Part shown: piece by piece, positions 1 through 64,000 of the stretch | How the letters are laid out: the number at the start of each line of letters is the position of its first letter | How positions within the stretch are numbered: position 1 is the first letter of the stretch | The notes under the pieces: model-generated | What the model saw: the letters and a program-made list of their open reading frames with translations, nothing else | The model's database searches: none | What the model was told of the DNA's origin: nothing | Translations under genes and position numbers: made by a program | Source of the DNA: Escherichia virus KFS-EC | Sequence record: MH560358 | Length of the DNA: 64,000 nt | Direction: 5' to 3' (one strand)

Positions 1-278
1 TAAAATAATTTTTTGATATTTTTCTATGATGTTTGTGTAGGTCACGTCAACCGCTAGCACCGTTGCTTCGAATCCACCGTTTAACCAATGGCTATGATCA
101 TGATCGTGAAAGAAACCTAGACCAGTACGAAGACCTTCTTTATATTCGGCGCGTACATTTAGATCATCATCGATAAACAGATAAAACCATGAATTTTTAC
201 TAGGATTGATGATACAACCTTTCAGATTAGGGAGAATATCACGACTAAGAATAAACTTATCACCTACTTTGAACATAA
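1..278 (-). CDS. hypothetical protein, paralog family A member (3' end cut by window edge)
   Basis: Minus-strand open frame from ATG near 278 running off the window; predicted C-terminal HDHDHSHW...ATVLAVDV motif shared with four nearby ORFs. Confidence 0.4.
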
Positions 279-280
279 TA

Positions 281-682
281 TTAGTCCTCACTTATAAGGT
301 CAAACCAATTGTTTTTCGCATAATGCTTAATGCGTGCTTGATCTGCTTCCGCTGGTGATAGATTCCATGCAACCACTACAACTTCTGACGCATCGTCATC
401 CGTTTCTGATACCCAATGATTGTGATTCATACAGTTATTTGCTATCGAGTGAGCAAATGATTTCATCACTGGAGACGTATAATCATAGTAACGGATTTTC
501 AGATTTTCATCAACATACAAGTAGATCGTATAAGGTTTATATTCAGTAACCAGTAACAGACAGTTACGCAATTCTGGGAAAATCTTTTTAGTTAATTTCA
601 TTTTATAATCCTCGGTCTCGGCTATAGTACACGGTACGCCATACAATTTCATGTTTCGTGTCGCTCCAGCACACGATCTCAT
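281..682 (-). CDS. hypothetical protein, paralog family A member
   Basis: ORF track; motif NHNHW...EVVVVAW; real start probably an internal ATG at 652 or 601 because the track start overlaps the upstream gene. Confidence 0.45.
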   Translation of the reverse strand: MRSCAGATRNMKLYGVPCTIAETEDYKMKLTKKIFPELRNCLLLVTEYKPYTIYLYVDENLKIRYYDYTSPVMKSFAHSIANNCMNHNHWVSETDDDASEVVVVAWNLSPAEADQARIKHYAKNNWFDLISED

Positions 683-842
683 TTACTCTTAAATCTTTGT
701 TATCAACAAAAGATGAACATTGTGACGCTTCTTTCATCATTTTATCTGCTGTTTTCTCATCAAATACAGCACAGATTTCTTTATACACTCGATAATCTTT
801 GAATTGACTCTGAATACCCATAATTAACACCATTCCAACCAA
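603..842 (-). CDS. hypothetical protein, paralog family B member
   Basis: ORF track; N-terminal FKDYRVYKEI...DKMMKEASQCSSF aligns with the neighbouring ORF 781-1044. Confidence 0.4.
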   Translation of the reverse strand: MVGMVLIMGIQSQFKDYRVYKEICAVFDEKTADKMMKEASQCSSFVDNKDLRVNEIVCWSDTKHEIVWRTVYYSRDRGL

Positions 843-1044
843 TTGTTTTTGAGAAAACGTTTATCCACTGTTGAGTGTAGCATGTTTCTTTCCATGATAC
901 AATACGAGTGGAATAATGGTTTTTGTTTCCAGAAAAGGACGGGCATTTTGATGCATCTTCCATCATCTTTTCGGCGAACTCTGGTGCGTATACTCGCAGG
1001 ATCTGTTGATATGCTTTGTATTCTTTAAATTTGCTCATAATCAT
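781..1044 (-). CDS. hypothetical protein, paralog family B member
   Basis: ORF track; FKEYKAYQQI...EKMMEDASKCPSF aligns with 603-842; 3' end overlaps the paralog. Confidence 0.4.
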   Translation of the reverse strand: MIMSKFKEYKAYQQILRVYAPEFAEKMMEDASKCPSFSGNKNHYSTRIVSWKETCYTQQWINVFSKTIGWNGVNYGYSESIQRLSSV

Positions 1045-1303
1045 TCACTACCTTATCAGCTTCTTTTGTTGTTTTTACATCAACTGCGATAACTCGTAAA
1101 GGTTCGTCATGGTTCCACCAGTGGTCATGAATATCAGCTTGTGATTTATCACCAAAGGAATCACGAATATCATTTTTACATTTATAGCTAATGTGACCTT
1201 CATAGTCAACATAAAGGTAATTATCGAAAATCGGCGTTTTTAAGATCATACCGAAAAATCTTTCTTTGTGTGTCTTATCCAGCGTTACAGTAATTCGCAT
1301 CAT
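1025..1303 (-). CDS. hypothetical protein, paralog family A member
   Basis: ORF track, ATG start; motif YLYVDYEG...HDHWWNHDEPLRVIAVDV. Confidence 0.5.
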   Translation of the reverse strand: MMRITVTLDKTHKERFFGMILKTPIFDNYLYVDYEGHISYKCKNDIRDSFGDKSQADIHDHWWNHDEPLRVIAVDVKTTKEADKVVNDYEQI

Positions 1304-1315
1304 AATATATTCCTC

Positions 1316-1495
1316 TTAGAAAGGGATGGTCATTTCTTGAGCTTGTACATTCTCGTTAGGATTAAACTTCATCCAACCGATATTGTCTACCAGCATATGT
1401 ACATTTTTATCATATCCTACGTGAGTAGTCAACACTAAATGTGCTTTACCTTCAACGATGATTTCCATGTACTTCTGAACTTCGATAGCTTTCAT
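1316..1495 (-). CDS. hypothetical small protein (59 aa), not in ORF track
   Basis: ATG at 1495 preceded by GGAGAATCAAA leader and a stem-loop promoter; TAA at 1316; hand-translated MKAIEVQKYMEIIVEG... Confidence 0.4.
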   Translation of the reverse strand: MKAIEVQKYMEIIVEGKAHLVLTTHVGYDKNVHMLVDNIGWMKFNPNENVQAQEMTIPF

Positions 1496-1527
1496 TTTGA
1501 TTCTCCGTTTGTTGTCTTGATGGGAGT

Positions 1528-1556
1528 ATCTTACTACTCCCTTTAATCATTGTCAA
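1528..1556 (-). promoter_or_regulatory. sigma70-like promoter TTGACA-N17-TAAGAT; hairpin GGGAGTAGTAAGATACTCCC (1522-1541) overlaps the -10
   Basis: Read on minus strand upstream of gene 1316-1495. Confidence 0.5.
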
Positions 1557-1559
1557 CTA

Positions 1560-1727
1560 TTATTTGTTAATTTCCGGTGCGTTGCTCGGATAGTAACCTT
1601 CTTTAACACCTAGATATTTTGCAACCATTCCGGTGATCTTCTGTGCTACTACGATATCGAATTTCAGGTAGTCTTCACCGTGGTTTGCTACAATGTATGC
1701 TTCGCATTCTGCTTTAGTCTGGAACAT
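1560..1727 (-). CDS. hypothetical small protein (55 aa)
   Basis: ORF-track frame; start moved to internal ATG (MFQTKAEC...) because the track N-terminus translates the promoter; SD AGGAG upstream. Confidence 0.4.
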   Translation of the reverse strand: MFQTKAECEAYIVANHGEDYLKFDIVVAQKITGMVAKYLGVKEGYYPSNAPEINK

Positions 1728-1761
1728 TTTTGATTCTCCTATATCTCGTTGGTATGTGTGC

Positions 1762-1790
1762 ATTATAGGGGATCGGTGATCCCCTGTCAA
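1762..1790 (-). promoter_or_regulatory. sigma70-like promoter TTGACA-N17-TATAAT with palindromic spacer GGGGATCACCGATCCCC
   Basis: Exact consensus hexamers with 17-nt spacer on minus strand upstream of gene 1560-1727. Confidence 0.6.
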
Positions 1791-1795
1791 CAACT

Positions 1796-2089
1796 TTATA
1801 ATGCTTTATATGCGTATTTCATAAATTTGTCTGCCACTTCATTGGCATGTTCAGATTCTACGCCTGATTCGAGAACAATAGCTAGGTCGGTTTCGTCATT
1901 CCCGCCGTACCAATGATTTGATGTTCGATTTTTTTCAATTGGAAATTGGTCACTTTTATCTGTGCGACAAAATACATCTAAATGCTCGTCGATGTAAAAG
2001 ATCCAATCTTCATAAAGAATAACGGTATTAGCAAGATTTTTATTGCCTTCAACGAAAGGTTCGGCTACAAACAAATTAGTATGTTCCAT
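1796..2089 (-). CDS. hypothetical protein, paralog family A member
   Basis: ORF-track frame; start at internal ATG (MEHTNLF...) with SD GAGGAAAA; motif IFYIDEH...SNHWYGGNDETDLAIVLE. Confidence 0.5.
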   Translation of the reverse strand: MEHTNLFVAEPFVEGNKNLANTVILYEDWIFYIDEHLDVFCRTDKSDQFPIEKNRTSNHWYGGNDETDLAIVLESGVESEHANEVADKFMKYAYKAL

Positions 2090-2105
2090 AGTATTTTCCT
2101 CAAAA

Positions 2106-2297
2106 TTATACAGCTTCGTAAACTTCCCAATGTCCAACACCAGCACGCTTAACGAAAAGGTTTTCTTTGATGTTATTCATAAACGTCTGGATGGATTTAA
2201 TGCGGTTTGAAGGTTTCCATTCTTCGTTGGCATTGCGTCGATACATCATAACATTACCAGTTCGCTTATATTCAGCAACCATTTTAAGACCACACAT
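2106..2297 (-). CDS. hypothetical small protein (63 aa)
   Basis: ORF track; ATG with SD GAGGA upstream. Confidence 0.35.
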   Translation of the reverse strand: MCGLKMVAEYKRTGNVMMYRRNANEEWKPSNRIKSIQTFMNNIKENLFVKRAGVGHWEVYEAV

Positions 2298-2354
2298 AAT
2301 ATTATCCTCAATTTGTGGGAGAGTATTACCCCTCCCAATGATTGTTATGTTATA

Positions 2355-2675
2355 TCACACAAAATGGCGTGTCAATGCTTCTTTTGCGGTTCCGCTAAGA
2401 CTTTCGATCTCGCCTGGCATAACATCAACCGCCAGAACTTCTACAACATCCTCGGACCCTAACCAGTGAGTATGACCTTTGTAGAACTTGATAACCAGAC
2501 TACCTTCCTCGTCCCATTTAACGCTATCGCTAGCCCACCACACATCACCGTCGATAAAGTTGATGTAAAGCACACTACGCCACATTGAATTAATTACTTT
2601 CAATACTGCGCCTTTCATCTCTTCCACGGTATGGTCTTCCATTTTGAAGACCTCACCTACCTGAACTTTTGCCAT
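2355..2675 (-). CDS. hypothetical protein, paralog family A member
   Basis: ORF track, ATG start; motif LYINFIDGD...HTHWLGSEDVVEVLAVDV. Confidence 0.5.
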   Translation of the reverse strand: MAKVQVGEVFKMEDHTVEEMKGAVLKVINSMWRSVLYINFIDGDVWWASDSVKWDEEGSLVIKFYKGHTHWLGSEDVVEVLAVDVMPGEIESLSGTAKEALTRHFV

Positions 2676-2692
2676 TTAGTCACCTCTCTTTA

Positions 2693-2872
2693 TTACATAA
2701 CACTCACGCCAGCCGTTGAAAGTTGATGTTTCAACTGAGCATTTTCTGCTACCGTCAAATCAATGATTTCTTGTGACGCTGCAATCATATAGCCATTGGT
2801 GATATTGTTTTGCATCAGTTCAATGGTTTCTTCGTTGTAGCGGATTTTAGCGATGATTTCGTTGAAGTTCAT
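2693..2872 (-). CDS. hypothetical small protein (59 aa), not in ORF track
   Basis: ATG at 2872 after GGAGAATCAATT leader and stem-loop promoter; TAA at 2693. Confidence 0.35.
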   Translation of the reverse strand: MNFNEIIAKIRYNEETIELMQNNITNGYMIAASQEIIDLTVAENAQLKHQLSTAGVSVM

Positions 2873-2906
2873 AATTGATTCTCCTAGTTCGTTTCGGTAT
2901 GTGTGT

Positions 2907-2936
2907 AGTATAGGGGAGTTTAACCTCCCCTGTCAA
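2907..2936 (-). promoter_or_regulatory. sigma70-like promoter TTGACA-N18-TATACT with palindromic spacer GGGGAGGTTAAACTCCCC
   Basis: Minus-strand motif upstream of gene 2693-2872. Confidence 0.5.
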
Positions 2937-2944
2937 CAACTTTT

Positions 2945-3256
2945 TTAAAGTTTTTCCATGATAACGGTCATAATTACATCTTCTGCGCGAGCGGTCAGAT
3001 TATCAGCGTCAGCATGTGGGCGGTTGGTTGTTACAGAGATAACACCGTTGCGCACTGGTTTGATATTGATATCAAGATGATCCGCGAAACGTTCGCCAGT
3101 TACAGAATGAATTTTGGTGTTAAATTCTTTTGCCAGTGCCTTGCGAACTTCACGAATCAGGATAGCGTTTTTCAGTTGGTTCTCCGCGCTCATGGTCTTC
3201 TGGGTGTTCATGGTTCCGTCGAAGTCAATCATTGGCAGCGTTACGATGTATTTCAT
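2945..3256 (-). CDS. hypothetical protein (103 aa)
   Basis: ORF track, ATG start after GGAGAATCAAAA leader. Confidence 0.45.
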   Translation of the reverse strand: MKYIVTLPMIDFDGTMNTQKTMSAENQLKNAILIREVRKALAKEFNTKIHSVTGERFADHLDINIKPVRNGVISVTTNRPHADADNLTARAEDVIMTVIMEKL

Positions 3257-3301
3257 TTTTGATTCTCCGTTTAAGAAAGTGTGTTTCGTTTTGATGTGTG
3301 T

Positions 3302-3330
3302 AGTATAGGGGATACGTGATCCCCTGTCAA
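3302..3330 (-). promoter_or_regulatory. sigma70-like promoter TTGACA-N17-TATACT with palindromic spacer GGGGATCACGTATCCCC
   Basis: Minus-strand motif upstream of gene 2945-3256. Confidence 0.5.
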
Positions 3331-3343
3331 CAACTTTTTTGAA

Positions 3344-3688
3344 TTATTTTTTCATGAGCTTAATGGCTTCTTCCATAGCCAGCACATTTCGATAGTTAGG
3401 GTATCGTGTTAGATCGTCATACATTCGCTTAAGGGTGGAAACTTCCTCAAACTCTGGGTTTTCTAGATACAGTTGAACAAATTGTTTCTCTACCATCTCG
3501 GCTTTTAGCTTGTCTGCTTGTTCCTGTTCATATGATTTCGTTGGACCCAACACCAACAAAATGATAAAGGTGATCAACGGGCTAATGATCAATGATAGGA
3601 TAACATAACCGATAACGCTACGGTTTAAACGGCTTGCATACATGCCTACCAGGAAAACAAAAAGGATATAGATAAACAGAAAGAACAT
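3344..3688 (-). CDS. hypothetical membrane protein (two predicted hydrophobic segments)
   Basis: ORF track; N-terminal FFLFIYILFVFLVGMYA and second hydrophobic stretch. Confidence 0.5.
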   Translation of the reverse strand: MFFLFIYILFVFLVGMYASRLNRSVIGYVILSLIISPLITFIILLVLGPTKSYEQEQADKLKAEMVEKQFVQLYLENPEFEEVSTLKRMYDDLTRYPNYRNVLAMEEAIKLMKK

Positions 3689-3695
3689 ATAATGG

Positions 3696-4169
3696 TTACT
3701 CCTTATTTTCGCGCTCGTACTTTTCGAAATAAAATTCTACTGGCTGGTCATGAATTGACAGCAAGCCAAAGCGTTTAGCCGCTCGCAATCCCATATTGCG
3801 CTGAATGTACTTCTGGAAGTTCTCGCGTATACACTTACGCCAGTATTCTAAGCCCATACAGCTTTTATAAAGATTGCATTGCACACACGCCGGATTCATG
3901 TTATCAAGTATATCATGTTCCGGTTTATGCATTCCTACAACCTTATACTTCCACGATCCATCATCATTACGGGCAATTCGTCCATTTTCATCATAGACTA
4001 CCTTTGAGCGTCGCAATACTGGTTTGATGTGGTCTGCGTGCCAGCGATCCCCTAGTTCCTCGCCACAATAGGCACAGCGTCCACCATATTTCATTTTCAG
4101 GATCTGGCGTTGCTCTTTCTTTGACAATTTTTTAGGTTTAGGGGCTTTCGACCCTTCATTATCACACAT
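3696..4169 (-). CDS. HNH endonuclease (zinc-finger type), putative homing endonuclease
   Basis: CAYCGEEL...HADHIKP...N...CVQCN motif set. Confidence 0.7.
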   Translation of the reverse strand: MCDNEGSKAPKPKKLSKKEQRQILKMKYGGRCAYCGEELGDRWHADHIKPVLRRSKVVYDENGRIARNDDGSWKYKVVGMHKPEHDILDNMNPACVQCNLYKSCMGLEYWRKCIRENFQKYIQRNMGLRAAKRFGLLSIHDQPVEFYFEKYERENKE

Positions 4170-5658
4170 CGAATACCTCTTTTACTGTATTTGCAGTGGT
4201 CTTGTCGTAGCGAATACGTTTGATGATCGGGAGAAATAAAGAGAACTCCGGTTCATCTTCTTTACGTGATTTGCTGCGAATGTACCCGTTGCATGTCATC
4301 TCAATGACTTTTCCAATCAGGTTATGACGGTCAGCCCATAACATTTCTCGGTCTAGTTCATTTCGACGATCGAACGGAATTACACGTTCAATACCATCAT
4401 CACCTTTTTCGGTTGTGGTGTCGGTTAATCCCGATCCGGTGTTAGTCATCATTCGTCCGCACGCACTACGGACAGTAAAACCGCCTACCTTATTAGGATC
4501 TTTACTATGCGGATATACATCAACAATTTCAGCGTCGAAGTCAATCACTTCTTTAAATTTAACCTGATCTTTACTGCGACGATCTTCAAATACACCATGT
4601 AAATTTTTAAGGATAATACCTTCTAAGCCCATGTTTACATAGCGATGATATACTTCGCGAGCTTCATCGATATTGTTAACTACAGTATTTTCGATTATCT
4701 GAACACGAGGATCGTTAAGTTCTTCAACAATCTGTTTTAGTTCTTCGAATCGATCTTTATATTGCTTCGTTGCTTTCTCGTTTCCGTAATACACATCACG
4801 GTCGATAACATCCCAGACAGTATAAACAATACATTGGGCTTCTTCTTTTGGAATAGTTCCTTTAAGTGATTTGTTGAGGATACCATTTCCGGTCTGACGG
4901 TCTGCAACAACGGATTCTTTTACTGCTTCCGCTACTGGCGTTAATGGCATTTCCTCTTCTTCAAATATCCATGACAGAGTACCATCATAAACGCTTTCAA
5001 CGAAGTTCTGCGCTGGTGTTTGCGAAAGGGTAGGCATATATACCAATTCGCCATCTAGAACAATTCCACGGCCTCGTAGACGCTCTAAAACCGCAAACAA
5101 ATCATCAAGTCCCTGATAGGTATTACCTGAACGGGTATAGATTGCTAATGTTTCCCCGTCAATATCAGCCATACCACGAGCGCCATCGCTTTTAAGTTGT
5201 GCATACGCCGGATACTTGATATTAGCAATAGTCTTATCAGAACATGACGATGCAAGGTGGCACGGCTGCTGGGGGATCAGTTTCTTCCATACCTTGTTTG
5301 CGGTGGTAGCGGAACAACCGCATTCCAAATCACGATTCAGGACCATCATTGCAACTTTAGCATCATCTTCTGACAAGCAGGTCAGAGTATCGGTAACTAG
5401 CTGTAATGCTGCGTTACCAGTTACTTGACGCGTGGCAAGTTTATTTTTAAAGACCTGTAATGCACCGGATAAAGACAATACAGACGAATAACGCGATGGT
5501 TTATCGTATTTCTTTACGCCAAACGTAACCTGTTTGCAATATGCCAGATAAAAGCATTCTTTCAGCGTTTCATTGCTCGCGGATTCTTTCAGGATCTTTT
5601 CTTTCAGCGATGTTTTGTCTGTTGCTGCAAGCTGGTTAATGATATTAAGAATTGACAT
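4162..5658 (-). CDS. 30: ATP-dependent DNA ligase
   Basis: Adenylation motif AQLKSDGARG (KxDG); ~500 aa; T4-like position; start set at internal ATG (track start is GTG). Confidence 0.9.
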   Translation of the reverse strand: MSILNIINQLAATDKTSLKEKILKESASNETLKECFYLAYCKQVTFGVKKYDKPSRYSSVLSLSGALQVFKNKLATRQVTGNAALQLVTDTLTCLSEDDAKVAMMVLNRDLECGCSATTANKVWKKLIPQQPCHLASSCSDKTIANIKYPAYAQLKSDGARGMADIDGETLAIYTRSGNTYQGLDDLFAVLERLRGRGIVLDGELVYMPTLSQTPAQNFVESVYDGTLSWIFEEEEMPLTPVAEAVKESVVADRQTGNGILNKSLKGTIPKEEAQCIVYTVWDVIDRDVYYGNEKATKQYKDRFEELKQIVEELNDPRVQIIENTVVNNIDEAREVYHRYVNMGLEGIILKNLHGVFEDRRSKDQVKFKEVIDFDAEIVDVYPHSKDPNKVGGFTVRSACGRMMTNTGSGLTDTTTEKGDDGIERVIPFDRRNELDREMLWADRHNLIGKVIEMTCNGYIRSKSRKEDEPEFSLFLPIIKRIRYDKTTANTVKEVFDV

Positions 5659-6124
5659 TTTCACCTCGTTTTGTTAAACGTTCACGAATATCATTGAGGA
5701 TACTACAAAATTCCGATTCAGTCAATATAGTCTTTAACGGATCAGTTCCACCTATGCTATGACGTAATTTCTTATTTCCGGTAGCGAGTAATGCTTTACA
5801 AAATTCTGGGTTATTCCGTGCCATCGTAACAAATGCCAGATGTACCAGTCTGTAATAATGCTCACTCATTCGATGAATCGGGCGACCCTGAAAATATAAC
5901 ATGTGATTCTCAATCTTTTCAGATCTTCCGGTTCTTTTTGCTTTGCCACCGTGCATCAAAAAGATTTCTCTTTGTCTCTGAGGGTTCTTAAATCTTAGCC
6001 CCTGTAAAAATCCTTCTGTGCTGTTAATATCGCAACCAAATAGACGGAATGGTCTTTTATTGAAATTACTCAATTCACCCGATGGATAAGGTCCACCCGC
6101 ATAGATATCAATTTCAGAAGTCAT
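5645..6124 (-). CDS. NADAR (YbiA-like) domain protein
   Basis: 159 aa; SNFNKRPFRLFG...TEGFLQGLRF and ...ALLATGNKKLRH resemble the E. coli YbiA/NADAR fold (alignment from memory); 3' end overlaps ligase start. Confidence 0.55.
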   Translation of the reverse strand: MTSEIDIYAGGPYPSGELSNFNKRPFRLFGCDINSTEGFLQGLRFKNPQRQREIFLMHGGKAKRTGRSEKIENHMLYFQGRPIHRMSEHYYRLVHLAFVTMARNNPEFCKALLATGNKKLRHSIGGTDPLKTILTESEFCSILNDIRERLTKRGENVNS

Positions 6125-6360
6125 TGAAACTAATCTCGCTAATCAGAGAGAACGGATCATAATCGTCATTAGGAATATCGATAGTAATCGAATGAGGATT
6201 TACCCATACACCAAACTGGTCTTCATCGGTGAATACTTCGGTATGGATTTCGTGGATGTTTACATTCATAGTTTTCATAATAAAATTCCTTAATAATCAA
6301 TAACTTACAAAATCATATAGCCAAAATATAGGCGGGATTATTTCCCGCCGTTTAAAATCA

Positions 6361-6684
6361 TTAACCGTAAACTACAACAATATTCTGTTTGTGTGTTACA
6401 GTCCATTTCAGATCGATCTCTTCTTCCTTCTTAACGCCATTAATAACGTCTGGATGAGGAACTTTATTAAGTTTCCCATGAGGAAGCAATACAGTCTTGC
6501 CCAGCAATTCTTTATCAACGTTATCACCGATATCAATAATCTTACCGACTAAAGGAATCTCTCCCATAGTTCGTTTTTGCTCGATGATAATACCAAAATC
6601 GCTCTTTACTTCGGTCCCTGCGCTTTCCGCTTTAGCTTCAATGATCACATAGTCACCAAGTGCTTTAGGAGTTTTAACGGTCAT
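6361..6684 (-). CDS. 31: GroES-like co-chaperonin (gp31 family)
   Basis: 107 aa; GDYVII and NKVPHP motifs; position between cd and ligase as in T4. Confidence 0.75.
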   Translation of the reverse strand: MTVKTPKALGDYVIIEAKAESAGTEVKSDFGIIIEQKRTMGEIPLVGKIIDIGDNVDKELLGKTVLLPHGKLNKVPHPDVINGVKKEEEIDLKWTVTHKQNIVVVYG

Positions 6685-6720
6685 AATTTTCTTACCTCTT
6701 CAATTCATCTCAATAGTAAA

Positions 6721-7332
6721 TTATTTATATTTCGCGACCTTTGGATTTCTCCGCAGACCGGAATGTATTTGCGCTATACAACAATAAGAAACATTAAACA
6801 TATCAGCTATAATTTGCTTCTTAACTTTTCCTTTAAGCCGCATTATTTCTTCGACTTGCGCATTTGTCAGTTTTGCCCGTGAGTGGTTTTCACCGACATT
6901 GTTATTGAGTCCAGTTCTAAATGAATGTCTCATATTTTCTAGTAAGGTTACTATTTCTAGATTCCACACATAATTGCAGGTTTTTACACCATTGATGTGA
7001 TTAACCTCAAGTCCGGTAACGTCTCCTAGAAATGCATTTGCTACAAGTCGATGTATCTTTTCGGCTTTAACTGAGATTTTACCATTGTCTTTTTGTTTTG
7101 ACAATGTTGAATAATAATATCCATATCGGTCTAAAATTGGTTTTATTATTTTACCAGCACGTTTTTGTTTTACGAGCTTAATATTACCGGGAGAAACTTC
7201 TCTATAAAATTCGATACTTCGGTCAATAGATCTCAATCTACCATAATTAGAGATTTCATACCACGGATAACCTACAGCTTGTCTCCATTCTTCCGGCGCT
7301 GGTAATACGATATTATCATCTTTTGTTTCCAT
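6721..7332 (-). CDS. HNH homing endonuclease with NUMOD4-like N-terminal motif
   Basis: WRQAVGYPWYEISNYGRLRS (NUMOD4-like) followed by HRLVANAFLG...EVNHINGVKTCN (HNH_3); start at internal ATG. Confidence 0.7.
   Translation of the reverse strand: METKDDNIVLPAPEEWRQAVGYPWYEISNYGRLRSIDRSIEFYREVSPGNIKLVKQKRAGKIIKPILDRYGYYYSTLSKQKDNGKISVKAEKIHRLVANAFLGDVTGLEVNHINGVKTCNYVWNLEIVTLLENMRHSFRTGLNNNVGENHSRAKLTNAQVEEIMRLKGKVKKQIIADMFNVSYCCIAQIHSGLRRNPKVAKYK
6722..6729 (-). promoter_or_regulatory. T4-type late promoter box TATAAATA
   Basis: Exact TATAAATA on minus strand about 40 nt upstream of gene 31 start. Confidence 0.4.
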
Positions 7333-7334
7333 TG

Positions 7335-7655
7335 TCAACTACCACCGTAAATTTCTACGATCTGTGCTGGAGTCAGCCCGTCTACATTAATCAGACTATC
7401 AAGCCCAAAACTACGGAAACCTTCAACTGCAATTTCATATACTGGCAAAGATGTTTCTGATTCTTTACGCGGTTTTTCAACATTAGGAACTAACCACTTT
7501 TCGTATGTTTCGAAAGGCATCAGTGCCGGATCTCGCGTGGCGATCATCTCGCGGACAGTACCATCTTTCTTAGTAAACTGCAAAGAGTGAGTACCGACCG
7601 AAAACATTTTCTTTAGTGCTTCACGAAGTGCGATATTATCAATTTGTTCGGTCAT
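7335..7655 (-). CDS. hypothetical protein (106 aa)
   Basis: ORF-track frame; start moved to internal ATG (track start is TTG). Confidence 0.4.
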   Translation of the reverse strand: MTEQIDNIALREALKKMFSVGTHSLQFTKKDGTVREMIATRDPALMPFETYEKWLVPNVEKPRKESETSLPVYEIAVEGFRSFGLDSLINVDGLTPAQIVEIYGGS

Positions 7656-8154
7656 TATCAATACCCTTCAAATCAGTCAATAATGCTTTTGGAATACGCG
7701 TGATCGTAATATCTGCATTATTCAGAATATCAGCCCAATCACGCCCACCATTTCGATCATATGTGTCGCAATAGTATAGATGTTTAATTCCACTGTTTGC
7801 AATTGCTTTAGCGCAATCTGGACACGGTGAAGCAGTACACCACATACTAGCGCCTTCAATCGATACACCGCTACGGGCAGCAAACAAAATAGCATTTAAT
7901 TCAGCGTGGATCTCGTTTTTCTGTGACCATGCACTATGCTCTGGTCGTTTTTCTGGGATCATTTTGCCGTCATCATCCAGCCAACCGCTTTTATGTGCAT
8001 GACAGCTACAATTTATTTGCCCTGCTGGAGTTCCGTTAAATCCAGTAGAAATGATTCGCCCGTCTTTTTCGATCAGTGCGCCTACCTTCCACGAAACACA
8101 TTTAGAGTTCTTTGCGATCAGATAGGCGATCTGCATGTAAGTTTGTGACAACAT
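7639..8154 (-). CDS. cd: dCMP deaminase
   Basis: Zinc-binding motifs HAELNAI and PCPDCAK. Confidence 0.85.
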   Translation of the reverse strand: MLSQTYMQIAYLIAKNSKCVSWKVGALIEKDGRIISTGFNGTPAGQINCSCHAHKSGWLDDDGKMIPEKRPEHSAWSQKNEIHAELNAILFAARSGVSIEGASMWCTASPCPDCAKAIANSGIKHLYYCDTYDRNGGRDWADILNNADITITRIPKALLTDLKGIDNDRTN

Positions 8155-8175
8155 AATATAATCCTCACATATTAA

Positions 8176-8379
8176 TTAACCGTATACGCGAAAGTATTCT
8201 ACTGATCCGTCGCTATACTGTTTTACATTGAATGTATTCACACCATGATTATTTCTCATGATGACATATACACTGCGACGTTCATCGCTAAACGGCATAA
8301 CTGGCGCTGGTTCAATATCAACACTAAAACCACGTTTAGCAAGTGCTTCGCCTAATTGCTTGAGTTTATCGGTAAACAT
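8176..8379 (-). CDS. hypothetical small protein (67 aa)
   Basis: ORF track. Confidence 0.35.
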   Translation of the reverse strand: MFTDKLKQLGEALAKRGFSVDIEPAPVMPFSDERRSVYVIMRNNHGVNTFNVKQYSDGSVEYFRVYG

Positions 8380-9257
8380 TAAAATTCTCCGTAGTTAACC
8401 TGAAAACATTCTACACCAATTGAGCGGTACATGTCAACCACTTGATCACGGTCATCTACCGCCAAAACAACATGATAACGCGGTGCAATTTCAGAGAAGA
8501 AGATCTCTTTCTTCACTTCATGATCAGGACGACGATCATTAGTTTCACGTTGAAAGTGATCACTAGGTTCAATACCCTGTTCACGCAACCATTGCAGAGT
8601 ATCTTCTTCGCAAACATCCTCACGCCCTGAGCATGTGATGATACGATAACCATTATCACGATACAGTTTAAGCATTTCGATCACTTGCGGACGCGGTTTA
8701 TCTTCTTTGACCTTTGTCCAGTCAAACGGATGACGACCGCCCTTATCCGCTAATGTCCCATCAATATCAAAGATCACTGCCTTTGGCAGCATGGTATTCG
8801 GTTTGTATACTTCTTGACCCATATATTCCTGCATCAGATAAAATTGGTTGCGCAAATGAGAAAGTGGGATTGCTTTCTCTCCGCGATAGAAATTACGTTT
8901 CTTTAGTGTCTCAAATGATTCATTGAACACTTGTTCAGTATACACCGCGTTAAATTCTTTTGCAAGTTCTTTGTAGAATACACGATGTTTTTCTTTCAGG
9001 TTAGTATCAGAGATAATGATACTTAATCCGCGTGATAGAGTCTCACGAGCAATCATTCTCTGAATAGACTCTACCAGCTTTTCTTTTTCCTTAGTATACT
9101 TGTATTTCAAATGTGAGTCAACACCAAACAACATAAGACGAAGGTCATCACGATTCACATTACGATAATTACTAAACCGGTTACATGTTTCCATAGCCCA
9201 TGTAGTTTTACCAGACCCAGAACAACCAACGGTTAAAATCACTTCACATTTCGGCAT
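8379..9257 (-). CDS. pseT: polynucleotide 5'-kinase/3'-phosphatase
   Basis: Walker A GCSGSGKTT plus HAD phosphatase motif DIDGTL; start at internal ATG with SD AAGGAG. Confidence 0.9.
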   Translation of the reverse strand: MPKCEVILTVGCSGSGKTTWAMETCNRFSNYRNVNRDDLRLMLFGVDSHLKYKYTKEKEKLVESIQRMIARETLSRGLSIIISDTNLKEKHRVFYKELAKEFNAVYTEQVFNESFETLKKRNFYRGEKAIPLSHLRNQFYLMQEYMGQEVYKPNTMLPKAVIFDIDGTLADKGGRHPFDWTKVKEDKPRPQVIEMLKLYRDNGYRIITCSGREDVCEEDTLQWLREQGIEPSDHFQRETNDRRPDHEVKKEIFFSEIAPRYHVVLAVDDRDQVVDMYRSIGVECFQVNYGEF

Positions 9258-9709
9258 TATTTCTCCTTCGGTTTGCACCGTTCCTCATTAAGTTCTTTGC
9301 GATAATAACACATGATCAACTTACTTTCAAGTGTATATCTCTTAATATCCGCAAGCCAGACTCTAAATTTTTGGGAGTCCTCCCACGACATAGAAACTCT
9401 AGGTTTACCGTCTATTGTATCCACTTTCAGGTCAATGTCAACTTTTTCTATTGGTGCTGGTAGTGAAGGATGTAATTTCGGTTCCTGTGAATAATGGTCC
9501 ATTGTACACGAAGAAAGCGCAAATACAATAGGCACAGCGAAGACGTGGATTATGGCGGTCTGGAAATTCTTATGTGCTTTCTTAAACATCCAGTGTATCA
9601 CGAAAATTGAAAACACCATCAGGATAATAATGCTTGCACCTATCCACAGATAATCAACCAGATTAAAATTGCTTATCTGCTCTTGTGTAGGCAATATTTC
9701 TATGCTCAT
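9257..9709 (-). CDS. membrane protein with lipobox-like FALSSC; possible spanin component
   Basis: Two hydrophobic segments; ATGA overlap with upstream gene; strong SD AAGGGAGG; sits next to pseT where T4 has its spanin genes. Confidence 0.4.
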   Translation of the reverse strand: MSIEILPTQEQISNFNLVDYLWIGASIIILMVFSIFVIHWMFKKAHKNFQTAIIHVFAVPIVFALSSCTMDHYSQEPKLHPSLPAPIEKVDIDLKVDTIDGKPRVSMSWEDSQKFRVWLADIKRYTLESKLIMCYYRKELNEERCKPKEK

Positions 9710-10029
9710 TTAGTAGCCTCCCTTAACTCTTCGGTAAACTCCTTAAATGAATCATTAAGCTGTTTCTCTACCAACTTGGGTTTTTGTGCTACTACATAGC
9801 CTCGTGTAGCGTCTTTCATTGCTTTGTTTTGTTCTTCTGCAAACTTAGTTCTTATTCCGTGCATCTCTTTTTGCAGCGAGTCTACAATCTTCATCTTCTC
9901 ATCGGTCTTTTTCTTATACTCTGTAAATTCCTGATTCAGTCGATCTACCTCCTTTTTATTTTCCCACCACATATTGCCACCTACCCCCAGCAATACAGAG
10001 ATGATAACAATGTATATCAGCTTTGACAT
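9706..10029 (-). CDS. type II membrane protein with coiled-coil, i-spanin-like
   Basis: Start at internal ATG (MSKLIYIVIISVLLGVGG...); N-terminal TM then charged helical region. Confidence 0.45.
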   Translation of the reverse strand: MSKLIYIVIISVLLGVGGNMWWENKKEVDRLNQEFTEYKKKTDEKMKIVDSLQKEMHGIRTKFAEEQNKAMKDATRGYVVAQKPKLVEKQLNDSFKEFTEELREATK

Positions 10030-10043
10030 ATTACCCCCAACGA

Positions 10044-10070
10044 CAAAAGGCGGGGAACTAGCCCCGCTTA
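10044..10070 (-). terminator. hairpin GCGGGGCTAGTTCCCCGC followed by short T-run
   Basis: Immediately downstream of rnlA stop on minus strand. Confidence 0.45.
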
Positions 10071-10073
10071 TTA

Positions 10074-11243
10074 TTACCAATCAATCTTATCAGCCGGAAT
10101 CAGTTTCTTATAATTCCGTAGATAGTAAGTTTTCATTGAATCCAGAATACGGTCATAATCAAGACCATCAAATGCAATCATCAGACACATGAAAATATAT
10201 GCTTGTGCATCACCATGTTTACGTGATTCGATAGTCGCATTTGATGCATATGTCTTTCTGTCTTCTCCCGCGTGTGCGTTATAAAATTCTGTTGCTGTCG
10301 TGAAGGCATTGCGAAGAATAGACCTGAATGCTTCCTCGAATAGCTCGATTCTTTCCAGTGCTTCCGGTTCGCCTTCATATGCAGCACGCAAATCATCGGT
10401 TTCGCTTTCTACGACATAGTAGATCAGGTTATTAGGAAACATCGATGTGTTTTTAATGTTATGCACACCAATATACCATTCACTCTTCACTTTGAACAGT
10501 TGACCGTCTTTAGTGCGTGCAACAATTCCTTCGATACCTTCTGCGGTCCGAACTTCGTCAAGAATATTGCTAAAACGCGCTGAATCAACCTGTAACGCAT
10601 TTACCAGATGAGGACGTAGGATTGCGTCAGCAAATAGCATTTGATGCGGTACGTACTCTCCTGTGACGTTATGACGTACATTCAGAAGTGTTAGCGACGG
10701 TTCAGAATATTCTACAACAATTCGGTTGCTGGGCGCTGTATATTCAAAGTTGAAAGTATAATCAGACCCAATATCAGCAATCTTAGCGCGTAGATCCGCA
10801 TACTTCTCTGAATACAGAAGACCGTTTGCTCTCTCTGCCTGGCTTGAGTACAAGGCCGCTTTAGACTTCAACTGAACATAGCCGTTATCAATGTAGGTGC
10901 TTACTAGACTACCGTCCATTTTGTCCATGACCATTTCCACATCTTCCGGCTTAAAGCGAGCGCGATCATTCTCGCCTAAATTAAAAAACTTCTCCATAGG
11001 ACGAGATGCAATGCGGACTGGTCGGTCTTTATCGTCAATTTCAAACATGATCCCGCGACACTCTAACGCATCTGGTTTATTCCACATTTCAGGTTTGCTC
11101 AAGTACAGATAGCTAAAAATGCGCATACGGGTTTGCATCGCCGTAATTTCATCTTTGTAATAGAACGTATCAGATCCGTCACATAGTGCCATCAGATTTT
11201 TGAACAATGCTAAAACTTTTTTGTTGTTTTCTTTTGTTGACAT
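10074..11243 (-). CDS. rnlA: RNA ligase 1
   Basis: Nucleotidyltransferase motif KMDGSLVSTY (KxDG); 389 aa. Confidence 0.8.
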   Translation of the reverse strand: MSTKENNKKVLALFKNLMALCDGSDTFYYKDEITAMQTRMRIFSYLYLSKPEMWNKPDALECRGIMFEIDDKDRPVRIASRPMEKFFNLGENDRARFKPEDVEMVMDKMDGSLVSTYIDNGYVQLKSKAALYSSQAERANGLLYSEKYADLRAKIADIGSDYTFNFEYTAPSNRIVVEYSEPSLTLLNVRHNVTGEYVPHQMLFADAILRPHLVNALQVDSARFSNILDEVRTAEGIEGIVARTKDGQLFKVKSEWYIGVHNIKNTSMFPNNLIYYVVESETDDLRAAYEGEPEALERIELFEEAFRSILRNAFTTATEFYNAHAGEDRKTYASNATIESRKHGDAQAYIFMCLMIAFDGLDYDRILDSMKTYYLRNYKKLIPADKIDW

Positions 11244-11640
11244 AATTTGTGTTCCATTCTGGTTTAAATTTGGTGATCAAAACAGGTTCTTCGATATCGG
11301 CAGTGCTTATAATATCCTTACCTGTTGGATTTTCTATGCACAACTCAAAGCACTGGCGGTAATAGAATGTTACTATCTTCCCTTCCTCTAGCGCCTTATG
11401 AATATTCTTACTCTTGCGAGTATCTGCCGTTGGTGTTTGTCTGTTAATGCTCGTCCGGTAATAATTGATCCGCTTTCTGAGATTGATAGTCTGACCAATG
11501 TATACCAGTTCATCATCAACCGCAATAGCATAAAGAACATTTAAACGGTTTTTCTGAGGAGGTAGAATCACATCACCATCTTTACACTCTAAACATGAAT
11601 ATTTAACGAATCCATAGTTTTCTATTAGCTCATTAATCAT
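11179..11640 (-). CDS. GIY-YIG-like small endonuclease domain protein
   Basis: VLYAIAVDDELVYIGQTINLRKRINYY matches the GIY...YIG...R pattern; 153 aa; 3' end overlaps rnlA start. Confidence 0.45.
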   Translation of the reverse strand: MINELIENYGFVKYSCLECKDGDVILPPQKNRLNVLYAIAVDDELVYIGQTINLRKRINYYRTSINRQTPTADTRKSKNIHKALEEGKIVTFYYRQCFELCIENPTGKDIISTADIEEPVLITKFKPEWNTNYVNKRKQQKSFSIVQKSDGTM

Positions 11641-11690
11641 TATCCTTTCCTCACGTCACAACAAAGGCGGGATTTCTCCCGCCCACCTTA

Positions 11691-12089
11691 TTAACTTTCC
11701 AGAATATCGCGAGCTTCGTTACGATCCTTGATGATTTTCAAGACAAATTCCAGTTTTTCTTTGTTCAGCGTTCCATTTTCCATTGCTTCTTTGACGGTAA
11801 ACACTCCGCCACCTTGCCCGTATACAGTGACAGTGATTTCACCTAACATCGTGGTATGAAAACCGCCAATTTTCGGTGATTCGAAAGAAACAATTACCTC
11901 GCGAACAGTATTACCGTCGTTGATTTCTGAGAGGGTAATGTCGTTTTTGTAGGCGGTTGCTTTAACCATACGGATCAGCATAGTCTGATCTGGGGAGATG
12001 GTCATTTTGTCCATTGTATGTTGCAATGCAGCGTAACCGAAAACTTTAACGAAGTCCAGAACGTCTTTGCGAGTTTGAAATTTAATCAT
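11691..12089 (-). CDS. hypothetical protein (132 aa)
   Basis: ORF track, ATG start after stem-loop promoter. Confidence 0.4.
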   Translation of the reverse strand: MIKFQTRKDVLDFVKVFGYAALQHTMDKMTISPDQTMLIRMVKATAYKNDITLSEINDGNTVREVIVSFESPKIGGFHTTMLGEITVTVYGQGGGVFTVKEAMENGTLNKEKLEFVLKIIKDRNEARDILES

Positions 12090-12122
12090 CTTGATACTCC
12101 TTAGTTGTTTTGGTATGGGAGT

Positions 12123-12151
12123 ATCTTACTACTCCCGTGATATGCTGTCAA
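12123..12151 (-). promoter_or_regulatory. sigma70-like promoter TTGACA-N17-TAAGAT; hairpin GGGAGTAGTAAGATACTCCC (12117-12136)
   Basis: Minus-strand motif upstream of gene 11691-12089; hairpin identical to the one at 1522-1541. Confidence 0.5.
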
Positions 12152-12159
12152 CTGCTTTT

Positions 12160-12309
12160 TTATGCAACCGCAAACATCAACATTTGAACATTCTTGGCTG
12201 TCTGGCTTTCAAAGTTCTGACATTCTTTGATAATGTCCTCTACTTTCTCGCCGGAGATCTCCGCGTAAGTTTCGATTGCCATTTTCAGTACCGCGTCAAA
12301 GTTGTTCAT
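12160..12309 (-). CDS. hypothetical small protein (49 aa), not in ORF track
   Basis: ATG at 12309 after GGAGAATCAAATG leader; TAA at 12160. Confidence 0.3.
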   Translation of the reverse strand: MNNFDAVLKMAIETYAEISGEKVEDIIKECQNFESQTAKNVQMLMFAVA

Positions 12310-12347
12310 TTGATTCTCCTTAAAGTGTATTTCGTTTCGATGGGGGT

Positions 12348-12376
12348 ATATTACTACCCCCGTTTCATGCTGTCAA
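12348..12376 (-). promoter_or_regulatory. sigma70-like promoter TTGACA-N17-TAATAT; hairpin GGGGGTAGTAATATACCCCC (12342-12361)
   Basis: Minus-strand motif upstream of gene 12160-12309. Confidence 0.5.
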
Positions 12377-12595
12377 CTACTTTTTAATGACAAGTTCGAA
12401 TTTTGCTACCTTGCGTCCTCGTTTATTGAAAGCAACCCACGGACGGTTTTCAATGTAGAACAATTCTTCGCCAATAATGAATACTGGCTGATTGTAAAGG
12501 CGACCCATCAGGTCACGCTGGCGAATGGTAGTAGATTCGTATACTTCGCCTACTACAAAGTGCTTGCTGATAGAGTCGGTGCAAGTAAATTTCAT
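12377..12595 (-). CDS. hypothetical protein (72 aa)
   Basis: ORF track, ATG start. Confidence 0.4.
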   Translation of the reverse strand: MKFTCTDSISKHFVVGEVYESTTIRQRDLMGRLYNQPVFIIGEELFYIENRPWVAFNKRGRKVAKFELVIKK

Positions 12596-12628
12596 TTTGA
12601 TTCTCCTTTGTTTCGTTTCGATGGGGGT

Positions 12629-12658
12629 ATATTACTACCCCCGTTATTCAGTGTCAAC
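12629..12658 (-). promoter_or_regulatory. sigma70-like promoter TTGACA-N18-TAATAT; hairpin GGGGGTAGTAATATACCCCC (12623-12642)
   Basis: Minus-strand motif upstream of gene 12377-12595; hairpin identical to 12342-12361. Confidence 0.5.
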
Positions 12659-12664
12659 TACTTT

Positions 12665-12883
12665 TTACTTGTTGTATTCATTCCACCATTGGGTTAGCTT
12701 ATCAATTATTTTTGTGTTTCTATCCAACTTCTCCCACCGTTTTCTAGGGTTTATCAACCGGAATAGGTAAGGTGTACTTGTTAAGTGAACTCGGTCAATG
12801 TAGTGATTGATGTACTGCTTTTCGATTCTAAGTTTCATCTTTTTACGATGAAAATATGCAATGACTTGTTCTTCTGTTTCCAT
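12665..12883 (-). CDS. hypothetical protein (72 aa)
   Basis: ORF track. Confidence 0.4.
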   Translation of the reverse strand: METEEQVIAYFHRKKMKLRIEKQYINHYIDRVHLTSTPYLFRLINPRKRWEKLDRNTKIIDKLTQWWNEYNK

Positions 12884-12905
12884 ATGTTCCTCCGTTTCGA
12901 TGTGT

Positions 12906-12934
12906 ATTATGCTATGGCAAGATCAGATTGTCAA
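12906..12934 (-). promoter_or_regulatory. sigma70-like promoter TTGACA-N17-CATAAT
   Basis: Minus-strand motif upstream of gene 12665-12883. Confidence 0.45.
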
Positions 12935-12944
12935 CACCCAATAA

Positions 12945-12969
12945 CAAAAAAGTCGCCACTATGGGCGAC
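12945..12969 (-). terminator. rho-independent terminator, hairpin GTCGCCCATAGTGGCGAC plus T6
   Basis: Directly downstream of the HAD-like gene stop on minus strand. Confidence 0.55.
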
Positions 12970-12981
12970 TTTGAACAAACA

Positions 12982-13458
12982 TTAATCATGACCGTGATTT
13001 GCAATATCCGCTCGCGTCTTATCTTTGTGATTTCCTACGTCAAAGACACGATAACCATTTTCACGCAAAACTTTAATCACTTCTGGGTTATCCTCAAAGA
13101 CTCCGACAACTTCATCTTTATCAAAGGATTTAATTACCTCTAATTTGATGTGATAGTCTTTACGGGAATCGGTACGGCCTCTCATAAAGATTTTATCAAA
13201 ACACACCCCGTTAGAAATTAACCAATCAATTGTTTCCATGTAAGCATGTGAACTTCGTCCGGTGAGGATGTAAATCAAATGCCCGTTGTCTGAAAGAGCA
13301 TTAATAACACGAATTACATCGTAAATGGGGGAATCTCCCCCACATGCCTTGTTATATTCGATCCATGACTCGACTTTATCAAGATTTTCGGTTGGCATCT
13401 TTGCTAGTCGATGTGTTGGATCTGTGATCGTAAAATCTAAATCGACAAAATATATCAT
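12982..13458 (-). CDS. HAD-superfamily hydrolase/phosphatase-like protein
   Basis: N-terminal FVDLDFTIT (DxD motif); 158 aa; ATGA overlap with nrdB. Confidence 0.5.
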   Translation of the reverse strand: MIYFVDLDFTITDPTHRLAKMPTENLDKVESWIEYNKACGGDSPIYDVIRVINALSDNGHLIYILTGRSSHAYMETIDWLISNGVCFDKIFMRGRTDSRKDYHIKLEVIKSFDKDEVVGVFEDNPEVIKVLRENGYRVFDVGNHKDKTRADIANHGHD

Positions 13459-14618
13459 AGATATTTCCCGAATCGGTTGTAGTCTTCGTCTGTTAAATCG
13501 GTATTAACCTGAGATACCAGATACATAATCTCTACTTCCTGCGCTGCATTCTGTACTTCGTCAGAGTTCAACCATTTACGCATCCACGGTAACGGATGAC
13601 GACGAACACTAAACGGGCTTTTCAGTCCGGCAGCACGCATACGGGAATCTGCCAGGTATTCTACATAGGTTTTCAGAATTTCCGGTGACAAGCCAGGAAT
13701 TGCCCCCATTGCGAATAAGTGATCTACCCATTCTTTTTCTTGCTCGACAACATCCAGAAAGATTTTCGTTGCTTCGCCTTCAAGTTCTTCCGCAATCTGT
13801 TTCCACTCATCACCATCAGCCCCCGTTTGCCATTGACGAATAATGTATTGTGTTCCTTTTAAGTGAAGTTGTTCATCACGCGCAATAAATTTCATGATCT
13901 TCGCGTTACCTTCCAGCAAACCACGTTCGGCAAAGCTGAAAGTACATGCAAAAGACACATAAAAACGGATTGCTTCCAGTGCATTAACGCAATGCATACA
14001 CAGATAGAGTGAGTCCATCAGATTGCGTTTAGTTTCTTCCACGTACGAAATGCTATCAGAATATGCATCAAGGTCAAATTCATTTTCAGAAGAACGACTA
14101 AAACTTTCTTTAGCGTCCTCGTATTCACGGATTTTCACCAGAACATCATCATAATATTGCCCGATAGATTCCGCTCGCTTCATGATAGCAGGGTTATCGA
14201 TGATCTGGTCGAACTCACTAGCCGGATCAATGAAACAGTTACGCATAATGTGTGTATAGCTTCGGCTATGAATCGTTTCGCTGAATGTCCATGTTTGCAA
14301 CCATGTATCGAGAGTTGGATCAGATACAATTGGACCAAATGCTGCGGACGGTGCGCGACCTTGAATAGAATCAAGTAATGTCTGATACTTCAAGTTTTCA
14401 GTAAAGAAACGCTTTTCAACGTCACCCATATTAAGATATTGAATGCGGTCGGTTGCAAGTGAAATTTCTTCTGGACGCCAGAAAAATGACAGAGATTTTT
14501 CAATTAATTCTTCAAATACTTGATGACGCTGAATATCATAGCGAGCGATACCCAACCCACTACCCAGAAACATCGGTTCGTTCATAATATCAACATGTTC
14601 GCGGTTAAATACGCTCAT
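13455..14618 (-). CDS. nrdB: ribonucleotide reductase small subunit (class Ia)
   Basis: 387 aa; adjacent to nrdA; continuous ORF. Confidence 0.9.
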   Translation of the reverse strand: MSVFNREHVDIMNEPMFLGSGLGIARYDIQRHQVFEELIEKSLSFFWRPEEISLATDRIQYLNMGDVEKRFFTENLKYQTLLDSIQGRAPSAAFGPIVSDPTLDTWLQTWTFSETIHSRSYTHIMRNCFIDPASEFDQIIDNPAIMKRAESIGQYYDDVLVKIREYEDAKESFSRSSENEFDLDAYSDSISYVEETKRNLMDSLYLCMHCVNALEAIRFYVSFACTFSFAERGLLEGNAKIMKFIARDEQLHLKGTQYIIRQWQTGADGDEWKQIAEELEGEATKIFLDVVEQEKEWVDHLFAMGAIPGLSPEILKTYVEYLADSRMRAAGLKSPFSVRRHPLPWMRKWLNSDEVQNAAQEVEIMYLVSQVNTDLTDEDYNRFGKYL

Positions 14619-14633
14619 TAATTCACCTCACTA

Positions 14634-14801
14634 TCACTTTTTAACACAAAAGAACTTAGTATTTCTGTTTATTTCGCTATCCTGCTGCAATTCCTGCACA
14701 GCTTCAAAACAATTTTGATGTGATGAAAACTCTACGCTGGTAACAGTTCCTTTATTATATACGCCTACGCTAACGGAAAGTAATAACCATATTGTAGCCA
14801 T
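14634..14801 (-). CDS. hypothetical small hydrophobic protein (55 aa), not in ORF track
   Basis: MATIWLLLSVSVGVY...; TAATG overlap with upstream paralog; stop 17 nt before nrdB ATG. Confidence 0.35.
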   Translation of the reverse strand: MATIWLLLSVSVGVYNKGTVTSVEFSSHQNCFEAVQELQQDSEINRNTKFFCVKK

Positions 14802-14974
14802 TAGTTCACCTTCTGCTTTTCAACACAGTACAGATTCATAAAGCGTTTATTGTCTTCGCGGATAACCTCGCGAGCTTTAACGCAATCCTGCTTTGTTGCA
14901 AACTCAATGCTTGACATATTTCCGTAATTATACATTGAATTGCTGATTGCAATCAATAACCATACAGTAGCCAT
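14801..14974 (-). CDS. hypothetical small hydrophobic protein (57 aa), not in ORF track
   Basis: MATVWLLIAISNSMY...; paralog of 14634-14801. Confidence 0.35.
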   Translation of the reverse strand: MATVWLLIAISNSMYNYGNMSSIEFATKQDCVKAREVIREDNKRFMNLYCVEKQKVN

Positions 14975-15141
14975 TATTCGACAACCTCAAAGCATTTATC
15001 ATCAGGAAGAATAGCCCATTCTACGCCATATTCATCCTCAACGTAGTAGCAAGCCCCATCATGTCGAGCATCATATTCATCACCGACAACAAAGCTATCA
15101 GCTAGCTCAAAATCTACAGCAACACATTTTAATTTGGTCAT
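14974..15141 (-). CDS. hypothetical small acidic protein (55 aa)
   Basis: ORF-track frame; start at internal ATG (MTKLKCVAV...) with SD GTGAGGA. Confidence 0.35.
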   Translation of the reverse strand: MTKLKCVAVDFELADSFVVGDEYDARHDGACYYVEDEYGVEWAILPDDKCFEVVE

Positions 15142-15172
15142 AATAAAATCCTCACTTGTTTTTGATGGTTGT

Positions 15173-15201
15173 ATTATAGCGGGGATTTCTCCCCGCGTCA
15201 A
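15173..15201 (-). promoter_or_regulatory. sigma70-like promoter TTGACG-N17-TATAAT with palindromic spacer CGGGGAGAAATCCCCG
   Basis: Just downstream of nrdA stop on minus strand, upstream of the small-gene trio and nrdB. Confidence 0.55.
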
Positions 15202-15209
15202 CACTTATT

Positions 15210-17453
15210 TTACAGCTTGCAAGATGAGCACTCGCTAGCGTCTTCCGTACCATCTGCACCGTCGCGAACGTTCGCATAATACAGGGTTTTCAGACCGTAA
15301 TATTGAGCAAACAGCATATCATCTAACACATCAGCAATATCGACTTTACCAGTCTTATAAGTGCTTGGATCGTAGGATGTATTGGAACTAATCGCCTGAT
15401 CTACAAACTTCTGCATGATCGCTGCCAGTGTCAGATAAGGCTTGTTACCTTTCTTGATCAGTGTCCAAAGCAGGTCAATAACATCAGCATTATTCTCTAC
15501 GTTCGGAATAACCTGATTAAATTGCCCTTCTTTCGATCCTTTAACCGATACAATCCCGCGAGGCGGTTCAATACCGTTTGTGCTGTTAGATACCTGAGAA
15601 GACGACTCACAAGGCATCAGCGCCGAAAGCGTACTGTTACGAATGCCATATTTTTTCAGGTCTTCGCGCAGTTCTTCCCAATCCATCTCATACACCGGAT
15701 CAACCAGTTCATCTACTGTCTTTTTGTACCAGTCGATAGGCAGTTCACCGCGACCATAGCGTGTTTCGTGCATCAGTTCGCAAGCACCCTTCTCTTTAGC
15801 CAGTCGCACACTAGCCTTAATCAGAGCATATTGCAAGCGTTCAAACGTTTTATGCGTAAACTCGTTAGCGTCTTCATATGTGAAGAAATTATCTGCTAGA
15901 TATGATGCAAAGTTAGTAACACCAATACCCAGAGAGCGACGTTTTTTGGCTGTCAGAGCTTGTTCTACAGGATAATCCTGATAATCTAACAGGTTGTCAA
16001 GTGCACGCACCATAACCATAGCAATGCGTTCTACTTCTTCCATATTTTCGATATCAAAGTTTCCTAAAACATATGCTGCCAAAGTGCATAGGCTGATCTC
16101 TGAATCATCACGACCCATCGGTTTTGTTGGCAGAGCAATTTCACAACACAGGTTAGATTGTTTAATCGGTGCTACATTACGAATAAACGCCCCGTGATTG
16201 TTCATGTTGTCTGTGAACGTTGGGTAGATTCGACCAGTGTTAAAACGTTCAATTGCCACCGCTAAAAACAGGTCTTCGGCTTTAACACGAGTTTTACGAA
16301 CACTCGGATCTTTTTCCAGTTTTTCGTAAAGCTGGCGGAAACCTTCCTCATCTCGGAAGTATAGATCCCACAACAAGCCACCCGCAACATCTGGACTAAA
16401 CAGAGTAATGTAATCCCGTTTAAGGAATCGCTCTACCATCAGGTTATTAATCTGTACGCCGTAATCAAGATGACGAATGCGGTTATCTTCCACCCCCTTA
16501 TTGTTCTTTAACACAATCAGACTTTCAAACTCTAAATGCCACATTGGGTAATAGAGTGTCGCTGCCCCGCCACGAATACCGCCTTGTGAGCATGACTTAA
16601 CGGCAGTCTGAAAATGTTTCCAGAATGGGATAACGCCAGTATGACGAACTTCACCATGCCCGATCTTAGATCCTTCCGCGCGAATCATACCAGCATTGAT
16701 ACCGATGCCAGCACGCTTGCTAATATACTTGATGATTGCATTTGCTGTTTCGTTGATGCCCTGCAATGAGTCATCACTTTCAATCACCACACACGAACTA
16801 AATTGGCGTGTTGGGGTACGCACACCTGCCATAATCGGAGTAGGCAGAGAGATTTGCTTATTCGCAACAGCATTATAAAAATCAATCACATGTTCAAGTC
16901 GATTTTCTGTCTCTTCTTGATGCAAGCACATACCGATCAGCATATACGCAAATTGCGGTGTTTCAATGATTTTCTTAGTGCTGCGATCCTGAACAAGATA
17001 TTTCTCTTTTAACTGCATCGCACCAGCATAGGTCATTTTAAAATCAAGTTTATGGTCGATGAATTTCTCCAGATATTCCACTTCTTCACGGGAATATTTT
17101 TGCAGAATTTCGCGATCATATTTTCCGGTTGCAATATTACGCTCAATATGGCTATAAAAATCAATAGGTTGGAATTGACCGTATACTGATTTACGAAGCG
17201 CGAACATTGCAAGGTTACTTGCTACATATTGATAATCAGGTGTTTCTACAGTAATGTTATCTGCGGCGACCTTAATCAATACTTTCTGGATATCATTGGT
17301 AGACATACCTTCTGTCAGAAGTGGTTCAACCATATCAAACAATTCATATGGATCAACGTTATGACCTTCGGCTGCCGCTTCCAGAATTTTCATTACTTTT
17401 TCTTTTTCAAACGGAACAGTCAGACCGGAAGACTTAACAACATTTTTAATCAT
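15210..17453 (-). CDS. nrdA: ribonucleotide reductase large subunit (class Ia)
   Basis: 747 aa; active-site NLCCEI; C-terminal CSSC tail. Confidence 0.95.
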   Translation of the reverse strand: MIKNVVKSSGLTVPFEKEKVMKILEAAAEGHNVDPYELFDMVEPLLTEGMSTNDIQKVLIKVAADNITVETPDYQYVASNLAMFALRKSVYGQFQPIDFYSHIERNIATGKYDREILQKYSREEVEYLEKFIDHKLDFKMTYAGAMQLKEKYLVQDRSTKKIIETPQFAYMLIGMCLHQEETENRLEHVIDFYNAVANKQISLPTPIMAGVRTPTRQFSSCVVIESDDSLQGINETANAIIKYISKRAGIGINAGMIRAEGSKIGHGEVRHTGVIPFWKHFQTAVKSCSQGGIRGGAATLYYPMWHLEFESLIVLKNNKGVEDNRIRHLDYGVQINNLMVERFLKRDYITLFSPDVAGGLLWDLYFRDEEGFRQLYEKLEKDPSVRKTRVKAEDLFLAVAIERFNTGRIYPTFTDNMNNHGAFIRNVAPIKQSNLCCEIALPTKPMGRDDSEISLCTLAAYVLGNFDIENMEEVERIAMVMVRALDNLLDYQDYPVEQALTAKKRRSLGIGVTNFASYLADNFFTYEDANEFTHKTFERLQYALIKASVRLAKEKGACELMHETRYGRGELPIDWYKKTVDELVDPVYEMDWEELREDLKKYGIRNSTLSALMPCESSSQVSNSTNGIEPPRGIVSVKGSKEGQFNQVIPNVENNADVIDLLWTLIKKGNKPYLTLAAIMQKFVDQAISSNTSYDPSTYKTGKVDIADVLDDMLFAQYYGLKTLYYANVRDGADGTEDASECSSCKL

Positions 17454-17525
17454 ATTACCTCACTTCATATTTTAGCAGGAACAAGTTTATCCTCCATATT
17501 GGGGGGCTTTCGCCCCCCCTTTTGT

Positions 17526-18761
17526 TTATACTGCCATTTGAGCGGTGATTGCTGGATGGCTTTGATAGTTGTGAATTTTAAAATCTTTCGGAGTCTTTGT
17601 CAATACCTCATCTAAAGATTTAAATTCCGGCAACTCAATTGTTGGTTTATCAAACGGAACACGGCTTAACTGTTCCATAACTTGATCAAAATGGTTTTTG
17701 TAAATGTGGCAATCCCCACACTGATAAACCAGTTCGCCAACTTCTAACCCGCAAATCTTCGCGATGATATGCGTTAACAGTGCATAGCTCGCTACGTTGA
17801 ACGGATTCCCTAAAAAGAGATCATTCGAACGCATGAAAAATAAACAACTCAATTTGTTGTCGTTGGAAACATAAAACTGTACCATCGGATGACATACACC
17901 TAACACAGCATTATGCGTTTCCTGTACGTTCCATGAATCAATGATAATACGACGACTATACGGATCATTCTTGATCATGTCAATAACTTTTTGTAACTGG
18001 TCTTCCCAAATCTTCGGGCGATAGACATATTCTTCATCGTCTTTAGTGCTTGATGTGTCTACGTCCATACTAACAAACATCGTGGTATCTGGTGCTAAAA
18101 TATCCCCGCCCAGATAATCACTATCAAGCAGATAACCGAAATAACCATCATCTACCCATTCCTGGAATCCCCACAAGCAATATGCATCATTAACAAAATT
18201 AGATTGAGTCTTCCAGTGGTCTGCTACTAAGAATAGATTATATTCAGAATCAAACTCTTCATAACGCATACCACGCCAGATAGCACATAAACGGTCTTCT
18301 GTGTCATTGGTTGGCGTAAAGTCTTCTACCCACGGGTGCTTAAATGTATGTGTATATTTGCTCTTAACGCGCTTAATTTTGATTTCACCATGTGGATGAA
18401 TCGGTTTGCGTCGCCACGCCATACCATACATATTGCCGACATTATAACCATTGAATCGCAAAGGATTCTTTTCTTTCATATCAAGACAGTTACCGCGCCA
18501 AATGTCGAAGGCTTCTTCGTCAAACTGACCGCGTGTAATTTCCTGTAAGCGACGGCGGTCAAGTGATCCCTCCATAAACCATAGCAACTCGCCAATTATA
18601 GAGGCTGTAGCCATCTTTTTAGTGGTCAGTAATGGGAAACCCTTGCTTAAATCGATTCGCATCTCCGCGCCGAATTTAGAGAGCGTACCTACCCCCGTGC
18701 GGTCTTCACGAGGACAGCCATTATCAAGAACATCACGCAATAGTTTCAAATATTCTTTCAT
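17526..18761 (-). CDS. td: thymidylate synthase family enzyme with ~115-aa internal insertion
   Basis: DRTGVGT, SRRIIIDSWN, VCH, DLFLGNPFNVASY, HIYKNH motifs; 411 aa versus about 265-290 typical. Confidence 0.8.
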   Translation of the reverse strand: MKEYLKLLRDVLDNGCPREDRTGVGTLSKFGAEMRIDLSKGFPLLTTKKMATASIIGELLWFMEGSLDRRRLQEITRGQFDEEAFDIWRGNCLDMKEKNPLRFNGYNVGNMYGMAWRRKPIHPHGEIKIKRVKSKYTHTFKHPWVEDFTPTNDTEDRLCAIWRGMRYEEFDSEYNLFLVADHWKTQSNFVNDAYCLWGFQEWVDDGYFGYLLDSDYLGGDILAPDTTMFVSMDVDTSSTKDDEEYVYRPKIWEDQLQKVIDMIKNDPYSRRIIIDSWNVQETHNAVLGVCHPMVQFYVSNDNKLSCLFFMRSNDLFLGNPFNVASYALLTHIIAKICGLEVGELVYQCGDCHIYKNHFDQVMEQLSRVPFDKPTIELPEFKSLDEVLTKTPKDFKIHNYQSHPAITAQMAV

Positions 18762-19002
18762 CCCACATCACCTTTTTCTTATTGATTGCTTTCTTACGCA
18801 GTTTTGCTACTGTCTCGTCAATGTCTATAAAGATAACACCACGGTCGAATATAGTAGCAGGTCTTGATATATCGCTATTTTCTTGCACAGGAAGCCATGA
18901 TGCGCTAGCTTCATCATAGAGATATTGTAAACCGTAATAATCTACGGCTACTGCGTAGTTTTCACTGGTAGCCGTCCATAATTGAATAATACCGACTTTC
19001 AT
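18733..19002 (-). CDS. hypothetical protein (89 aa)
   Basis: ORF-track frame; start at internal ATG; overlaps td start. Confidence 0.35.
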   Translation of the reverse strand: MKVGIIQLWTATSENYAVAVDYYGLQYLYDEASASWLPVQENSDISRPATIFDRGVIFIDIDETVAKLRKKAINKKKVMWDERIFETIA

Positions 19003-19095
19003 TATTGTTCCCGTCCGCAATGTAAACACCGACTACCAGCAAACATCAAAGATTCACCACAATGTTTGCACTCATAATCTGTCAGAATTTTCATG

Positions 19096-19665
19096 TTACA
19101 CCTTCTTACGTTCTAAAATTTGTTCGCTGATCAGGTAATCATCAAGGAAGTAACTATGTTCTTCTTTTGTTGCAAAGTCAAAATATAATTCCTGAATCAT
19201 TTCCTTAGAGATCCCAACATCATATTCGAACGGATCATTAATTCCTGCTCGTTGAACATATGTTAACACAATACGATCCGAAAAGTCAACCGCTTTTTCA
19301 ATCAGGGAAGGTCCGCCGATAACACTTACCAAACCTTGCGTTTTCTCTAGGGCTTTTAACAGATCCTTCAATTCAATTCCAGTATACACATCAGGTTGGT
19401 CGCCGTTTTTAGCTTTCGGTTCTGGCTTGTTGGTATCGGTGCTAACAACCACATTCAAACGTCCCCAAAGTGCTTTAGGCAGACTTTCAAAGGTATTGCG
19501 TCCCATTACTACCGCAGAAAAATCAACCTCGCCAATAGTGCGGATTTGAAAGTTTTCCATATCTTTTTTGATTGGACGACCCCACGGTAAACCGCCTTTA
19601 AAACCAAAAGCCCAATTTTCATCCGACATTTTAGTGTTACCAATCGCAAATACACATTGAATCAT
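19096..19665 (-). CDS. frd: dihydrofolate reductase
   Basis: GGLPWGRP motif; 189 aa; directly upstream of td. Confidence 0.85.
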   Translation of the reverse strand: MIQCVFAIGNTKMSDENWAFGFKGGLPWGRPIKKDMENFQIRTIGEVDFSAVVMGRNTFESLPKALWGRLNVVVSTDTNKPEPKAKNGDQPDVYTGIELKDLLKALEKTQGLVSVIGGPSLIEKAVDFSDRIVLTYVQRAGINDPFEYDVGISKEMIQELYFDFATKEEHSYFLDDYLISEQILERKKV

Positions 19666-19681
19666 AATATATGATCTCCTA

Positions 19682-20011
19682 TTAAATCAGTTTAAAGAAG
19701 TTTTCGTTTACATTTTCTTCGGTGATTGCTGTCTTAAATTCAGTCCCATCATCAGGAGAAACATAATAGCGTTCGGAATAATCACGCCACATTTTCAGTA
19801 AGCTGACACCGACATTGACACCGTTTTCCCAGAAACGGAATACAATTTTATGTGCGGTGTAACGATAATCACTTTGAATCAAGCTACCATCACCGCGACG
19901 GGATTCATAAACAGTAATACATTCACGGTTAGCGGCTTTAAGGCATTCTTCAATAGTGCCGCACGAGATAATACTTACTTTTTCATCTACGATTTGTTCT
20001 ACAGTCCACAT
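19682..20011 (-). CDS. hypothetical protein (109 aa)
   Basis: ORF track. Confidence 0.45.
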   Translation of the reverse strand: MWTVEQIVDEKVSIISCGTIEECLKAANRECITVYESRRGDGSLIQSDYRYTAHKIVFRFWENGVNVGVSLLKMWRDYSERYYVSPDDGTEFKTAITEENVNENFFKLI

Positions 20012-20042
20012 AATATAGTCCTCTCTTTGTTTCGATGTTTGT

Positions 20043-20070
20043 ATTATACATCATCTGTGTTCGGCGTCAA
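20043..20070 (-). promoter_or_regulatory. sigma70-like promoter TTGACG-N16-TATAAT
   Basis: Minus-strand motif upstream of gene 19682-20011. Confidence 0.5.
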
Positions 20071-20396
20071 CCTTTTTGTTCCATGAAAAGCGGTGCTGTT
20101 TCTTCTTTCAGTTTAATAACTAGCGCGGAAACTTCATCAAGAAAATCTTTTTCCATATGAGCAAGCATTGATTTAGAATCTTTGATGACTCTCAAAGAAT
20201 ATTCACTTAGATTTCCTTTTCCTAACAATAATGCGGGACACACACTATGTGGGATCTCGATTTCATGATATTCACTCATAGTATAATATTTGTGAATTTT
20301 TAAATCTATATTTCTTCGTTGTACGTCTACATCAGCAATGACATACAGACGTTCGATTTTATCACTTTTTTGAGAAAGGGTAGCATTCAAAAACAT
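20067..20396 (-). CDS. hypothetical protein (109 aa)
   Basis: ORF track. Confidence 0.45.
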   Translation of the reverse strand: MFLNATLSQKSDKIERLYVIADVDVQRRNIDLKIHKYYTMSEYHEIEIPHSVCPALLLGKGNLSEYSLRVIKDSKSMLAHMEKDFLDEVSALVIKLKEETAPLFMEQKG

Positions 20397-20426
20397 TGTT
20401 AATCCTCCGTTGTTTCGATGTGTGTA

Positions 20427-20454
20427 TTATACATTACCACATCAGCATGTCAAC
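20427..20454 (-). promoter_or_regulatory. sigma70-like promoter TTGACA-N16-TATAAT
   Basis: Minus-strand motif upstream of gene 20067-20396. Confidence 0.5.
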
Positions 20455-20478
20455 ACCTTTTTCATAAAATTTTAGGCA

Positions 20479-20505
20479 ATAAAAAAGCCTCCCCGAAGGA
20501 AGGCT
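20479..20505 (-). terminator. rho-independent terminator (GC hairpin plus T6) after gene 32
   Basis: AGCCTTCCTTCGGGGAGGCT hairpin followed by TTTTTTATT on minus strand, downstream of gene 32 stop. Confidence 0.55.
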
Positions 20506-20515
20506 TTAAAATTCA

Positions 20516-21484
20516 TTACATCCCTAACAGAGCGTCAAGATCATCCAGATCAGAAGCGGAGGAAGTACCGCCACCCAGGTCCAGAGATGCCATCAGGTCA
20601 TCAGCGGAAGAACTCGACGCTGCGATAGCTGCGGTAGAAACAGACGCGGCGATAGCTGAGGTAGTGCCAGCATCGAATGCATTCATCTGTGCGTCAAAAT
20701 CGTCAAGCTGGCTGTTAATCGCTGCCGCAGCACTGGAAGCCGCCGCACCAGCTACCATAGAAACGCCCATAGTTTTCTTAAATTTGGTTTCCAGTTCATC
20801 GAACGGTTTAAACTGGCTAGGCGCTACAATCTCACCCAGATCAACCATGTTTTCCATCAGATATTTCTGATATGCTTCGTCTTCAATCTTCGGAAGCTGT
20901 GATTGCTGCATGAAACGAGAATCATCATAGTTCTGGTGTTTATCAACCTTCTTAGCTTTCAGGAGGAAGTTAGCACCGGAGAACACACAAGTTACATCTA
21001 CCGGAACTTCGCCCATATCGGTATTCACGTTCACCATTGCAACGATCTTATCATAAATTTTCTGACCGAAGCGGAATTTGAATACATTACCTTCATTTTC
21101 TGGTGCTTGAGGATCTTTCAGTACCAGAATATTTGCGTAGTAAGAGGCTTTACGCTTAATCAGTTGCCATTCGGTTTTATCGGTATTGTACAGGTCTTTT
21201 TCGTTAATATATTTGCACACAGGGCAAGAATCAAAATCACCGTGGGTGCTTGAGCAGTTTTCCCAATACCATTTACCATTAACTTTGAAGGAATGGTTTA
21301 CCAGTTTCACAATCGGCAGACCGTCTTCTGTCTTAGACGGCAGGAAGCGAATCAGGGCTTCACCGTTACCTGCTGCATCAGTCTTAATCTTCCACTCTTT
21401 CGGGTCTTCTTTGGAGAAACCGTTGCCACCTTTCAGTGCGGCCAGTTGAGCTTGCAGTTTGGAAGAATCTTGGCGTTTAAACAT
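20516..21484 (-). CDS. 32: single-stranded DNA-binding protein
   Basis: Zinc-binding [14 protein letters not shown]; acidic Ala/Ser/Asp-rich C-terminus; start at internal ATG with SD AAGGA. Confidence 0.95.
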
Positions 21485-21520
21485 ATTCACTATTCCTTCT
21501 TTTGATTAATTTACTAGACT

Positions 21521-21548
21521 ATTATACAGATTTAAATTTACTTGTCAA
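21521..21548 (-). promoter_or_regulatory. sigma70-like promoter TTGACA-N16-TATAAT upstream of gene 32
   Basis: Exact consensus hexamers on minus strand. Confidence 0.55.
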
Positions 21549-22225
21549 CTATTTGTTTCGGCTTTTAATTGAGATATTTCTTTACACTCTTTAACTACTT
21601 TAACAAATAATGCTCTTGCTTTTGCGGCGTCAATAACAAGTAGTTTCTTGTACGCCTTCATTTTAACACTATAAGTTTGCCAAATCAAGTCTTTGGCTAC
21701 CTTGTCGTGTGCGTCGATTATATTTAGAAAGCTATCTAACAACATAAACGACTCAAACGATATAATCCGATTTTGCAGTAGTTTAAAGATACCGCTAGTT
21801 TCGGTTGCGGGATTGTATGTAATTAGCTCTTTAAGAGTAACCCCGCGTTTCTCTGAGAAGTATACCAGACTTTTAATGTCATCGTCAAATCGTGTTGCCG
21901 CATCAGTGATTTTACCGATGTACTCCATGTAAAACCCGTATGCGTCAACATCAGTGATTTCACCTACCCATGCATCGGTATTAGCTACCAGATTGCTTAG
22001 GAATAGGAAGTATAATTCTCTTAGATTGTACTTTTCCGCTAATTTTGCGAAATAATACTTATCTCTGCGTTTATTGAATGCGGCATTAGACAACCGCATC
22101 CTCCAATTGTATTTTACGCAATCATAACGCCCGTTCATATGAGCTTTCATCATGCAATATAACATATACACAGATTTAGCATTAATTCGCATATCTGGAT
22201 CTGGAGGAAGACGGTTTCTGATCAT
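21545..22225 (-). CDS. 59: helicase loader (gp59-like)
   Basis: 226 aa; position directly upstream of gene 32; YNWRMRLSNAAF...ISFESFMLLDSFLNIID. Confidence 0.75.
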   Translation of the reverse strand: MIRNRLPPDPDMRINAKSVYMLYCMMKAHMNGRYDCVKYNWRMRLSNAAFNKRRDKYYFAKLAEKYNLRELYFLFLSNLVANTDAWVGEITDVDAYGFYMEYIGKITDAATRFDDDIKSLVYFSEKRGVTLKELITYNPATETSGIFKLLQNRIISFESFMLLDSFLNIIDAHDKVAKDLIWQTYSVKMKAYKKLLVIDAAKARALFVKVVKECKEISQLKAETNS

Positions 22226-22234
22226 ACATACCCC

Positions 22235-22504
22235 TTAAATATCGAGAGTGTTGGTCGGTTCGTCGATCACTCCCTTCCTGAGCGTTCTATTTACTATACA
22301 TTCTTGTGTGATCTTGTCAATAATGGACACCGGAATATACTTCTGATAGTGACCATATTCGATAGAGTTTTCCTCTACAAACTGCGTTGTCGCTTCAAGA
22401 TAAGTCAATCCCTTTTCAACAACCAGTTTTTCGATTGCAAGACCGTTTGCTGTTTTGTTCGCGGCTTTTACCGCATGTTCATTAAGCATTGAACACCCGA
22501 TCAT
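22235..22504 (-). CDS. 33: late transcription accessory protein (gp33-like)
   Basis: Position and size; start uncertain. Confidence 0.55.
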   Translation of the reverse strand: MIGCSMLNEHAVKAANKTANGLAIEKLVVEKGLTYLEATTQFVEENSIEYGHYQKYIPVSIIDKITQECIVNRTLRKGVIDEPTNTLDI

Positions 22505-22757
22505 AGAGTTCTACCGCTTCGTCGCGTTCTGCTTCGAAGGTTTCTCGCTGTTGCTGGTGATACAGTTTAAACAGAATGCCCCACATTTTACCATCTACGC
22601 CTAATTCTTCTTTAGCACGCTGTTTGATCTCTTTGATCTTATCGCCATATGCTTCTTGAATGGTTTTCTGATCACTGGCTTCTTTAATCAGTTGTGCCAG
22701 GGTATTTCCGTGCACTGCTTCGTCAAATACTACTTTTTCTTTTTTCTGTTCAGTCAT
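22482..22757 (-). CDS. dsbA: DsbA-like dsDNA-binding late-transcription protein
   Basis: 91 aa; position between rnh and 33. Confidence 0.6.
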   Translation of the reverse strand: MTEQKKEKVVFDEAVHGNTLAQLIKEASDQKTIQEAYGDKIKEIKQRAKEELGVDGKMWGILFKLYHQQQRETFEAERDEAVELYDRVFNA

Positions 22758-22761
22758 AATA

Positions 22762-23358
22762 TTAACCCTCTTTCGTCATTAATTGAAAACCACGTTCAGC
22801 TTTTGAAATTTCGCTAGGACTTAAATCGTCACCAACATATTCTAGCATCATTTCTCGGATAATGTCAAGTGCTTTTTCATCACCTGATTTTAACTCGAAC
22901 TCAAGTTCATAGTGAGCCTCTCCCATTCTTTCGCCGACTTTGCAATAATAGAAAGTGTCTTTGCACATTTCCACTATAGCACCCTCAAGGTCAAGTGTCA
23001 ATGACTTGCGGTATGTCATTACTTGAAGTAAAGGAACGATAAGGTCGGAGTTTACGCCTAGACTATCAACATAGTGATAGAAATCATCCGTTGTTGAAAA
23101 AGTAATTTCTTCTCGGTTGAAGAGTCCAGATTCACTATCACCTATTTTGACCATGATCAATGATCTATTAACGTCAAGTCGAGCATAAATTCCTTTTCGA
23201 CGTAGTGCATGATCTTCGGTATCATAATAAAATTCGTGTTTTAGAGTGTTAGCACGATCTACTAGATTGTACCCGTCATACATTGCTACCCACAAATCAC
23301 AGATTGTTTCGACGCCAATTTGTGAGTGTGCATAGTATTTTAATTCAAGTTCTTTCAT
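22762..23358 (-). CDS. CYTH-like (triphosphate tunnel metalloenzyme) domain protein
   Basis: N-terminal ExExK (MKELELKY), central RRKGIYARL...VKI and C-terminal YELEFELK acidic strand pattern. Confidence 0.45.
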   Translation of the reverse strand: MKELELKYYAHSQIGVETICDLWVAMYDGYNLVDRANTLKHEFYYDTEDHALRRKGIYARLDVNRSLIMVKIGDSESGLFNREEITFSTTDDFYHYVDSLGVNSDLIVPLLQVMTYRKSLTLDLEGAIVEMCKDTFYYCKVGERMGEAHYELEFELKSGDEKALDIIREMMLEYVGDDLSPSEISKAERGFQLMTKEG

Positions 23359-23368
23359 ATGTCAACCC

Positions 23369-24316
23369 TTAGAACTCACCAATTTTCTGCAACATTTTAA
23401 CCAACGCATTTGTTACAAAATAGTTATAAATTTTACCGCGTGGTGCTGGTTTAGATTTTTCCCATGCTAACAAAATTTCATATTCGATGTTATCGGGAAT
23501 AAATTCGAAATCAATAAGTTCGCGGTTTTCGTCAAAGCGTCGTGCTTCTTCCTCTGTCATCAAAGACTTTGGATCTTCGGCATCGAAAATTTGCTCTAAC
23601 CATTTGGTTGCAATTGGTTTAGCCCTTTCTCCTTCCAGTCGTGAGATAATGAAATCACTACGGCACTTGATAGAAGCTACACCGTCTTTTGCGTCACCCT
23701 TAACACATTTTACCATAAGGTCTTTGTAAGGGCTACCATATTTGCATTTCTTCCACGCTTTCTGTACTGGCGCCCACTGTTTCACGTTTTTGTATTTGTG
23801 CAACTGTGTGTAGTCACCATCGCCTGAGTTGATCAGCACCTGGCGACCTTCGACAGAAAACTTTTTAGTTAATACAGCGATTATATCATCTGCTTCAACT
23901 TTGTCAACCTTAATAACGTGATAAGGCATGTTCTCTTTAAACTCTTCGGTGATCTTATTGATCGCAGCAAAGATCATCTCCCAATCACGCGGATCTGCGT
24001 CTCGTTTTTCCTTACGGTTGCGTTTATAGTAAGGGGCGATATCACGTCGCCAGTAACCTTTGCTTGAATCAAAAGCAAGTACCGTAATAGGGTATTGCTC
24101 TTTGAATTTTGTCATATTATAACGCATGGTGTCAAGGATAAGATGACGGATCATGCCTTCATTAATAGGATCTTCCGGTTTAAAGGTATGTGAGATAGTA
24201 GCAATCATAAGCTGCGACATATCAATCAAATGCACACCTTCCGGCAGTTTATCTTCTGGATCATCAAAGAAATCATTAAGTGTAGCGGTAGTTTTTGTAA
24301 ACGGGTTATACGTCAT
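23369..24316 (-). CDS. rnh: RNase H / FEN-type 5'-3' exonuclease
   Basis: 315 aa; acidic active-site clusters (GDGDYTQLHKY); T4-like position upstream of the tail-fibre genes. Confidence 0.85.
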   Translation of the reverse strand: MTYNPFTKTTATLNDFFDDPEDKLPEGVHLIDMSQLMIATISHTFKPEDPINEGMIRHLILDTMRYNMTKFKEQYPITVLAFDSSKGYWRRDIAPYYKRNRKEKRDADPRDWEMIFAAINKITEEFKENMPYHVIKVDKVEADDIIAVLTKKFSVEGRQVLINSGDGDYTQLHKYKNVKQWAPVQKAWKKCKYGSPYKDLMVKCVKGDAKDGVASIKCRSDFIISRLEGERAKPIATKWLEQIFDAEDPKSLMTEEEARRFDENRELIDFEFIPDNIEYEILLAWEKSKPAPRGKIYNYFVTNALVKMLQKIGEF

Positions 24317-24318
24317 AA

Positions 24319-24504
24319 TTAAGTTCTCTCCACTCTCACAACAACATATTCGCCAAACGAGTTAGATACTTCACGATCATACCCGTATTTCTCCATAACT
24401 CGCAGAATTGCATTGTTTAATTCGGCACGGAAATAATTGTAATCCTTATCTGGGATTCTGTCAACTATCCATTTTGCACCGTCTGACAAATCAACTTTAA
24501 CCAT
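24319..24504 (-). CDS. hypothetical small protein (61 aa)
   Basis: ORF track. Confidence 0.35.
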   Translation of the reverse strand: MVKVDLSDGAKWIVDRIPDKDYNYFRAELNNAILRVMEKYGYDREVSNSFGEYVVVRVERT

Positions 24505-24510
24505 AATATA

Positions 24511-25092
24511 TCATCCTCTTTTTGGAAAATTTAAATAAGCATACTCGCCAACTATTTCATGTGCTGCACGGTCATAAGCCTTAGCCGCCTCAACTTCTGT
24601 CTCAAAGTATCCTAGATGTATATTCTTTCGATTGATAACAATATACGCCTTCCACGGCTTTTTCTTGCTTGGTGATAATGATACACCTTTATATTTGCTA
24701 TGGCAAGCCTTTTTCTTTGAGACGTTAAACTGATTTTGCTGTTCGGTTGCTTCTCTCATGTTTGACGGTCTATTGTTAGTTTTGTCTTGGTCTATGTGAT
24801 CTATTCGTTCAACCTGAGTACCATACTCTAAAAACCAGACAACTCTATGTACAAACAGATTAAGTTTATGACCATTGTTGTAAAATGTAAAGTATAAATA
24901 TCCTTCTTTATGGAGACATACCCTTACCACATCACCTTTTTTGTATATGGACCCTTCTTTTCGGAATCCAGCAGCTACAGAATCCTTTAAATGGTATAAT
25001 ATTCCATCGACATGATAGAATCTACCTTTTATCGCTTTCTGTGTCTCGATATCCCAAAATTTTGTTTTTGCCACAACAAACACCACACACAA
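24511..25092 (-). CDS. HNH homing endonuclease with C-terminal AP2-like DNA-binding domain
   Basis: HRVVWFLEYG...IDHIDQDKTNNRPSNMREAT (HNH_3) plus YKGVSL...WKAYI...LGYFETEVEAAKAYD (AP2-like). Confidence 0.7.
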   Translation of the reverse strand: MCVVFVVAKTKFWDIETQKAIKGRFYHVDGILYHLKDSVAAGFRKEGSIYKKGDVVRVCLHKEGYLYFTFYNNGHKLNLFVHRVVWFLEYGTQVERIDHIDQDKTNNRPSNMREATEQQNQFNVSKKKACHSKYKGVSLSPSKKKPWKAYIVINRKNIHLGYFETEVEAAKAYDRAAHEIVGEYAYLNFPKRG

Positions 25093-25126
25093 TAAATAAT
25101 TTCATATTATAACAGGAGACCCAATA

Positions 25127-28100
25127 ATGGCAGATTTTTCTCAACATTTCAAGGCCACCTTTGGCTTTGACGCTGGTAATGAAAAGGTCGTCAATGTAGC
25201 ATACGCAGATAAAAACACATCAACGGATGCGGTCAACGTTGAATTTTTCAATTACCATAATGGTATTACTCAGTATGACACAACTCGCGGTTATGATCAA
25301 TACGGAACTACAATCTATCAAAACCGTCCGTATTATGCAAAAGAAGATATCACAAAGCCAGCAGGTGATTTTGACCCGACTAAATGGCAAGCACTGCGCA
25401 CGGACCCACGTTGGGATTATATTGCAGCAACTTCCGGTGATACTCCTTTAAAGTCTGGTGATTATATCGCAGCAGATGGTCAATTTGCAAACTTGACTTT
25501 CTCGATGCCAACTAAACCAGCAGAGGGAGACACTATAACAGTAAAAGATATCGGTGGCAAGTGTGGTGTTAACGAATTATCGTTCTTGAGTTCAGGACAT
25601 GAGTTTTACCATAACGGTAATGTGTATAACCGAAAATGGTATTGCACTACCCCGTATGCAATGAACTATTTCATCTTTGTTCGGAATCGTTGGCATGTTT
25701 ATCAGACGGGAACAGAGCCGCGCGGTGTGTACGCACAGCCAGCGATTGATGCTATTCAAATGCAGAATGGTGATCAGGTATTTCGTCGTAGTTCGTTGGG
25801 TAATATTACCTTAGTGCTTCCTAAGTTTGCCAACAATGGCGACATGATCCAGACTACAGACCTTGACGGATTAACCGCAACCAACCACGTTACGGTTAAA
25901 GTTCATGAGCACGCAGAAGAACAATCAATTGGCACGTCCGGTCTAAAAGAGATTATTGGTAAGCGTAGCGGTCATGGTGTATTCATCTTTGACAAGACGG
26001 AAAACTTATGGCGTTTGTGGGATGGTGATCAGTCTGTTCGTCTTAAACCGATCATCGATGACACTCGCTTGCAACCTAATAGCTATGTTGCTGTATTTGG
26101 TGGTCGTGATGTTACTCTGACGCTGCCAACCAATGTCGAGCCGGGTGATCGTATTCAAGTTTCTATGCAGTATATGCACGGAAACCAGAATTGCCGTATT
26201 ATCACCCCCACAGAGGATACAAAAATCCTTATGCCGAAAAACATGGTTCAGTTTCCGAAGCGTAGCGAGTACCCATTCAACGGGACCGACACATGGAAGG
26301 AAGTGTCTGAATTGTCGTTCAATGCGGCTAGTGATTATGTACCTTATCTGGAGTTCTCTTATTCAGAAGGTGATGATGGTAAGAAATACTGGTTGGTGGC
26401 ACACGCTCATCCGATCGTAGAACGAGTAGATCCGACTCGTAAAGCGCGTGTCGGTGTAATTGCACTGGCTACCCAGACTGAAACGAATAAAAACCATGAA
26501 GAGAATCCTAGCGACGAAGTTGCAGTAACACCAAAAATGCTGGCTAATAAAACAGCCAACGAAACTCGACGCGGTATTGCTCGCATTGCGACTCAAGCGG
26601 AAACGCATCAAGATACTGGTTCCAACTTCATGGATGATGTTATCGTTACGCCTAAAAAGTTAAATGACTGTGTTGCTACCGAAGCCCGTCGTGGTGTGAT
26701 GGAAATTGCAACCCAGCACGAAACCAATGAAGGTTTAGACGATACCCGCGCTATTACTCCTAAGAAATTAGAAGAACGTCGCGCTTCCGAAGATTTAGCT
26801 GGTATTGCTGAAATTGTTCAGGCTGGCGGTAGTGCTGCCGCTCGACGTGGCGAAGCTGGTACAGGGATCTATAACATCAACGACCATGCTAAAATTGTTA
26901 CTCCACAAAACATCAACGAAGTCAAGGCGACAGAAACTTCCCGTGGTGTTGGCTATCTGGCAACTGACGCGGAAGTGCAAGGGGCTACAGAATCAACCCC
27001 GCAAGATGCTTTACTAATCACGACTCGCACGCTAACGAAACGTACTGCTACCGAATCGCGCACTGGTATCGCTGAAATTGCAACCCAGGAAGAAACAAAC
27101 TTAGGTCAAAGTGATAACCATATCATCACGCCTAAAAAGCTGCATACTCGCCGCGCAACGGAAACTTTACATGGTTTAGCAGAAATTGCAACTCAGCCGG
27201 AATTTGATGCAGGTCTTGATGATGCTCGCATTTCTACCCCATTGAAGATTAAAACCTTCTTTGAGAATGCACAGCGTTTGAAAGTAGATCCGACTCAGGG
27301 GCTTAACCTTACTGGTGATTTGTGGCAAGGTATCATGATCAGCGGTCTGGATGCAACCGAAGACACAAAAGGTGTCGCTAAAGTTGCTACTACTCAGCTT
27401 ACGGATGCTGGTCAAGATGATACTACAATCATCACGCCTAAAAAGCTGCAAGGCAAAAAAGCCACCGAAGGTAAAGAAGGTATTATCCGCGTTGGTACTC
27501 AAGACGAAACCGTCGCTGGTACTATGGACAATGTAGCAATTTCGCCTAAAAACTTCAAATATGTTGTTCAGACAGAAGAAACATGGCAAGCAACGGAAGC
27601 CCGTCGCGGATTCCTGAAAGTAGCAACACAAGAAAACTGTTTTGTTGGTGATAATCTGCAAGGTTCTACTCAAGAGCTTGATGAATATCAGCATGATGGG
27701 ATTGCGGTAACTCCGAAAGGATTAAACTACGCACTTGCTAATTTCTTACCTAAAATGGCAACCGCTCAGAATAGTTTGAAATTGGGTAACGTAGAGGCCG
27801 CTAAATGGGCGCGTAGAGACATTGACCAGACCATTGAGAGCAATTACACGTTTAATAAAAACGTTAACTTGAAGGGCGATTTAGAGTGCTTAAAATCCGG
27901 TTCCTTTGAAACTCTGTTTGTGACTAAGAACTCGACTGACGATCCGAGTAATGGTCATCTGGTATTGGGTGAGCGTGGAGTTGACGGTCACACCGGAATT
28001 ACTCTGCATGGCACAACCTTGTCAGAAGGTATGGAAAACTCATGGTCTATTATCGTTGGTGGTACTGGAACGGCGCAAGCAGTTAATAGTGATGCTATCG

Positions 28101-28867
28101 CTTTCTGTAAGATTGACGATTCTGGATCTGTTGAGCATTATGCCTTTGCTATGGAACGTGACGGCGATGCGTTAGCATATAGAGACTTCATAGCAGGTCG
28201 TAACCTGTATGCGAAACAAGGCGGTTTATATATTGTAGACCACGCCAATCCGGCAATGACTCGCTCTACAGACGGTATGTTGAATATCGGTCACGGTGGA
28301 AGTGTTAACATCAAAGCCGGTTATCAGAATCTGACTACAGAGATCGCAGGACAGAAATACCAGATCGTTCACGCAGGAAACGCAGACGAAGTTCTCGACC
28401 GTCAGTTTGTCAAGAATGCTGGCGATACGATGACCGGAAAGCTGATTATGGATAATGCGCCTATTGTTTCTGTTAAGCATGAGGCTATCGCGGCAACCGC
28501 TCCGGCAATCGGTAACATCGGTTTCTGGAACATGCGAGTAACTACCCAAAACATCAAAGAAACCTATCCAGAGAAGAAAAACGGCACATTGATGCAATGG
28601 GGTACTGATGAAAACGGCCTTACCCAAATCTGGTCGCCTGATGGTACTCATAAGCATTATATCCGTTCCGGTACAGATGGTCAATGGACCGCATGGGGCG
28701 AAATTTACACCAAACAGAACAAGCCTACCGCTCAGGAAATCGGGGCAGTTGTTGCCGAAGGTGGATTGATGAACTCTATGACGGTTCGTGACTGGATCAA
28801 GGTTGGTAATGTTAAAATTATTGCCAATAATCTGACTCGTACCGTAGATTTTATCTGGGAAGACTAA
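25127..28867 (+). CDS. 34: long tail fibre proximal subunit
   Basis: 1246 aa; repeated ATE-RRG-IAEIATQ motifs; first gene of the plus-strand tail-fibre module. Confidence 0.85.
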   Translation: MADFSQHFKATFGFDAGNEKVVNVAYADKNTSTDAVNVEFFNYHNGITQYDTTRGYDQYGTTIYQNRPYYAKEDITKPAGDFDPTKWQALRTDPRWDYIAATSGDTPLKSGDYIAADGQFANLTFSMPTKPAEGDTITVKDIGGKCGVNELSFLSSGHEFYHNGNVYNRKWYCTTPYAMNYFIFVRNRWHVYQTGTEPRGVYAQPAIDAIQMQNGDQVFRRSSLGNITLVLPKFANNGDMIQTTDLDGLTATNHVTVKVHEHAEEQSIGTSGLKEIIGKRSGHGVFIFDKTENLWRLWDGDQSVRLKPIIDDTRLQPNSYVAVFGGRDVTLTLPTNVEPGDRIQVSMQYMHGNQNCRIITPTEDTKILMPKNMVQFPKRSEYPFNGTDTWKEVSELSFNAASDYVPYLEFSYSEGDDGKKYWLVAHAHPIVERVDPTRKARVGVIALATQTETNKNHEENPSDEVAVTPKMLANKTANETRRGIARIATQAETHQDTGSNFMDDVIVTPKKLNDCVATEARRGVMEIATQHETNEGLDDTRAITPKKLEERRASEDLAGIAEIVQAGGSAAARRGEAGTGIYNINDHAKIVTPQNINEVKATETSRGVGYLATDAEVQGATESTPQDALLITTRTLTKRTATESRTGIAEIATQEETNLGQSDNHIITPKKLHTRRATETLHGLAEIATQPEFDAGLDDARISTPLKIKTFFENAQRLKVDPTQGLNLTGDLWQGIMISGLDATEDTKGVAKVATTQLTDAGQDDTTIITPKKLQGKKATEGKEGIIRVGTQDETVAGTMDNVAISPKNFKYVVQTEETWQATEARRGFLKVATQENCFVGDNLQGSTQELDEYQHDGIAVTPKGLNYALANFLPKMATAQNSLKLGNVEAAKWARRDIDQTIESNYTFNKNVNLKGDLECLKSGSFETLFVTKNSTDDPSNGHLVLGERGVDGHTGITLHGTTLSEGMENSWSIIVGGTGTAQAVNSDAIAFCKIDDSGSVEHYAFAMERDGDALAYRDFIAGRNLYAKQGGLYIVDHANPAMTRSTDGMLNIGHGGSVNIKAGYQNLTTEIAGQKYQIVHAGNADEVLDRQFVKNAGDTMTGKLIMDNAPIVSVKHEAIAATAPAIGNIGFWNMRVTTQNIKETYPEKKNGTLMQWGTDENGLTQIWSPDGTHKHYIRSGTDGQWTAWGEIYTKQNKPTAQEIGAVVAEGGLMNSMTVRDWIKVGNVKIIANNLTRTVDFIWED

Positions 28868-28871
28868 TTAA

Positions 28872-28889
28872 AGGGGGCGAAAGCCCCCT
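28872..28889 (+). promoter_or_regulatory. intercistronic stem-loop AGGGGGC-GAAA-GCCCCCT (GNRA loop) between genes 34 and 35
   Basis: 7-bp GC stem with GAAA tetraloop, no T-run, 12 nt before gene 35 ATG. Confidence 0.45.
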
Positions 28890-28900
28890 ATGGGGTTATT

Positions 28901-30040
28901 ATGACACAAGAGATAGAATTACGCAATACTGGAATTAAGTTTGCGCATTTCGACGAAGACTCCGCGACATTTACAAGCATTTCAGAAAACAACTCTGTGA
29001 TGTATAAGCTGGAAGTGCGCGGATCTAATGCGGATTCTTCCAAACCAGCAAGGATTAGATTTAATGGAGTGGAGATCGTCGGGACTGGCTATGAAACTGG
29101 CCTAAATTTTAAAGTTCTTACTCCAACTGGAAAACTACACGAAGAAAAGGTATTCTATGGTCGCGGTGCTGTTTTGGCAATGCGTGATTATCTTTCTTTG
29201 TTGAAAGGTGACTATATCATTGCGATGGCAACGCATGGAGAATTGTTTGCAGATCCGATAAGTGATGTTGTATTTTCTAAGATGGGATCTGTATCATTCC
29301 CGAATCACATTTTGTTACAGCAAATTCCTCGTGTATCCTATGCAGCAATTTATTCTACTAAAATGGGTAAAATTGTGTGCGAAGGGATGCAAGCAACGCA
29401 CGGAGAAGGTCAAGATTCGTCTATACAAATTGAGAAGGTTTATGATACTATAGATGATCTTGCGGTCACAGGAACACCACAACGATTTTTAGATTATCCG
29501 GTTGAGTATGTTAGCGAAGATGCCGAACATTTCGAGCTAATACAATGGCCTCATGATGAGATCAGCGCACCACTTGAATATTTTAACATAAAGGCAGGTG
29601 ACAAACTATCAATATCCTTTGAATTGTTCCGTGATAGTGCCGCAGCCGCAGCCAACGTAACAGCGCGTTTCTATCACAACTACTTCACTGATGGACAATA
29701 TCAAACTGGCGTTCGTTATAATGCCAGCCAGAAAGATCAATGGGAAAAGTTTGAAGCCGTCTATACCGTACCGGAAGGAGTTGATAGTGTTGCCACTGGT
29801 TGTATCAGATATCCAACCAACTCAAATGAAGGTATTGTTAAAATTAGAAACATACTAATAACGCCGATCAGTGGAGTCGTCAAAACTACTGGTCCTACTT
29901 CATTTGGTGTTAATGGTGTTAGAACAACTCATATTCAGGATAACGGTGATTTTACTAACCCTGTAATGAGTCTTCTTAAACTGCCTAGAGATAATAAACA
30001 CATCACATCCAACAACTTTAAAGAGTTCGATGTTGATTAA
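28901..30040 (+). CDS. 35: tail fibre hinge protein (gp35-like)
   Basis: 379 aa; position between 34 and 36. Confidence 0.6.
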   Translation: MTQEIELRNTGIKFAHFDEDSATFTSISENNSVMYKLEVRGSNADSSKPARIRFNGVEIVGTGYETGLNFKVLTPTGKLHEEKVFYGRGAVLAMRDYLSLLKGDYIIAMATHGELFADPISDVVFSKMGSVSFPNHILLQQIPRVSYAAIYSTKMGKIVCEGMQATHGEGQDSSIQIEKVYDTIDDLAVTGTPQRFLDYPVEYVSEDAEHFELIQWPHDEISAPLEYFNIKAGDKLSISFELFRDSAAAAANVTARFYHNYFTDGQYQTGVRYNASQKDQWEKFEAVYTVPEGVDSVATGCIRYPTNSNEGIVKIRNILITPISGVVKTTGPTSFGVNGVRTTHIQDNGDFTNPVMSLLKLPRDNKHITSNNFKEFDVD

Positions 30041-30051
30041 CATTTTTAACA

Positions 30052-30083
30052 AGCCGATCCTCGTGGTCGGCTTTATTTTTATA
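30052..30083 (+). terminator. rho-independent terminator (AGCCGA...TCGGCT hairpin plus T-run)
   Basis: Downstream of gene 35 stop on plus strand. Confidence 0.5.
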
Positions 30084-30201
30084 CAGTTGGTTAAAACATA
30101 ACCAAAACGAAGAAAGATCTTTAGAATAATAGAAAATTTGTTTCGGTTAAAAAATAGTCAGTGCCTACGGCACGTCGCGAAGCGATATTTTGTTAACATT
30201 C

Positions 30202-30209
30202 TATAAATA
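30202..30209 (+). promoter_or_regulatory. T4-type late promoter box TATAAATA
   Basis: Exact TATAAATA about 34 nt upstream of gene 36 ATG. Confidence 0.5.
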
Positions 30210-30242
30210 CTCGGAACTATAACTAATTTTTGAGGTTACTTT

Positions 30243-31733
30243 ATGGCAGATTTGAAACATGGATCTACTGTAGGCGGATCTCCCATTTGGACGCAAGGAA
30301 ACTTGACGATCCAGCCAGCGGGGGATCAGCTTTTCTACAAAGGTCATAAAATCTATACCGCTTTTGATAAACCTTCGGCTGCCGATTTTGATGCTGTTAG
30401 TGCTAAAGACGGTGGCACATTTCAAAAGCAGGTCCATTTTGAGGAAGGTTTAAGCGTCGGTAGTGCATCGGCTGGAGAAACCAAAAAGAACGGGATCTTT
30501 AAAGGAAATAGTGATGCGGCTAACTTTGATGGTGTAAGTTGGGGTTTCCATTCGTGGAAATCTATTGGTTTTGTTAATGCTCGTGATGATGTTATCATGG
30601 CTTATATTGACACTACCACAGGTGATTTTAAAACTAAAGGGACTATCGAAGGGACAACCATTAAAGACACAGGTCAACGCGTCTATAGCCCTGTTAATAA
30701 ACCAACGAATAATGATTTAGATTTGGTGTCTCGTCGCGGTGATACCCTCACAGGAACATATAATTTAAACACTGTCACTGTTAAACTATCGGTTGATTCG
30801 AAATTAATTGCAAGGGAACGTGATTTAATTAATTTTGATGCGACTAAGATCTATTATGGTAACGTTCTTGATACGTTGGTCTTCCGAAGTAAAGATGAGC
30901 CTACCATTTTTGTTAATGGCAGAGAAGGTCGTTTTTATCACACCAACAATAAACCAACTAAAGCCGATGTTGGGCTAGGCAATGTCACCAATGATGCACA
31001 GGTTAAACGTGCTGGTGATATTATGGAAGGTAACTTGCAAGCGCCTAGAATGTTGGCGACAAACGATCCGGCTGGTCCTAATGAATTGGTTCGTTTGAGC
31101 TACTTTGAGAGAAAATCAATGGTAGCAAATCCAACCATCATAGGAAACGTTGATTGGAACACTCTTATTAATCGCGGTATCTATCGTGTGGAAAATGCTG
31201 GGTCAGGTACTAATAAACCGTCTGATAGCTATTATAACGGCGTTTTGATGGTATATCGCCCAGAAGATGCGGTCGGTACTCGTCGAATTGTTCAGGTGTA
31301 TTATCCTGAATCTATTGACCATCCGATGTGCTGGCGTTCGTGTTCTAATGAATCATGGACTGCATGGAACTATGTAGATCACCGTAAATTGGCTGATATT
31401 CGCTATGTTAACGTAACTGGAGATACCATGACAGGACCGTTAACTGTTCCGGCTGCAAACGGTGTTAGCACAGCTAGAGGTGCATATAATGGTGATAACT
31501 ACTATGCTGGGTTAAATAGTGCCGATGGCACGGCTATGATTCACCGTATCAGCGATATTAAAGCCACTGAAAAATTGGGTATTACACATGATTCGAAAGC
31601 TGTTTTCGTTAAATCGCGTGGAAATACTCAAGCCACCGACCGCTATGAACTTTACCACGAAGGGCATAAACCTACCCCTGCCGAAGTTGGCGCGGTTCCG
31701 CTCAATGCGGTAATTGATTTTGGTACTTTCTAA
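30243..31733 (+). CDS. 36: tail fibre protein, gp36-like N-terminus with extended C-terminal region
   Basis: MADLKHGSTVGGSPIW N-terminus; 496 aa. Confidence 0.7.
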   Translation: MADLKHGSTVGGSPIWTQGNLTIQPAGDQLFYKGHKIYTAFDKPSAADFDAVSAKDGGTFQKQVHFEEGLSVGSASAGETKKNGIFKGNSDAANFDGVSWGFHSWKSIGFVNARDDVIMAYIDTTTGDFKTKGTIEGTTIKDTGQRVYSPVNKPTNNDLDLVSRRGDTLTGTYNLNTVTVKLSVDSKLIARERDLINFDATKIYYGNVLDTLVFRSKDEPTIFVNGREGRFYHTNNKPTKADVGLGNVTNDAQVKRAGDIMEGNLQAPRMLATNDPAGPNELVRLSYFERKSMVANPTIIGNVDWNTLINRGIYRVENAGSGTNKPSDSYYNGVLMVYRPEDAVGTRRIVQVYYPESIDHPMCWRSCSNESWTAWNYVDHRKLADIRYVNVTGDTMTGPLTVPAANGVSTARGAYNGDNYYAGLNSADGTAMIHRISDIKATEKLGITHDSKAVFVKSRGNTQATDRYELYHEGHKPTPAEVGAVPLNAVIDFGTF

Positions 31734-31738
31734 TATTA

Positions 31739-31765
31739 GCGGGGATTATCTCCCCGCTTTTCTAA
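31739..31765 (+). terminator. rho-independent terminator (AGCGGGGATTATCTCCCCGCT plus TTTTCT)
   Basis: Downstream of gene 36 stop on plus strand. Confidence 0.5.
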
Positions 31766-31803
31766 ATAATATTATTCTAATAACCGTTTAAGGATTTTAT
31801 AAA

Positions 31804-34566
31804 ATGGCAGATTTAAACAGAATCCAGTTTAAACGCACTAGCGCAGCCGGACGTAAACCGGATGCTGGTACGATGAATCCGGGAGAGTTGGCAATTAACT
31901 TAGCAGACCAATATCTGCTTACAAAAAATGATGGTGGGCAAATTGTTAATTTAAGCTGCCCTCCAGTTTATGACAAGAGCGTTAATGTAAAAGGTCGTGT
32001 GGTTGCAGATGACCTTATGTGGAGTAATACCGCAAACTATTTCGATGACCCGACCGCACGAAATCTTGATAAATTTGGGGCATTTCGTACTAATGATATG
32101 GATGGTCATCTAGCACTTGCTTTGCATATTCCCCATCCTAGCGGTATAAATCATGCTCGTGGGTTTGATTTTACTTATGGTTCTAACGTTGTTCCTACTG
32201 TAAAAACCTATGGTTATAACGCTGATGGTGTATTGGCATATTCATATCGCATGTATCACGAAGGTGATAAGCCTAGTCCGTCAGAATTAAATGTATACAG
32301 CAAACAAGAAGTAGACCGGATGTTCCAGAAGACCATCAACTTTGGTGTAGAAACTGGATGGTTTAAAATTGCTACCGCCTTTATTCCGCAAAATGATGGA
32401 CGTAGCTTGAAAATTAGATTGATTGGTGGAAGTGGGTGGAACGTAGGACAAACTGGACAATGTAATATTATTGAACTTGTTATAAGGACTAGCAACGGTT
32501 CGCCTAAAGGAATTAACTTTGTTGCGTATCATCATGTTTCTGGTTACGAAAATCAATTTTGTGCCATTAATACAGGTGATGACACTTATGATATCTATGC
32601 ATATTACTTCGAATTTACTAATATGGTAATGGCTGAATATCAAGCGTCCAGCGGTGTTAATTTAACTGTACTTGATCGACCTGAATATGTCGGCGAAAAA
32701 CCTGTAGCTGATCATATCTATGATGCATATACAATATACTCCTTTAACAGTTTCAGTAACCGTGGAACGTTAAATTTTGCTGGAAACCCTCAAGGCCAAT
32801 ATGACATTGAGCATTTGAACGTGCAACAAACTAACAGCAAAAAGATGTTGCGTCGCTTCCGTAGTTCTGGTCCTGCCACTATCTGGCATGAGACAGTTGA
32901 TGATAACCAGTATCGTCTTGCTACTGGATACGAAGATACAAATCAGGAATTATTGCTGACAGCAACATCCGGGTTACATGTCAAGAAATTAACATTGGAT
33001 GGCGGTGTCACTGGAAATTCTGGTATTGATATTCGTCGAGGACCAAACGAATCAAGCCATTTTAATTTCATGGATTATCGCACTGGACAAGATGTTCGTA
33101 ATGGTTGGTTTGGTTTTGGTGATGGAACAACCAAAGATTTTATTTGGTGGAACGATAACGGTCAAAACTCTATAAACCTGATTGAAGACGGTGAATTACA
33201 TATTACTGGCGGTAGAGGCCAGAAAATTGTAATGAATAGCGAAGTTGCATTATCTGAAAATGCTCGTTTGGCTGTTAAAGGTGGCAATTATGGCTTAATT
33301 TTTAGAAATGATGGCGTTGGCTTCCATATTCTTACCACAGATCTCGGTGATTCATTTGGACCGTGGAATACTCGTAGACCATTCAGCTATGATTTTGCGG
33401 ACGGTGGATTGTATTTAGGTGGTACTGCAACCGCTCGTTGTTTGCATCTGGGAATTGATGGTAGCACTCGTCTCGAAGACAACCTTTTCTTTAAAGCTGG
33501 TTCTCGTCAATCTATGGACTATATGGAACTAGTCCATTGGGGGGCAAGCAATACAGGTCGAAATAACGTTTTAAGTCTTCGTGACTCAAAAGGATTTTTC
33601 GCAGAATTTGAACGATTGGGTGATGATACCATTAAAAACACCTTCTTCGGGAAACTTAAAGTTAATCGTGGTTCTGACGCAATCGTCATGAATGCCGAAA
33701 CGGGTGATTCGTCTATATATTTGCTGGGTACTTGTGCTGATAATAACAACTGGTATATCGGTAAAGGTGGTGCTGATAATGGATTAGCGTTCTATAGCTA
33801 TGCTACTAATGCTGCTATCAATATTACAAACGCTGGTGATATCGCGCTAAGTCCAAAAGGTGTCGAAATGACTCATGTCAATAACGTTCGATTCTATGTT
33901 CATGGTGAACGTTGGACTGCTAGCCAATCTGGAGGCTGGGGCGATCAATGGGGATTAGAAGCGCCGATATTTGTCGATCATGGTTATGTTGGACCAGATA
34001 GCTATTATCCAATTATTAAAGGAAGAAGTTTAATCACCAATCAAGGGTATACAACTGCCGTCGATTTTGGTCTTCGTCGTGTTCCTCAAAATTGGGGGCA
34101 AGCTATTATTCGTGTTGGATCTGCGGATGCATCGCCAGCGGCTGGTCATCCTCAAGCTGTATTCGAGTTCCATCATGATGGTACTTTCTATTCTCCTGGT
34201 AATGGTAACTTTAACGATGTTTATATTCGTTCCGATGGTCGTCTGAAAATTAATGTTGAAGATTACGAAGAAAATGCGGTGGATAAGGTAAATAAACTCA
34301 AAGTTAAAACCTACGATAAAGTTAAATCTCTTAATGACCGAGAAGTTATAGGTCATGAGATTGGTATTATCGCACAGGATTTACAAGAGGTATTACCGGA
34401 AGCTGTTAAAACCGCAAAAATTGGTGGTCTTGATAACCCAGAAGAAATTTTAACAATTTCAAACTCCGCAGTGAACGCGCTTTTAATTAAAGCGGTCCAA
34501 GAAATGAGCGAAGAAAATAAACTTCTTCGTGAACGTCTTGCTGCAATTGAAGCTAAATTAGGGTAA
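31804..34566 (+). CDS. 37: long tail fibre distal subunit with C-terminal chaperone-like domain
   Basis: MADLNRIQFKRTSAAGRKPDAG...GELAINL N-terminus; 920 aa; C-terminal SDGRLKINVE...GIIAQDLQEVLPEAV...coiled-coil tail. Confidence 0.85.
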   Translation: MADLNRIQFKRTSAAGRKPDAGTMNPGELAINLADQYLLTKNDGGQIVNLSCPPVYDKSVNVKGRVVADDLMWSNTANYFDDPTARNLDKFGAFRTNDMDGHLALALHIPHPSGINHARGFDFTYGSNVVPTVKTYGYNADGVLAYSYRMYHEGDKPSPSELNVYSKQEVDRMFQKTINFGVETGWFKIATAFIPQNDGRSLKIRLIGGSGWNVGQTGQCNIIELVIRTSNGSPKGINFVAYHHVSGYENQFCAINTGDDTYDIYAYYFEFTNMVMAEYQASSGVNLTVLDRPEYVGEKPVADHIYDAYTIYSFNSFSNRGTLNFAGNPQGQYDIEHLNVQQTNSKKMLRRFRSSGPATIWHETVDDNQYRLATGYEDTNQELLLTATSGLHVKKLTLDGGVTGNSGIDIRRGPNESSHFNFMDYRTGQDVRNGWFGFGDGTTKDFIWWNDNGQNSINLIEDGELHITGGRGQKIVMNSEVALSENARLAVKGGNYGLIFRNDGVGFHILTTDLGDSFGPWNTRRPFSYDFADGGLYLGGTATARCLHLGIDGSTRLEDNLFFKAGSRQSMDYMELVHWGASNTGRNNVLSLRDSKGFFAEFERLGDDTIKNTFFGKLKVNRGSDAIVMNAETGDSSIYLLGTCADNNNWYIGKGGADNGLAFYSYATNAAINITNAGDIALSPKGVEMTHVNNVRFYVHGERWTASQSGGWGDQWGLEAPIFVDHGYVGPDSYYPIIKGRSLITNQGYTTAVDFGLRRVPQNWGQAIIRVGSADASPAAGHPQAVFEFHHDGTFYSPGNGNFNDVYIRSDGRLKINVEDYEENAVDKVNKLKVKTYDKVKSLNDREVIGHEIGIIAQDLQEVLPEAVKTAKIGGLDNPEEILTISNSAVNALLIKAVQEMSEENKLLRERLAAIEAKLG

Positions 34567-34604
34567 TTGGAAAGCGGGGAGAAATCTCCGCTAAGGATTC
34601 TTAT

Positions 34605-34928
34605 ATGGGATATTGGGTAAGTAGTGAAATTAATACTAAAATCGATGCTTTAAAATGGCATGTATTTGATATTCCTAACGGCTATGGTACTGCTCGTGCT
34701 GGTGTCGCTGTAATGCGTCATAATGCTGGTGGTGGGTGGTCTGATGCACATATTAACGTAGATGGTTTGACCGTTGCTCGTCGTCGTGGTGGGACCAATT
34801 GGGGATCTACTATAAATTCGTTTGTTCCTGCTGGCTGCACCGTCTCCTTTGGTTTAGGGGGTGAAGGTGGTGACTCAGAATTGCTTTTGCATGGCTTTTG
34901 TGTGTCTGGAAGTCATAAGGGGTCATGA
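34605..34928 (+). CDS. hypothetical glycine-rich protein downstream of gene 37
   Basis: 107 aa; GGGW, GGEGGD glycine-rich stretches; SD AAGGA upstream. Confidence 0.4.
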   Translation: MGYWVSSEINTKIDALKWHVFDIPNGYGTARAGVAVMRHNAGGGWSDAHINVDGLTVARRRGGTNWGSTINSFVPAGCTVSFGLGGEGGDSELLLHGFCVSGSHKGS

Positions 34929-35087
34929 TTGGGGACAGATCCATTCTTGTATTGTGCCGCAGGGAGTAACGATCACGGTAACTACAAACAGGGGTATTTC
35001 CCATCTTCGTTATAGACGCTTGAGCAACCGTTAAAAAAAGAATTAAGGAAAACTCCCAGGGAAGGGAACTACTAAGGAGAAACGGCT

Positions 35088-35306
35088 ATGGTCTATAATA
35101 TCGTCATTGGTGCTTTGTCTAATTTCGGAATGAAACTATTGTCAAAGTTAATTAGTGAAAAGATGCTCACTAAAATTTTCTTCTATTGCGCTCGTCGTCT
35201 TGCGGCTTATACCAATACGCCAATTGATGATCGTTTTGTGGAAGAACTTTATAAGGAGTTTAATAAAGATCAGTCAGAAGATAGCAACGAGCAAAATAAA
35301 AAATAG
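35088..35306 (+). CDS. hypothetical small protein (72 aa)
   Basis: ORF track; SD AAGGAGAAA upstream. Confidence 0.35.
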   Translation: MVYNIVIGALSNFGMKLLSKLISEKMLTKIFFYCARRLAAYTNTPIDDRFVEELYKEFNKDQSEDSNEQNKK

Positions 35307-35361
35307 TGATAGTCAAGTACCTAAATAAGAGTACACTGTCATAGTTATCTTAGGGCATTAT

Positions 35362-36018
35362 ATGCAAGTTTCTGAAAAAGGGAAAGACTTTTCTATCTCA
35401 AATGTCCTGCGCGCTATTTTCACAACTAAAAGCACGGAGTTGCTCGTACTTCGTGTTTTTGCTGCCGTCGTGTTGTCCATATTAGCATTTGTCGTTTATA
35501 GTAAAAACGAGTTATTTGCGCTTTATAAAGAGACTCGTTATGAGACTTATGCTCACGTTCTCCAGGTAGAGAAAGACCGCAATTTTGATAATGCAGCACA
35601 GGAGCAGTTACAGATAGTTCATGTGTCGGCTGATGCCGATTTTTCTGCTGTTTTTAGTTTTCGTCCGAAAAACCTAAACTATTTTGTTGATTTGGTGGCA
35701 TATGAAGGAAAGTTACCGCATACAATCGATGAAAAAAATTTAGGCGGATTCCCTATCAATAAAACGAGTGAAGAATATCGTAGGCATCTTTTAGGTAAAT
35801 CCTATTTTACCGATAAAGATTTCCAGTATATTCCATCAAGAGAAAAGAAATTAGAGAGTATCGATATAGGGGTTATGTATTCTTGTCCTATATTCAATCT
35901 CGACAATGTCTATTCTGGTAGTATCTCCATTGCATGGAAGAATAAACCGGATATTGACATTGAGAATTTAGATACTCTTTGCAATCAATCTGCCAGAATC
36001 CTCGGAAGGATTAGATAA
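35362..36018 (+). CDS. t: holin (T4 t family)
   Basis: 218 aa; single N-terminal TM (VLRVFAAVVLSILAFVVY) then large periplasmic domain; position after tail-fibre genes. Confidence 0.85.
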   Translation: MQVSEKGKDFSISNVLRAIFTTKSTELLVLRVFAAVVLSILAFVVYSKNELFALYKETRYETYAHVLQVEKDRNFDNAAQEQLQIVHVSADADFSAVFSFRPKNLNYFVDLVAYEGKLPHTIDEKNLGGFPINKTSEEYRRHLLGKSYFTDKDFQYIPSREKKLESIDIGVMYSCPIFNLDNVYSGSISIAWKNKPDIDIENLDTLCNQSARILGRIR

Positions 36019-36022
36019 CTTA

Positions 36023-36056
36023 AAGGGGAAGCCTTTCGGCCTCCCCTTCTTTTTAT
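36023..36056. terminator. bidirectional terminator between convergent holin gene and minus-strand gene
   Basis: GGGGAAGCC-TTTC-GGCCTCCCC hairpin flanked by A-run and T-run. Confidence 0.5.
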
Positions 36057-36301
36057 TGGCGCATAGAAGCCCCTGAATCACATTTTGACGCTGTATGATG
36101 AAAACAGGTAGCGTACCAGTCATCGGCTTGTTTGTCTTCGTCAGAAAACGCGTAATTGCGTTGTATGCCGTTTTCTACTTTGACCAGTGCAATAGCTGTT
36201 TCTGGAAGATCAATCAATCGGACAAAATCACCATCTTCCCACTCTACACGAGCAATATCATAGCCCATCTCAAAGTATACAATCGCTTGTTCTAATTTCA
36301 T
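36053..36301 (-). CDS. hypothetical protein (82 aa)
   Basis: ORF track. Confidence 0.4.
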   Translation of the reverse strand: MKLEQAIVYFEMGYDIARVEWEDGDFVRLIDLPETAIALVKVENGIQRNYAFSDEDKQADDWYATCFHHTASKCDSGASMRQ

Positions 36302-36627
36302 TCTGGAAACTTCCCGTAAACATTCTCTGCCAGCTTACGTGCATCTTTTACAATATCTTTCATATAATGACTATAATTTTTAGCTAGATCAATGATGCAA
36401 TCAACAAAGAAGTAATAGCGTCGCAGTGCTACCAGCTCAACATCTTCAAGATGACCATTTTCTCCAATCGCTGAAATATGTTTAAATTCCTTTCGGATCG
36501 CGTCCATCGCTACATTAACTTCTTTTATAATATCTTTCGTATTATATGCACCTCGACTAATCAAAATTTTGGTTAGGTCTTCTGCTTTTTCGTGAAAGTT
36601 GTCAATTTCAAACTCGATCATAATCAC
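36298..36627 (-). CDS. hypothetical protein (109 aa), paralog of 36736-37068
   Basis: C-terminal IVKDARKLAENVYGKF matches IVDEARIMTENIFGKF in the neighbour. Confidence 0.4.
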   Translation of the reverse strand: MIMIEFEIDNFHEKAEDLTKILISRGAYNTKDIIKEVNVAMDAIRKEFKHISAIGENGHLEDVELVALRRYYFFVDCIIDLAKNYSHYMKDIVKDARKLAENVYGKFPE

Positions 36628-36735
36628 CTCTCATAATTTCACGCTGTTGTTTCAACATTTTTTCGTGGTTTGCTAATTCTATACCTTGTAATAGCATAAC
36701 CAGTGCAATTTTCAATGATTCATCATCTTTCATAA

Positions 36736-37068
36736 TCAAAATTTACCGAAAATATTCTCTGTCATAATTCTTGCTTCGTCGACTATTTTCGTCATGTTCA
36801 TGGTGTAGTTATGATCATTTAGTGCCTTAATGACAACGAGCAAGGAATCTAAAAACACTCGATATCGGGTATATTCTACGCTATTTGTGAATACCGATGT
36901 TTTCTCTACTTTATCGATCAGATAGCCTAAAGCCGATAGCGCCTCGTTTACTTCCCTTGTTACTTTATCGGCGCTAAACAACACCGGATAAAGACGCGGT
37001 GTGATTAACCGCGCTGCCTCTTTCAATTCGGTCGCTTTCCATGATTCATATTTGTCATAGTTAAACAT
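36736..37068 (-). CDS. hypothetical protein (110 aa), paralog of 36298-36627
   Basis: ORF track; shared C-terminal motif. Confidence 0.4.
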   Translation of the reverse strand: MFNYDKYESWKATELKEAARLITPRLYPVLFSADKVTREVNEALSALGYLIDKVEKTSVFTNSVEYTRYRVFLDSLLVVIKALNDHNYTMNMTKIVDEARIMTENIFGKF

Positions 37069-37080
37069 TGTATAGTCTCC

Positions 37081-37413
37081 TTACAGATGAAAACCTGTTA
37101 CGATCACCGCGTCGATCATACCGCTAGGAATAAACGGTTCGCCCTCTTTTATTTCAACTTTGAATTGATGCCATTTCGCTAATACTTCTTCCGGTACACC
37201 CAGCGATTCGGCGTCTGCTTTAGTTTCATCCATAATCCAACTAGGCTGCATGAGAGCATAGTTTACATAGTCCATTTCTGGGGTCATGTCATCAATGTTA
37301 ATATATTTGCAGTTGACGCGTTTCAGAATTTCAAATTCTTTATTATCAACCTGTACCATGTATAATTCAGTAGTTTCTGGAATCAGTTCCCACACAATCA
37401 GTACATTTTTCAT
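37081..37413 (-). CDS. hypothetical protein (110 aa)
   Basis: ORF track. Confidence 0.4.
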   Translation of the reverse strand: MKNVLIVWELIPETTELYMVQVDNKEFEILKRVNCKYINIDDMTPEMDYVNYALMQPSWIMDETKADAESLGVPEEVLAKWHQFKVEIKEGEPFIPSGMIDAVIVTGFHL

Positions 37414-37421
37414 AGTTCACC

Positions 37422-37790
37422 TCACTTAACAAAGATTTTCTTTAATGCTTTCAGGATCGTTGCTTCCGGCGCTTCTTCCGGTGGAGGAAGCAATTCTACC
37501 ACTTCCTCTTCCAACTCGATATAGTCTACCAGATATTCTACATAGAATGCAAGTGCTTCCATGAAATTAGATGCTACATCCGATTCACCACACGCGCCTA
37601 CATGCATTGTATAAACATCACTGCGATCAAGTTTGTGGATGCTTCCAAGATAGTTTCGGTTATACCAGACTTCCCACACTTTCAACTTTCCGGTTTTGGT
37701 TGCTGTTTTATAATCGGTTTCGTAATGATGCAATTGACGTTGCAAATCATTGATAATAACACATTTTTCGTAATTGTTTTGAATTTCCAT
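37422..37790 (-). CDS. hypothetical protein (122 aa)
   Basis: ORF track. Confidence 0.4.
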   Translation of the reverse strand: MEIQNNYEKCVIINDLQRQLHHYETDYKTATKTGKLKVWEVWYNRNYLGSIHKLDRSDVYTMHVGACGESDVASNFMEALAFYVEYLVDYIELEEEVVELLPPPEEAPEATILKALKKIFVK

Positions 37791-37800
37791 GATGTAATCC

Positions 37801-37992
37801 TCACTTATCGTTAAGAAGTTCTAAAACTTTCTGTCGTACTTTGTCAATATTAGTTGATTCAAAAACTGTACGGTATCCCCAGCTTTGACCGTATGAGCGG
37901 TTGCAATCTCCATATCCCCATTGTTCAACCTGATAGTATTCAAGGAATGGGTGCTGCCGAACTATGATACCATCGCGATTAAAAATTACCAT
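37801..37992 (-). CDS. hypothetical small protein (63 aa)
   Basis: ORF track. Confidence 0.35.
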   Translation of the reverse strand: MVIFNRDGIIVRQHPFLEYYQVEQWGYGDCNRSYGQSWGYRTVFESTNIDKVRQKVLELLNDK

Positions 37993-38015
37993 AATATAAT
38001 CCTCACGTCAACAAC

Positions 38016-38297
38016 TTATTTTCGGTTGTACTTCTGCCACTTTCGGTAATACTGCTTGTAAAATTGTTTTGCGTTTTCACCATCTTTACTATACATGTTA
38101 TCTACCATCAAGTCAATAAGACCTCCCGGTGTCTGGTAGTTCCCCGCTCGGATAAGTTCTTTAATTAAATTGTCCTGATGATCTTTGTATACTACGTTAA
38201 TGATGGTCTTTTCTGCTTTCTTCGTCCCGATCATCCGGTGATTAGCTTTCATCGCATCCCACCAATCTTTTGTGATCTTCATGTTATTGAATTGCAT
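38016..38297 (-). CDS. hypothetical basic protein (93 aa)
   Basis: ORF track. Confidence 0.4.
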   Translation of the reverse strand: MQFNNMKITKDWWDAMKANHRMIGTKKAEKTIINVVYKDHQDNLIKELIRAGNYQTPGGLIDLMVDNMYSKDGENAKQFYKQYYRKWQKYNRK

Positions 38298-38308
38298 AAT
38301 TTAACCTC

Positions 38309-39067
38309 TTACTTGCAAACGTATTGATCTACATCAATTGCGCCACCGAATGTAGGATGACGTTTTTCGAATCGAATAGTTCCGTCGTTTGGTTCGAAAA
38401 CGGAGTATTCATATAGATCTTTCTTGCCAACATTCTTATAAAACCCGCCTTTAGTCATAACGGTTTCTTGTACGTTTGCTTTGTGTACGTTGTATTCATC
38501 AATGTATACAAAATCAACCATCTTCCCATTTTTAATTGTTACTTTAAGATCTCCTGGTTGGTTTCCATATTTTGCATACAGTGGGGCTTCTTTAATTTTG
38601 GTGGAAATTCCATCTTTCATACTCCACTCATAACGAACGGTGCATTGATAGGTAAAAGTTTCGACCTTCGGTTCTTCTACAACTTTTGCTTCCTGTTTCG
38701 GTTGTTCTTCGTCAACCTTCGCAGAAGTCTCTGAATCGCTTTCCGACGCAGTTTCTTCTTTAGGTAATACATTCATCAAGTTTTGAATTTGAGCGTTATA
38801 TACAGCCTCCAGTGGCTGAATCTGCCCGATATTGATCATTGTATCACGAACAGTTTTATTCCAGTTGCGTTGCTCTTGTTTAAGCGACAGATCAATCTTA
38901 ACAGCCTTAACATATACTTCATGAAGTTTAGAATCCAGTGCGGAGATTGACTCATTGGCACAAATAAACTTCTCTGATTTGGTAGTGGCTTTAGCGCAAT
39001 CAAAGGACGCAGCATTAGCACCGAAAGCAGTAGCAGAAAGAACGATAGCAGCGATAATGTTTTTCAT
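38309..39067 (-). CDS. secreted protein with DUF1311/LprI-like (lysozyme-inhibitor-type) N-terminal domain
   Basis: Signal peptide MKNIIAAIVLSATAFGANA-AS; then FDCAKATTKSEKFICANESISALDSKLHEVY...EQRNW pattern; own promoter. Confidence 0.55.
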   Translation of the reverse strand: MKNIIAAIVLSATAFGANAASFDCAKATTKSEKFICANESISALDSKLHEVYVKAVKIDLSLKQEQRNWNKTVRDTMINIGQIQPLEAVYNAQIQNLMNVLPKEETASESDSETSAKVDEEQPKQEAKVVEEPKVETFTYQCTVRYEWSMKDGISTKIKEAPLYAKYGNQPGDLKVTIKNGKMVDFVYIDEYNVHKANVQETVMTKGGFYKNVGKKDLYEYSVFEPNDGTIRFEKRHPTFGGAIDVDQYVCK

Positions 39068-39101
39068 AATATATTCCTCAATGTTTTGTCTTGATGGGAG
39101 T

Positions 39102-39130
39102 ATCTTACTACTCCCTTAATCCGGTGTCAA
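39102..39130 (-). promoter_or_regulatory. sigma70-like promoter TTGACA-N17-TAAGAT; hairpin GGGAGTAGTAAGATACTCCC (39096-39115)
   Basis: Upstream of gene 38309-39067; hairpin identical to 1522-1541 and 12117-12136. Confidence 0.5.
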
Positions 39131-39137
39131 CTACTTT

Positions 39138-39293
39138 TTAAATTTCTTCTACAGTAAAGTCTTCAATGTTGTTGTGCTCGGAGAACGTTGCCAGACCAGC
39201 ATTCCATGCATCATCCTCAGAGAAGAATACACCGTAACGTTCATATCCTTTAGCGCCTTCAAATTTAATCATTAATTTGTGAGTATGTTTCAT
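39138..39293 (-). CDS. hypothetical small protein (51 aa)
   Basis: ORF-track frame; start at internal ATG after GGAGAATCAAA leader. Confidence 0.35.
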   Translation of the reverse strand: MKHTHKLMIKFEGAKGYERYGVFFSEDDAWNAGLATFSEHNNIEDFTVEEI

Positions 39294-39324
39294 TTTGATT
39301 CTCCTTCGTTGTCTTGATGGGTTT

Positions 39325-39353
39325 AGTATAGGGGATCGCCGATCCCCTGTCAA
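39325..39353 (-). promoter_or_regulatory. sigma70-like promoter TTGACA-N17-TATACT with palindromic spacer GGGGATCGGCGATCCCC
   Basis: Upstream of gene 39138-39293. Confidence 0.5.
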
Positions 39354-39363
39354 CATCTATTTT

Positions 39364-39576
39364 TTAATTTTTACCCGCTCGTGCATTAATACGCATTTTC
39401 TGCATAGCCATGATCTGGCTTACTGCTTCTTCTTTACGTTCTTGCGTGATAACGTGACCAGATTCCGCAAACTCTCCCGCAACTTCTTCTACGATCTCGC
39501 GAACTTGAGAACGTCCAAAGATGCGGTTTCCTTCGTAGCTCATAAATTCAGTCACTACTTGCTCAATAGATTTCAT
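39364..39576 (-). CDS. hypothetical small protein (70 aa)
   Basis: ORF-track frame; start at internal ATG after GGAGAATCACATG leader. Confidence 0.35.
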   Translation of the reverse strand: MKSIEQVVTEFMSYEGNRIFGRSQVREIVEEVAGEFAESGHVITQERKEEAVSQIMAMQKMRINARAGKN

Positions 39577-39605
39577 GTGATTCTCCTTTCGTTTGGTATG
39601 GGAGT

Positions 39606-39634
39606 ATAATACTACTCCCATTTCTTTACGTCAA
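39606..39634 (-). promoter_or_regulatory. sigma70-like promoter TTGACG-N17-TATTAT; hairpin GGGAGTAGTATTATACTCCC (39600-39619)
   Basis: Upstream of gene 39364-39576. Confidence 0.5.
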
Positions 39635-39637
39635 CAA

Positions 39638-39799
39638 CTATTTTAAATTATTTTCGACCTTCACCCATTCCGCGTATTCTTGCGCGGCTACTTTCGGATT
39701 TAGTCCGTCTTCGTACATTGCATCAAGTAATTCTTTGTCGGTGGGCTTATACCCTAGATAAGCCTCCACCTGATTTTTCCAAATTTTATACCAGTTCAT
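39638..39799 (-). CDS. hypothetical small protein (53 aa)
   Basis: ORF-track frame; start at internal ATG. Confidence 0.3.
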   Translation of the reverse strand: MNWYKIWKNQVEAYLGYKPTDKELLDAMYEDGLNPKVAAQEYAEWVKVENNLK

Positions 39800-39803
39800 A
39801 TTA

Positions 39804-40076
39804 TCACCAATCAAGAGCGCGTGTCTCTGCGTCTTCCCATGCTTGATCCATAACAGCCTTGAAAACATATTCTAGAGTATCATCTTTAGAGAATCCGAAG
39901 ACTTTAGACGGAATATCTTCGATTGCTACTCCCGCAACTTCTGCATTACGCGCTTGGCAATAATGCAACTCTAAGTTATCGAGATAGCGACCGCCTAATT
40001 TCTCCATATCATCCCAGCATTTCCAGTAACCTACTTTATTTGCAATTGCTAACACTTTGCTGTTTTCGTTGCTCAT
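39804..40076 (-). CDS. hypothetical protein (90 aa)
   Basis: ORF-track frame; start at internal ATG after GGAGAATCAAAGATG leader. Confidence 0.4.
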   Translation of the reverse strand: MSNENSKVLAIANKVGYWKCWDDMEKLGGRYLDNLELHYCQARNAEVAGVAIEDIPSKVFGFSKDDTLEYVFKAVMDQAWEDAETRALDW

Positions 40077-40107
40077 CTTTGATTCTCCTTTTGTTTGGTA
40101 TGTGTGT

Positions 40108-40136
40108 ATTATGCGAGGCTGGATTCGTGAAGTCAA
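40108..40136 (-). promoter_or_regulatory. sigma70-like promoter TTGACT-N17-CATAAT
   Basis: Upstream of gene 39804-40076. Confidence 0.45.
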
Positions 40137-40144
40137 CAACTTTT

Positions 40145-40176
40145 TAAAATAAAAAAGCCGACCACAAGGATCGGCT
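40145..40176 (-). terminator. rho-independent terminator (AGCCGATCCTTGTGGTCGGCT plus T6ATTTT)
   Basis: Directly downstream of gene 40187-40582 stop on minus strand. Confidence 0.6.
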
Positions 40177-40186
40177 TAATAATCAG

Positions 40187-40582
40187 TTACTTACTAAATT
40201 TCTTTTTGGCTTCGTCTACCGCATGAGATGCCAGTACCGCAGCCGCATGTGCACTTTTATCTGTGTTGCAGAGAACGCCCAGATAAACATCACGCCAAAG
40301 TTTAATCATCTCGTAGATCATATCAATATCATTTTCTTGTTTGTTGGCGATGCTATTCGTCGTTATCTGGTAAGGTAACGGCTTGATCTGTACTGGTTCC
40401 GCCATCGGGCTAATCGGTTTCGGATCAGTCATAATAGGTGCTGTTGTGGGTGGTGTTTTCCATACATCATTATTCCACGGTTTAATCGTTGTGTCGTAAA
40501 GTTTATAAGGATTTTTGTCTGGGTCAACCATCCATGCATGATGAGTACCCAAACCATTTGAAGTGATGCGTCGTTCAGTCAT
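40187..40582 (-). CDS. hypothetical proline-rich protein (131 aa)
   Basis: ORF track. Confidence 0.4.
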   Translation of the reverse strand: MTERRITSNGLGTHHAWMVDPDKNPYKLYDTTIKPWNNDVWKTPPTTAPIMTDPKPISPMAEPVQIKPLPYQITTNSIANKQENDIDMIYEMIKLWRDVYLGVLCNTDKSAHAAAVLASHAVDEAKKKFSK

Positions 40583-40784
40583 ACTTTCCCTCCAAAAATT
40601 CTTTCATCAAATAGTCTATCGTTGCTCTGTGTTCTGGTGTGTTTGTTATCTCTGCTAACTTATTCAGAGATTCAATAGTGATCCGGTTGGCTTCTTCCAT
40701 AGTCTCAACGACCATTGGCACAATCTTTTTATTGTTGTACACAAATGCAATATAACCGCCTTCTGGATATTCTTTCATAATCAA
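40575..40784 (-). CDS. hypothetical small protein (69 aa)
   Basis: ORF track; overlaps neighbours. Confidence 0.35.
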   Translation of the reverse strand: MIMKEYPEGGYIAFVYNNKKIVPMVVETMEEANRITIESLNKLAEITNTPEHRATIDYLMKEFLEGKYD

Positions 40785-42142
40785 CCCTTCTTAAGTTCTT
40801 TAAGATCTTTCTTATATTCCTTCATTGCGGTCGTCTTTGTCCAATACTCATATTCACTATGATGTTTATCGGCATCTTTGACCAGTCGATCATACTCTTC
40901 TTGAGTAACGCTATATAATGGCATAGAAACTAGCTTATCGGCGTATGGACGCAGTTTTTCATGTCCATTTATGGATTGCATTACCTCGGCCTTTTTCTTG
41001 CCCTGTAGCTCGATTTCGCCCTTAATTACGCGATCGATAAATTCGGCTTTAGCCATTGCATAATTGTATGCTTCCAGCGTTTCCGCTTGCATCAATTCAA
41101 TGCGTTTATCGACATACCCTAATCGGATTTCGACGAATCGACGGATCAGATCGCTCGCTTTCTCGAATACTTCTACTAAACCACGTTCGTTAACTACTAC
41201 GATATTCTGGGCTACTAACTGCGTTAGTTTAAAATCCTTCATGATTTGCTCATGTCGAGCGGATTCATCTTCGCTTTTGAAATAATCGCGTTTCAGTGTT
41301 ACTTCAAATCTGAATCCGTCCTTAGAGCAACGGTCATTATACGATACAATCAGATCTTTTTCTTCCAGTGCATCCAGTACCGCTACATATTCTTCACGGT
41401 CGAACTTATAAGGAACTTCTGATATTGTCAGTTTAGTCTTGCCGTTTAGTTCATATGTACCCTCAAGAATCACACCATCGCGATCATCTCGCGGGATAAC
41501 TTTACCTGTGAATTTCGGGAATTGAACACTAGGTTCTTTATCCAGTTTTCCGGCAAGTGCTAGCTCTGTGCATTCAATAAGGCTTTCCAGTGAATGCGGT
41601 AAAATGTCAGTTTTATACCCTGTAGCAATACCACTAATACCATTAGCCAATACCATTGGCACAACTGGCAAGTAGAAAGCTGGCGGGATGTGTTCCAGAT
41701 CTTCGTGCTTAGGTGCGCAATTCATATCTTTATAGATTTTAAAGAAGTTTTCATGCACACGAGCAAAGATATAACGTGCCGCACCTGCTTTCTGGACTAA
41801 ACGCGATCCGAAGTTACCTTGACCGTCAAGCAGTGGAGTATTATTGCTCCATGTATTCGCCATGAGTGATCCGGCTTCTACGGCATTAGTTTCCCCGTGG
41901 TGATAACCCAACTCAGCAACACCAGATCCAATATCTGCCATCTTACGGAATTTCTTACGGTCGCCTTTACTCTTTTGCAAAGCACATTCCATAACAAAGC
42001 GTTGCACTGGTTTAAGTCCGTCTACCAATTGAGGAATCCCGCGTTCCTCGGCAGAATAGATCGCATATTCCTTAGCTTCATTATGTACAATGCTTTCAAG
42101 GCTGCGGTAAGTAACTGATTTATTCATCTTCACCTCATACAC
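40781..42142 (-). CDS. 52: DNA topoisomerase II medium subunit (GyrA-like cleavage-religation)
   Basis: 453 aa; LKPVQRF and GYHHGE motifs. Confidence 0.85.
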   Translation of the reverse strand: MYEVKMNKSVTYRSLESIVHNEAKEYAIYSAEERGIPQLVDGLKPVQRFVMECALQKSKGDRKKFRKMADIGSGVAELGYHHGETNAVEAGSLMANTWSNNTPLLDGQGNFGSRLVQKAGAARYIFARVHENFFKIYKDMNCAPKHEDLEHIPPAFYLPVVPMVLANGISGIATGYKTDILPHSLESLIECTELALAGKLDKEPSVQFPKFTGKVIPRDDRDGVILEGTYELNGKTKLTISEVPYKFDREEYVAVLDALEEKDLIVSYNDRCSKDGFRFEVTLKRDYFKSEDESARHEQIMKDFKLTQLVAQNIVVVNERGLVEVFEKASDLIRRFVEIRLGYVDKRIELMQAETLEAYNYAMAKAEFIDRVIKGEIELQGKKKAEVMQSINGHEKLRPYADKLVSMPLYSVTQEEYDRLVKDADKHHSEYEYWTKTTAMKEYKKDLKELKKG

Positions 42143-42497
42143 GCTTACAAATCACATTCTTTACTTTATCAGATTTATCAGCCCAATCCAATAGCCATTT
42201 TAACGGAAGGATTGAAACAATAAACGGGGCAGCAATCAAAGCAAACATGATACACCGGATAATCAGGAAAGCGCAAGTAACAAAGCTAGCGATACTGATC
42301 CCGACAAAACAAAATACCATAGAAAACAGAGTAATGATATAGAAAGGCCAGAATACCCACTCCCGCATCTTAACGCCTTTGTATTCTCTGAATTGCTTAA
42401 AATCTACAAACAACTCTCGGATAGACGCATACAGGACCGAAAAATCATCTTTCATTGCTCTGAATGAGCAATCTTCTATTTTAGAATGACCTAGCAT
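42135..42497 (-). CDS. hypothetical membrane protein (120 aa)
   Basis: Two to three hydrophobic segments. Confidence 0.45.
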   Translation of the reverse strand: MLGHSKIEDCSFRAMKDDFSVLYASIRELFVDFKQFREYKGVKMREWVFWPFYIITLFSMVFCFVGISIASFVTCAFLIIRCIMFALIAAPFIVSILPLKWLLDWADKSDKVKNVICKRV

Positions 42498-42499
42498 TA

Positions 42500-42793
42500 T
42501 TAACCGCCTTTCATCATTGATACTGGAATTGTTTTCTGATTTGTGTATAATTGGCCTACTTCAATTTTTTCTTGAATCACCACGACGTTACAATATCCAC
42601 TGTCTTTAAGTTTTCTGATAATGACTCGCTTTTGTTCGTCGGTAATAGGATTGACTGTTCTCACCAATTCACCGCAAATAATAGCACCATCTTTACAATT
42701 ACCAGTAACTTTCATGCTACGACCGTGAACAACAACCACGTCACCGTAAATCACATTTTCGTCGTCGTATTTGGTAATAACCGTTACCGTCAT
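42500..42793 (-). CDS. hypothetical protein (97 aa)
   Basis: ORF track. Confidence 0.4.
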   Translation of the reverse strand: MTVTVITKYDDENVIYGDVVVVHGRSMKVTGNCKDGAIICGELVRTVNPITDEQKRVIIRKLKDSGYCNVVVIQEKIEVGQLYTNQKTIPVSMMKGG

Positions 42794-42805
42794 AATGTAT
42801 TCCCT

Positions 42806-42832
42806 CTAAGAAAGGCCGCGCAAAGCGGCCTA
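42806..42832 (-). terminator. hairpin AGGCCGCTTTGCGCGGCCT followed by TTTCTT
   Basis: Downstream of gene 42839-43165 stop on minus strand. Confidence 0.45.
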
Positions 42833-42838
42833 TGTTGA

Positions 42839-43165
42839 TTATTGTTCTACAGTATAGCCGTTGTTTTCAAGCCATGCAATAACAATCTTTTCACCAATTT
42901 CATCGAGCATTTCATCAGCGCCATATTCTTTGATGAAAATCGATGGATCATTATTGCTTACTACGTGCTGGATCACAACATGTTCAGGAATTGCGTCTAG
43001 CAGTTCGCTATGATCATACTCATTAACGATATCTTCAACACTAACACTATTAACCAAATCAACATCATCCATAGTCACAGTAACGCGACCGGACGGACGA
43101 AGTGAATATTGGCTACTTTCAACTTCAACATGTGCACTTTCGCAAGTAACTTTCATATCAACCAT
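42839..43165 (-). CDS. hypothetical acidic protein (108 aa)
   Basis: ORF track. Confidence 0.4.
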   Translation of the reverse strand: MVDMKVTCESAHVEVESSQYSLRPSGRVTVTMDDVDLVNSVSVEDIVNEYDHSELLDAIPEHVVIQHVVSNNDPSIFIKEYGADEMLDEIGEKIVIAWLENNGYTVEQ

Positions 43166-43179
43166 AATTAATTCCTCTG

Positions 43180-44181
43180 TTAGTAATGGCTAAAACCTTC
43201 GGTTACATCTTCAACCACATAGTAACGATGACAGCGCATTTTGGCATTCGCATAATCTTTCGGAATACTTACAACATGACGCGGATCAACTTTACATTTA
43301 ATGATTCGGCCTCTTCCACCGCCATAGTGCGGAATATAGTGTTTCGCTGCAACGTGGAGGCCATTAGAGCAAGTGCGATCATCATCTGGGTCCACGTCTT
43401 TACGCTTCATTTTAACCGTGCGCCCTGGGCTATTATCAAACGTATGCGTAAAGAAATCTTTATAATCAACATCAACACGTTTCCATGCATAGAAACAACC
43501 ATCTTCCCCGATCTCAATGTCGTTGTGCTCTAAGAAGTCAAACAGACGATCTACGGCCTTACGGCTAGGGTTTTTCTTGCACTTCTCAAAGAAGTTCAGA
43601 TAGTGCGTATATGGCTTATTCTCTTTAATCGACTCCACAACTCGACGAGTCAGATTATTATCAAGAACAATATTATGATAATACACAATACCATTTTCGA
43701 TACGGAAAGCGCCGTGATAATATACTTCAACCGCTTTCTTAATGTCAATCAGCGTAATTGCTTTAATAAAATCATTCTGCTTAACCGCTTCCAGTGCTTC
43801 ATTAAAGTTAACATGTGATGGATCAGCAGTATAAACAATGTCACCACATGTAATAGTAATAAACTTAGTTGAGGCTATGGCTACGATTTTTGAGGAAGTA
43901 GTCACGGGCTTTTTTGCGCGTTCACCGCCTTTTCCTTTACTGGTTTTACGGCGTGCTTTACGTTTTTCTAGTGCCTTGCGACCTTCCGCTACTGCGTCTT
44001 TCTGAATCAGTAATACGCGGGAAGCAGTACGACGAGATACACCAAATGCTGCCGCAAGTGCTTCGCGGGTAGTAAACTTACCTTCGCCCCACTGTTTAGC
44101 CAGTTTGATTTGTTTTTCAGAATCCAGGCATTGAACGTTACGGTCAGAGACGGTGATTTTTGCTTTAGTCATAGTATTCAT
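43180..44181 (-). CDS. rIIB: rIIB-like membrane-associated protein
   Basis: 333 aa; position downstream of rIIA; conserved stretch RLFDFLEHNDIEIGEDGCFYAWK...FDNSPGRTVKM. Confidence 0.75.
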   Translation of the reverse strand: MNTMTKAKITVSDRNVQCLDSEKQIKLAKQWGEGKFTTREALAAAFGVSRRTASRVLLIQKDAVAEGRKALEKRKARRKTSKGKGGERAKKPVTTSSKIVAIASTKFITITCGDIVYTADPSHVNFNEALEAVKQNDFIKAITLIDIKKAVEVYYHGAFRIENGIVYYHNIVLDNNLTRRVVESIKENKPYTHYLNFFEKCKKNPSRKAVDRLFDFLEHNDIEIGEDGCFYAWKRVDVDYKDFFTHTFDNSPGRTVKMKRKDVDPDDDRTCSNGLHVAAKHYIPHYGGGRGRIIKCKVDPRHVVSIPKDYANAKMRCHRYYVVEDVTEGFSHY

Positions 44182-44234
44182 TCCTCTATTAGTTGGGCGA
44201 CTATCGCCGCCCGATTCACATCATTATACCAGAA

Positions 44235-44366
44235 TTATTTTGCTTCGACAACCTTGCGGATTGTGCGGTCTGATACATTATAGATTCGTGCCAGTTCGCC
44301 TTTAGTCAAGCCGCGAGCGTATTGTTTACGGATGGTTTCTTTCTGGATAGCGGTCAGTTTAGTCAT
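44235..44366 (-). CDS. hypothetical small helix-turn-helix-like protein (43 aa), not in ORF track
   Basis: ATG with SD; ARGLTKGELARIYNVSDRTIRKVV resembles an HTH; coordinates +/-1. Confidence 0.3.
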   Translation of the reverse strand: MTKLTAIQKETIRKQYARGLTKGELARIYNVSDRTIRKVVEAK

Positions 44367-44377
44367 AATATCACCTC

Positions 44378-46486
44378 TTAAAATTTAACATTCTTAACCA
44401 GTTTCATAAAGTCTTGTGCGCGTTTGTCATTATGCAGAATACGATACCAGTTATCTACAATATCATACAGTAACGGGCTATTCTCTTTAAACTTCGCACA
44501 AACTGCTTTAATTCGTTCGTTTGCTACCGTGAATTTTTCATCACAAATCTTTTTAGTTTCTTCGTCCATAATCCAACGAGTACGAAGGAGTAACTTGGAA
44601 ACCTCTTTATTATAATGACGACCGTACAGTCTGTCAATAAATTCTGGAACACAGCGTTCTAGTTCATCGTCATGAAACAACATAGTGATCACACCCAGAT
44701 ATTCGCCATACCCCAGATGATTGGTCTTAACCTTCTTAGCCAGACCAGCCAGCTTACCGCAAACAAATTCTAGCGCACATTCCAATTGTTCGTCAACGAG
44801 ATATTTTTGTGTCTCGTTTCGAGTAATAATATACTTTGTTACCCCGAAGTAGTCAAGCGCCGTGTGTAATGTATTTTCACTATGGATCGATTTACGACTA
44901 CGGCTTTCGAATGCATCACCTACGCGGAACATGTGCAAGCCTGATAACTCGCGAATCTCTGCCGCTTTCATGTGATGGCTGGTTTTATGCCAATTGTCAC
45001 CAATCTTTTCCATAATATACACGTTAGGCAGCTTGGGAGTAGCTTCACGTTGTGTACGCTCGGTCTTTTCCGGTTTAACTGCTTTAGCACGCAGATCATC
45101 GGCCTCAGACACTTTAATCACGGTCATTTCAGAATCATCATAATACTGTTTGATGTACTCGAAAGTCTCCATATGTTTTTCGTTGTTCTGACGGAACACC
45201 AGTACCTTTTTATTGATTCCGTATTCCTGGACCATGCCGTTAAGAGTCAGTGCACGCAGTTTCGGTTTATCTGTATCATCAATAAGACACGTAATATCTT
45301 CTTTATGCATCCATACAAAATGCGTAATGTTGTATTGACTGCTAACGAAAGCAGGGCGCAATTTACTGATTGTGTGACGAGTACGATACAGAGTATACAC
45401 CTGACCTTCTACGTCATTTGGCGAATCTTTACCAGCATTCACAAACTTATTATAGATTGCTACCGGATCATCCCACTGACCGATCTTACCCATCTTGCTA
45501 ATAATATTGCGTTGCGTCGATGAATACTCGCTCATAAATTGAGCAAGTTTACGCTCTGTTTTAATGTTGGCGATCTTTTCTTTAACCTTTTCCAACATCA
45601 TTTCATTGATTTCTGCAATGCGTTTTTCGATGTTCGCTTTAGTCTCAATTGACAAGTGAACTTCTTCACGCGATGGCATAAGGTCCAGATCACCCAACTC
45701 AAAATTAATGTAAATGGTCTGGTGCTGGCGGTTTACAGCTTCTAACCATGTTCCGCGAACATATTCATACGGGATCGGATACTGGATCTTACCCATGATT
45801 GCATATACTACATAGGAATCGTTATCACGCCCATTACAAACATAATAATTATCAAAGCTAGGGAAATAATTAATTTCGATTGCATTGATATTAGGTTTGT
45901 GTTCCCCAAAATGACGCAGTACAAATTGCGCTTCTCGATGCCATGTCTGAATGTCTTTTTCTTTCACCGGAATAGTGATTTTCAGACCATTGTCTTCATA
46001 GGTCGGTTCGTCGAAAATCTGCACCATTTTCGGCATCGAGTTTTGCACAAATGCCGTAAAGCCATAAGCGCGACCATTGTAATAGTTTACGATTGTAAAG
46101 GTGTCGGTATAGCTATAAGCAGATTTCGCACCTAAACCAAAAGATCCGATATAATCATTAGTCTGGTCTTTTGTTGATTCAAAGTAAACCGTAAACAGTT
46201 GTTCTAATTCTTTCTTAGACGGAATACCAGTACCATAATCACGCACAGAAAAATACGGTTCGATTGCAGTCGGTAAATGAATATCAAACGGACGATCTAA
46301 GGTTCCGGCTTCTTTGTGAGTGTCGGTAGCATTGCACGAATACTCACGGACGCAAGCACGCTCACAATATTGATAAGTGTTCTTAGAAAGCACCATAAAA
46401 GCCTTGCTACTTGCTTTCAGTGAAAAATCAACCGCACCGCTCAAGTCACTGCCAAATACTTCTTCATTATCAATATGCATTTTCAT
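44378..46486 (-). CDS. rIIA: rIIA-like protein
   Basis: 702 aa; N-terminal GHKL-like ATPase region (GTGIP, GxGxKS); position between topoisomerase gene and rIIB. Confidence 0.75.
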   Translation of the reverse strand: MKMHIDNEEVFGSDLSGAVDFSLKASSKAFMVLSKNTYQYCERACVREYSCNATDTHKEAGTLDRPFDIHLPTAIEPYFSVRDYGTGIPSKKELEQLFTVYFESTKDQTNDYIGSFGLGAKSAYSYTDTFTIVNYYNGRAYGFTAFVQNSMPKMVQIFDEPTYEDNGLKITIPVKEKDIQTWHREAQFVLRHFGEHKPNINAIEINYFPSFDNYYVCNGRDNDSYVVYAIMGKIQYPIPYEYVRGTWLEAVNRQHQTIYINFELGDLDLMPSREEVHLSIETKANIEKRIAEINEMMLEKVKEKIANIKTERKLAQFMSEYSSTQRNIISKMGKIGQWDDPVAIYNKFVNAGKDSPNDVEGQVYTLYRTRHTISKLRPAFVSSQYNITHFVWMHKEDITCLIDDTDKPKLRALTLNGMVQEYGINKKVLVFRQNNEKHMETFEYIKQYYDDSEMTVIKVSEADDLRAKAVKPEKTERTQREATPKLPNVYIMEKIGDNWHKTSHHMKAAEIRELSGLHMFRVGDAFESRSRKSIHSENTLHTALDYFGVTKYIITRNETQKYLVDEQLECALEFVCGKLAGLAKKVKTNHLGYGEYLGVITMLFHDDELERCVPEFIDRLYGRHYNKEVSKLLLRTRWIMDEETKKICDEKFTVANERIKAVCAKFKENSPLLYDIVDNWYRILHNDKRAQDFMKLVKNVKF

Positions 46487-46500
46487 AATATAATCCTCAC

Positions 46501-46758
46501 TTAATTAAAATCTTCTTTGTCCATCTCTGCGTAGATTACATCCCACGCCCATAAATCAATAAACGCATTATATGTCACGGTGCAATCGTTGTCAATCACT
46601 TCTTTCGCATATTTCTTGATGTTTTCGTAGGAAACTTGCGGATCAATTTTGTGTTTACGAAGGTGTGCATATTCATACCTCAAACATTTCATAAACAGGT
46701 CCATCGATTTCTTTTCTCGATGACACTTGGCGATCAGAAAATCAAAACTTCGACTCAT
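46501..46758 (-). CDS. hypothetical protein (85 aa)
   Basis: ORF track. Confidence 0.4.
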   Translation of the reverse strand: MSRSFDFLIAKCHREKKSMDLFMKCLRYEYAHLRKHKIDPQVSYENIKKYAKEVIDNDCTVTYNAFIDLWAWDVIYAEMDKEDFN

Positions 46759-46768
46759 TTTCTACTCC

Positions 46769-46963
46769 TTATACATTTTCAATCACCCATTGCAGATGGG
46801 CTTCTGCGTCAACCAGTTCAGCGCGGCTTTTCTCTAAACACTTGCTGTATTCTTTACGTTCCCAATCAGCAATTTCGTTTTTCAGGACTTCTTCATAGTA
46901 AGCAATTACGCCTTTCAGGTCTGAAACTTTACGGCTTGCCAGTTCGATGTAATGGTTACGCAT
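46769..46963 (-). CDS. hypothetical small protein (64 aa)
   Basis: ORF track; GGAGAATCAAAATG leader. Confidence 0.35.
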   Translation of the reverse strand: MRNHYIELASRKVSDLKGVIAYYEEVLKNEIADWERKEYSKCLEKSRAELVDAEAHLQWVIENV

Positions 46964-47150
46964 TTTGATTCTCCTTTGTTACTAGATAACGAATTTGGTC
47001 TTGCATTGCGATCAGTTCCCAGCGTGCTACTTTCATCATGGAAACCGACTCTTTGAACATAATATTAGCTTTTTCCTTATTCCCTGTCAAGTAGATTTCT
47101 GCAATTTTTTCACAAAATTTTTGAGTTTCTTCATTCTTAAACGGTTTCAT
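46956..47150 (-). CDS. hypothetical small protein (64 aa)
   Basis: ORF-track frame; start moved to ATG (track start is TTG). Confidence 0.35.
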   Translation of the reverse strand: MKPFKNEETQKFCEKIAEIYLTGNKEKANIMFKESVSMMKVARWELIAMQDQIRYLVTKENQNA

Positions 47151-47180
47151 ATAAGTCAACCTTTTGTTTTCGATGGGGAC

Positions 47181-47209
47181 ATTATGATATATCCCCGATC
47201 CAGTGTCAA
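47181..47209 (-). promoter_or_regulatory. sigma70-like promoter TTGACA-N17-CATAAT; flanking GGGGA...TCCCC inverted repeat
   Basis: Upstream of gene 46956-47150. Confidence 0.45.
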
Positions 47210-47216
47210 CAGATTT

Positions 47217-47516
47217 TTAATCTTTTTTCAGTACATCCATTACTCGCTCTGCGATCAGTTCTCGTAAGCACTGATAACCATGATATTTGATGGCAATGTC
47301 ACGCAGATCATTAACCAGTTCCCGTACTTCATGGTCTTTCAGATCGTCTCTGTATTTCGATTTAACCGTGTCTTTAGGTGGACTGTGGATAACCTGAAAA
47401 CCTTGTTCTGCAATCACTGCGGCTTCTCGCTGGCGTTCATGTTGTACTGTATTTTTGATCAGGTCTGCTTCCATGAACTTTGCCATACTCATCATCATGT
47501 TATTCTTTTTGCTCAT
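47217..47516 (-). CDS. hypothetical protein (99 aa)
   Basis: ORF-track frame; start at internal ATG with SD GAGGA. Confidence 0.4.
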   Translation of the reverse strand: MSKKNNMMMSMAKFMEADLIKNTVQHERQREAAVIAEQGFQVIHSPPKDTVKSKYRDDLKDHEVRELVNDLRDIAIKYHGYQCLRELIAERVMDVLKKD

Positions 47517-47550
47517 TATTAAATCCTCATAAAAGAAAAGGGAGACTCCC

Positions 47551-47578
47551 ATTATAGAGAATCTCCCTTGTATGTCAA
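47551..47578 (-). promoter_or_regulatory. sigma70-like promoter TTGACA-N16-TATAAT
   Basis: Just downstream of topoisomerase gene stop on minus strand. Confidence 0.5.
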
Positions 47579-47581
47579 GTG

Positions 47582-49405
47582 TTATGATTGCATCCAAATT
47601 TTGCGTTGATCTGCATCTTCACTATAGAGCAAATCGAATAGCTCTTTATAGTTTTCCGGCAACGTGATGATCTCCATGACAGGATCGTTGATCACGCGAT
47701 GATAGTCTGATTCTGTGAGCGATGCTAAACCTTTGATATATCGAATGTTGTAACCTTTGATATTATCTCGGTCGTTCTCGAAATCTTCTAGGTCATAATA
47801 CCATCGAACATCATCACCTTTCTTTGGTTCCGCAATGATAATAGGTGTTTTGATAAACCGGATTCGTCCATCTTCGAACAATTCAGGCCAACGTGCAAAG
47901 AAAGAGATCAGACTAGGTTTAATAGACCCGATGCCGTCAGTATCAGCGTCAGTCATAATCGCAATATTTTTGTATTGCATAACTTCCAATGCATCAACAC
48001 CAAATTGCAAGCCAGTGATCGCCATGATGTTAAAAATTTCGGCGTTCTTAACGATCTTTGCCTCCGGTTGTTCCCACGTTGTAAGAGTTTTGCCTCGCAA
48101 CGGGAAACCGCCATGTAAATCTTGGTCACGTACAGAGATCAGATAGTTGATCGCGGAATCACCTTCCGTCAAAAACAGGGTAGTTTCTGCGTCAGTTCCA
48201 ATAAGGTTAGCTTTAACGTGTTTTGACACCTTAGCCCGTTTTGCTGCCTTTGCTGCCTTAGTCGCTGCCGCTTTATCTGCTGCCTCTTTGCGTGCCAGGA
48301 CTACAGCAATAATAGGCATGATAATGTTTTCTTTCTTCGCAATGACTTTAGCCAGCTTTTTAAAATCAAGATCAATATGACGCTTGATATCACCAGTCGG
48401 GTTAGTCAAGCGTTCTTTTGTCTGTGAATCAAAACGAAGGTTAGGCAATTCACGAACAATAAGAATACAGGTCAATCCAGATTTAACCGCAGCTTTAGTA
48501 ACATCAACCTTATATTCTTTCTTGATTCGTTTTACAATCTCTTCACAAAGATCATCTGTCACATAATCAACGTGTGTTCCCCCGTTTTTGGTAAACAGAC
48601 CGTTAGCAAAGGATACTGATTTAAAACCTTCTCCCTCGACCGCCGGAACTAGGGCAAGTGAAAAGTTTTTATCTTCAATGACAAACGGATCATCATTGTA
48701 TAGTTTAGCATAATCCTTGAACTTACTAACAATACGTTTACCATTAAACTTAAACGTGATCTTAGGAAATATTACGCTCAATGATTGCAGACGATCATGA
48801 ACAATATCTAAAACAGAGTTGTCCATCATATAACCTTCGAAGTGGTCGAAGTCTGGACAAAATGTAACCTTCGTTCCCTTCAATTTTGATGGTTTTGATG
48901 ACCATGTGACATTTTCAGCACCGTTTGTGCATTGAACGGTCATTTCTGTTTCGCCGTCACAGGTCACACCAGTAAACCAATCGCTAAAGAAATTTGATAA
49001 CGACGACCCAACACCGTTCATCCCTTGCGTTAATCGATTGGTATCATCAAAGTTAGACCCTGCTTTTGTTCGTGTCCATGCGGCTACAGGTTGCGGAATC
49101 TGCGTACCCTCTGGGGTAGTAACCATATGTTGAGGAATACCGCGACCATTGTCTGTTACCGTAACAATATTGTTTTGGATATCGACGCTAATCACATTGG
49201 CAAATTCAAAGTTAGTGCGGATCGCCTCGTCTACAGAGTTGTCGATGATCTCATCAATGATTTTAACCAGTCCTGGAACATATGAAATTTTTGTCCATTT
49301 ACCGAACAGGAAACGTTGATGTTCTTCGTAAGTTGTTGATCCTATATACATTCCTGCACGCTTAAGGACATGTTCACGATCAGATAAAATGCGAAACTCA
49401 CTCAT
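47582..49405 (-). CDS. 39: DNA topoisomerase II large subunit (GyrB-like), single ORF covering the T4 gene 39 and gene 60 parts
   Basis: 607 aa; GHKL motifs EIIDNSVDEA and DNGRGIP; TOPRIM region; uninterrupted. Confidence 0.9.
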   Translation of the reverse strand: MSEFRILSDREHVLKRAGMYIGSTTYEEHQRFLFGKWTKISYVPGLVKIIDEIIDNSVDEAIRTNFEFANVISVDIQNNIVTVTDNGRGIPQHMVTTPEGTQIPQPVAAWTRTKAGSNFDDTNRLTQGMNGVGSSLSNFFSDWFTGVTCDGETEMTVQCTNGAENVTWSSKPSKLKGTKVTFCPDFDHFEGYMMDNSVLDIVHDRLQSLSVIFPKITFKFNGKRIVSKFKDYAKLYNDDPFVIEDKNFSLALVPAVEGEGFKSVSFANGLFTKNGGTHVDYVTDDLCEEIVKRIKKEYKVDVTKAAVKSGLTCILIVRELPNLRFDSQTKERLTNPTGDIKRHIDLDFKKLAKVIAKKENIIMPIIAVVLARKEAADKAAATKAAKAAKRAKVSKHVKANLIGTDAETTLFLTEGDSAINYLISVRDQDLHGGFPLRGKTLTTWEQPEAKIVKNAEIFNIMAITGLQFGVDALEVMQYKNIAIMTDADTDGIGSIKPSLISFFARWPELFEDGRIRFIKTPIIIAEPKKGDDVRWYYDLEDFENDRDNIKGYNIRYIKGLASLTESDYHRVINDPVMEIITLPENYKELFDLLYSEDADQRKIWMQS

Positions 49406-49504
49406 TATTAAACCTCTTCATAACATAACCATAACTTACTGCAACCGCCACAAAGACGGCTGCAACAATCATATTAAAAATTGAGTGATTGTCAAGTATA
49501 TGAC

Positions 49505-49678
49505 TCATGACACGCGCACATTTTTATCATAGTACCCGCCATTAATCCCGCGCGGGGCAGTTAATCCCTGTTTGCATTCTTTACCACATTCAGGGCATTC
49601 TGCCTTTTCACGCTCGGAAATTTTGCGGATTTTCTGAAATTGACCGTGTTCTTCACAAGAATAATCGTATAATGGCAT
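49505..49678 (-). CDS. FmdB-family zinc-ribbon small protein
   Basis: MPLYDYSCEEHG...CPECGKEC; start at internal ATG. Confidence 0.45.
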   Translation of the reverse strand: MPLYDYSCEEHGQFQKIRKISEREKAECPECGKECKQGLTAPRGINGGYYDKNVRVS

Positions 49679-49679
49679 A

Positions 49680-50348
49680 TTATCCCCTTTGTTTCTTAAC
49701 TGAATTTGGATCTGGATTTTCTGGTAGGTCTTCCAGACCCATAGCATAACGTTGTGCATAGATTAGCATAAGAATATCGCGAGCGCAATCATGAATTGCA
49801 TCATGTGCGATAAAACCATCTAGCGTACCCATTGGTAACGGACACTCACACATCCCGCGATGCATCAATGTACGCTCAATGGCGGTGCGAACATCTCGGA
49901 TATTCCAGAATCGCACAGGTTCAAGGCTGAACGTCTCTCGTGTATTGTGTGCACGGCGGATCATATCAACTAGTAACGGAATATCAAACGCATTACCGCG
50001 TGACCACAATACGGATTTAACCGGATCTACTCCTACGGCTTCATAGAATGCGTTAAAACGCGCTAAACCTTCTTTAGTTGATACTTCCGTACCATTTGTG
50101 ATTAATTGCTTTCTCATGCCTTCTGAGGCGGTATTCTTCCACCATTCAACCACACCATGATCAAACACCCTTACACCTTTCTGGGAAGGAATATCAAATT
50201 TTACCAGAAAGGAATTGTCAACCAGTTCTTTAAATGTAGGTGGATTGTGCGGATCTTCTTTAAATCCGATTGCCGCCATATTGATAACCGCCCCATCAGG
50301 CGGATAACCTAAACTTTCAAAGTCAATCATTAAATCCACTGGAAGCAT
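49680..50348 (-). CDS. dexA: DEDDh 3'-5' exonuclease (DexA-like)
   Basis: MIDFESLG (DxE) and HDAIHD motifs; start at internal ATG with SD GGAGGA. Confidence 0.8.
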   Translation of the reverse strand: MLPVDLMIDFESLGYPPDGAVINMAAIGFKEDPHNPPTFKELVDNSFLVKFDIPSQKGVRVFDHGVVEWWKNTASEGMRKQLITNGTEVSTKEGLARFNAFYEAVGVDPVKSVLWSRGNAFDIPLLVDMIRRAHNTRETFSLEPVRFWNIRDVRTAIERTLMHRGMCECPLPMGTLDGFIAHDAIHDCARDILMLIYAQRYAMGLEDLPENPDPNSVKKQRG

Positions 50349-50349
50349 T

Positions 50350-50589
50350 TTAAATATCCTCCGCGATGTGCCGGAATAACTCCAGATCATTTTTATCTAA
50401 CACTAGATTGCATTTGGTTGACCGATAATTGCAAACATTAATCAGTAAACTTTCCATCGCCTGTACCGACTGTACTTTATGTCGAAAAGACATTACATGT
50501 TGTGCATAATCAGCGTGAATTTTATCACGATGGAATGTTACGATGGCATCTAAACATAACAGTTTATCAATTTCATCAATAATCATCAT
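50350..50589 (-). CDS. hypothetical protein (79 aa)
   Basis: ORF track. Confidence 0.35.
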   Translation of the reverse strand: MMIIDEIDKLLCLDAIVTFHRDKIHADYAQHVMSFRHKVQSVQAMESLLINVCNYRSTKCNLVLDKNDLELFRHIAEDI

Positions 50590-50590
50590 A

Positions 50591-50773
50591 TCAGTAACCC
50601 CGCTTAGTGAAGTGATCTATCATGGAATTAATACAATCGGCCTCGCTGATTCCAGATATACCCCATCCGTAGTTACCCCACCTGAAATGCATGTATACAC
50701 ATTCGCCATGATACGATACTTTCACTTCGTCAAATTCTGGGATACTTCGCATAATCATAATAATATTCCTCAA
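50591..50773 (-). CDS. hypothetical small protein (60 aa)
   Basis: ORF track; ATGA overlap with dda. Confidence 0.35.
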   Translation of the reverse strand: MRNIIMIMRSIPEFDEVKVSYHGECVYMHFRWGNYGWGISGISEADCINSMIDHFTKRGY

Positions 50774-52161
50774 ATATAGTCTACACGATACCGAGCACGG
50801 GTAACACCAACATATAATAACTGCATTGCCAATTCAAAGTCAACATTGTCTGTACACATGCAAGGGGTATACAGGAACACGCGGTCTACGCTGATCCCTT
50901 GTGACTTATGAATGGTGCAAGCTGGTAATGCTTTTACATTCAAGAACATACGCCTCATCGTCCAGAAGGAATCCCAATCTGGTTTAAATTTTGGATTCTC
51001 TTTCTTCATTTCGCGATATTGTCCGGCGACCGTATTCAGATAGATAGAGAAAATGTTCTTCTGACGTTGTTCTGTCAGAATGTTGATTTCTACTAAATCC
51101 GGTTTATCTGTAGTGATTCCGACTGCATCTAAACCGACTTTCTGATTTAGGATTTCTTTGTCTTCGTCATCATCGACGCTTTCCACTTTCAGAGTATAGC
51201 CTAAAACTGGTTGCGGATCTACCCCCGTGCAACGTAATGTAAATTCGCGCGGGATGACCTCTTTAACTCGGATCATCTCACCATTGTTAAAAATAACATT
51301 GGGAATCTTCTTCCCGCGTTCATCTCGCAGATATTCGATCAACGGTTCCTGAGTAACCAGAATTTCATCTACAATCACTGGTTCATCGGTGTTATAAACG
51401 CGCTTACGTACAATTTCATTGAGTTTTTCGACGCTCTTGTTAGTGTAGGCCAGAATACGGTTTTCTAGAAGGTCTTCCGGCGTTTTAACGGTTTCGAAAT
51501 AATGCTTCATAAACTCCGGCAGAGTTGAGCTATGGAATACACCCTCGTTACCGCACTGCTTTTCGAATACCCATTTACCGTTACGGACAGCGGTCGCCAC
51601 ATCAATTATTGGCGCATTAGATCGTTTAATCTCTGTAAGTTCTACATTCTGGAACCTTTCATCGGTGAAGAAAGGAGAGATCGACGTTGCACCGCTCGTA
51701 TCAACTGGTCGTAACTGGTACAGATCACCCACAGCAATAATAACAATTCGACCGTTAATACTCTTCATGAGGATATCAAATAGTTTCTTATCGACCATAC
51801 TCGCTTCATCAACAATGATGATCTGAACATCATCAAGTTTAGGAGTATCTTTTTGCTCAAATACTTGAGTGTCTTCATAGTTGGTCGGATTGAGTCGCAG
51901 AAGTGCATGTAAGGTAAACGCTTGACGGCCTACCGCCTTACTCAAAACTTTTTTAGCCTGGTGGGTAGGCGTTGCCAAAACCACACCAGTTACACCACGG
52001 CGGACCATTTCCTGAACAATGAATTTCATCATTGCGGTTTTACCAGTACCCGCCGCACCACGGACAGTTGTATGCTTCTTTTGTTCAATACGTTTCATTA
52101 GAACATCAAAAGCATGTTTTTGCCCGTCTGTTAACATATCGAAAGTTAATACTCTGCTCAT
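50770..52161 (-). CDS. dda: SF1 DNA helicase (Dda-like)
   Basis: Walker A GAAGTGKT; 463 aa. Confidence 0.9.
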   Translation of the reverse strand: MSRVLTFDMLTDGQKHAFDVLMKRIEQKKHTTVRGAAGTGKTAMMKFIVQEMVRRGVTGVVLATPTHQAKKVLSKAVGRQAFTLHALLRLNPTNYEDTQVFEQKDTPKLDDVQIIIVDEASMVDKKLFDILMKSINGRIVIIAVGDLYQLRPVDTSGATSISPFFTDERFQNVELTEIKRSNAPIIDVATAVRNGKWVFEKQCGNEGVFHSSTLPEFMKHYFETVKTPEDLLENRILAYTNKSVEKLNEIVRKRVYNTDEPVIVDEILVTQEPLIEYLRDERGKKIPNVIFNNGEMIRVKEVIPREFTLRCTGVDPQPVLGYTLKVESVDDDEDKEILNQKVGLDAVGITTDKPDLVEINILTEQRQKNIFSIYLNTVAGQYREMKKENPKFKPDWDSFWTMRRMFLNVKALPACTIHKSQGISVDRVFLYTPCMCTDNVDFELAMQLLYVGVTRARYRVDYI

Positions 52162-52475
52162 TATCCTAAAATCCTCACCTTGCGAACACAGATAGTATTG
52201 AGTTCTCGCCGTACCCGTTCTTTTTCATATTCAGGAATTTTATATTCGATACCATCCCGAACAATTTCAGAAGACCGGATTATGCCAAATTTTCGTTTAG
52301 GTACAACCTTGTATTTCGGTTCACCCGCCAATAGACTCTCACAATAATCTATCTGATCACACATTGACGCTAACGCAGCATCATGTGTTTCGCAAGTTAG
52401 GACGCGACCCTTCGCGTCCACTGAGTATTGAAAGAATCCGTCTTTATCACGATAACATATAGCAAATACATGCAT
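52161..52475 (-). CDS. hypothetical protein (104 aa)
   Basis: ORF track; ATGA overlap with dda. Confidence 0.4.
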   Translation of the reverse strand: MHVFAICYRDKDGFFQYSVDAKGRVLTCETHDAALASMCDQIDYCESLLAGEPKYKVVPKRKFGIIRSSEIVRDGIEYKIPEYEKERVRRELNTICVRKVRILG

Positions 52476-53230
52476 TATAAACCTACCTTCGCTTTCATCA
52501 ATTCAATCCACGACGCATCAATCGGAAGCCCGTATTTCACGCGTTCTTTTTGTGCTGGCGTTAAGTTCTCATACTTAGAAAGAGATTCAATCAAAACGCT
52601 GGTATATTTTAGCACGATTTCGGTATTGTTTGCAATAGCCTTAAGTTTTTCTTCTTTCTTGTTGATTTCGCTAAGGGCTTGCTTGAGATCTGCAATTTTC
52701 TGATAACGTTCTTCCATACGGAAGAGAGTATTTTTAATCGCTCGCTCGGCTGCCTCTGCTTTCTCCGGTTCGTTGTGCTTTTTGTGGCGCTCGATTGCTA
52801 ATTTCTTTTCTTCGATTGCTATTTCCTGATTTTTGATGCGATTCTCGTTAAGTTCGATCCACTCGATGTACTTCGCACGTAGGGTAATTTCATCATCAGA
52901 AAGTTTACCGTTAGTTCCTAGTTCCTGGATCTCTTTAAGAGATTCGATAGTGTGATTGCCACGGAAAGAATTGTATTTCCGTTTAACCGGAATTACATTG
53001 CCATCAACATATCCTAGATTGCAATCAATGCGCTCTAAGGAGAGTCCATCATCACCTTCACCGAACGCTTCACCTGAATATGCGCAATGAGTCTGACGGT
53101 AAATGTTACGCACAGTGACTAAGCTCATAGAGAAGTCTTTGTTGCGACGTGAAGCGCCAGTCATGATAGAGTTCAGACGGAAAACAACCAGCGCCAATTC
53201 TTCGTTAGATTTAAAAGCAAACAGTTTCAT
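52475..53230 (-). CDS. hypothetical protein with degenerate HNH-like N-terminal region and C-terminal coiled coil
   Basis: HCAYSGEAF...LSLERIDCNLGYVDGNVIPV pattern; 251 aa; own promoter. Confidence 0.4.
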   Translation of the reverse strand: MKLFAFKSNEELALVVFRLNSIMTGASRRNKDFSMSLVTVRNIYRQTHCAYSGEAFGEGDDGLSLERIDCNLGYVDGNVIPVKRKYNSFRGNHTIESLKEIQELGTNGKLSDDEITLRAKYIEWIELNENRIKNQEIAIEEKKLAIERHKKHNEPEKAEAAERAIKNTLFRMEERYQKIADLKQALSEINKKEEKLKAIANNTEIVLKYTSVLIESLSKYENLTPAQKERVKYGLPIDASWIELMKAKVGL

Positions 53231-53259
53231 AATTGATTCTCCTTAGTTGGTATGTGTGT

Positions 53260-53288
53260 ATTATTGTCTATCTGGTTTGTGCTGTCAA
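53260..53288 (-). promoter_or_regulatory. sigma70-like promoter TTGACA-N17-AATAAT
   Basis: Upstream of gene 52475-53230 with GGAGAATCAATT leader. Confidence 0.45.
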
Positions 53289-53291
53289 CAC

Positions 53292-53795
53292 TTAAATTAA
53301 AGAAAATTTGTAAATCTCTATCAGATCGCCATTACACGCGTAAACTTCCTCGATCTCATCAAGGATCATGGTCGTCCCTGTCTTGTATATGCACTCGCGC
53401 TCATCTGCCAACATAGCATACAAAGACAGTCGAGTAGTTGGATTGTCATACTCTTTAGACACCACTCGGTCAATAGCATGTTCGTAATAATTCATGCAAG
53501 GCTTGGTAGGTTTTATTGCAATAATCTTTCCTGTTGCATAAACATCGGTTGCAAAGTCCTCTGCTGTTGATTGCAGTGGCGTAAAGCTCATAGGACGCTC
53601 TACAACGAAAGAATCACCCACAATTAAGGTATCCAGCTTACGGCCTTCTCTTTTGCTCACACCGCGATACAAGGCTTCATGATGCACTAACCGCTCAGTC
53701 TTTTCGATCAATCCATTAAGGATCGACATATCGATATTTTCTTTAGAGTTCATCACTTCATCAATGATGTTAAGTTCTTCTGGTGTAAATTGCAT
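53292..53795 (-). CDS. hypothetical protein (167 aa)
   Basis: ORF track. Confidence 0.4.
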   Translation of the reverse strand: MQFTPEELNIIDEVMNSKENIDMSILNGLIEKTERLVHHEALYRGVSKREGRKLDTLIVGDSFVVERPMSFTPLQSTAEDFATDVYATGKIIAIKPTKPCMNYYEHAIDRVVSKEYDNPTTRLSLYAMLADERECIYKTGTTMILDEIEEVYACNGDLIEIYKFSLI

Positions 53796-53864
53796 AATAA
53801 AAAAGCCTCCAATCTTTCGACGGGAGGCATAATAAAACCATTATAGAGTAGTGTCAACTAATTT

Positions 53865-54383
53865 TTAGTAGCCGCGTTCTTGACGGGCGAAGTTTTCAGC
53901 ATTTTTCAGATAGTACAGCTTGAAGATATCCTTAGCGGTTAAACCTAAGCCCAGCATTTTAATCAGCACAAAATGCCAGATATCGATCAATTCCATCGAA
54001 ATTTCGGTTTTATCGTCATCTGACAGGTCAGCAAATTTACGCGATCGTGCTTCGCCGTGGTTTTTCTTCCACACTTTAGTAATTGCGCTTGCATCTTTGC
54101 CATTTGACATGCCACCCAGGGCAACATAAAGTTCTCGTGTCTCGTCGTCGATTGCGTCATCCCACAACTTCATCCAGTCAAGGATTTCTCCACAAGTTTC
54201 CAGCTTATCAGGATGCGGCACCCACTCAAATTTATCAGCTAGTGCGACCTGTAATCCTTTTTGCATATCTAACATTACTTGCAGCGGATCTTTGCCGCTA
54301 GTGATTGCCTCGGAATACGCAATACCAGCTTTAGACATAGTTTCATCATTAACAAGACCAGCACAAGAATTAAATTCACTCAT
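53865..54383 (-). CDS. 56: NTP pyrophosphatase, gp56 (dCTPase/dUTPase)-like
   Basis: 172 aa; position adjacent to gene 61; conserved C-terminal LYYLKNAENFARQERGY; start at internal ATG. Confidence 0.6.
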   Translation of the reverse strand: MSEFNSCAGLVNDETMSKAGIAYSEAITSGKDPLQVMLDMQKGLQVALADKFEWVPHPDKLETCGEILDWMKLWDDAIDDETRELYVALGGMSNGKDASAITKVWKKNHGEARSRKFADLSDDDKTEISMELIDIWHFVLIKMLGLGLTAKDIFKLYYLKNAENFARQERGY

Positions 54384-54393
54384 AATAAACCTC

Positions 54394-54957
54394 TCAAATA
54401 ACATTAAACACTGCAAATTCACCGTGATACTTATACGCATAGTCATTATATACTATTGCGGCGTCTATTTCTAGGTCAAATTGTCCTATATAGACTTTAT
54501 TTCCTTCATTGTCCCTTATCTGGGCGACCCATTTACCCGAACGACTATTATAATGCACTCCTTTAAAATTGCTAGTTTTAGTTTGGTTATTTCTTCTCAT
54601 ATTTTGGGTATTCTGTTTTTGTGTCGCCTCTCTTAAGTTTGGAGGGTCGTTGTTTTCTGGATTCCCGTCAATATGGTCAATGACAGGTGGGCAATACCCA
54701 TGCTCTAAGAAGAATACTATTCTATGCACAAGCTCAAAATATTGTTTTCCTTCAAAAGAAAACGAGACTTTTAGGTGTCCGGCTGTGACTTTAGATACCT
54801 TTACTATATCACCAACCTTATAAAACTGGCCTTCTTTCGTCGTTCGGCTTGCTTTGCTGTTTGTTTTATGAATCAATATACCACTTTCGTGTCTATATCT
54901 TCGACGTATTTCATCCTTTAGTTCATCGCTCCATTCTTTGGCTTTCCTTACCCTCAC
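54394..54957 (-). CDS. HNH homing endonuclease with C-terminal AP2-like domain
   Basis: HRIVFFLEHG...IDHIDGNPENNDPPNLREAT plus FKGVHY...WVAQI...IGQFDLEIDAAIVYN; paralog of 24511-25092. Confidence 0.7.
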   Translation of the reverse strand: MRVRKAKEWSDELKDEIRRRYRHESGILIHKTNSKASRTTKEGQFYKVGDIVKVSKVTAGHLKVSFSFEGKQYFELVHRIVFFLEHGYCPPVIDHIDGNPENNDPPNLREATQKQNTQNMRRNNQTKTSNFKGVHYNSRSGKWVAQIRDNEGNKVYIGQFDLEIDAAIVYNDYAYKYHGEFAVFNVI

Positions 54958-54974
54958 AATACAACCCTCATTAA

Positions 54975-56003
54975 TTAAAATTTACAATATTTCATAAACC
55001 GCATTTTAGCCATCAGACCTTGTACGGTGTTCTCTTTGATATATTCCATGATCTGGTCGCGTGTAGCGCCCTCGTCCTGAATCATGGCGTTAACGTCTTT
55101 AGAATGCCACGGGCAACGGTCCCACAATACAATCTTTTCCCCTGCATTGATAAACTTTTCCAGTCGGTGCATTGTATCGGCAGACCGTGGTTCCGCATCA
55201 AGTACAAACACTCGCTGGTCTGGGAAAGGGATTTCATCTAATCCCAAAGTACCGCCAGTAATTGCACACCCGTTATCAATAAACAATGAATCGATCGGAC
55301 CTTCTAAGAAATACACTGGTTTACTCGGATCGGCGCGTTCAAGACCATAGACCTTACTCGCTAACTCGTGAGTTTTAATCGTCATATATTTGGTCTTTCC
55401 GTAATCCTTTCTCAATGCTCGCCCCTGAATGGATTCTATCTTGTTCTCGCGGTTAAAGATAGGAATCACTAAACGTGGTTCAGGTTGTGGATTCTTGAAA
55501 GTATCAGCCTTAATGTGATTTGCTACCTTTTGCCATTCTCTCGTGAAATACAGAAGATCCCATTTATCGTGAGGGATGCAACGATCACTGACATACTTTA
55601 TTATAGGATGATTAGCCGGAAGAGTATCTAATCTCTCGCAGAAAGGCAATGTTTGCACTTTCTTAATCTCCGACTTTTCTACCTTTTTCAGTGGCTTGAA
55701 CGTGGTGTTCTTGTGGTCGCCTTGTTCCTTCCGTCGTTCCATAAGCCATTCCCTGAATAGGTCCGGCTTATACTGTTTGAGAAATTCACCTAACGGCTGA
55801 TTGTAGTTACAGTTGAAACAGCCGCAACGCAAACTATCCTTATAGGTATAGATACGGAATCGCGCTTGAGTATGATTTTTCTTTGAGTCACCGCAGATCG
55901 GACAACTACAGACCAGCGTAAATGAGCTAGTATGCAACCGTTTAAAATTTCGTTCGCCGTATATGGCTTTTTCCGCTATTTCATAATCTGCGTAGTAAAT
56001 CAT
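54975..56003 (-). CDS. 61: DNA primase
   Basis: Zinc ribbon CPICGDSKKN...CFNC plus TOPRIM region; 342 aa. Confidence 0.9.
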   Translation of the reverse strand: MIYYADYEIAEKAIYGERNFKRLHTSSFTLVCSCPICGDSKKNHTQARFRIYTYKDSLRCGCFNCNYNQPLGEFLKQYKPDLFREWLMERRKEQGDHKNTTFKPLKKVEKSEIKKVQTLPFCERLDTLPANHPIIKYVSDRCIPHDKWDLLYFTREWQKVANHIKADTFKNPQPEPRLVIPIFNRENKIESIQGRALRKDYGKTKYMTIKTHELASKVYGLERADPSKPVYFLEGPIDSLFIDNGCAITGGTLGLDEIPFPDQRVFVLDAEPRSADTMHRLEKFINAGEKIVLWDRCPWHSKDVNAMIQDEGATRDQIMEYIKENTVQGLMAKMRFMKYCKF

Positions 56004-56012
56004 AATAACCTC

Positions 56013-56216
56013 TTATAGCTCAAATTTCATGAAAGTTCCTACACTTTCATTTTCATTCTCTCCGTTTTCATCTAAGCCAAATTTGTAGACACTACCATCT
56101 GGCGATGTGTAAGAGAATACACGAAAACGGCCTACCGAATCAAGTTCTGTAAATTCATATTCTTTTCCGGCTTCAAAAAGTGCATATGTGCTTTTAAGAC
56201 ATTTCATCGTAATCAT
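56013..56216 (-). CDS. hypothetical small protein (67 aa)
   Basis: ORF track. Confidence 0.35.
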   Translation of the reverse strand: MITMKCLKSTYALFEAGKEYEFTELDSVGRFRVFSYTSPDGSVYKFGLDENGENENESVGTFMKFEL

Positions 56217-56536
56217 TTAAGCGCCACCGACAACAGAATGAGAACTACACCAACATACATTGTGATCTCGGATAACTTTTCTGTTTTTGTTTTGTGTCCA
56301 GATAATCCGAAAACAACAACACCGATAATAGCGGACAGCAAGCCAACGATAAACATGATGATACTAAGCACCGTCTTTCTCCTTTTTGCGTTTTTCTTTA
56401 CCCGCTACACTAGGTCCACGATTGGTAATAGATCCGCTCGTTTCACCTGCTGCGATCTTCTCAGGATTGCCGCCAGCATCGCCAGTGGTCATATCTTCTT
56501 TGAGTTTATTTTCTTCAACAAACTGTTTAAATCCAA

Positions 56537-56914
56537 TCATAGAATAATCTCTTTCAGTAAGTCAACAATCTGGTCTTTCGTCAGTTTATCCTGATTCTCT
56601 ACAATCTTGATAACACAAGCATTAACATCTTTTCGAGTCACGCGGGAGATCGTTTTAATACGATGAAACGGTTCGTAGAAATATACTGCTTCATTATAGA
56701 GCGCAGCAATTTTTCGACGCATTTGATCTTTATCTGACAAGAAAACAAGTGCTGTTTTATGACCTTCTACACCCGCCACGTTATATAGTTCAGCAACACC
56801 CCAGCGACCTTCCGGTTCAATCATTCCGGCGTGTTTACCGTCGATAAAAATAAGAATATCTCCGTTGAATGCGGTTTTGAATGCTACATCTTCCGGCGTA
56901 ATCATATTTTTCAT
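56537..56914 (-). CDS. hypothetical protein (125 aa)
   Basis: ORF track. Confidence 0.4.
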   Translation of the reverse strand: MKNMITPEDVAFKTAFNGDILIFIDGKHAGMIEPEGRWGVAELYNVAGVEGHKTALVFLSDKDQMRRKIAALYNEAVYFYEPFHRIKTISRVTRKDVNACVIKIVENQDKLTKDQIVDLLKEIIL

Positions 56915-56944
56915 AATATAGTCTCCTTAGAGTTTCATTATAGA

Positions 56945-57580
56945 TCAAGCGAATGTAGAAAGCAAATGTTTTGTTTCTTTCAGTTGTCGTTCAAGATCTT
57001 TGCGTTTCTCTTTAAGTTGCATTTTAGCATTATTTCGCTGTTTTTCAACATCTTTATCAATACTCTTATTCCAGTTATCAATATCAGAATAAGTTGGCAT
57101 ACCCAATTCTAGACCTAATGCGGTTGGATACAAGGTAACAGTCCATAAACCGCTAATCTTCTTAAATAGGTCGGGGTGTAGTGTACTATCTACATCTTCC
57201 GGTGTCAACTCTTTTTCTTCTTTCAGTGGTGGGATCTCGTCATATGGTTCCAGTGCATTTACTTTAATGTCAGATACCTCATCAAAGAATCCGCGTACAT
57301 CCGCAGGAAATACACAAGCAATTTCCCAACCGTGATCACGCAGAGAAGTAATATTTTTCACTCCCCCACCATGTGTGATGATTGATGTGACATTGCCATC
57401 AAGGTCCACCGAATTTACGAGAAATGGCTTATCGTCTGTCAGATCATTATAAAACTGTGCTTCGGCTGTAGTCATCTCCAGAAACAGATCTCGGATCGGA
57501 CGACCATCAGGTGCGTTACCTTCCTTGAGAGTATAAAAGCGACTTACGATCCATTTTGGCGGTAAAGCATTAGCGATCAT
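56945..57580 (-). CDS. hypothetical protein (211 aa)
   Basis: ORF track; SD AGGAGA upstream. Confidence 0.45.
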   Translation of the reverse strand: MIANALPPKWIVSRFYTLKEGNAPDGRPIRDLFLEMTTAEAQFYNDLTDDKPFLVNSVDLDGNVTSIITHGGGVKNITSLRDHGWEIACVFPADVRGFFDEVSDIKVNALEPYDEIPPLKEEKELTPEDVDSTLHPDLFKKISGLWTVTLYPTALGLELGMPTYSDIDNWNKSIDKDVEKQRNNAKMQLKEKRKDLERQLKETKHLLSTFA

Positions 57581-57630
57581 GTTATATCTCCTATCAAATC
57601 ATTCACCAGCGCCCCGCAGGGCGCATTTTA

Positions 57631-59043
57631 TTAGAAAGTCATGTTATTTGCTAGCTCGTCGAGTTTTTCTCGTTTCTCGGCTTGCTGTGCGCTTTGTGGT
57701 TTAACCTGTGCATTCTCCTGATCTGCGATCTGGTTTGGGACTTCATACCAACGCTGATTGCCTTTTTTCACACCAACGTTAAACCGTGAATAATAGTTCT
57801 TATCACCGTAACGAGACTTGATCTGCTTCATGAGTTGGACGCCCATTTTAGCCAGGTCTTCGGTTTCGATAACACCCAACATAAAGTCGGCAGTAGCCGG
57901 AAGACCTGCCGATTCAGCGGTATCACTCATGTTAAGGTCGGAAGCATCCCAACCCGCGCGGGTAGTCTGTGCCGCAGTCCAACCAACAACATCCCACTTA
58001 ACAAAAAATCCTCGCAGTTCTTCCGCAATCGCCTTAACTAGTGTGTAACTATTTTCAGAGTATACACGCAAGCGAGACGATGCGCAAATCCCAAGATAGT
58101 CAACAATCACAACATCAGGTTTAAACTGTTTCTTGAGTCGCAATTCATTCATTAACGCCTCAAAGTGATTGGAGTTCGCGCCACCAGTCGGATACTGCTT
58201 GATCATCAATTTTCCAACCGGACGATCTCCGTTCTTCTTATTCTTAACCCGCTTCATACGTGCGGAATATTCCGCAAAAGAAACATTACCATTATCCAAT
58301 TCATCTAATGTAATGTCAAGCAAGTTTGCGTCAATACGTTTGGCTACGACATGCTCTGCCATCTCCATTGAGATATACAATACATCATAACCACATTCCA
58401 TATAATCCGCAGCAAGAGAACACAGTCCAAGCGATTTGCCAACGTTTACACCAGCAAGCAACACATTTAGCGTTTTTCTTTCCGCCCCTCCTTTCGTGAT
58501 TTTATTCAACATCGGCAGCTTAAATGGGATCTTATTCGCCTTAGTCTGATATAACAGGAATCGTTTTTCAAAGTCATTAAACCAGTCATGACCTACATCA
58601 GAATCAAACGTAATGGATAGTGCTTCCTGCATAATTTCAGGAATAGCGCCCTCACTAGGCAATTTCTTATTCTGTTTCTCTTTTGGTAGTTGTGCGTTCG
58701 CCTGAATCTCTAGCGCCCGTGACATTGCATTGTACATAGCACGGTCACGAATAAATTTTTCGGTTTCCTTCATTAACCAATCAAGGTCTTCCGGTGTATT
58801 CTCCAGCGAATCGAGAAGAGTTTTAGCCCCTTCATATGTTGTCTGATTGCCTCTCTCCTTGTCTAAAGCAATCTGTAATGCAGTTGGCGTAGGAATATTG
58901 GAATATTCGTCTACGTGCTTTTTAATCAGCTTATAAATCAGTTTTTCTTCGTCTTCGGTGAAGTAGTCCGCTTTAAGGTGAGGCCATACATTCGTAAAGA
59001 ATGCGCCATTGTAAATCAACTGTGAAAAGATAGTTTTAATCAT
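57631..59043 (-). CDS. 41: replicative DNA helicase (DnaB-like)
   Basis: Walker A GVNVGKS; 470 aa. Confidence 0.95.
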   Translation of the reverse strand: MIKTIFSQLIYNGAFFTNVWPHLKADYFTEDEEKLIYKLIKKHVDEYSNIPTPTALQIALDKERGNQTTYEGAKTLLDSLENTPEDLDWLMKETEKFIRDRAMYNAMSRALEIQANAQLPKEKQNKKLPSEGAIPEIMQEALSITFDSDVGHDWFNDFEKRFLLYQTKANKIPFKLPMLNKITKGGAERKTLNVLLAGVNVGKSLGLCSLAADYMECGYDVLYISMEMAEHVVAKRIDANLLDITLDELDNGNVSFAEYSARMKRVKNKKNGDRPVGKLMIKQYPTGGANSNHFEALMNELRLKKQFKPDVVIVDYLGICASSRLRVYSENSYTLVKAIAEELRGFFVKWDVVGWTAAQTTRAGWDASDLNMSDTAESAGLPATADFMLGVIETEDLAKMGVQLMKQIKSRYGDKNYYSRFNVGVKKGNQRWYEVPNQIADQENAQVKPQSAQQAEKREKLDELANNMTF

Positions 59044-59357
59044 ACGTAGCCCCCAACTACACGCATAACAAAGGTCTTGAGTTTATACCAGAAAGTTTCT
59101 TTTTTCAACTTTTCTTCTGCTTCTTTGATCTGCGCGGTTAACGCCTTAATGACGTGTGGATATACCACATCACGATCTGACGGCGTGGAGTAGTCGACCA
59201 CAATACCTTTAGTGTCTGGATCGTATTCAACATTATGAATATAGACAATATGATGTTCTCCCTCTTCATCAACAATTATCAGTTCCTGAATAACTGTCTT
59301 CATTGCTTCTTGAATCAAGCTGTGTGCTTCTTCTAAACTTGTTGGTTTCTTATCCAT
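59040..59357 (-). CDS. hypothetical protein at the gene 40 position
   Basis: 105 aa between uvsX and 41; assignment by position only. Confidence 0.35.
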   Translation of the reverse strand: MDKKPTSLEEAHSLIQEAMKTVIQELIIVDEEGEHHIVYIHNVEYDPDTKGIVVDYSTPSDRDVVYPHVIKALTAQIKEAEEKLKKETFWYKLKTFVMRVVGGYV

Positions 59358-59398
59358 AATATAATCCTCTCAGTCAAAATATCATTTTACTACTTTAA

Positions 59399-60148
59399 TT
59401 ATTCTATGTCAACAAATTTCCAATTTGGAAAGTCTGGACTCATACAACGACGCCGAACGGTTCCGCGCTCGTTTCCTAGTACCTTAGATACTTCCGATAC
59501 AGATTTATAAATCACACCATCAACAAATACAGCCTTTCGGTCTTTCCTGTTTTGGTTTTTGCTCTTTTCTCTTCTGGCTTCTACGTTATCCGAATCATTC
59601 CATTGTCTCTTTGCTGTCTCTCTGGAAGATATTGCCTTTTGTTCTTTAACAATATCTTTAACGAGTTGTTCTTGTCCTGTTATCTTCGCCCACACATTAA
59701 CAGACTGGATAGCATTAGCCTCACTCATTCCCCAGCGTTTGCCGGATATATTCTTACGACGCACGCGTAGAAATTCGTTAAAGACTTCTTCGCATTGGTG
59801 CATATAATCACGAAATCCATATTTCTTAGCCCATGCCTCTTTAATTGCATCAGACATATTTTCGGCAATACGTCTACGCATCCATGCATACTCCTTATTA
59901 TTGCGACCGTGACTGGTCATGCACATCATACGCGAAGCCATAATAAGACCCACATGTTTAGGATACATTTTAGCTAAAAGTAGATGTGCTGTAAAGTGTT
60001 CCTCTGGAGTCAATGGAACGAGATTTTCGTGGTCATCGGTTCCACCCATACAACGTGGTTTAACGTGATGGATCTCTACATATCCGGTCGGCTTCTCGCG
60101 GGTTCTTGCTCGTTCAATCAATTTTTCGTAATGTGCTTTGTAGTTCAT
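59399..60148 (-). CDS. HNH homing endonuclease
   Basis: EIHHVKPRCMGGTDDHENLVPLTPEEH motif; start at internal ATG with SD GGAGGA. Confidence 0.7.
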   Translation of the reverse strand: MNYKAHYEKLIERARTREKPTGYVEIHHVKPRCMGGTDDHENLVPLTPEEHFTAHLLLAKMYPKHVGLIMASRMMCMTSHGRNNKEYAWMRRRIAENMSDAIKEAWAKKYGFRDYMHQCEEVFNEFLRVRRKNISGKRWGMSEANAIQSVNVWAKITGQEQLVKDIVKEQKAISSRETAKRQWNDSDNVEARREKSKNQNRKDRKAVFVDGVIYKSVSEVSKVLGNERGTVRRRCMSPDFPNWKFVDIE

Positions 60149-60161
60149 GTGATCCTCCATA

Positions 60162-60185
60162 TGAAAAAGGGGCATAACGCCCCTT
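60162..60185 (-). terminator. rho-independent terminator (AAGGGGCGTTATGCCCCTT plus TTTTCAT) after uvsX
   Basis: Between uvsX stop and the HNH gene start on minus strand. Confidence 0.5.
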
Positions 60186-60199
60186 AACTGTCACTGATA

Positions 60200-61270
60200 T
60201 TATGCTAACATATCTTCGATTTCTTTGTCAACTGCTTCGTCGCTGATAATCTGGCCTAACTGATAATGATCGTTGATTGCTTTCTGGAAGTGCTCATTGG
60301 TCAGTAGAGGTTTCCAGAACTCCACACTGTCAGTGTCTTTTGCACGCACCTTGCGGTCTTCAACTTCCATTTCTCCGGTCTCCTCGTTAAGAATAGCGCG
60401 AGAATACCAGCCATTTGATGGTTTAACTACCCAACCCAACTCCACCGCAAGATCCAGCAATCCAGAATAAGGATCGATGCCACCACTAAACGTTACGCTA
60501 ATCGGGAACTTTGATCCCTCTCTAACCGTTCGTGATTTCTCGGCTTTCAGAATAAAGTCATAACCCGTAACCTCGGTTCCTTCTTTCTGCTGGCGACGCC
60601 CAATGATGAAAATTTCATTGGAAGAGTAAACGCCACCAGTACCGCCACCCATGATATCTTTCGGGTAAAGATCCATTGAGCTATAAACGTGGTTAATCGC
60701 AATGCACGGAATATCATTCATGGTCAGATACGGCGTAATCATACGGAACAAGCCTTTAAGTGCTTTAGCTCTCGTCATATCCTGCGCCGATTTCTCATTA
60801 ATCGCGTCTTCAACTTCTTTTTTACTTGCCAAGTTACCGATTGAGTCAATAAAGATGATCACTTTATCTTCACGGGTAATTTGCTCAAGCTGGTTCATGA
60901 TCTCAAATTTAAGTTCTTCGATGTTCTTGATTGGAACGTGCACCACTCGATCAGGATCTACACCCATAGATGACAGATACGCGGAAGTAATGCCAAATTC
61001 TGAATCAAAGAACAAACAAGCCGCATCTGGATTCTGTTTCATGTATGCACTAACACAAGTTAATCCCATGTTTGATTTAAAGTGCTTAGACGGACCAGCA
61101 AAGAAAATCAGACCAGATTGAAAGCCTTTTTTAAGATCACCAGAAAACGCAATATTCAGCATCGGGTTCTTAGTGCGAGTATTTGTTTTTTCGTTAAAGA
61201 AGCTGGATTTAGACAGTACCGCAGTAGTTTTCAGGGTAGAGTTCTTTTTCAGTTTTTCCAGTACAGACAT
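60200..61270 (-). CDS. uvsX: RecA-like recombinase
   Basis: Walker A AGPSKHFKS; 356 aa. Confidence 0.95.
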   Translation of the reverse strand: MSVLEKLKKNSTLKTTAVLSKSSFFNEKTNTRTKNPMLNIAFSGDLKKGFQSGLIFFAGPSKHFKSNMGLTCVSAYMKQNPDAACLFFDSEFGITSAYLSSMGVDPDRVVHVPIKNIEELKFEIMNQLEQITREDKVIIFIDSIGNLASKKEVEDAINEKSAQDMTRAKALKGLFRMITPYLTMNDIPCIAINHVYSSMDLYPKDIMGGGTGGVYSSNEIFIIGRRQQKEGTEVTGYDFILKAEKSRTVREGSKFPISVTFSGGIDPYSGLLDLAVELGWVVKPSNGWYSRAILNEETGEMEVEDRKVRAKDTDSVEFWKPLLTNEHFQKAINDHYQLGQIISDEAVDKEIEDMLA

Positions 61271-61281
61271 TATTAATACCT

Positions 61282-61470
61282 CTATTCAGTTAATCCGTAA
61301 TACTTTAATTGCTTCATTGTTATTCGATCTTTGTAGTGCTCTTGAATTAACTTTTTCATCACATCAACATCGATCGTCACAAATACTTCGTTGCTGTGAT
61401 TTCCGTGAACTTTCTTGAAATGCTCTATGCCTTCCTCACGTTCACGTTTAATCTTTTCAATGTCTCTCAT
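61282..61470 (-). CDS. hypothetical small protein (62 aa)
   Basis: ORF-track frame; start at internal ATG; only gene between 43 and uvsX. Confidence 0.35.
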   Translation of the reverse strand: MRDIEKIKREREEGIEHFKKVHGNHSNEVFVTIDVDVMKKLIQEHYKDRITMKQLKYYGLTE

Positions 61471-61531
61471 AATATATTTCTCACATTGGCGGGTATCGTA
61501 ACCCAACACCCGCCATTATACACACTTTATC

Positions 61532-64000
61532 TTAAATGTCAAACAGGTCCGTAAGCGATGCCACCTTTTCATATTGCAGCTTTGCAGCCGTGGTAATGTT
61601 CTCCAGTGGTTTGACGAAAGTCTTATTAAACAACAAAGGCCAGTCCAACCACTTCAACACCTCTGATTCAATTTCTGGAGGAATACGAGTACCAGACAAC
61701 CAACCAAAACAGATTTCTCCAAACGGATTTCGATCTTTAAGCGGTACAATCATAACCTTCTCGCCTTCACGAATCGGATCTAGTCCGAATTTTCGAGCAT
61801 TACGATTATAACACAATACACTCTTAACCGCATACGGACAACCCTTAATCGGATACCCGTTTGAATCGCTGTATTTCTGTAGGTTGTTTGCAGATGATAC
61901 CGCAGCAACATCAAGATAGTCAAGTTTTCTAAATTCTTGCTCAAAAATACCGTAGTATTCCTGCAATGACTCTTCACCTTCCTGCAACATACGGCGAATA
62001 CATTCTTTCAGTGATTTCTGACATGCTTTAGGGGTGGAGCTACGTTGCGTTTCCAAGCCCATGATTTTTAGCTTAGGTTCAGCAAAGCGCGTTCCTTCCA
62101 TATCCCAAACATTAAGAGCATAACGCTTTTTGCCAGTCCAGAATCCACCGATACCCGCAGATTTCAACGGAGGACCAGCAATTGCCTCACGGTCCATAAA
62201 CATCAAGTGCTCATAGTTATTCATGTACTCGCATAACTCGCGATATCCCTTGTCGATAATAGGTTCCATCCGATGTTTACCGAAATTATCAAGGAAGTCA
62301 ACAAGTTTTTCGGTATCGTCGAAACGATCTTCCCCGCCAACCTTATCAACAACATTGTTAACCAGCACATAAACGGAGTCAGTATCACAATAACGAACAT
62401 ATGCAAAATCGGTTGTTCCGCAAAGCTCGTTTAAGTATTCGTTAATCTTACGCTCAATCCACTGAATTGCAAGCTGACCAAACAAGGTGATCGCACTAGC
62501 GTTACGGAGATCATAAAAACGGAATTTAGGATTCCCCAACGCACCATAAAGGGAGTTGATCAAAACTTTTCGAGAAAGCTGGTTTGTATTGCACAAGATC
62601 GACTCGTCTTTACATTCTTCCAGCAATTTCTCTAAGGCATCTTTACTTAATTCAGAAAGCATCGATTTAAACGCTTCATCAAAGTCGTGACGCACTTCAA
62701 CGCTATAGCTAATGGTTCCCCCATAAACATGATTTTCATCGTGTAGAATCGCTTTACAGAGTTCAGCATTGCGATCACATGCCAGCATCATATTTTTGTA
62801 CTGCTTGCGCTGGTCGAATACCTTTTTAATCTCAATCGGTACGATACCATGAATATCTTTTCGATACATCCACCCGTTAGGCGAGCAAGAATACTCATCG
62901 CTCGGACGCGGGGCAGTTTTATTGATATACTCGTGCATCGGTGCAGCATCAAAAGATCCAGCGATTGTTTCCGGCGAAATGTTAACCTGACGGATGATTG
63001 ATGGATACAGACTTGTTAAGTCAAAGCTCATCATCCAGCGATAAGCATTAGGTACAGGTTCTTTTACAAAAGCACCTGGATAAGTCTGCTTAGGCTGTAT
63101 CTTGTTCTCCGGTACTACTTTACCCTCAGCTTTCAGAGATCCGAAAATAATAGCATCCCATACTTTCATCGGGTTATAAACATGGTTAAATTTAATCTTT
63201 GCATAGAAACATAGGCTATACACCAGATCGATAAATCCGCGCTTTTTATCAATCGCCAGCACACGATCAACGTCGCCGATGTTATAATCGATGTAAAGTT
63301 GATGGTTGTCATCACGCAATTTCTTTAACGGACCGTCATAATCAACCTTACCGATTCCTGTCTCATATTCAGCAACATAATCTAATGCATATGTTGGTTG
63401 AGTCGTAAAGCTAAATTTCTTGTACAGGTCAATATAATCAAGGCTTTCGATCCCCATGATCGTAAATGCTTCACGCTCGTTGCCAAAATCATCCTGTGAG
63501 ATTCGGGATTTAATCTTACCGCACGGGCTTAGACGGGTAGCGGTTCTACTTCCGAACTTATTACTGATACGCTTAATGATATATGGAATATCGAATGTTT
63601 CTGTGTTCCAGCCAGTGAAACCAACTGGTCGGTTTTCCTCAAAGAATCGGATGTATTCTAACAGCAATTCATCTTCTGTATCATAGACATTATAAACAAC
63701 GCGCTCTACAATATCTGGACGAAGAATGGATTTGCTTGCTTCCCAAGATTCACCGTTTTTTCCTTTCAAGTCAAATACAAAGAAACGATCATGTACGGAA
63801 TCATAATGCGTAATTGCATCGATAGGATATTTCGCTTCTTCTGGTTTAGGAAATTCCGGTGCAGTGACCTCAATATCAACCCAGGATACACGGATTTTAT
63901 TTCGGTCATATCGAATCTCACCTTTATATGTATCGGACAGATAGGAGATGATAAAATCATCCATCCCTAGTGCCTCCTGCCCCATTTCTCCCATCTTTTT
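61532..64000 (-). CDS. 43: family B DNA polymerase (partial; N-terminus beyond window end)
   Basis: Exo motif VDIEVT, pol motifs SFDLTSLYPSII, KVLINSLYG, VRYCDTDSVYV; frame remains open to position 64000. Confidence 0.95.
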   Translation of the reverse strand, partial: KKMGEMGQEALGMDDFIISYLSDTYKGEIRYDRNKIRVSWVDIEVTAPEFPKPEEAKYPIDAITHYDSVHDRFFVFDLKGKNGESWEASKSILRPDIVERVVYNVYDTEDELLLEYIRFFEENRPVGFTGWNTETFDIPYIIKRISNKFGSRTATRLSPCGKIKSRISQDDFGNEREAFTIMGIESLDYIDLYKKFSFTTQPTYALDYVAEYETGIGKVDYDGPLKKLRDDNHQLYIDYNIGDVDRVLAIDKKRGFIDLVYSLCFYAKIKFNHVYNPMKVWDAIIFGSLKAEGKVVPENKIQPKQTYPGAFVKEPVPNAYRWMMSFDLTSLYPSIIRQVNISPETIAGSFDAAPMHEYINKTAPRPSDEYSCSPNGWMYRKDIHGIVPIEIKKVFDQRKQYKNMMLACDRNAELCKAILHDENHVYGGTISYSVEVRHDFDEAFKSMLSELSKDALEKLLEECKDESILCNTNQLSRKVLINSLYGALGNPKFRFYDLRNASAITLFGQLAIQWIERKINEYLNELCGTTDFAYVRYCDTDSVYVLVNNVVDKVGGEDRFDDTEKLVDFLDNFGKHRMEPIIDKGYRELCEYMNNYEHLMFMDREAIAGPPLKSAGIGGFWTGKKRYALNVWDMEGTRFAEPKLKIMGLETQRSSTPKACQKSLKECIRRMLQEGEESLQEYYGIFEQEFRKLDYLDVAAVSSANNLQKYSDSNGYPIKGCPYAVKSVLCYNRNARKFGLDPIREGEKVMIVPLKDRNPFGEICFGWLSGTRIPPEIESEVLKWLDWPLLFNKTFVKPLENITTAAKLQYEKVASLTDLFDI

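Follow-up and report, generated by a model that had tools for sequence, protein, structure and literature searches.

PeSL promoter/stem-loop repeats of the RB49/phi1 type frame an array of small ORFan genes in Escherichia virus KFS-EC

The small genes located between a pnk-like gene (ORF229) and denA in Escherichia virus KFS-EC form an array of PeSL cassettes, a type of element already known for the RB49/phi1 group (2006-2010). The definition of PeSLs, as promoter/stem-loop repeats mediating cassette shuffling, comes from RB49 and phi1 (Arbiol et al. 2010, PMC2839356), and the statement in the initial annotation that such "promoter early stem-loop" cassettes have been reported as mobile in some T4-type phages was correct. 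The window, i.e., the whole 64,000-nucleotide stretch of DNA that was analysed (record MH560358), derives from an RB49-like Krischvirus (98.4% DNA identity to RB49 over 3 kb), and the four ORFan genes of the array (ORF228, 227, 226 and 225) correspond to RB49p225-228 and to phi1 ORF225-228. We consider it very probable that the array is an ORFan array framed by PeSLs, with sigma70 starts, hairpins present only in read-through transcripts that insulate the cassettes partly, and repeats that provide homology for recombination. Host sigma70 RNA polymerase would initiate at every module early in infection, while the hairpin would be transcribed only by polymerase reading through from the upstream gene. 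Its RNA would most likely attenuate read-through or stabilise the 3' end, leaving the cassettes partly insulated, and two flanking canonical terminators would delimit the whole array. The repeats of approximately 80 nt would act as homology patches for phage general recombination, by which whole promoter-plus-gene cassettes could be deleted, inserted or swapped. The elements of the array, in the order of transcription, are as follows.

12949..12972, minus strand: intrinsic terminator 3' of the pnk-like ORF229, opening the array; 9-bp stem AAAGTCGCC/GGCGACTTT followed by TTTGTTATT
12906..12934, minus strand: promoter 4, TTGACA-N17-CATAAT, without an internal hairpin; RB49 Pe:132299
12665..12883, minus strand: ORF228, 72 aa, ORFan, predicted to be driven by promoter 4
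12589..12667, minus strand: PeSL228/227 repeat; -35 at 12657-12652, -10 TAATAT at 12634-12629; RB49 Pe:132020
12642-12623, minus strand: PeSL228/227 hairpin GGGGGTA-GTAATA-TACCCCC; predicted +1 A at 12622, GGAG Shine-Dalgarno, ATG at 12595
12377..12595, minus strand: ORF227, 72 aa, ORFan, in a 281-bp cassette
12308..12386, minus strand: PeSL227/226 repeat; -35 at 12376-12371, -10 TAATAT at 12353-12348; RB49 Pe:131739
12361-12342, minus strand: PeSL227/226 hairpin GGGGGTA-GTAATA-TACCCCC; predicted +1 at 12341
12160..12309, minus strand: ORF226, 49 aa, in a 225-bp cassette
12083..12161, minus strand: PeSL226/225 repeat; -35 at 12151-12146, -10 TAAGAT at 12128-12123; RB49 Pe:131514
12136-12117, minus strand: PeSL226/225 hairpin GGGAGTA-GTAAGA-TACTCCC; predicted +1 at 12116
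11691..12089, minus strand: ORF225, 132 aa, ORFan, final gene of the array
11666..11683, minus strand: intrinsic terminator at the far end of the array; stem-loop GGCGGGA-GAAA-TCCCGCC, then TTTGTTGTG

All of these elements (four promoters, three promoter/hairpin repeats of about 79 nt and two bounding terminators) lie on the minus strand. A module comprises approximately 70-80 nt: an A-rich tract holding the upstream gene's stop codon, then TTGACA, a 17-nt spacer and TAATAT or TAAGAT, a 7-bp G/C-rich hairpin overlapping the -10 element, a CA(+1)T start, a purine-rich leader of 27-37 nt, a GGAG Shine-Dalgarno sequence and the ATG. As in published PeSLs, AT-rich tracts with a stop codon precede the -35 element (...AAGTAAAAAGTAG-TTGACA, ...ATTAAAAAGTAG-TTGACA and ...CATAAAAAAGCAG-TTGACA; the -35 element of PeSL227/226 lies directly 3' of the ORF227 TAG stop), and the modules end in a Shine-Dalgarno sequence and start codon (AAGGAGAATCAAAATG, AAGGAGAATCAAATG, AAGGAGTATCAAGATG and ACGGAGGAACATATG). 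The repeat copies are 62-80% identical over about 79 nt, and besides the hexamers they have similar A-rich tracts, hairpins, leaders and Shine-Dalgarno sequences. The initial annotation had placed a promoter with a perfect 7-bp hairpin over the -10 element upstream of 11691-12089, 12160-12309 and 12377-12595, and a fourth promoter at 12906-12934 together with a terminator, and all of these were found. Other details required revision: the spacer, given as 17-18 nt, is 17 nt in all four promoters and never 18; the units, given as about 250-280 bp, are spaced by 225 and 281 nt between repeats, with the fourth promoter 277 nt from the next -35 element; a fourth small gene (12665-12883, under promoter 4) had been missed beside the three listed; and the array is bounded not by one terminator but also by a second one at 11683-11666. 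The terminator at 12972-12949 and promoter 4 together make a composite terminator-promoter, a configuration of the PeSL subclass whose stem-loop precedes the -35 element, and the promoter 4 leader has CATCGAAAC in common with the other modules.

The array maps one-to-one onto earlier predictions for RB49 when coordinates are converted (window coordinate = RB49 coordinate - 119349). Nolan et al. (2006; additional files 3 and 6 of PMC1524935) had predicted early promoters as well as rho-independent terminators for RB49, and Pe:131514, Pe:131739, Pe:132020, Pe:132299 and two TransTerm terminators in their lists match ours. The opening terminator is orthologous to 132303-132320 ("ORF228c<--ORF229c"), and the closing one is 131015-131032 ("denA<--ORF225c"). 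That study differs in listing the promoters without mention of embedded hairpins or of the repetition of the module. The identical four promoters and two terminators are annotated in the GEC-3S GenBank record. The proposed transcription of each cassette from its own promoter is supported by the sequence and by experiments with other PeSL copies, namely, a lacZ fusion for PeSL206/205 and down-mutations for 193/192, which showed promoter activity in vivo (PMC2839356), and mapping of early transcript 5' ends in RB49 is said to agree with the promoter consensus (PMC1524935). A literature search on Krischvirus transcriptomics found nothing relevant.

The perfect 7-bp stems of the three internal hairpins (GGGGGTA/TACCCCC twice and GGGAGTA/TACTCCC once) place them in the published subclass "overlapping the -10 box" (class A): loop and 3' arm span the -10 element and the C-rich discriminator, the stem finishes at -1, and a CAT with the A at +1 is conserved downstream. 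Since the stem ends at -1, the hairpin is absent from the cassette's own mRNA. A C-rich -3 to -1 region has been reported for RB49 promoters (PMC1524935), in agreement with this end point. The initial annotation had asked whether the hairpin acts in DNA (spacer) or in RNA (leader); the geometry settles that it is part of the promoter DNA and of the preceding gene's 3' UTR and lies outside the leader of its own cassette. The pairing itself is conserved. In 23 distinct class-A sequences, 161 of 161 core cells were standard pairs, and one pair covaried (AU in 15, GC in 6 and GU in 2); within the array, the PeSL226/225 stem has an A-T pair where the other two stems have G-C, the change in one arm being compensated in the other. 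A wider census yielded 35 perfect stems with many differing, compensated arm sequences. Among stems with a single internal non-Watson-Crick pair, counted when at least 2 Watson-Crick pairs were present on either side of the mismatch, 9 had G·T or T·G and 1 had A·C (binomial p of about 0.02, for 10 sequences that are incompletely independent). Twenty-one apparent "C·A" mismatches were rejected as artefacts of extending a stem by one mismatch and one outer A-T pair. Adding the rest of an RB49 genome to the census (14 modules) gave no additional imperfect stems, so the G·U statistic was not strengthened. This bias toward G·U-type pairs hints at a function of the hairpin at the RNA level in read-through transcripts; alternatively, it could stem from strand-biased mutation (C>T and A>G on the non-template strand) or from chimeric recombinants. 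An attenuating role of the RNA may be inferred from the compensatory changes together with this bias. An Rfam scan of 11000-13600 at E<=1 matched no family.

If each hairpin were a full intrinsic terminator, the four genes would be strictly monocistronic and fully insulated. We regard this as possible but unlikely. Every internal hairpin does sit 25-35 nt downstream of the preceding stop codon, and the stem-loop of PeSL211/210, inserted between a promoter and lacZ, cut expression about as much as rrnB T1 (PMC2839356). The hairpin assayed there was, however, of class B, located between the -35 and -10 elements (as is that of PeSL206/205), and because this is the sole published terminator assay, a terminator function of class-A hairpins is an extrapolation. 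In addition, the three internal hairpins lack a U-tract: the bases next to the stem are AUCGAAAC or AUACCAAA, and the sequences that follow the three hairpins read ATCGAAAC, ATCGAAAC and ATACCAAA. Judged as GC-rich hairpins followed by a U-tract, the two flanking hairpins (TTTGTT...) are canonical terminators and the three internal ones are not, and TransTerm called the flanking ones only (PMC1524935). The internal stems are also just 7 bp long, and the whole intergenic region folds with about -14 kcal/mol (z of about -2).

The claim that the cassettes are shuffled was borne out by a comparison of 57 Krischvirus records, in which some phages lack ORF226, ORF227 or ORF228 or carry something else in its place. 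The 225-bp ORF226 cassette is missing in 13 of the 57 records and the 281-bp ORF227 cassette in 2 (ELT3 and AV108), while ELT4 and E26 carry, in place of ORF228, a cassette of two ORFs unrelated to it; the 77% coverage of 011D4 shows the same pattern as E26, judged by coverage alone. A search of the window for the source of the ELT4/E26 cassette (blastn and tblastx) matched the PeSL parts only. The breakpoints of the ORF226 and ORF227 losses and of the ORF228 replacement in ELT4 and E26 lie inside the repeats, and each deletion of ORF226 or ORF227 leaves exactly one hybrid repeat. The crossover that removed ORF226 maps to the -35 region in phiS and to the leader in JSE, JK32 and UPWr_E1, and a further crossover position at the locus lies after CATCGAAAC; the locus thus displays at least 2 independent crossover types. 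Window-wide, about 16 unique indels were found, 7 with both ends and 3 with one end in promoter modules. These modules make up 9.7% of the sequence, i.e., breakpoints are several-fold enriched in them. Recombination at the repeats is shown comparatively, by a comparison that is blind to deletion versus insertion and to homologous versus site-specific exchange.

The same crossover positions bear on the idea that the hairpin acts in DNA, as a cruciform or as a site for a phage protein, and thereby directs recombination to the PeSLs or modulates the promoter. The construction of the class-A element is in favor of this idea, with the hairpin built into the promoter, the -10 element in the loop and a C-rich discriminator, and an orthologous site carries a 19-nt palindrome with a reverse-complemented loop (ACC versus GGT), which is a DNA-level event. 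Against it, stems of 7 bp with loops of 6 nt are poor cruciform formers. The excess of G·T-type over A·C pairs in imperfect stems also argues against it, because a G·T on one strand is an A·C on the other, so that a cruciform would suffer equally from both mismatches. Arbiol et al. speculated that a recombination protein that binds DNA may recognise the GGGG...CCCC motif, and one of their mini-circle crossovers mapped within the hairpin loop (PMC2839356). The crossovers at our locus, however, are scattered over the -35 region, the leader and the position after CATCGAAAC, which fits general homologous recombination rather than a fixed site, and no integrase or recombinase has been reported in RB49 or phi1 (PMC2839356). 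We consider an action of the hairpin in DNA rather improbable. More specifically, the Gn-loop-Cn hairpin could be the site of a dedicated phage recombinase, with integron-like site-specific cassettes in a virulent phage and encapsidated mini-circles as transfer vehicles; the variable crossover positions and the G·U bias pointing to RNA weaken this reading, which we hold to be highly improbable.

Another explanation would leave the repeats without any role in mobility, as strong promoters under selection, and assign the indels to unrelated illegitimate recombination. Consensus elements do explain part of the similarity, and about 6 of the 16 indels in the window are away from promoter modules. 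Those indels, however, have explanations of their own, as they involve HNH homing endonuclease genes, a homing-endonuclease gene beside nrdB (in JSE and phiS) and tail-fibre mosaics. Moreover, the similarity extends beyond the hexamers to the full length of the repeat, every deletion at the locus left one hybrid repeat, breakpoints are enriched in modules, and mini-circles with chimeric PeSLs were found by inverse PCR and sequencing for ORF192 and ORF210 by Arbiol et al. (PMC2839356). We consider this explanation very unlikely.

The elements also exceed what chance would produce. Strong sites (TTGAC[AG]-N16-18-TAnnnT) numbered 46 on the minus strand of the window and 2 on the plus strand, and 100 dinucleotide-preserving shuffles gave an expectation of 4.3 +/- 1.9 for the minus strand. 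Of the 46 sites, 11 contain a perfect GC-rich stem, 7 bp or longer, in the interval from -35 to +1; no such site arose in any of the 100 shuffles. Every one of these 11 promoter-embedded hairpins is on the minus strand, and 14 more were counted in the remainder of an RB49 genome; 51-52 PeSLs per genome have been reported when all subclasses are counted (PMC2839356). A lax consensus promoter scan showed no enrichment (22 found, 18.9 expected). The signal consists of the near-consensus sites, their strand bias and the embedded hairpins. As a negative control, IMG/VR was scanned with an anchor on the promoter and 5' arm only, and the 112 stretches obtained were mostly chance matches. Pairing of the 3' arm was bimodal, with 1-4 of 7 pairs in chance matches and 7 of 7 in Krischvirus copies. 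The scan also gave a few additional Krischvirus copies. A chance likeness, in which AT-rich phage DNA yields promoter-like hexamers and short hairpins, would agree with the near-expected outcome of the lax scan, but the excess of strong sites, their strand bias, the embedded hairpins and a repeat family kept across 57 genomes leave it a negligible probability.

The products of the small genes gave few clues. Searches with the four ORFs found no match in Pfam and families of unknown function only in PHROGs, and ORF227 and ORF228, both 72 aa, showed no similarity when their sequences were compared by reading. ORF226 has distant homologs in two unrelated phages, CSP1 of Cronobacter and vB_AsaM-56 of Aeromonas. 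The possibility that a PeSL accompanies them was rejected, as none is present there; the CSP1 homolog begins 10 nt after its neighbouring gene.

In genus, module architecture, subclass, ORFan hyperplastic setting and association with cassette indels, the array agrees with the PeSLs of RB49 and phi1, from which it differs in nothing essential: we found near-consensus sigma70 promoters, polyG/polyC stem-loops, repetition on the minus strand and breakpoints within the element. Five placements of the stem-loop, with its polyG/polyC arms, with respect to the promoter are distinguished among PeSLs (PMC2839356). The ORF225-228 locus was left undiscussed in that study, as all four genes are present in RB49 and in phi1 alike, and the functional tests there used copies 193/192, 206/205 and 211/210. 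Composite promoter/stem-loop repeats beside variable small genes, implicated in exchange, are also present in T4/PST and KVP40/nt-1 (Comeau, Arbiol & Krisch 2014, PMC4122927), and promoter/stem-loop repeats likewise flank variable small genes at the internal-protein locus of T-even phages (Repoila et al. 1994, cited in PMC2839356). With different promoters (TTTACW... or TTGYVH...) and stems (AGNA-loop-TCNT or A3-4G3-loop-C3T3-4), these elements are analogous to the RB49-type Gn-loop-Cn element but not homologous to it. Lambdoid morons (Hendrix et al. 2000) similarly place a small accessory gene with its own promoter and terminator between resident genes, but no conserved repeats flank them, and their insertion is attributed to illegitimate recombination. 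Integron cassettes also combine a small accessory gene with a recombination site, and circular intermediates have been proposed for PeSLs too; integron cassettes, however, have no promoter and depend on the action of IntI on folded attC, whereas the cassettes of the array carry their own promoters. The tyrosine-recombinase integrase and fixed crossover point of an integron have no known counterpart here, with crossovers at several positions within the homology of about 80 nt.

The new results, namely, the cassette losses in 57 records, the hairpin geometry and the G·U bias, are modest and incremental, and they leave the classification unchanged. The exclusion of the hairpin from its own transcript, the absent U-tracts and the G·U bias narrow the question of the stem-loop toward an RNA role in read-through and away from a DNA recombination signal. 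The polymorphism of ORF225-228 is visible only with the 57 records now at hand, and with at least 4 cassette-level events with repeat junctions, the locus supports the 2010 model, for which two genomes had been the basis. PeSLs are a published explanation for the exchange of small accessory genes among T4-type phages that leaves adjacent transcription units unharmed.

The array (within 11640-13000) lies between a pnk-like gene (ORF229) and denA, in a stretch of the window (10-15 kb) in which every gene is on the minus strand. The three small genes, fourth promoter and terminator described in the initial annotation were all recovered, but a fourth gene and the closing terminator had been omitted. 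The resulting layout is as follows.

12982-13458, minus strand: HAD/PNKP-phosphatase-like (pnk-like) gene (Pfam HAD_PNKP)
12972-12949, minus strand: flanking hairpin with a 9-bp stem and a T-run, just past the end of the HAD/PNKP-phosphatase-like gene
12934-12906, minus strand: promoter 4, TTGACA-N17-CATAAT, recognized from sequence
12883-12665, minus strand: ORF228, 72 aa
12595-12377, minus strand: ORF227, small ORF
12309-12160, minus strand: ORF226, small ORF, 49 aa
12089-11691, minus strand: ORF225, small ORF
11683-11666, minus strand: second hairpin with a T-run, end of the array
downstream of the 11683-11666 hairpin, minus strand: denA (GIY-YIG), then rnlA

The longest rnlA ORF (10074-11243) runs 65 nt into the end of denA (11179-11640); its true start is uncertain because some related records annotate an rnlA of 1119 nt versus 1170 nt. 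A further perfect hairpin, GC-rich and 7 bp long (TGGGGGA-GAT-TCCCCCA, 13326-13342, minus strand), with TTTACG directly 3′, is embedded in the pnk-like coding sequence (12982-13458).

A 79-nt repeat fills all three intergenic spaces (12083-12161, 12308-12386 and 12589-12667); its copies are 62 to 80% identical and are spaced 225 and 281 nt apart. Each copy contains TTGACA, followed after exactly 17 nt (not 17 to 18 nt, as first annotated) by TAATAT or TAAGAT, and a perfect 7-bp stem with a 6-nt loop, which reads GGGGGTA-GTAATA-TACCCCC in two copies and GGGAGTA-GTAAGA-TACTCCC in one. The proposed succession of promoter, hairpin and small gene was thereby confirmed. The hairpin dominates the intergenic RNA folds (-13 to -14 kcal/mol, z -2.0 to -3.2). 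Promoter-embedded hairpins of the window form two classes. Class A hairpins begin 15 nt past the first -35 base and overlap the -10 (-35 at 12657, 12376, 12151, 39130, 39634 and 1556), while class B hairpins run from the last -35 base to the first -10 base (-35 at 39353, 3330, 2936, 1790 and 15201). At its 5′ end, a promoter-early stem-loop (PeSL) module comprises the upstream stop codon within an A-rich tract, then the -35 and the hairpin with the -10; a C-rich segment (-6 to -1) and CAT follow, the A of which is the predicted +1 (7 nt past the -10 in class A). The leader is purine-rich (CGAAACGAAA or CAAGACAA), and the module ends with the near-invariant GGAGAATCAA(A)ATG, which includes a GGAG Shine-Dalgarno in all four cassettes (12884-12892, 12599-12607, 12313-12321 and 12094-12101) and in most other PeSL modules. 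The T4 RegB endoribonuclease cuts at GGAG, and a divergent regB is present in RB49 (review PMC3014915); early mRNAs with this Shine-Dalgarno may be RegB targets.

A strict scan of the window for TTGAC[AG]-N16-18-TAnnnT returned 46 sites on the minus strand versus 2 on the plus strand, an extreme window-wide strand skew of strong sigma70-type promoters; the same pattern occurred 4.3 ± 1.9 times in 100 dinucleotide-preserving shuffles. Between -35 and +1, 11 of the 46 strict sites enclosed a perfect GC-rich stem (7 bp or longer), compared to none in the 100 shuffles. The long plus-strand ORF at 25127-28867 is situated within a promoter-poor stretch, which should correspond to late tail-fibre genes, judging by synteny with JSE and phi1.

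Sequence variation indicates that the pairing of the hairpin is under constraint. An IMG/VR scan was anchored only on TTGACA-N9-GGGNGTAGTA and the 3′ arm was left free; chance matches had 1 to 4 of 7 complementary bases, and Krischvirus copies had 7/7 (15 copies) or 5-6/7 (3 copies). Among 23 distinct class A sequences, all 161 core cells contained standard pairs, and one pair covaried (AU 15, GC 6, GU 2). A census of the window and parts of six genomes yielded 47 distinct hairpins, 35 of them perfect, with many different compensated arms (e.g., GGGTGTAT/ATACACCC, GGGGATAT/ATATCCCC and ATGCGGTTATT/AATAACCGCAT).

The 3′ arm ends at -1 of the module's own promoter, so that RNA started there lacks the hairpin, which is present only in read-through RNA of the upstream gene, 25 to 35 nt past the stop codon. 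The best reading is that two true terminators bound the array and that the internal hairpins would act as partial attenuators or 3′-end-stabilising structures for the read-through RNA. Their context speaks against the internal hairpins being classical terminators themselves: the three are followed by AUCGAAAC or AUACCAAA in place of the T-runs that mark the two flanking hairpins, and TransTerm predicted the flanking hairpins only. The hairpin might instead work in DNA, as a cruciform or a duplex protein site. Single internal non-Watson-Crick pairs, however, were G·T or T·G in nine cases versus A·C in one (two-sided binomial p 0.02, in a small sample of partly non-independent sequences); since a sense-strand G·T corresponds to an A·C on the opposite strand, this asymmetry favours sense-strand RNA pairing. 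Strand-biased mutation could also produce the G·T excess, as could chimeric recombinants, exemplified by PeSL228/227 (between ORF228 and ORF227) of RB49, phi1 and ECD7 (GGGGGTA-GTAAGA-TACTCCC). A hairpin-directed, site-specific cassette recombination system is highly improbable, since crossovers vary in position and the imperfect pairs are biased towards G·U, and a function as RNA leader of its own cassette, raised earlier, is ruled out by the arm ending at -1.

Comparison with related genomes bore out the suspicion of shuffled cassettes, with ORF226 or ORF227 missing, ORF228 replaced, and junctions in the modules. A sensitive blastn search of the phage collection with 11641-12981 as query gave discrete coverage classes, representatives of which were aligned. 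The 225-bp ORF226 cassette (window 12297-12165) is missing in JSE, UPWr_E1 and phiS; the alignments on either side overlap by 87 to 95 nt on the relative, implying that one hybrid repeat was left. ORF226 is absent in 13 of 57 records, in agreement with tblastn matches in 44. The crossover lies within AGTTGACAGCAT (-35 region) in phiS and in the leader, between +1 and Shine-Dalgarno, in JSE, JK32 and UPWr_E1, which points to at least two independent events. The 281-bp ORF227 cassette (window 12590-12387) is missing in ELT3, where one repeat is left in the alignment, and AV108 has the same blastn coverage pattern; ORF227 was detected by tblastn in 55 of the 57 records. In ELT4 and E26, the ORF228 body (window 12893-12667) is swapped for about 351 nt (ELT4 locus L004, reverse complement 1291-1641; E26 locus L005, reverse complement 2150-2500) with two unrelated 55-aa ORFs (MKTLTYRQACNMAKKNKG... 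and MKEQRWYFRAEGNLYIINHW...), neither of which matched any part of the window. The left junction is directly past CATCGAAAC of promoter 4, and the right one coincides with the beginning of the following PeSL, which has a further hairpin variant (GGGAGTAT-TGCATA-ATACTCCC). The leader of the replacement cassette resembles that of the ORF226 cassette (92.5% over 40 nt). Blastn coverage of 011D4 (77%) equals that of E26.

The window differs from JSE, Phi1, phiS and JK32 by about 16 unique indels of 60 bp or more. Promoter modules, which make up only 9.7% of the window, contain both ends of seven of these and a single end of three others. Two indels not bounded by modules are explained by free-standing HNH homing-endonuclease genes.

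6721-7338, minus strand: NUMOD4+HNH_3; missing in JSE, Phi1 and JK32
24511-25092, minus strand: HNH_3+AP2; missing in JSE, Phi1, phiS and JK32

Another is a homing-endonuclease gene adjoining nrdB in JSE and phiS, and further ones are mosaic segments at 32324-35035, probably within plus-strand tail-fibre genes by synteny with JSE and phi1. The three remaining non-module indels are near 2675, at 2962-3709 and at 38310-38660.

Hairpins also differ between orthologous modules. The 19-nt palindrome of PeSL206/205 reads AGGGGATC-ACC-GATCCCCT in the window (1767-1785, minus strand) versus AGGGGATC-GGT-GATCCCCT in RB49 (locus L009, 2700-2760), the loop being reverse-complemented. Both orientations were seen at several loci in several genomes, and the inversion points to flipping of the hairpin or to gene conversion among PeSL copies. 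At PeSL210/209, the window (2912-2931) and JSE carry AGGGGAG-GTTAAA-CTCCCCT, and RB49 carries AGGGGATC-ACC-GATCCCCT (L009 3850-3890); the flanks are conserved despite the different hairpins, and here the hairpin itself is swapped between copies.

ORF225 to ORF228 have no Pfam domain and belong to PHROGs of unknown function, and no Rfam family matched the array region. Distant homologs of ORF226 (12160-12309) occur in the unrelated Cronobacter phage CSP1 (62% identity) and Aeromonas phage vB_AsaM-56 (50%) (homolog loci L126, 701-850, and L127, 701-838). The CSP1 homolog belongs to an operon, follows its neighbour at a distance of 10 nt and lacks a PeSL; the region matched in vB_AsaM-56 has no gene annotation of its own. 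This distribution is evidence that the ORF is horizontally distributed, moving among phage groups independently of a Krischvirus-specific PeSL frame.

The array region shares 98.4% identity with coliphage RB49 and matches 57 records, all RB49-like phages and Krischvirus in each one inspected; the four small genes are RB49p225-228 and phi1 ORF225-228. RB49 early promoters Pe:131514, 131739, 132020 and 132299 and TransTerm terminators 'denA<--ORF225c' and 'ORF228c<--ORF229c' have been listed (Nolan et al. 2006, PMC1524935). With an offset of 119349, they coincide exactly with the four promoters of the array and its two flanking terminators; the same elements are also annotated in the GenBank record of phage GEC-3S. 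Repeated promoter/stem-loop motifs (51-52 per genome) were termed PeSLs and divided into five subclasses, one 'overlapping the -10 box'; promoter activity of PeSL206/205, a terminator-like effect of the PeSL211/210 stem-loop, and ORF192 and ORF210 circular molecules with chimeric PeSL junctions were demonstrated, and modular shuffling via PeSLs was proposed (Arbiol et al. 2010, PMC2839356). Comeau et al. 2014 extended this concept to the phage pairs T4/PST and KVP40/nt-1. The initial annotation's comparison with such cassettes in T4-type phages was exactly right, and PeSLs were defined in the very group of phages that the window comes from. The assayed RB49 modules PeSL211/210 (AGGGGAT-CACGT-ATCCCCT, window counterpart at 3330) and PeSL206/205 (window counterpart at 1790) both carry class B hairpins; the three hairpins of the array are class A. 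What the window holds here is a standard array of PeSL cassettes from an RB49-like phage, published previously and therefore already known. To this, the present analysis adds the polymorphism of the locus across 57 genomes, with independent crossovers, and a hairpin that lies outside its own transcript, lacks a U-tract and displays a G·U bias, all of which leave the classification unchanged.

Follow-up and report, generated by a model that had tools for sequence, protein, structure and literature searches.

Three small genes behind a PeSL-type promoter between nrdA and nrdB of a Krischvirus genome: sequence comparisons and predicted folds

The promoter-early stem-loop (PeSL) class was described for phages RB49 and phi1 (PMC2839356). 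Its members combine consensus sigma-70 boxes with a G/C hairpin that lies between these boxes or overlaps them, the stop codon of the preceding gene is embedded in A/T-rich sequence, and an ORFan follows downstream. Both promoter and terminator activity have been experimentally demonstrated for PeSLs of these two phages other than the one treated here (Arbiol et al. 2010, PMC2839356). The PeSL cassettes of RB49/phi1-type phages (PMC2839356; Comeau et al. 2014, PMC4122927) share with the locus analyzed in the present study the sigma-70 boxes, a hairpin in the spacer, an upstream stop codon just before the -35 box, a downstream Shine-Dalgarno sequence and a small ORFan, and insertion, deletion or replacement among close relatives is also common to both. 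Unlike these cassettes, however, the one studied here is embedded in a conserved nucleotide-metabolism block and not in a classical hyperplastic region, and nrdB is probably fed by it as well. The second system suitable for comparison is the nrdA-nrdB spacer of T4, where a preliminary description of the present DNA had rightly placed a homing endonuclease gene; T4 has mobE, encoding an HNH homing endonuclease, together with nrdB.1 in this slot, which is likewise filled by non-essential inserted genes. In contrast, none of the ORFs in the T4 region examined, mobE and nrdB.1 included, resembled the small ORFs studied here. We also considered whether they could themselves be free-standing homing endonucleases, and discarded that idea as Pfam found no HNH, GIY-YIG or NUMOD motif in them.

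The window, i.e. the whole stretch of 64,000 nucleotides that was analyzed, is DNA of a Krischvirus (an RB49-like T4-type coliphage), and its segment 14400-15400 matched 57 phage records at 90-99% identity, all of them Krischvirus (RB49, phi1, JSE, GEC-3S and relatives). All features of the locus lie on the minus strand. The upstream neighbor of the cassette is nrdA (15210..17453), an ORF of 747 aa for the large subunit of class Ia ribonucleotide reductase that is annotated as nrdA in RB49 and relatives, followed by the promoter with its hairpin (15173..15201), an acidic ORF of 55 aa counted from its ATG (14974..15141; RB49p233, phrog_16302), paralog A with 57 aa (14801..14974; RB49p232, phrog_5579), paralog B with 55 aa (14634..14801; RB49p231, phrog_5579) and finally nrdB for the small subunit of ribonucleotide reductase (13455..14618), which starts 15 nt past the stop codon of paralog B and has its own Shine-Dalgarno sequence, GAGGTGA. 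Each small ORF is also preceded by such a sequence (GAGGA for the acidic ORF, GAGG for paralog A and AAGGTGA for paralog B). The preliminary description, made from the letters alone, had proposed three tiny genes between nrdA and nrdB joined by TAATG overlaps. The coordinates proved exact, the coding status was confirmed, and both junctions (acidic ORF/paralog A and paralog A/paralog B) indeed read TAATG, with stop and start codons sharing one base. That description was, however, unaware that the genes have been annotated as hypothetical proteins ever since publication of the RB49 genome, where the same interval holds nrdA, three hypothetical proteins (RB49p233, 232 and 231) and nrdB, and it was also unaware of the described promoter type. 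The same three genes are furthermore annotated in Sf20, phi1 (ORF231-233), GEC-3S, Makalu_003 and other phages, with protein identities of 87-100% for the RB49-type homologues. Within the literature library searched, no paper cites RB49p231/232/233, PHROGs 5579 and 16302 or pVOG VOG8694, all of which carry a label of unknown function.

Judged from their sequences, all three small ORFs are real protein-coding genes under purifying selection. This follows from an excess of third-position substitutions, from low dN/dS ratios and from conservation of the paralog family far outside the genus. Among 13-15 Krischvirus genomes, the variable sites at codon positions 1/2/3 numbered 8/5/12 for the acidic ORF, 2/2/9 for paralog A and 7/4/13 for paralog B, with dN/dS at 0.24, 0.06 and 0.26, respectively, and the ORFs were intact with their Shine-Dalgarno sequences in most of the 57 genomes. 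Scans of the three small proteins gave no significant family and no nuclease motif with Pfam and no significant family with NCBIfam; PADLOC models gave no matches at E≤1, either with these proteins or with 56 members of the paralog family. Neither Pfam, NCBIfam nor PADLOC had any model matching one of those 56 members, and an Rfam scan of 13300-17700 returned nothing relevant.

Upstream of the small genes, the stem-loop promoter noted in the preliminary description was found as TTGACG-17 nt-TATAAT at 15201-15173, with hexamers matching the consensus at 11 of 12 positions at a spacing of 17 nt. [quoted passage not shown] The TAA stop codon of nrdA is found 8 nt before the -35 box, in TAAAATAAG, with GAGGA and the ATG of the acidic ORF following downstream. 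By these features the element at 15173..15201 matches the published PeSL class; it has no mention in the main text of PMC2839356. Its sequence is identical in JSE, FL20 and PTE-Eco09, and the position is annotated as a promoter in GEC-3S and as a terminator in Makalu_003. No terminator-like site was found between paralog B and nrdB, and the cassette and nrdB would therefore probably be co-transcribed as one early transcription unit. Across the window, the exact pattern TTGAC-N18-TATAAT occurs five times vs 0.13 expected. Elsewhere in the window we also noted a second PeSL-type promoter at 1762-1790 on the minus strand, reading TTGACA-GGGGATCACCGATCCCC-TATAAT with a hairpin in its spacer, and three further exact TTGAC-N18-TATAAT sites at 28656, 44609 and 46567.

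Comparison of the Krischvirus genomes revealed considerable plasticity of the slot. In JSE, which keeps both nrdA and nrdB, the acidic ORF is directly followed by a NUMOD3 homing endonuclease gene, both paralogs having been deleted at a GATA microhomology. PTE-Eco09 and phiS carry this endonuclease in addition to all three small ORFs, the insertion being precisely at the start of nrdB; the free-standing NUMOD3 protein has 215 aa (1726-2373 in the PTE-Eco09 locus, L002, and 1738-2385 in that of JSE, L005) and its insertion site reads …GAGGTGAATTAAT|CCTTC…. Paralog A is absent from FL20 and G37-3, and the junction in FL20 shows that exactly one unit was deleted by recombination of the paralogs' near-identical 5' ends, ATGGCTAC..TATGGTTATT. 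KMB43 has an extra gene of 283 aa between nrdA and the acidic ORF (2298-3149 in its locus, L003) with a partial C-5 cytosine DNA methylase domain (PF00145, E 4e-19), and LF73P4 has an extra gene of the same type at that place. The acidic ORF, finally, was broken by nonsense mutation, frameshift or truncation in about 8 of the 57 genomes: it ends early at a stop codon in G37-3 (E12*) and JEP8 (E41*), is frameshifted in FL20, FL37 and AV108, and is truncated at its N-terminus in kaaroe, FL04 and FL38; in GEC-3S it carries a 7-aa insertion. By genome comparison the small genes are dispensable: JSE does without either paralog, a single one is left in FL20 and G37-3, and several isolates have disrupting lesions in the acidic ORF, which also mark it as a gene that is readily lost. 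Read in the same manner, the nrdA-nrdB slot is a hot spot of recombination that gains and loses small genes, homing endonucleases and a methyltransferase gene, as has been described for PeSL-flanked modules. Two metagenomic proteins were observed in addition: P0004 (44 aa) is an in-frame hybrid of a paralog A N-terminus and a paralog B C-terminus that lacks the helix and C31, and P0008 (70 aa) corresponds to the acidic ORF with its C-terminal end swapped for a longer unrelated tail, probably by a frameshift.

The acidic character ascribed to the 55-aa ORF was borne out, with 15 D+E vs 4 K+R, a charge of -11.4 and a pI of 4.05, and the protein matched phrog_16302 over 55/55 profile positions (E 2.6e-41). 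Structure prediction gave a confident model of a five-stranded SH3-like beta-barrel, obtained from an alignment of only 7 near-identical sequences. The nearest structure to this model was Gp54 of phage Bas11 (PDB 9axb), a non-essential small protein of unknown function (PMC11578894) that is a trigger of the CapRelSJ46 defence protein. The likeness is one of predicted fold; searched against the PDB, the profile of the acidic ORF found no chain at E<1, and 9axb was absent even at E≤10. A match of the acidic ORF to DUF7244 was rejected as weak (E 0.021, 15 bits vs a cut-off of 27).

Paralogs A and B had been proposed as tandem paralogs with conserved cysteines, and both points held. In BLASTP the two proteins align with 38% identity and 75% positives (E 1e-16), each matches the whole of phrog_5579 (52/52 profile positions, E 5.5e-24 and 3.4e-24), and each has two cysteines that are invariant across the 56-member family alignment. 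Word-indexed protein searches with single queries returned only Krischvirus copies, and the family came to light only in an exhaustive profile search. That search covered 1.84 billion representative proteins and gave 60 hits at E≤1e-3, nearly all of 50-80 aa; the long hits P0019, P0032 and P0054 were dismissed as spurious matches to eukaryote-like repeat proteins, with P0054 looking RRM-like and matching only in a 'VEFxTxxxC..A' strand-helix motif. In the alignment of 56 sequences C31 and C50 are invariant, W5, L7 and F25 are at least 90% conserved, 55 of the 56 members have exactly two cysteines, and the consensus can be written M-x(1-5)-VWLLIAxSxGxYNxG-x(5)-ExFxTxxxC-x(15-25)-CV. Based on these profile comparisons, the paralogs belong to a broad, unnamed phage/prophage family without a Pfam or NCBIfam model. 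No further copies were found in the window, and the nrd region of T4 holds no relative. Both paralogs have closer relatives elsewhere than in each other (paralog A and P0017 at 49% identity, paralog B and P0086 at 51%, against 38% between A and B), and a neighbor-joining tree of the family, in which all bootstrap values were below 50%, did not resolve in situ duplication vs separate acquisition. The nearer relatives elsewhere together with the low bootstrap values point to the duplication being old, or to one copy having been separately acquired.

With the 56-sequence alignment as input, AlphaFold2 predicted paralog A to be a compact beta-beta-alpha-beta domain (pLDDT 88, pTM 0.70), with strands at residues 4-11, 20-25 and 46-53 and a helix at 28-41. 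As modelled, the paralogs have the appearance of small, folded and soluble proteins and not of membrane peptides. Reading the pattern of strand 1 from the alignment, W5, L7, A9 and S11 make up one face, which is conserved and presumably packs against the helix, while V4, L6, I8 and I10 make up the other, variable in sequence though hydrophobic, which suggests an interface for a dimer or another partner. Structural neighbors of the model in BFVD were dozens of uncharacterized phage proteins of 50-70 aa. PDB sequence searches with the profiles of the paralog family and the acidic ORF gave nothing below E 0.5.

Two known protein types resembled the predicted domain without a significant match to it in sequence. 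DUF1482 (PF07358; the E. coli prophage protein YebW) is of similar size and arrangement, its hydrophobic N-terminal strand leading through a turn into another strand and then a helix that opens with xxQC, while a late Cys falls in the last strand, and one DUF1482 protein in BFVD was a structural neighbor of the paralog model (TM 0.72). An identity with DUF1482, itself without known function, was nonetheless rejected, with none of the 56 family members or the window proteins matching PF07358 even at E≤1, against 122.8 bits for the YebW control, and with an hhalign comparison to YebW giving a non-significant probability of 5%. The periplasmic domain of MzrA (PDB 4pwu) showed 13% identity to the paralog and no sequence signal, and MzrA is larger and has a true transmembrane anchor. 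The next matches were ClpS, PII and cyclases, so we regard the MzrA likeness as that of a generic alpha/beta sandwich.

Homologues of the paralogs were found in at least five unrelated phage backgrounds, T4-like, T7-like and temperate ones included. The closest relative of paralog B outside the genus, P0086, is a single gene in the nrdA-nrdB slot of a T4-like metagenomic contig (L041) with the order gp32, frd, td, split nrdA, family member and nrdB. Another contig (L018) has a family member between td and frd, followed by an HNH gene, an RNR-like gene and glutaredoxin. Homologues are also located between the genes for ligase and a primase-helicase (L020), near those for dCMP deaminase, PRPP synthetase and NAMPT (L039), near Dam, and, in a Koutsourovirus (Autographiviridae; L004) and a similar metagenomic contig (L019), between the genes for a DnaB-like helicase and DNA polymerase A. 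Mosaic viral contigs of temperate type carry homologues as well, the copy in one of them (L011) adjoining ParB and Ead/Ea22 genes, and a genome scan returned a single Enterobacter cloacae locus (L031) with surroundings sharing sequence with such contigs. A metagenome scan and a second viral scan returned almost only Krischvirus loci. The recurrence of DNA- and nucleotide-metabolism genes around the family is suggestive at the level of gene order. Some of these loci had other features that we record here. Enterobacter phage SDFMU_EhYP (L004) has at 2644-2814 a family member of 56 aa, 49% identical to paralog A, that is unannotated in its GenBank record. L018 also has, at 6167-6355 and adjoining a Cys_rich_CWC gene, a further stretch that weakly matches the profile of the family (E 1e-5, 23 bits). 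The nrdA of L041 (2753-5940) is split into parts of 476 aa and 324 aa by a gene for an I-HmuI/NUMOD-like endonuclease of 237 aa, an arrangement that resembles the split nrdA of Aeromonas phage Aeh1.

We give a somewhat better than even chance to the interpretation that the locus is a PeSL-driven, translationally coupled early cassette of small, soluble, dispensable accessory binders in the Krischvirus nucleotide-metabolism cluster. Host sigma-70 RNA polymerase would here start about 7 nt downstream of the TATAAT box, with the hairpin of the promoter spacer attenuating read-through from nrdA, and one transcript would cover the three small ORFs and probably nrdB, translation of the former being coupled through the TAATG overlaps. 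The products would be small, soluble, single-domain cytoplasmic proteins, an SH3-like barrel and two beta-beta-alpha-beta domains as predicted, and not enzymes or membrane peptides. In the paralogs F25 would likely join W5 and L7 in packing against the helix, and the generically hydrophobic face of strand 1 would most likely serve homo- or hetero-dimerization or the binding of a partner. Most likely the products would act early in infection as dispensable accessory factors that bind host or phage proteins, in host takeover or in countering or triggering defence systems. The timing of transcription, co-transcription of nrdB, dimerization and the binding function are all what we infer, and the folds are those of models. 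Two features fit less easily with such binders. In a scaffold confined to the cytoplasm a pair of invariant cysteines is unusual, which hints at disulfide, metal or redox chemistry, and the recurrence of homologues beside nucleotide- and DNA-metabolism genes could mean a role more specific than that of a generic binder.

The preliminary description had taken the N-terminal hydrophobic segment of the paralogs as a sign of small membrane peptides. The segment is present, as an uncharged run of about 10-13 residues, while hydropathy, conservation and the predicted strand all speak against the membrane part of that claim. With a transmembrane segment taken as about 18-20 hydrophobic residues reaching at least 1.6 in a 19-residue Kyte-Doolittle window, the transmembrane check that had been proposed gave 0.61 for paralog A and 1.11 for paralog B, and in the family the median was 1.0 with only 1 of the 56 members reaching 1.6. 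A related alternative is that the paralogs are exported or membrane-associated, the N-terminus being a very short signal peptide or anchor with the family's S-x-G motif (S11-x-G13) as a possible cleavage site, the cysteine pair forming a periplasmic disulfide and the mature protein having about 43 aa. We find this unlikely, since the hydrophobic run is so short and falls far under the transmembrane threshold in 55 of the 56 members, since K or R precedes it in only 8 of 56 and the remaining 48 have no N-terminal positive charge, which gives the N-terminus little likeness to a signal peptide, and since the best-conserved residues of the family other than its cysteines lie in that very segment, W5 and L7 being near-invariant, as would be expected of neither an anchor nor a signal sequence. 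AlphaFold2 moreover modelled residues 4-11 not as a helix but as a high-confidence core strand (pLDDT about 88), the first of the domain, and the match to MzrA lends no weight, being to a generic alpha/beta fold without sequence similarity. The membrane-peptide reading as such is hence not supported and we consider it unlikely.

Soluble accessory binders thus remain the interpretation that we prefer, and the cysteines could within a soluble protein also be accounted for if the paralog family had a specific accessory function in the nucleotide or DNA metabolism of phages, for instance as a thiol- or metal-dependent small subunit or regulator of ribonucleotide reductase or of a dNTP-synthesis/replication complex, with the Cys at the N-terminus of the helix and that of strand 3 forming a redox pair or an inter-subunit metal site. 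The invariance of the pair, the independent homologues in the nrdA-X-nrdB, td-X-frd, dCMP deaminase/PRPP synthetase/NAMPT, ligase-X-primase/helicase and DnaB-X-...-PolA contexts (X being the family member), and the probable co-transcription with nrdB are all in favor of this possibility, which we nevertheless judge improbable. JSE keeps nrdA and nrdB yet does without both paralogs, temperate phages carry homologues beside ParB, Ead/Ea22 or Dam, where the flanking sequence that was covered contained no RNR gene, the proteins lack a CxxC motif and matched no redox family, and small early genes sit among DNA-metabolism genes in most phages generally. In a bolder form of the idea, the paralogs would be an unrecognized widespread family of dimeric beta-beta-alpha-beta phage proteins that, through a redox-active or metal-bridging cysteine pair, directly affect the machinery of nucleotide synthesis or replication, ribonucleotide reductase being one example of what they might modulate. 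This is more of a long shot; it would explain why unrelated phages repeatedly have such a gene between nrdA/nrdB, td/frd, ligase/primase and helicase/polymerase genes. The broken acidic ORFs, the phages without one or both paralogs and the lack of functional annotation anywhere could also be read as signs of non-functional filler, i.e. decaying remnants or chance ORFs in a spacer. That reading is very improbable in view of the dN/dS values of 0.06-0.26 with their third-position excess, the intact ORFs and Shine-Dalgarno sequences in most genomes, the invariant residues of a family conserved across unrelated phages and the confident structure predictions.

Understood as a cassette of accessory binders, the locus is as it stands of little consequence, as its genes were annotated, its promoter type published and its hot spot known. 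What the present analysis adds is modest: membrane peptides are unlikely, and the paralogs represent a broad family, so far unnamed, whose two cysteines are invariant and whose fold is predicted with confidence. The most interesting feature is this invariant pair in combination with the recurrent nucleotide- and DNA-metabolism neighborhood. Natural knock-outs exist (JSE, FL20, G37-3 and JEP8), which makes a screen for function cheap, and should the family truly act on nucleotide or DNA metabolism or on host defence, a recurrent piece of phage 'dark matter' would gain a role.

Some minor observations concern the region beyond nrdA. The spacer between td and nrdA holds a G6/C6-7 hairpin at 17501-17520 (GGGGGGCTTTCGCCCCCC), and at 17575-17603, inside the 3' end of td, there is a sigma-70 site matching the consensus at 11 of 12 positions, TTGACA-17-TAAAAT; together they may be another PeSL variant, with its stem-loop downstream of the -10 box. 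The thymidylate synthase itself (17526-18761, minus strand) has 411 aa, compared to 286 aa for td of T4. Its Pfam match falls in two stretches, of which the second covers residues 254-411 (profile positions 110-266), and this implies an in-frame insertion of roughly 140 residues without a Pfam match. The long form of the enzyme is also found in RB49 (1233 nt) and in the distant T4-like metagenomic contig L041 (412 aa).

What the first reader, a model, noticed from the sequence alone, without database searches (positions are those of the whole stretch)
17526..18761. Thymidylate synthase homologue with a ~115-aa insertion and non-canonical VCH active-site context
The 411-aa protein has TS core motifs (DRTGVGT, SRRIIIDSWN, DLFLGNPFNVASY, HIYKNH), but about 115 residues are inserted after MYGMAWRRKP, and the catalytic cysteine sits in LGVCHP rather than the near-invariant PCH. 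The insertion is in-frame and lacks intein end residues, so it is a real protein domain rather than an intron or intein. Changes this close to the active site raise the question of altered substrate or product.
Basis: partly seen in the sequence, partly recalled or inferred. Interest (0 to 1): 0.55.

Follow-up and report, generated by a model that had tools for sequence, protein, structure and literature searches.

The report
Thymidylate synthase carrying a decayed endonuclease-like insert
This is the ordinary thymidylate synthase gene of an RB49-like (Krischvirus) coliphage, but a surface hairpin of the enzyme carries a 133-residue folded domain that appears to be the worn-down remnant of a homing-endonuclease-like cassette found full-size at the same spot in the thymidylate synthases of other phages.

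Summary
A 411-aa ORF on the minus strand (17526-18761) is a thymidylate synthase (TS), split by a 133-aa in-frame insert (aa 121-253), with V289-C290-H291 in place of P-C-H.

The insert folds confidently (pLDDT about 92-95) as an acidic alpha/beta domain on a two-stranded stalk. It is homologous to the central module of a cassette of about 245 aa. That cassette sits in-frame at exactly this site in TS of jumbo phages and many uncultured phages. It also occurs as free-standing phage genes with AP2 or I-HmuI-like DNA-binding domains, which PHROGs labels "HNH endonuclease".

In Krischvirus both flanking modules are gone. Most family-invariant residues and the conserved cysteines are lost, and the net charge has flipped. 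I read it as a decayed, structurally tolerated relic.

Cassette-bearing TS are scattered among cassette-free relatives, which suggests a splicing-independent mobile element. Whether the module is a nuclease is unresolved.

The parts
17526..18761 (-). td gene: thymidylate synthase, 411 aa plus stop codon
   Evidence: ORF list; Pfam PF00303 4.1e-84; TIGR03284 279 bits vs cutoff 108; PDB TS chains at 2e-66; 93-98% aa identity to the annotated td of RB49, JSE and GEC-3S.
18402..18761 (-). N-terminal part of the TS core (aa 1-120), ending in MYGMAWRRKP
   Evidence: Translation verified; aligned to E. coli TS residues 1-102.
18003..18401 (-). In-frame insert, aa 121-253 (133 aa): two-stranded beta stalk plus a compact acidic alpha/beta domain
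   Evidence: Alignment with insert-free TS. AF2 strands 118-130 and 245-254 with helices between, pLDDT 95 for the full protein and 91.5 for the insert alone. Net charge -13, pI 4.6.
18048..18314 (-). Degenerate central module of the endonuclease-like cassette (aa 150-238)
   Evidence: A profile built only from full-size inserts of other phages hits it at 2.8e-19. It aligns with free-standing phage proteins. It keeps W, W, F and D.D of the family-invariant set but has lost Y, R, Y, K, Y-S, C and N.
17529..18002 (-). C-terminal part of the TS core (aa 254-411), with the catalytic residues
   Evidence: Pfam stretch 254-411 = profile positions 110-266; residue table.
17892..17894 (-). Codon of catalytic Cys290 (context L-G-V-C-H-P)
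   Evidence: Translation; aligned with E. coli C146.
17687..17987 (-). Mosaic patch (aa 259-358) shared with phage JSE but highly divergent from RB49, Phi1, JK32 and phiS
   Evidence: Up to 29 mismatches per 60 nt in this patch, against 0-5 in most of the rest of the gene and its flanks. Core dS is 0.43 against 0.07 in the insert, window vs RB49.
19096..19665 (-). frd (dihydrofolate reductase), upstream in the same orientation
   Evidence: Pfam DHFR_1 1.7e-19; annotated frd in Phi1, JK32 and phiS.
15210..17453 (-). nrdA (class Ia ribonucleotide reductase large subunit), downstream
   Evidence: ORF of 747 aa; annotated nrdA in RB49 and JSE.

Best explanation
The ORF is the phage's working thymidylate synthase (Td). 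It should make dTMP and dihydrofolate from dUMP and methylene-tetrahydrofolate. The DHFR encoded just upstream would recycle the folate, and NrdA is encoded just downstream.

The 133-residue insert extends a native surface hairpin: E. coli P-T-P-D-G|R-H-I-D-Q, which is also the site of the 8-residue eukaryotic insertion at human TS 146. The extension forms a long two-stranded stalk carrying a small acidic alpha/beta domain.

That domain is the shrunken remnant of a three-module cassette of about 245 aa: an N-terminal beta module, a central module, and a C-terminal I-HmuI/NUMOD-like DNA-binding module. The cassette is present in-frame at the same site in TS of jumbo phages and many uncultured phages. 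Its relatives are free-standing phage genes of the homing-endonuclease type.

In Krischvirus:
- both outer modules have been deleted;
- the central module has lost most family-invariant residues and the conserved cysteines;
- the net charge has changed from basic to strongly acidic.

So it most likely no longer cuts or binds DNA. It probably persists as a folded passenger that the enzyme tolerates and has adapted to. The Pro-to-Val change before the catalytic Cys is a substitution shared by the whole cassette-bearing clade, not a sign of new chemistry.

Shown: homology, architecture, residue conservation, the predicted fold, and purifying selection. Inferred: enzymatic activity, loss of nuclease or DNA-binding function, and the passenger status of the insert.
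For: TS identity:
- All catalytic residues are kept.
- It is the only TS-family ORF in the window.
- It lies in a frd-td-nrdA context.

The insert is translated and constrained:
- It is present in all 57 Krischvirus records that matched at 90% identity or more.
- dN/dS is about 0.13-0.3 in most pairs, on few substitutions.
- AF2 gives pLDDT 95.1 and pTM 0.92 for the whole protein, and 91.5 for the insert alone.

Origin of the insert:
- tblastn of the insert finds jumbo-phage and Vibrio-phage TS with larger inserts at the same site.
- 30 or more metagenomic TS carry inserts of 124-283 aa at that site.
- Full-size inserts hit PHROGs 'HNH endonuclease' families at 4e-32.
- An insert profile finds free-standing 200-310 aa phage proteins with AP2 domains, and some TS inserts carry the I-HmuI NUMOD-like domain.
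- A profile without any Krischvirus sequence hits the window's insert at 2.8e-19.
- BFVD Foldseek hits include phage 'HNH homing endonuclease' and 'Homing endonuclease' proteins.

Decay:
- Family-invariant residues and cysteines are lost.
- Net charge is -13 (pI 4.6), against +7 (pI 9.0) for full inserts and pI 8.5-10 for free-standing proteins.
- In a rough neighbour-joining tree, short inserts arose at least three times inside the full-size clade.
- The insert diverges faster than the core (49 vs 69% identity to P0003, 34 vs 62% to P0006).
Against: - No enzyme assay or virion DNA composition data exist for this protein.
- P145V and Q165M lie in the active-site region, and their effect is untested.
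- The insert is retained throughout the genus and in a relative with only 51% overall identity (P0006). Independent shortenings in three lineages still kept this central module plus the stalk. Both facts could mean it has acquired a function rather than being a passive relic.
- I could not measure where the insert sits relative to the active site or the dimer interface, because model coordinates are not exposed.
Confidence: 0.72

Rival explanations
1. The insert has been co-opted. It is now a functional module of Td, for instance a docking surface for partners of the phage dNTP-synthesis or replication machinery, or a regulatory element. It would then be more than a tolerated passenger. The origin from the cassette would still hold.
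For: It is conserved across all Krischvirus records matched and in distant T4-like relatives (P0003-P0006). dN/dS is below 1. Three independent shortenings all kept the central module plus the stalk, ending at about 125-195 aa. The full-length pTM of 0.92 suggests a fixed orientation on the core. The marked acidification (net -13) is a directional change, not just drift.
Against: The insert evolves much faster than the core, and it carries a 4-aa indel polymorphism within the genus. No partner or motif has been identified. Purifying selection is also expected for any embedded domain whose misfolding would harm an essential enzyme.
Confidence: 0.2
2. The enzyme has altered chemistry, for example dUMP or dCMP hydroxymethylation or another C5 modification. 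The V-C-H context and the nearby insert would be responsible.
Against: Asn322 (E. coli N177) is kept, whereas T4 dCMP hydroxymethylase has Asp179 there (title of PDB entry 6l18). All other catalytic residues and the C-terminal A-V are kept. The protein passes the TS equivalog cutoff. Only TS-labelled PHROGs are hit. It is adjacent to DHFR, which is needed only if DHF is produced. It is the only TS-family gene in the window. The RB49 group is reported to lack known non-canonical-base enzymes and to carry out general transduction (PMC8056088). The RB49 allele of the same gene has Gln at the Q165 position.
Confidence: 0.05
3. The insert is still an active, site-specific endonuclease, or a DNA-binding homing module, that spreads the insert-bearing td allele.
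For: It is homologous to a module found in phage proteins labelled as homing endonucleases. Cassette-bearing TS are distributed sporadically.
Against: Both DNA-binding modules are absent. Nearly all family-invariant residues and the conserved cysteines are replaced. The domain is strongly acidic. Every Krischvirus record matched already carries it, so there is nothing to home into.
Confidence: 0.03
4. The extra sequence is removed before the mature enzyme forms, by intein splicing, an intron, or translational bypass.
For: T4 td is interrupted by a group I intron, and inteins are common in phage nucleotide-metabolism genes (PMC2988022; PMC5050341 listed).
Against: The ORF is uninterrupted. No Rfam family was found in the window. 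There is no Cys/Ser start, no His-Asn end and no nucleophile at +1. No Hint or intein Pfam hit was found. Both ends of the insert pair as a beta hairpin continuous with the TS fold. Selection is at the amino-acid level.
Confidence: 0.02

Closest known systems
Canonical ThyA thymidylate synthase (E. coli ThyA, T4 Td)
   Same: Same fold, catalytic Cys-His, Arg quartet, Asn177, Tyr94, Glu58 and C-terminus. Same frd-td-nrdA gene neighbourhood as T4-type phages.
   Different: A 133-aa folded domain is inserted in the hairpin between WR and DQL. Val replaces the Pro before the catalytic Cys, and Met replaces Gln165. There is no group I intron here, whereas T4 td has one (PMC2988022).
Lineage-specific TS insertions (the human TS inserts at positions 117 and 146; the Lactobacillus casei 50-aa small-domain insert)
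   Same: These are surface-loop insertions tolerated by an otherwise conserved enzyme. The phage insert is at the same loop as the 8-residue human insertion at 146 (PMC5929524; a recalled human sequence of 313 aa, checked only against that paper's numbering).
   Different: It is over ten times larger than the human insert and forms an independent folded domain. It has a traceable origin in a mobile-element-type cassette. It is not at the L. casei / human-117 site (L. casei placement is from my own reading of that sequence, from memory).
Inteins carrying homing-endonuclease domains in phage nucleotide-metabolism genes
   Same: An in-frame, endonuclease-type cassette sits at a conserved site of an essential enzyme and is sporadically distributed among close relatives.
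   Different: There is no Hint splicing domain and there are no splice-junction residues. The cassette stays in the mature protein as a surface domain.
Free-standing homing endonuclease genes that invade coding regions in T4-like phages (Aeh1 mobE in nrdA, T4 mobA in gene 60)
   Same: An endonuclease-type gene is inserted into a nucleotide-metabolism or replication gene without an intron or intein (PMC2988022).
   Different: Those insertions split the host gene into two polypeptides. Here the cassette is fused in-frame, and in this window it is reduced to a relic.
Free-standing phage proteins of PHROGs 953, 2081 and 374 ('HNH endonuclease'), with AP2 or I-HmuI NUMOD-like domains
   Same: The central module is homologous. 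The family is very large: 65,079 cluster representatives at E<=1e-3.
   Different: The window's copy lacks the N-terminal beta module and the DNA-binding module. It has lost the D-K-D, Y-S, C, N and R..Y signature residues, and it is acidic.

Membership tests
Thymidylate synthase ThyA (PF00303 / TIGR03284) | Profile score above the curated cutoff | tested here: met
   Pfam 282.3 bits vs cutoff 24.3; TIGR03284 equivalog 279 bits vs cutoff 108.35.
Thymidylate synthase ThyA (PF00303 / TIGR03284) | TS fold | tested here: met
Thymidylate synthase ThyA (PF00303 / TIGR03284) | Catalytic Cys-His, the dUMP phosphate-binding arginines (R21, R166, R126', R127'), and Y94, E58, S167, D169, H207, Y209 | tested here: met
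   All are identical in the alignment with E. coli TS; only P145V and Q165M differ.
Thymidylate synthase ThyA (PF00303 / TIGR03284) | Asn at E. coli position 177 (uracil specificity) | tested here: met
   N322 in PFNVASY.
Thymidylate synthase ThyA (PF00303 / TIGR03284) | Reductive methylation of dUMP, yielding dTMP and dihydrofolate | not testable with these tools
   Only indirect evidence: DHFR lies immediately upstream and nrdA downstream.
dCMP hydroxymethylase (T4 gp42 type) | Asp in place of Asn177, and closer similarity to gp42 than to TS | tested here: not met
dUMP hydroxymethylase (SPO1 gp29 type) | Sequence signature separating hydroxymethylation from methylation | not tested
   No reference sequence or model for this enzyme was available to me. 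PHROGs hits are only to families labelled TS.
Intein | N-terminal Cys/Ser/Ala, C-terminal His-Asn, and a Cys/Ser/Thr at +1 | tested here: not met
   The insert begins with Ile121 and ends ...KIWE, followed by Asp254.
Intein | Hint splicing domain | tested here: not met
   No Pfam hit in the insert even at E<=10. The model is a helical/beta domain on a hairpin that is continuous with TS.
Group I intron | Ribozyme structure interrupting the reading frame | tested here: not met
   No Rfam family at gathering score anywhere in the window; the ORF is uninterrupted.
HNH (beta-beta-alpha-metal) endonuclease | HNH sequence motif or profile match | tested here: not met
   No Pfam HNH family for the insert, for full-size inserts, or for 147 family representatives. 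hhalign of the module profile against I-HmuI gives probability 0.2%.
HNH (beta-beta-alpha-metal) endonuclease | Fold similarity to solved HNH enzymes | tested here: inconclusive
Phage module family of PHROGs 953/2081/374 | Significant profile match to the central module | tested here: met
   A profile of full-size inserts scores 2.8e-19 on the window ORF. Direct PHROGs hits of the window insert are only marginal (E 0.12).
Phage module family of PHROGs 953/2081/374 | Family-invariant residues (Y..W..M..R-C-Y, V-C..W, L-D-K-D, Y-S-P, C, N) | tested here: not met
   The window has C..W..M..E-E-F, V-A..W, L-D-S-D, L-A-P, T and no Asn. Only W, W, F and D.D are kept.
Phage module family of PHROGs 953/2081/374 | Accompanying N-terminal beta module and an AP2 or NUMOD-like DNA-binding module | tested here: not met
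   Both are absent from the window's insert. They are present in full-size TS inserts and free-standing proteins.

The most novel reading that the evidence does not exclude
The ~245-aa cassette is a mobile element of a kind not yet described. It would be a homing-endonuclease-like gene that needs neither an intron nor an intein, because it inserts in-frame into a permissive surface hairpin of thymidylate synthase and stays in the mature enzyme. It would have entered TS genes of several phage lineages at the same site. The Krischvirus insert would be the end stage of its life cycle: degeneration after fixation, possibly followed by co-option.
Probability: 0.35. Interest if true: 0.7.

Novelty: new variant of a known kind. 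Interest (0 to 1): 0.45.

Why it matters
For the phage itself the result is reassuringly ordinary. Td is almost certainly a normal dTMP synthase, so there is no reason from this gene to expect modified thymidine in Krischvirus DNA.

The wider interest is evolutionary. An essential, highly conserved enzyme carries a whole extra domain whose descent can be followed in existing sequences, from free-standing endonuclease-type genes, through a full three-module in-frame cassette, to independently shortened relics.

If the cassette is or was mobile, it would be a fourth way for homing-type elements to live inside genes, beside introns, inteins and gene-splitting insertions. It would also give a natural series for studying how proteins absorb inserted domains.

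The analysis also exposes a very large phage domain family (about 65,000 cluster representatives) that has no Pfam or NCBIfam model.

Tried and rejected
- Pfam on the insert at E<=10, and on the full-size inserts: nothing beyond TS.
- NCBIfam on free-standing relatives: nothing.
- Profile search of the insert family against all PDB sequences at E<=10: no hit.
- My by-eye reading of L-D-K-D...N as an HNH_3 motif with His replaced by Lys. hhalign of the module and of the full insert against I-HmuI (sequence verified as 1u3e) gave probability 0.1-0.2%, so I do not claim it.
- Foldseek against afdb50: the library was not available.
- An early note placed the insert at the human 'insert 1' / L. casei site. 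Checking against PMC5929524 and the human numbering showed it is the 146 site instead. I therefore dropped the idea that the insert is coupled to the human 107-128 / 181-197 loop switch.
- Search for a second TS-family gene or a free-standing copy of the module in the window: none.
- Literature searches for RB49 td insertions, for in-frame HNH cassettes in TS, and for Pro145 mutants: no relevant description found.
- Base composition of the insert: not different from its surroundings, so there is no sign of recent acquisition.
- Flanking identity around the presence/absence site in L016 vs L017: no co-conversion-like gradient, so there is no evidence of a recent homing event there.

Full report
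**1. What is there**

The finding's coordinates hold a 411-codon ORF on the minus strand, with ATG at 18761 and the stop at 17526-17528. The plus strand is closed by stops.

Pfam matches Thymidylat_synt at 4.1e-84 in two stretches. The second stretch (aa 254-411) starts at profile position 110 of 266, so the match is interrupted. Solved thymidylate synthases (TS) match at 2e-66, again in two pieces.

Aligned with E. coli ThyA and with close insert-free relatives, 133 residues (aa 121-253, nt 18003-18401) lie between WRRKP and DQLQ. E. coli has seven residues there.

The catalytic cysteine is C290, in L-G-V-C-H-P. Among the 120 best homologues, 100 have P-C-H. All 20 exceptions (V, M, I or A) are insert-bearing relatives of this protein.

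**2. Where it comes from**

The region is 93-96% identical in DNA to Krischvirus phages such as ELT3, FL04, MIZ2/3/6 and RB49. The protein is 92-98% identical to their annotated td products.

The gene order is frd (DHFR, 19096-19665), a small ORF (18733-19029), td, then nrdA (15210-17453), all on the minus strand. This is the T4-type arrangement.

No other TS-family ORF is in the 64-kb window. No Rfam family, and so no group I intron, is found in it.

**3. Is it still a thymidylate synthase?**

Every residue I checked against E. coli numbering is conserved: R21, E58, W80, Y94, R126, R127, C146, H147, R166, S167, D169, N177, H207, Y209 and the C-terminal A-V. Only two positions differ, P145V and Q165M. 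W83 is Asn, but so it is in insert-free relatives.

Other evidence points the same way:
- The protein scores 279 bits on the NCBIfam equivalog model TIGR03284, whose cutoff is 108.
- An AlphaFold2 model built on 62 sequences has pLDDT 95.1 and pTM 0.92.
- The Asn at position 177 is the uracil-specifying residue. The T4 hydroxymethylase has Asp179 there, as the title of PDB entry 6l18 shows.
- DHFR next door makes sense only if dihydrofolate is produced. This step is inference.
- A review of Tevenvirinae base modifications states that the RB43 and RB49 groups lack known enzymes for non-canonical bases, and that these phages carry out general transduction (PMC8056088).

I therefore put altered chemistry at about 5%.

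**4. The insert is a real, folded, constrained domain**

- It is present in all 57 Krischvirus records that matched at 90% identity or more.
- In the full model, strands 118-130 and 245-254 pair as a long hairpin, with helices and two short strands between them. The insert modelled on its own reaches pLDDT 91.5.
- Among seven Krischvirus alleles, dN/dS in the insert is about 0.13-0.3 for most pairs, on few substitutions. The core gives 0.01-0.17.
- At greater distance the insert diverges faster than the core: 49 vs 69% identity to P0003, and 34 vs 62% to P0006.
- Its base composition matches its surroundings.
- It has no intein junction residues and no Hint-domain hit.

**5. What the insert is**

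tblastn with the insert alone found, beyond Krischvirus, two other groups:
- the TS of jumbo phages (Asteriusvirus UE-S1 and Alcyoneusvirus phiKp_21, 517 aa);
- a Vibrio phage protein annotated "HNH endonuclease", which is in fact a TS-family protein of 477 aa.

Both have larger inserts at the same site. A search of 5.8 billion proteins gave at least 30 TS with inserts of 124-283 aa at this site.

The full-size version (about 245 aa) has three modules:
- an N-terminal beta module (C-G-x-Y-x-V-x-G-K ... T-G-S-Y ... G-V-G-Y-L-G);
- a central module (L-Y-x-x-W-x-D-M ... V-C-K-R-W-x-N-F ... L-D-K-D-Y-Y-G-S-x-I-Y-S-P-D-T-C-I-F ... N);
- a C-terminal module, which in some members is recognised by Pfam as I-HmuI_NUMOD-like.

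These inserts match PHROGs families labelled "HNH endonuclease" at up to 4e-32. A profile of them retrieves free-standing phage proteins of 200-310 aa with the same N-terminal and central modules, followed by an AP2 domain. Those proteins hit phrog_953 at up to 3.5e-73. They sit as isolated genes in phage contigs.

A profile that contains no Krischvirus sequence hits the window's insert at 2.8e-19 over the central module. Foldseek of the insert model against predicted viral structures returns an insert-bearing TS and phage proteins named "HNH homing endonuclease", "Homing endonuclease" and I-HmuI NUMOD-like.

The central module is very common: 65,079 cluster representatives at E<=1e-3 among 1.84 billion. 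Yet it has no Pfam or NCBIfam model.

**6. Whether that module is itself a nuclease is unresolved**

- None of the 147 best representatives carries a Pfam HNH domain.
- A profile search of the PDB found nothing.
- hhalign against I-HmuI gave probability 0.2%.

So I call the cassette "homing-endonuclease-like" on the basis of its companions and labels, not of a demonstrated active site.

**7. The Krischvirus copy is a relic**

- The N-terminal and C-terminal modules are gone.
- The family's nearly invariant residues are Y, W, R, Y, Y, V, W, F, D-K-D, Y-S, C and N. The window keeps only the two Trp, the Phe and the two Asp. D-K-D is D-S-D, Y-S-P is L-A-P, and the conserved Cys positions are E, A and T.
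- Net charge is -13 (pI 4.6), against +7 (pI 9.0) for a full insert. Free-standing relatives have pI 8.5-10.

Binding or cutting DNA is therefore unlikely. This is inference.

**8. Evolutionary pattern**

A neighbour-joining tree of the TS cores is rough and unbootstrapped. It puts all TS lacking the Pro before the catalytic Cys into one clade, and every member of that clade has an insert.

Inside that clade, short inserts arise at least three times from neighbours with full-size inserts:
- the Krischvirus-like group (127-140 aa by the tree script's boundaries, which count three more flanking residues);
- P0007 and P0013 within the jumbo-phage group (144-145 aa);
- P0017, P0018 and P0122-P0127 (176-194 aa).

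Other cassette-bearing TS that keep P-C-H (P0021, P0106, P0055, P0040, P0085) are scattered among cassette-free TS:
- The P0040 core is 82% identical to the cassette-free P0107. P0055 is 74% identical to P0078. Both are only 50-66% identical to other cassette bearers.
- The P0040 and P0107 loci are syntenic (DHFR, TS, small ORFs, methyltransferase). They are 70-80% identical in DNA and differ by a clean ~750-nt presence/absence.
- No co-conversion gradient is visible, so nothing points to a recent event.

This sporadic, site-specific distribution is what a mobile element would give. One old insertion followed by several precise losses is not excluded.

The 2010 review of mobile DNA in T4-type phages describes endonuclease genes that split nrdA and gene 60. 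The phrase "in-frame" does not occur in its text, and RB49 occurs only once (PMC2988022). I found no description of this insert elsewhere.

**9. Position in the enzyme**

The site is the tip of a native hairpin (E. coli P-T-P-D-G|R-H-I-D-Q). It corresponds to the 8-residue eukaryotic insertion at human TS 146. It does not correspond to the 12-residue insertion at 117 (PMC5929524; numbering checked). I place the L. casei small-domain insert at that 117 site from memory of its sequence.

**10. Verdict**

This is a canonical phage TS carrying a decayed, in-frame remnant of a homing-endonuclease-like cassette. Its "real protein domain" reading is supported. Its suggestion of altered substrate or product is not.

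The gene has been annotated as td since the RB49 genome. The nature and ancestry of the insert appear not to have been described. The possibility of a splicing-independent in-frame mobile cassette is the most novel reading left open.

Noticed in passing
window 17687-17987 (td aa 259-358): The catalytic half of td is mosaic within the genus. The window and phage JSE share one allele (FFMRSNDLFLGNPFN, YQCGDCHIY). It differs from the RB49/Phi1/JK32/phiS allele by up to 29 of 60 nt. The insert and the gene ends are nearly identical between alleles. GoldenSnicker has a different breakpoint. The window's allele resembles metagenomic TS P0003-P0005 and P0085 in this stretch.
   Followed up: partly
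window 18228-18287 (td aa 159-178): There is a 4-aa indel polymorphism inside the insert among Krischvirus alleles: YEEFDSEYNLFL in the window and RB49, against a shorter YDEFD--YIL form in JSE-like phages. This region shows 17-19 mismatches per 60 nt.
   Followed up: partly
window 18733-19029 (minus strand): A small ORF between frd and td (homologue of RB49ORF236c) overlaps the td start by 29 nt. It has no Pfam hit.
   Followed up: no
L001:2632-4065 (Vibrio phage D181): A protein annotated 'HNH endonuclease' is a TS-family protein with a ~190-aa cassette at the same site. Its TS motifs are unusually divergent (A-C-H-M, TLRSSD, FYNIWSY, KDAHTY). It may not be a canonical TS.
   Followed up: no
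proteins P0156-P0302: The central module of the cassette defines a very large phage family (65,079 cluster representatives at E<=1e-3) with no Pfam or NCBIfam model. Some members carry it twice (P0128, P0156). One of the top 147 also has a C-5 cytosine DNA methylase domain.
   Followed up: partly
L010:1-13206 (uncultured T4-like phage, 169-kb contig): A relative with a 401-aa TS (A-C-H, 124-aa insert) has a DUF4326 gene between td and nrdA. It also has a 528-aa DUF4942/methyltransferase gene and eight small ORFs between gene 32 and frd.
   Followed up: no
L017:1446-1679 vs L016: The cassette-free locus has an extra 77-aa ORF directly after TS that the cassette-bearing syntenic locus lacks.
   Followed up: no
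window 1-64000: No Rfam family reaches its gathering score anywhere in the 64-kb window.
   Followed up: no
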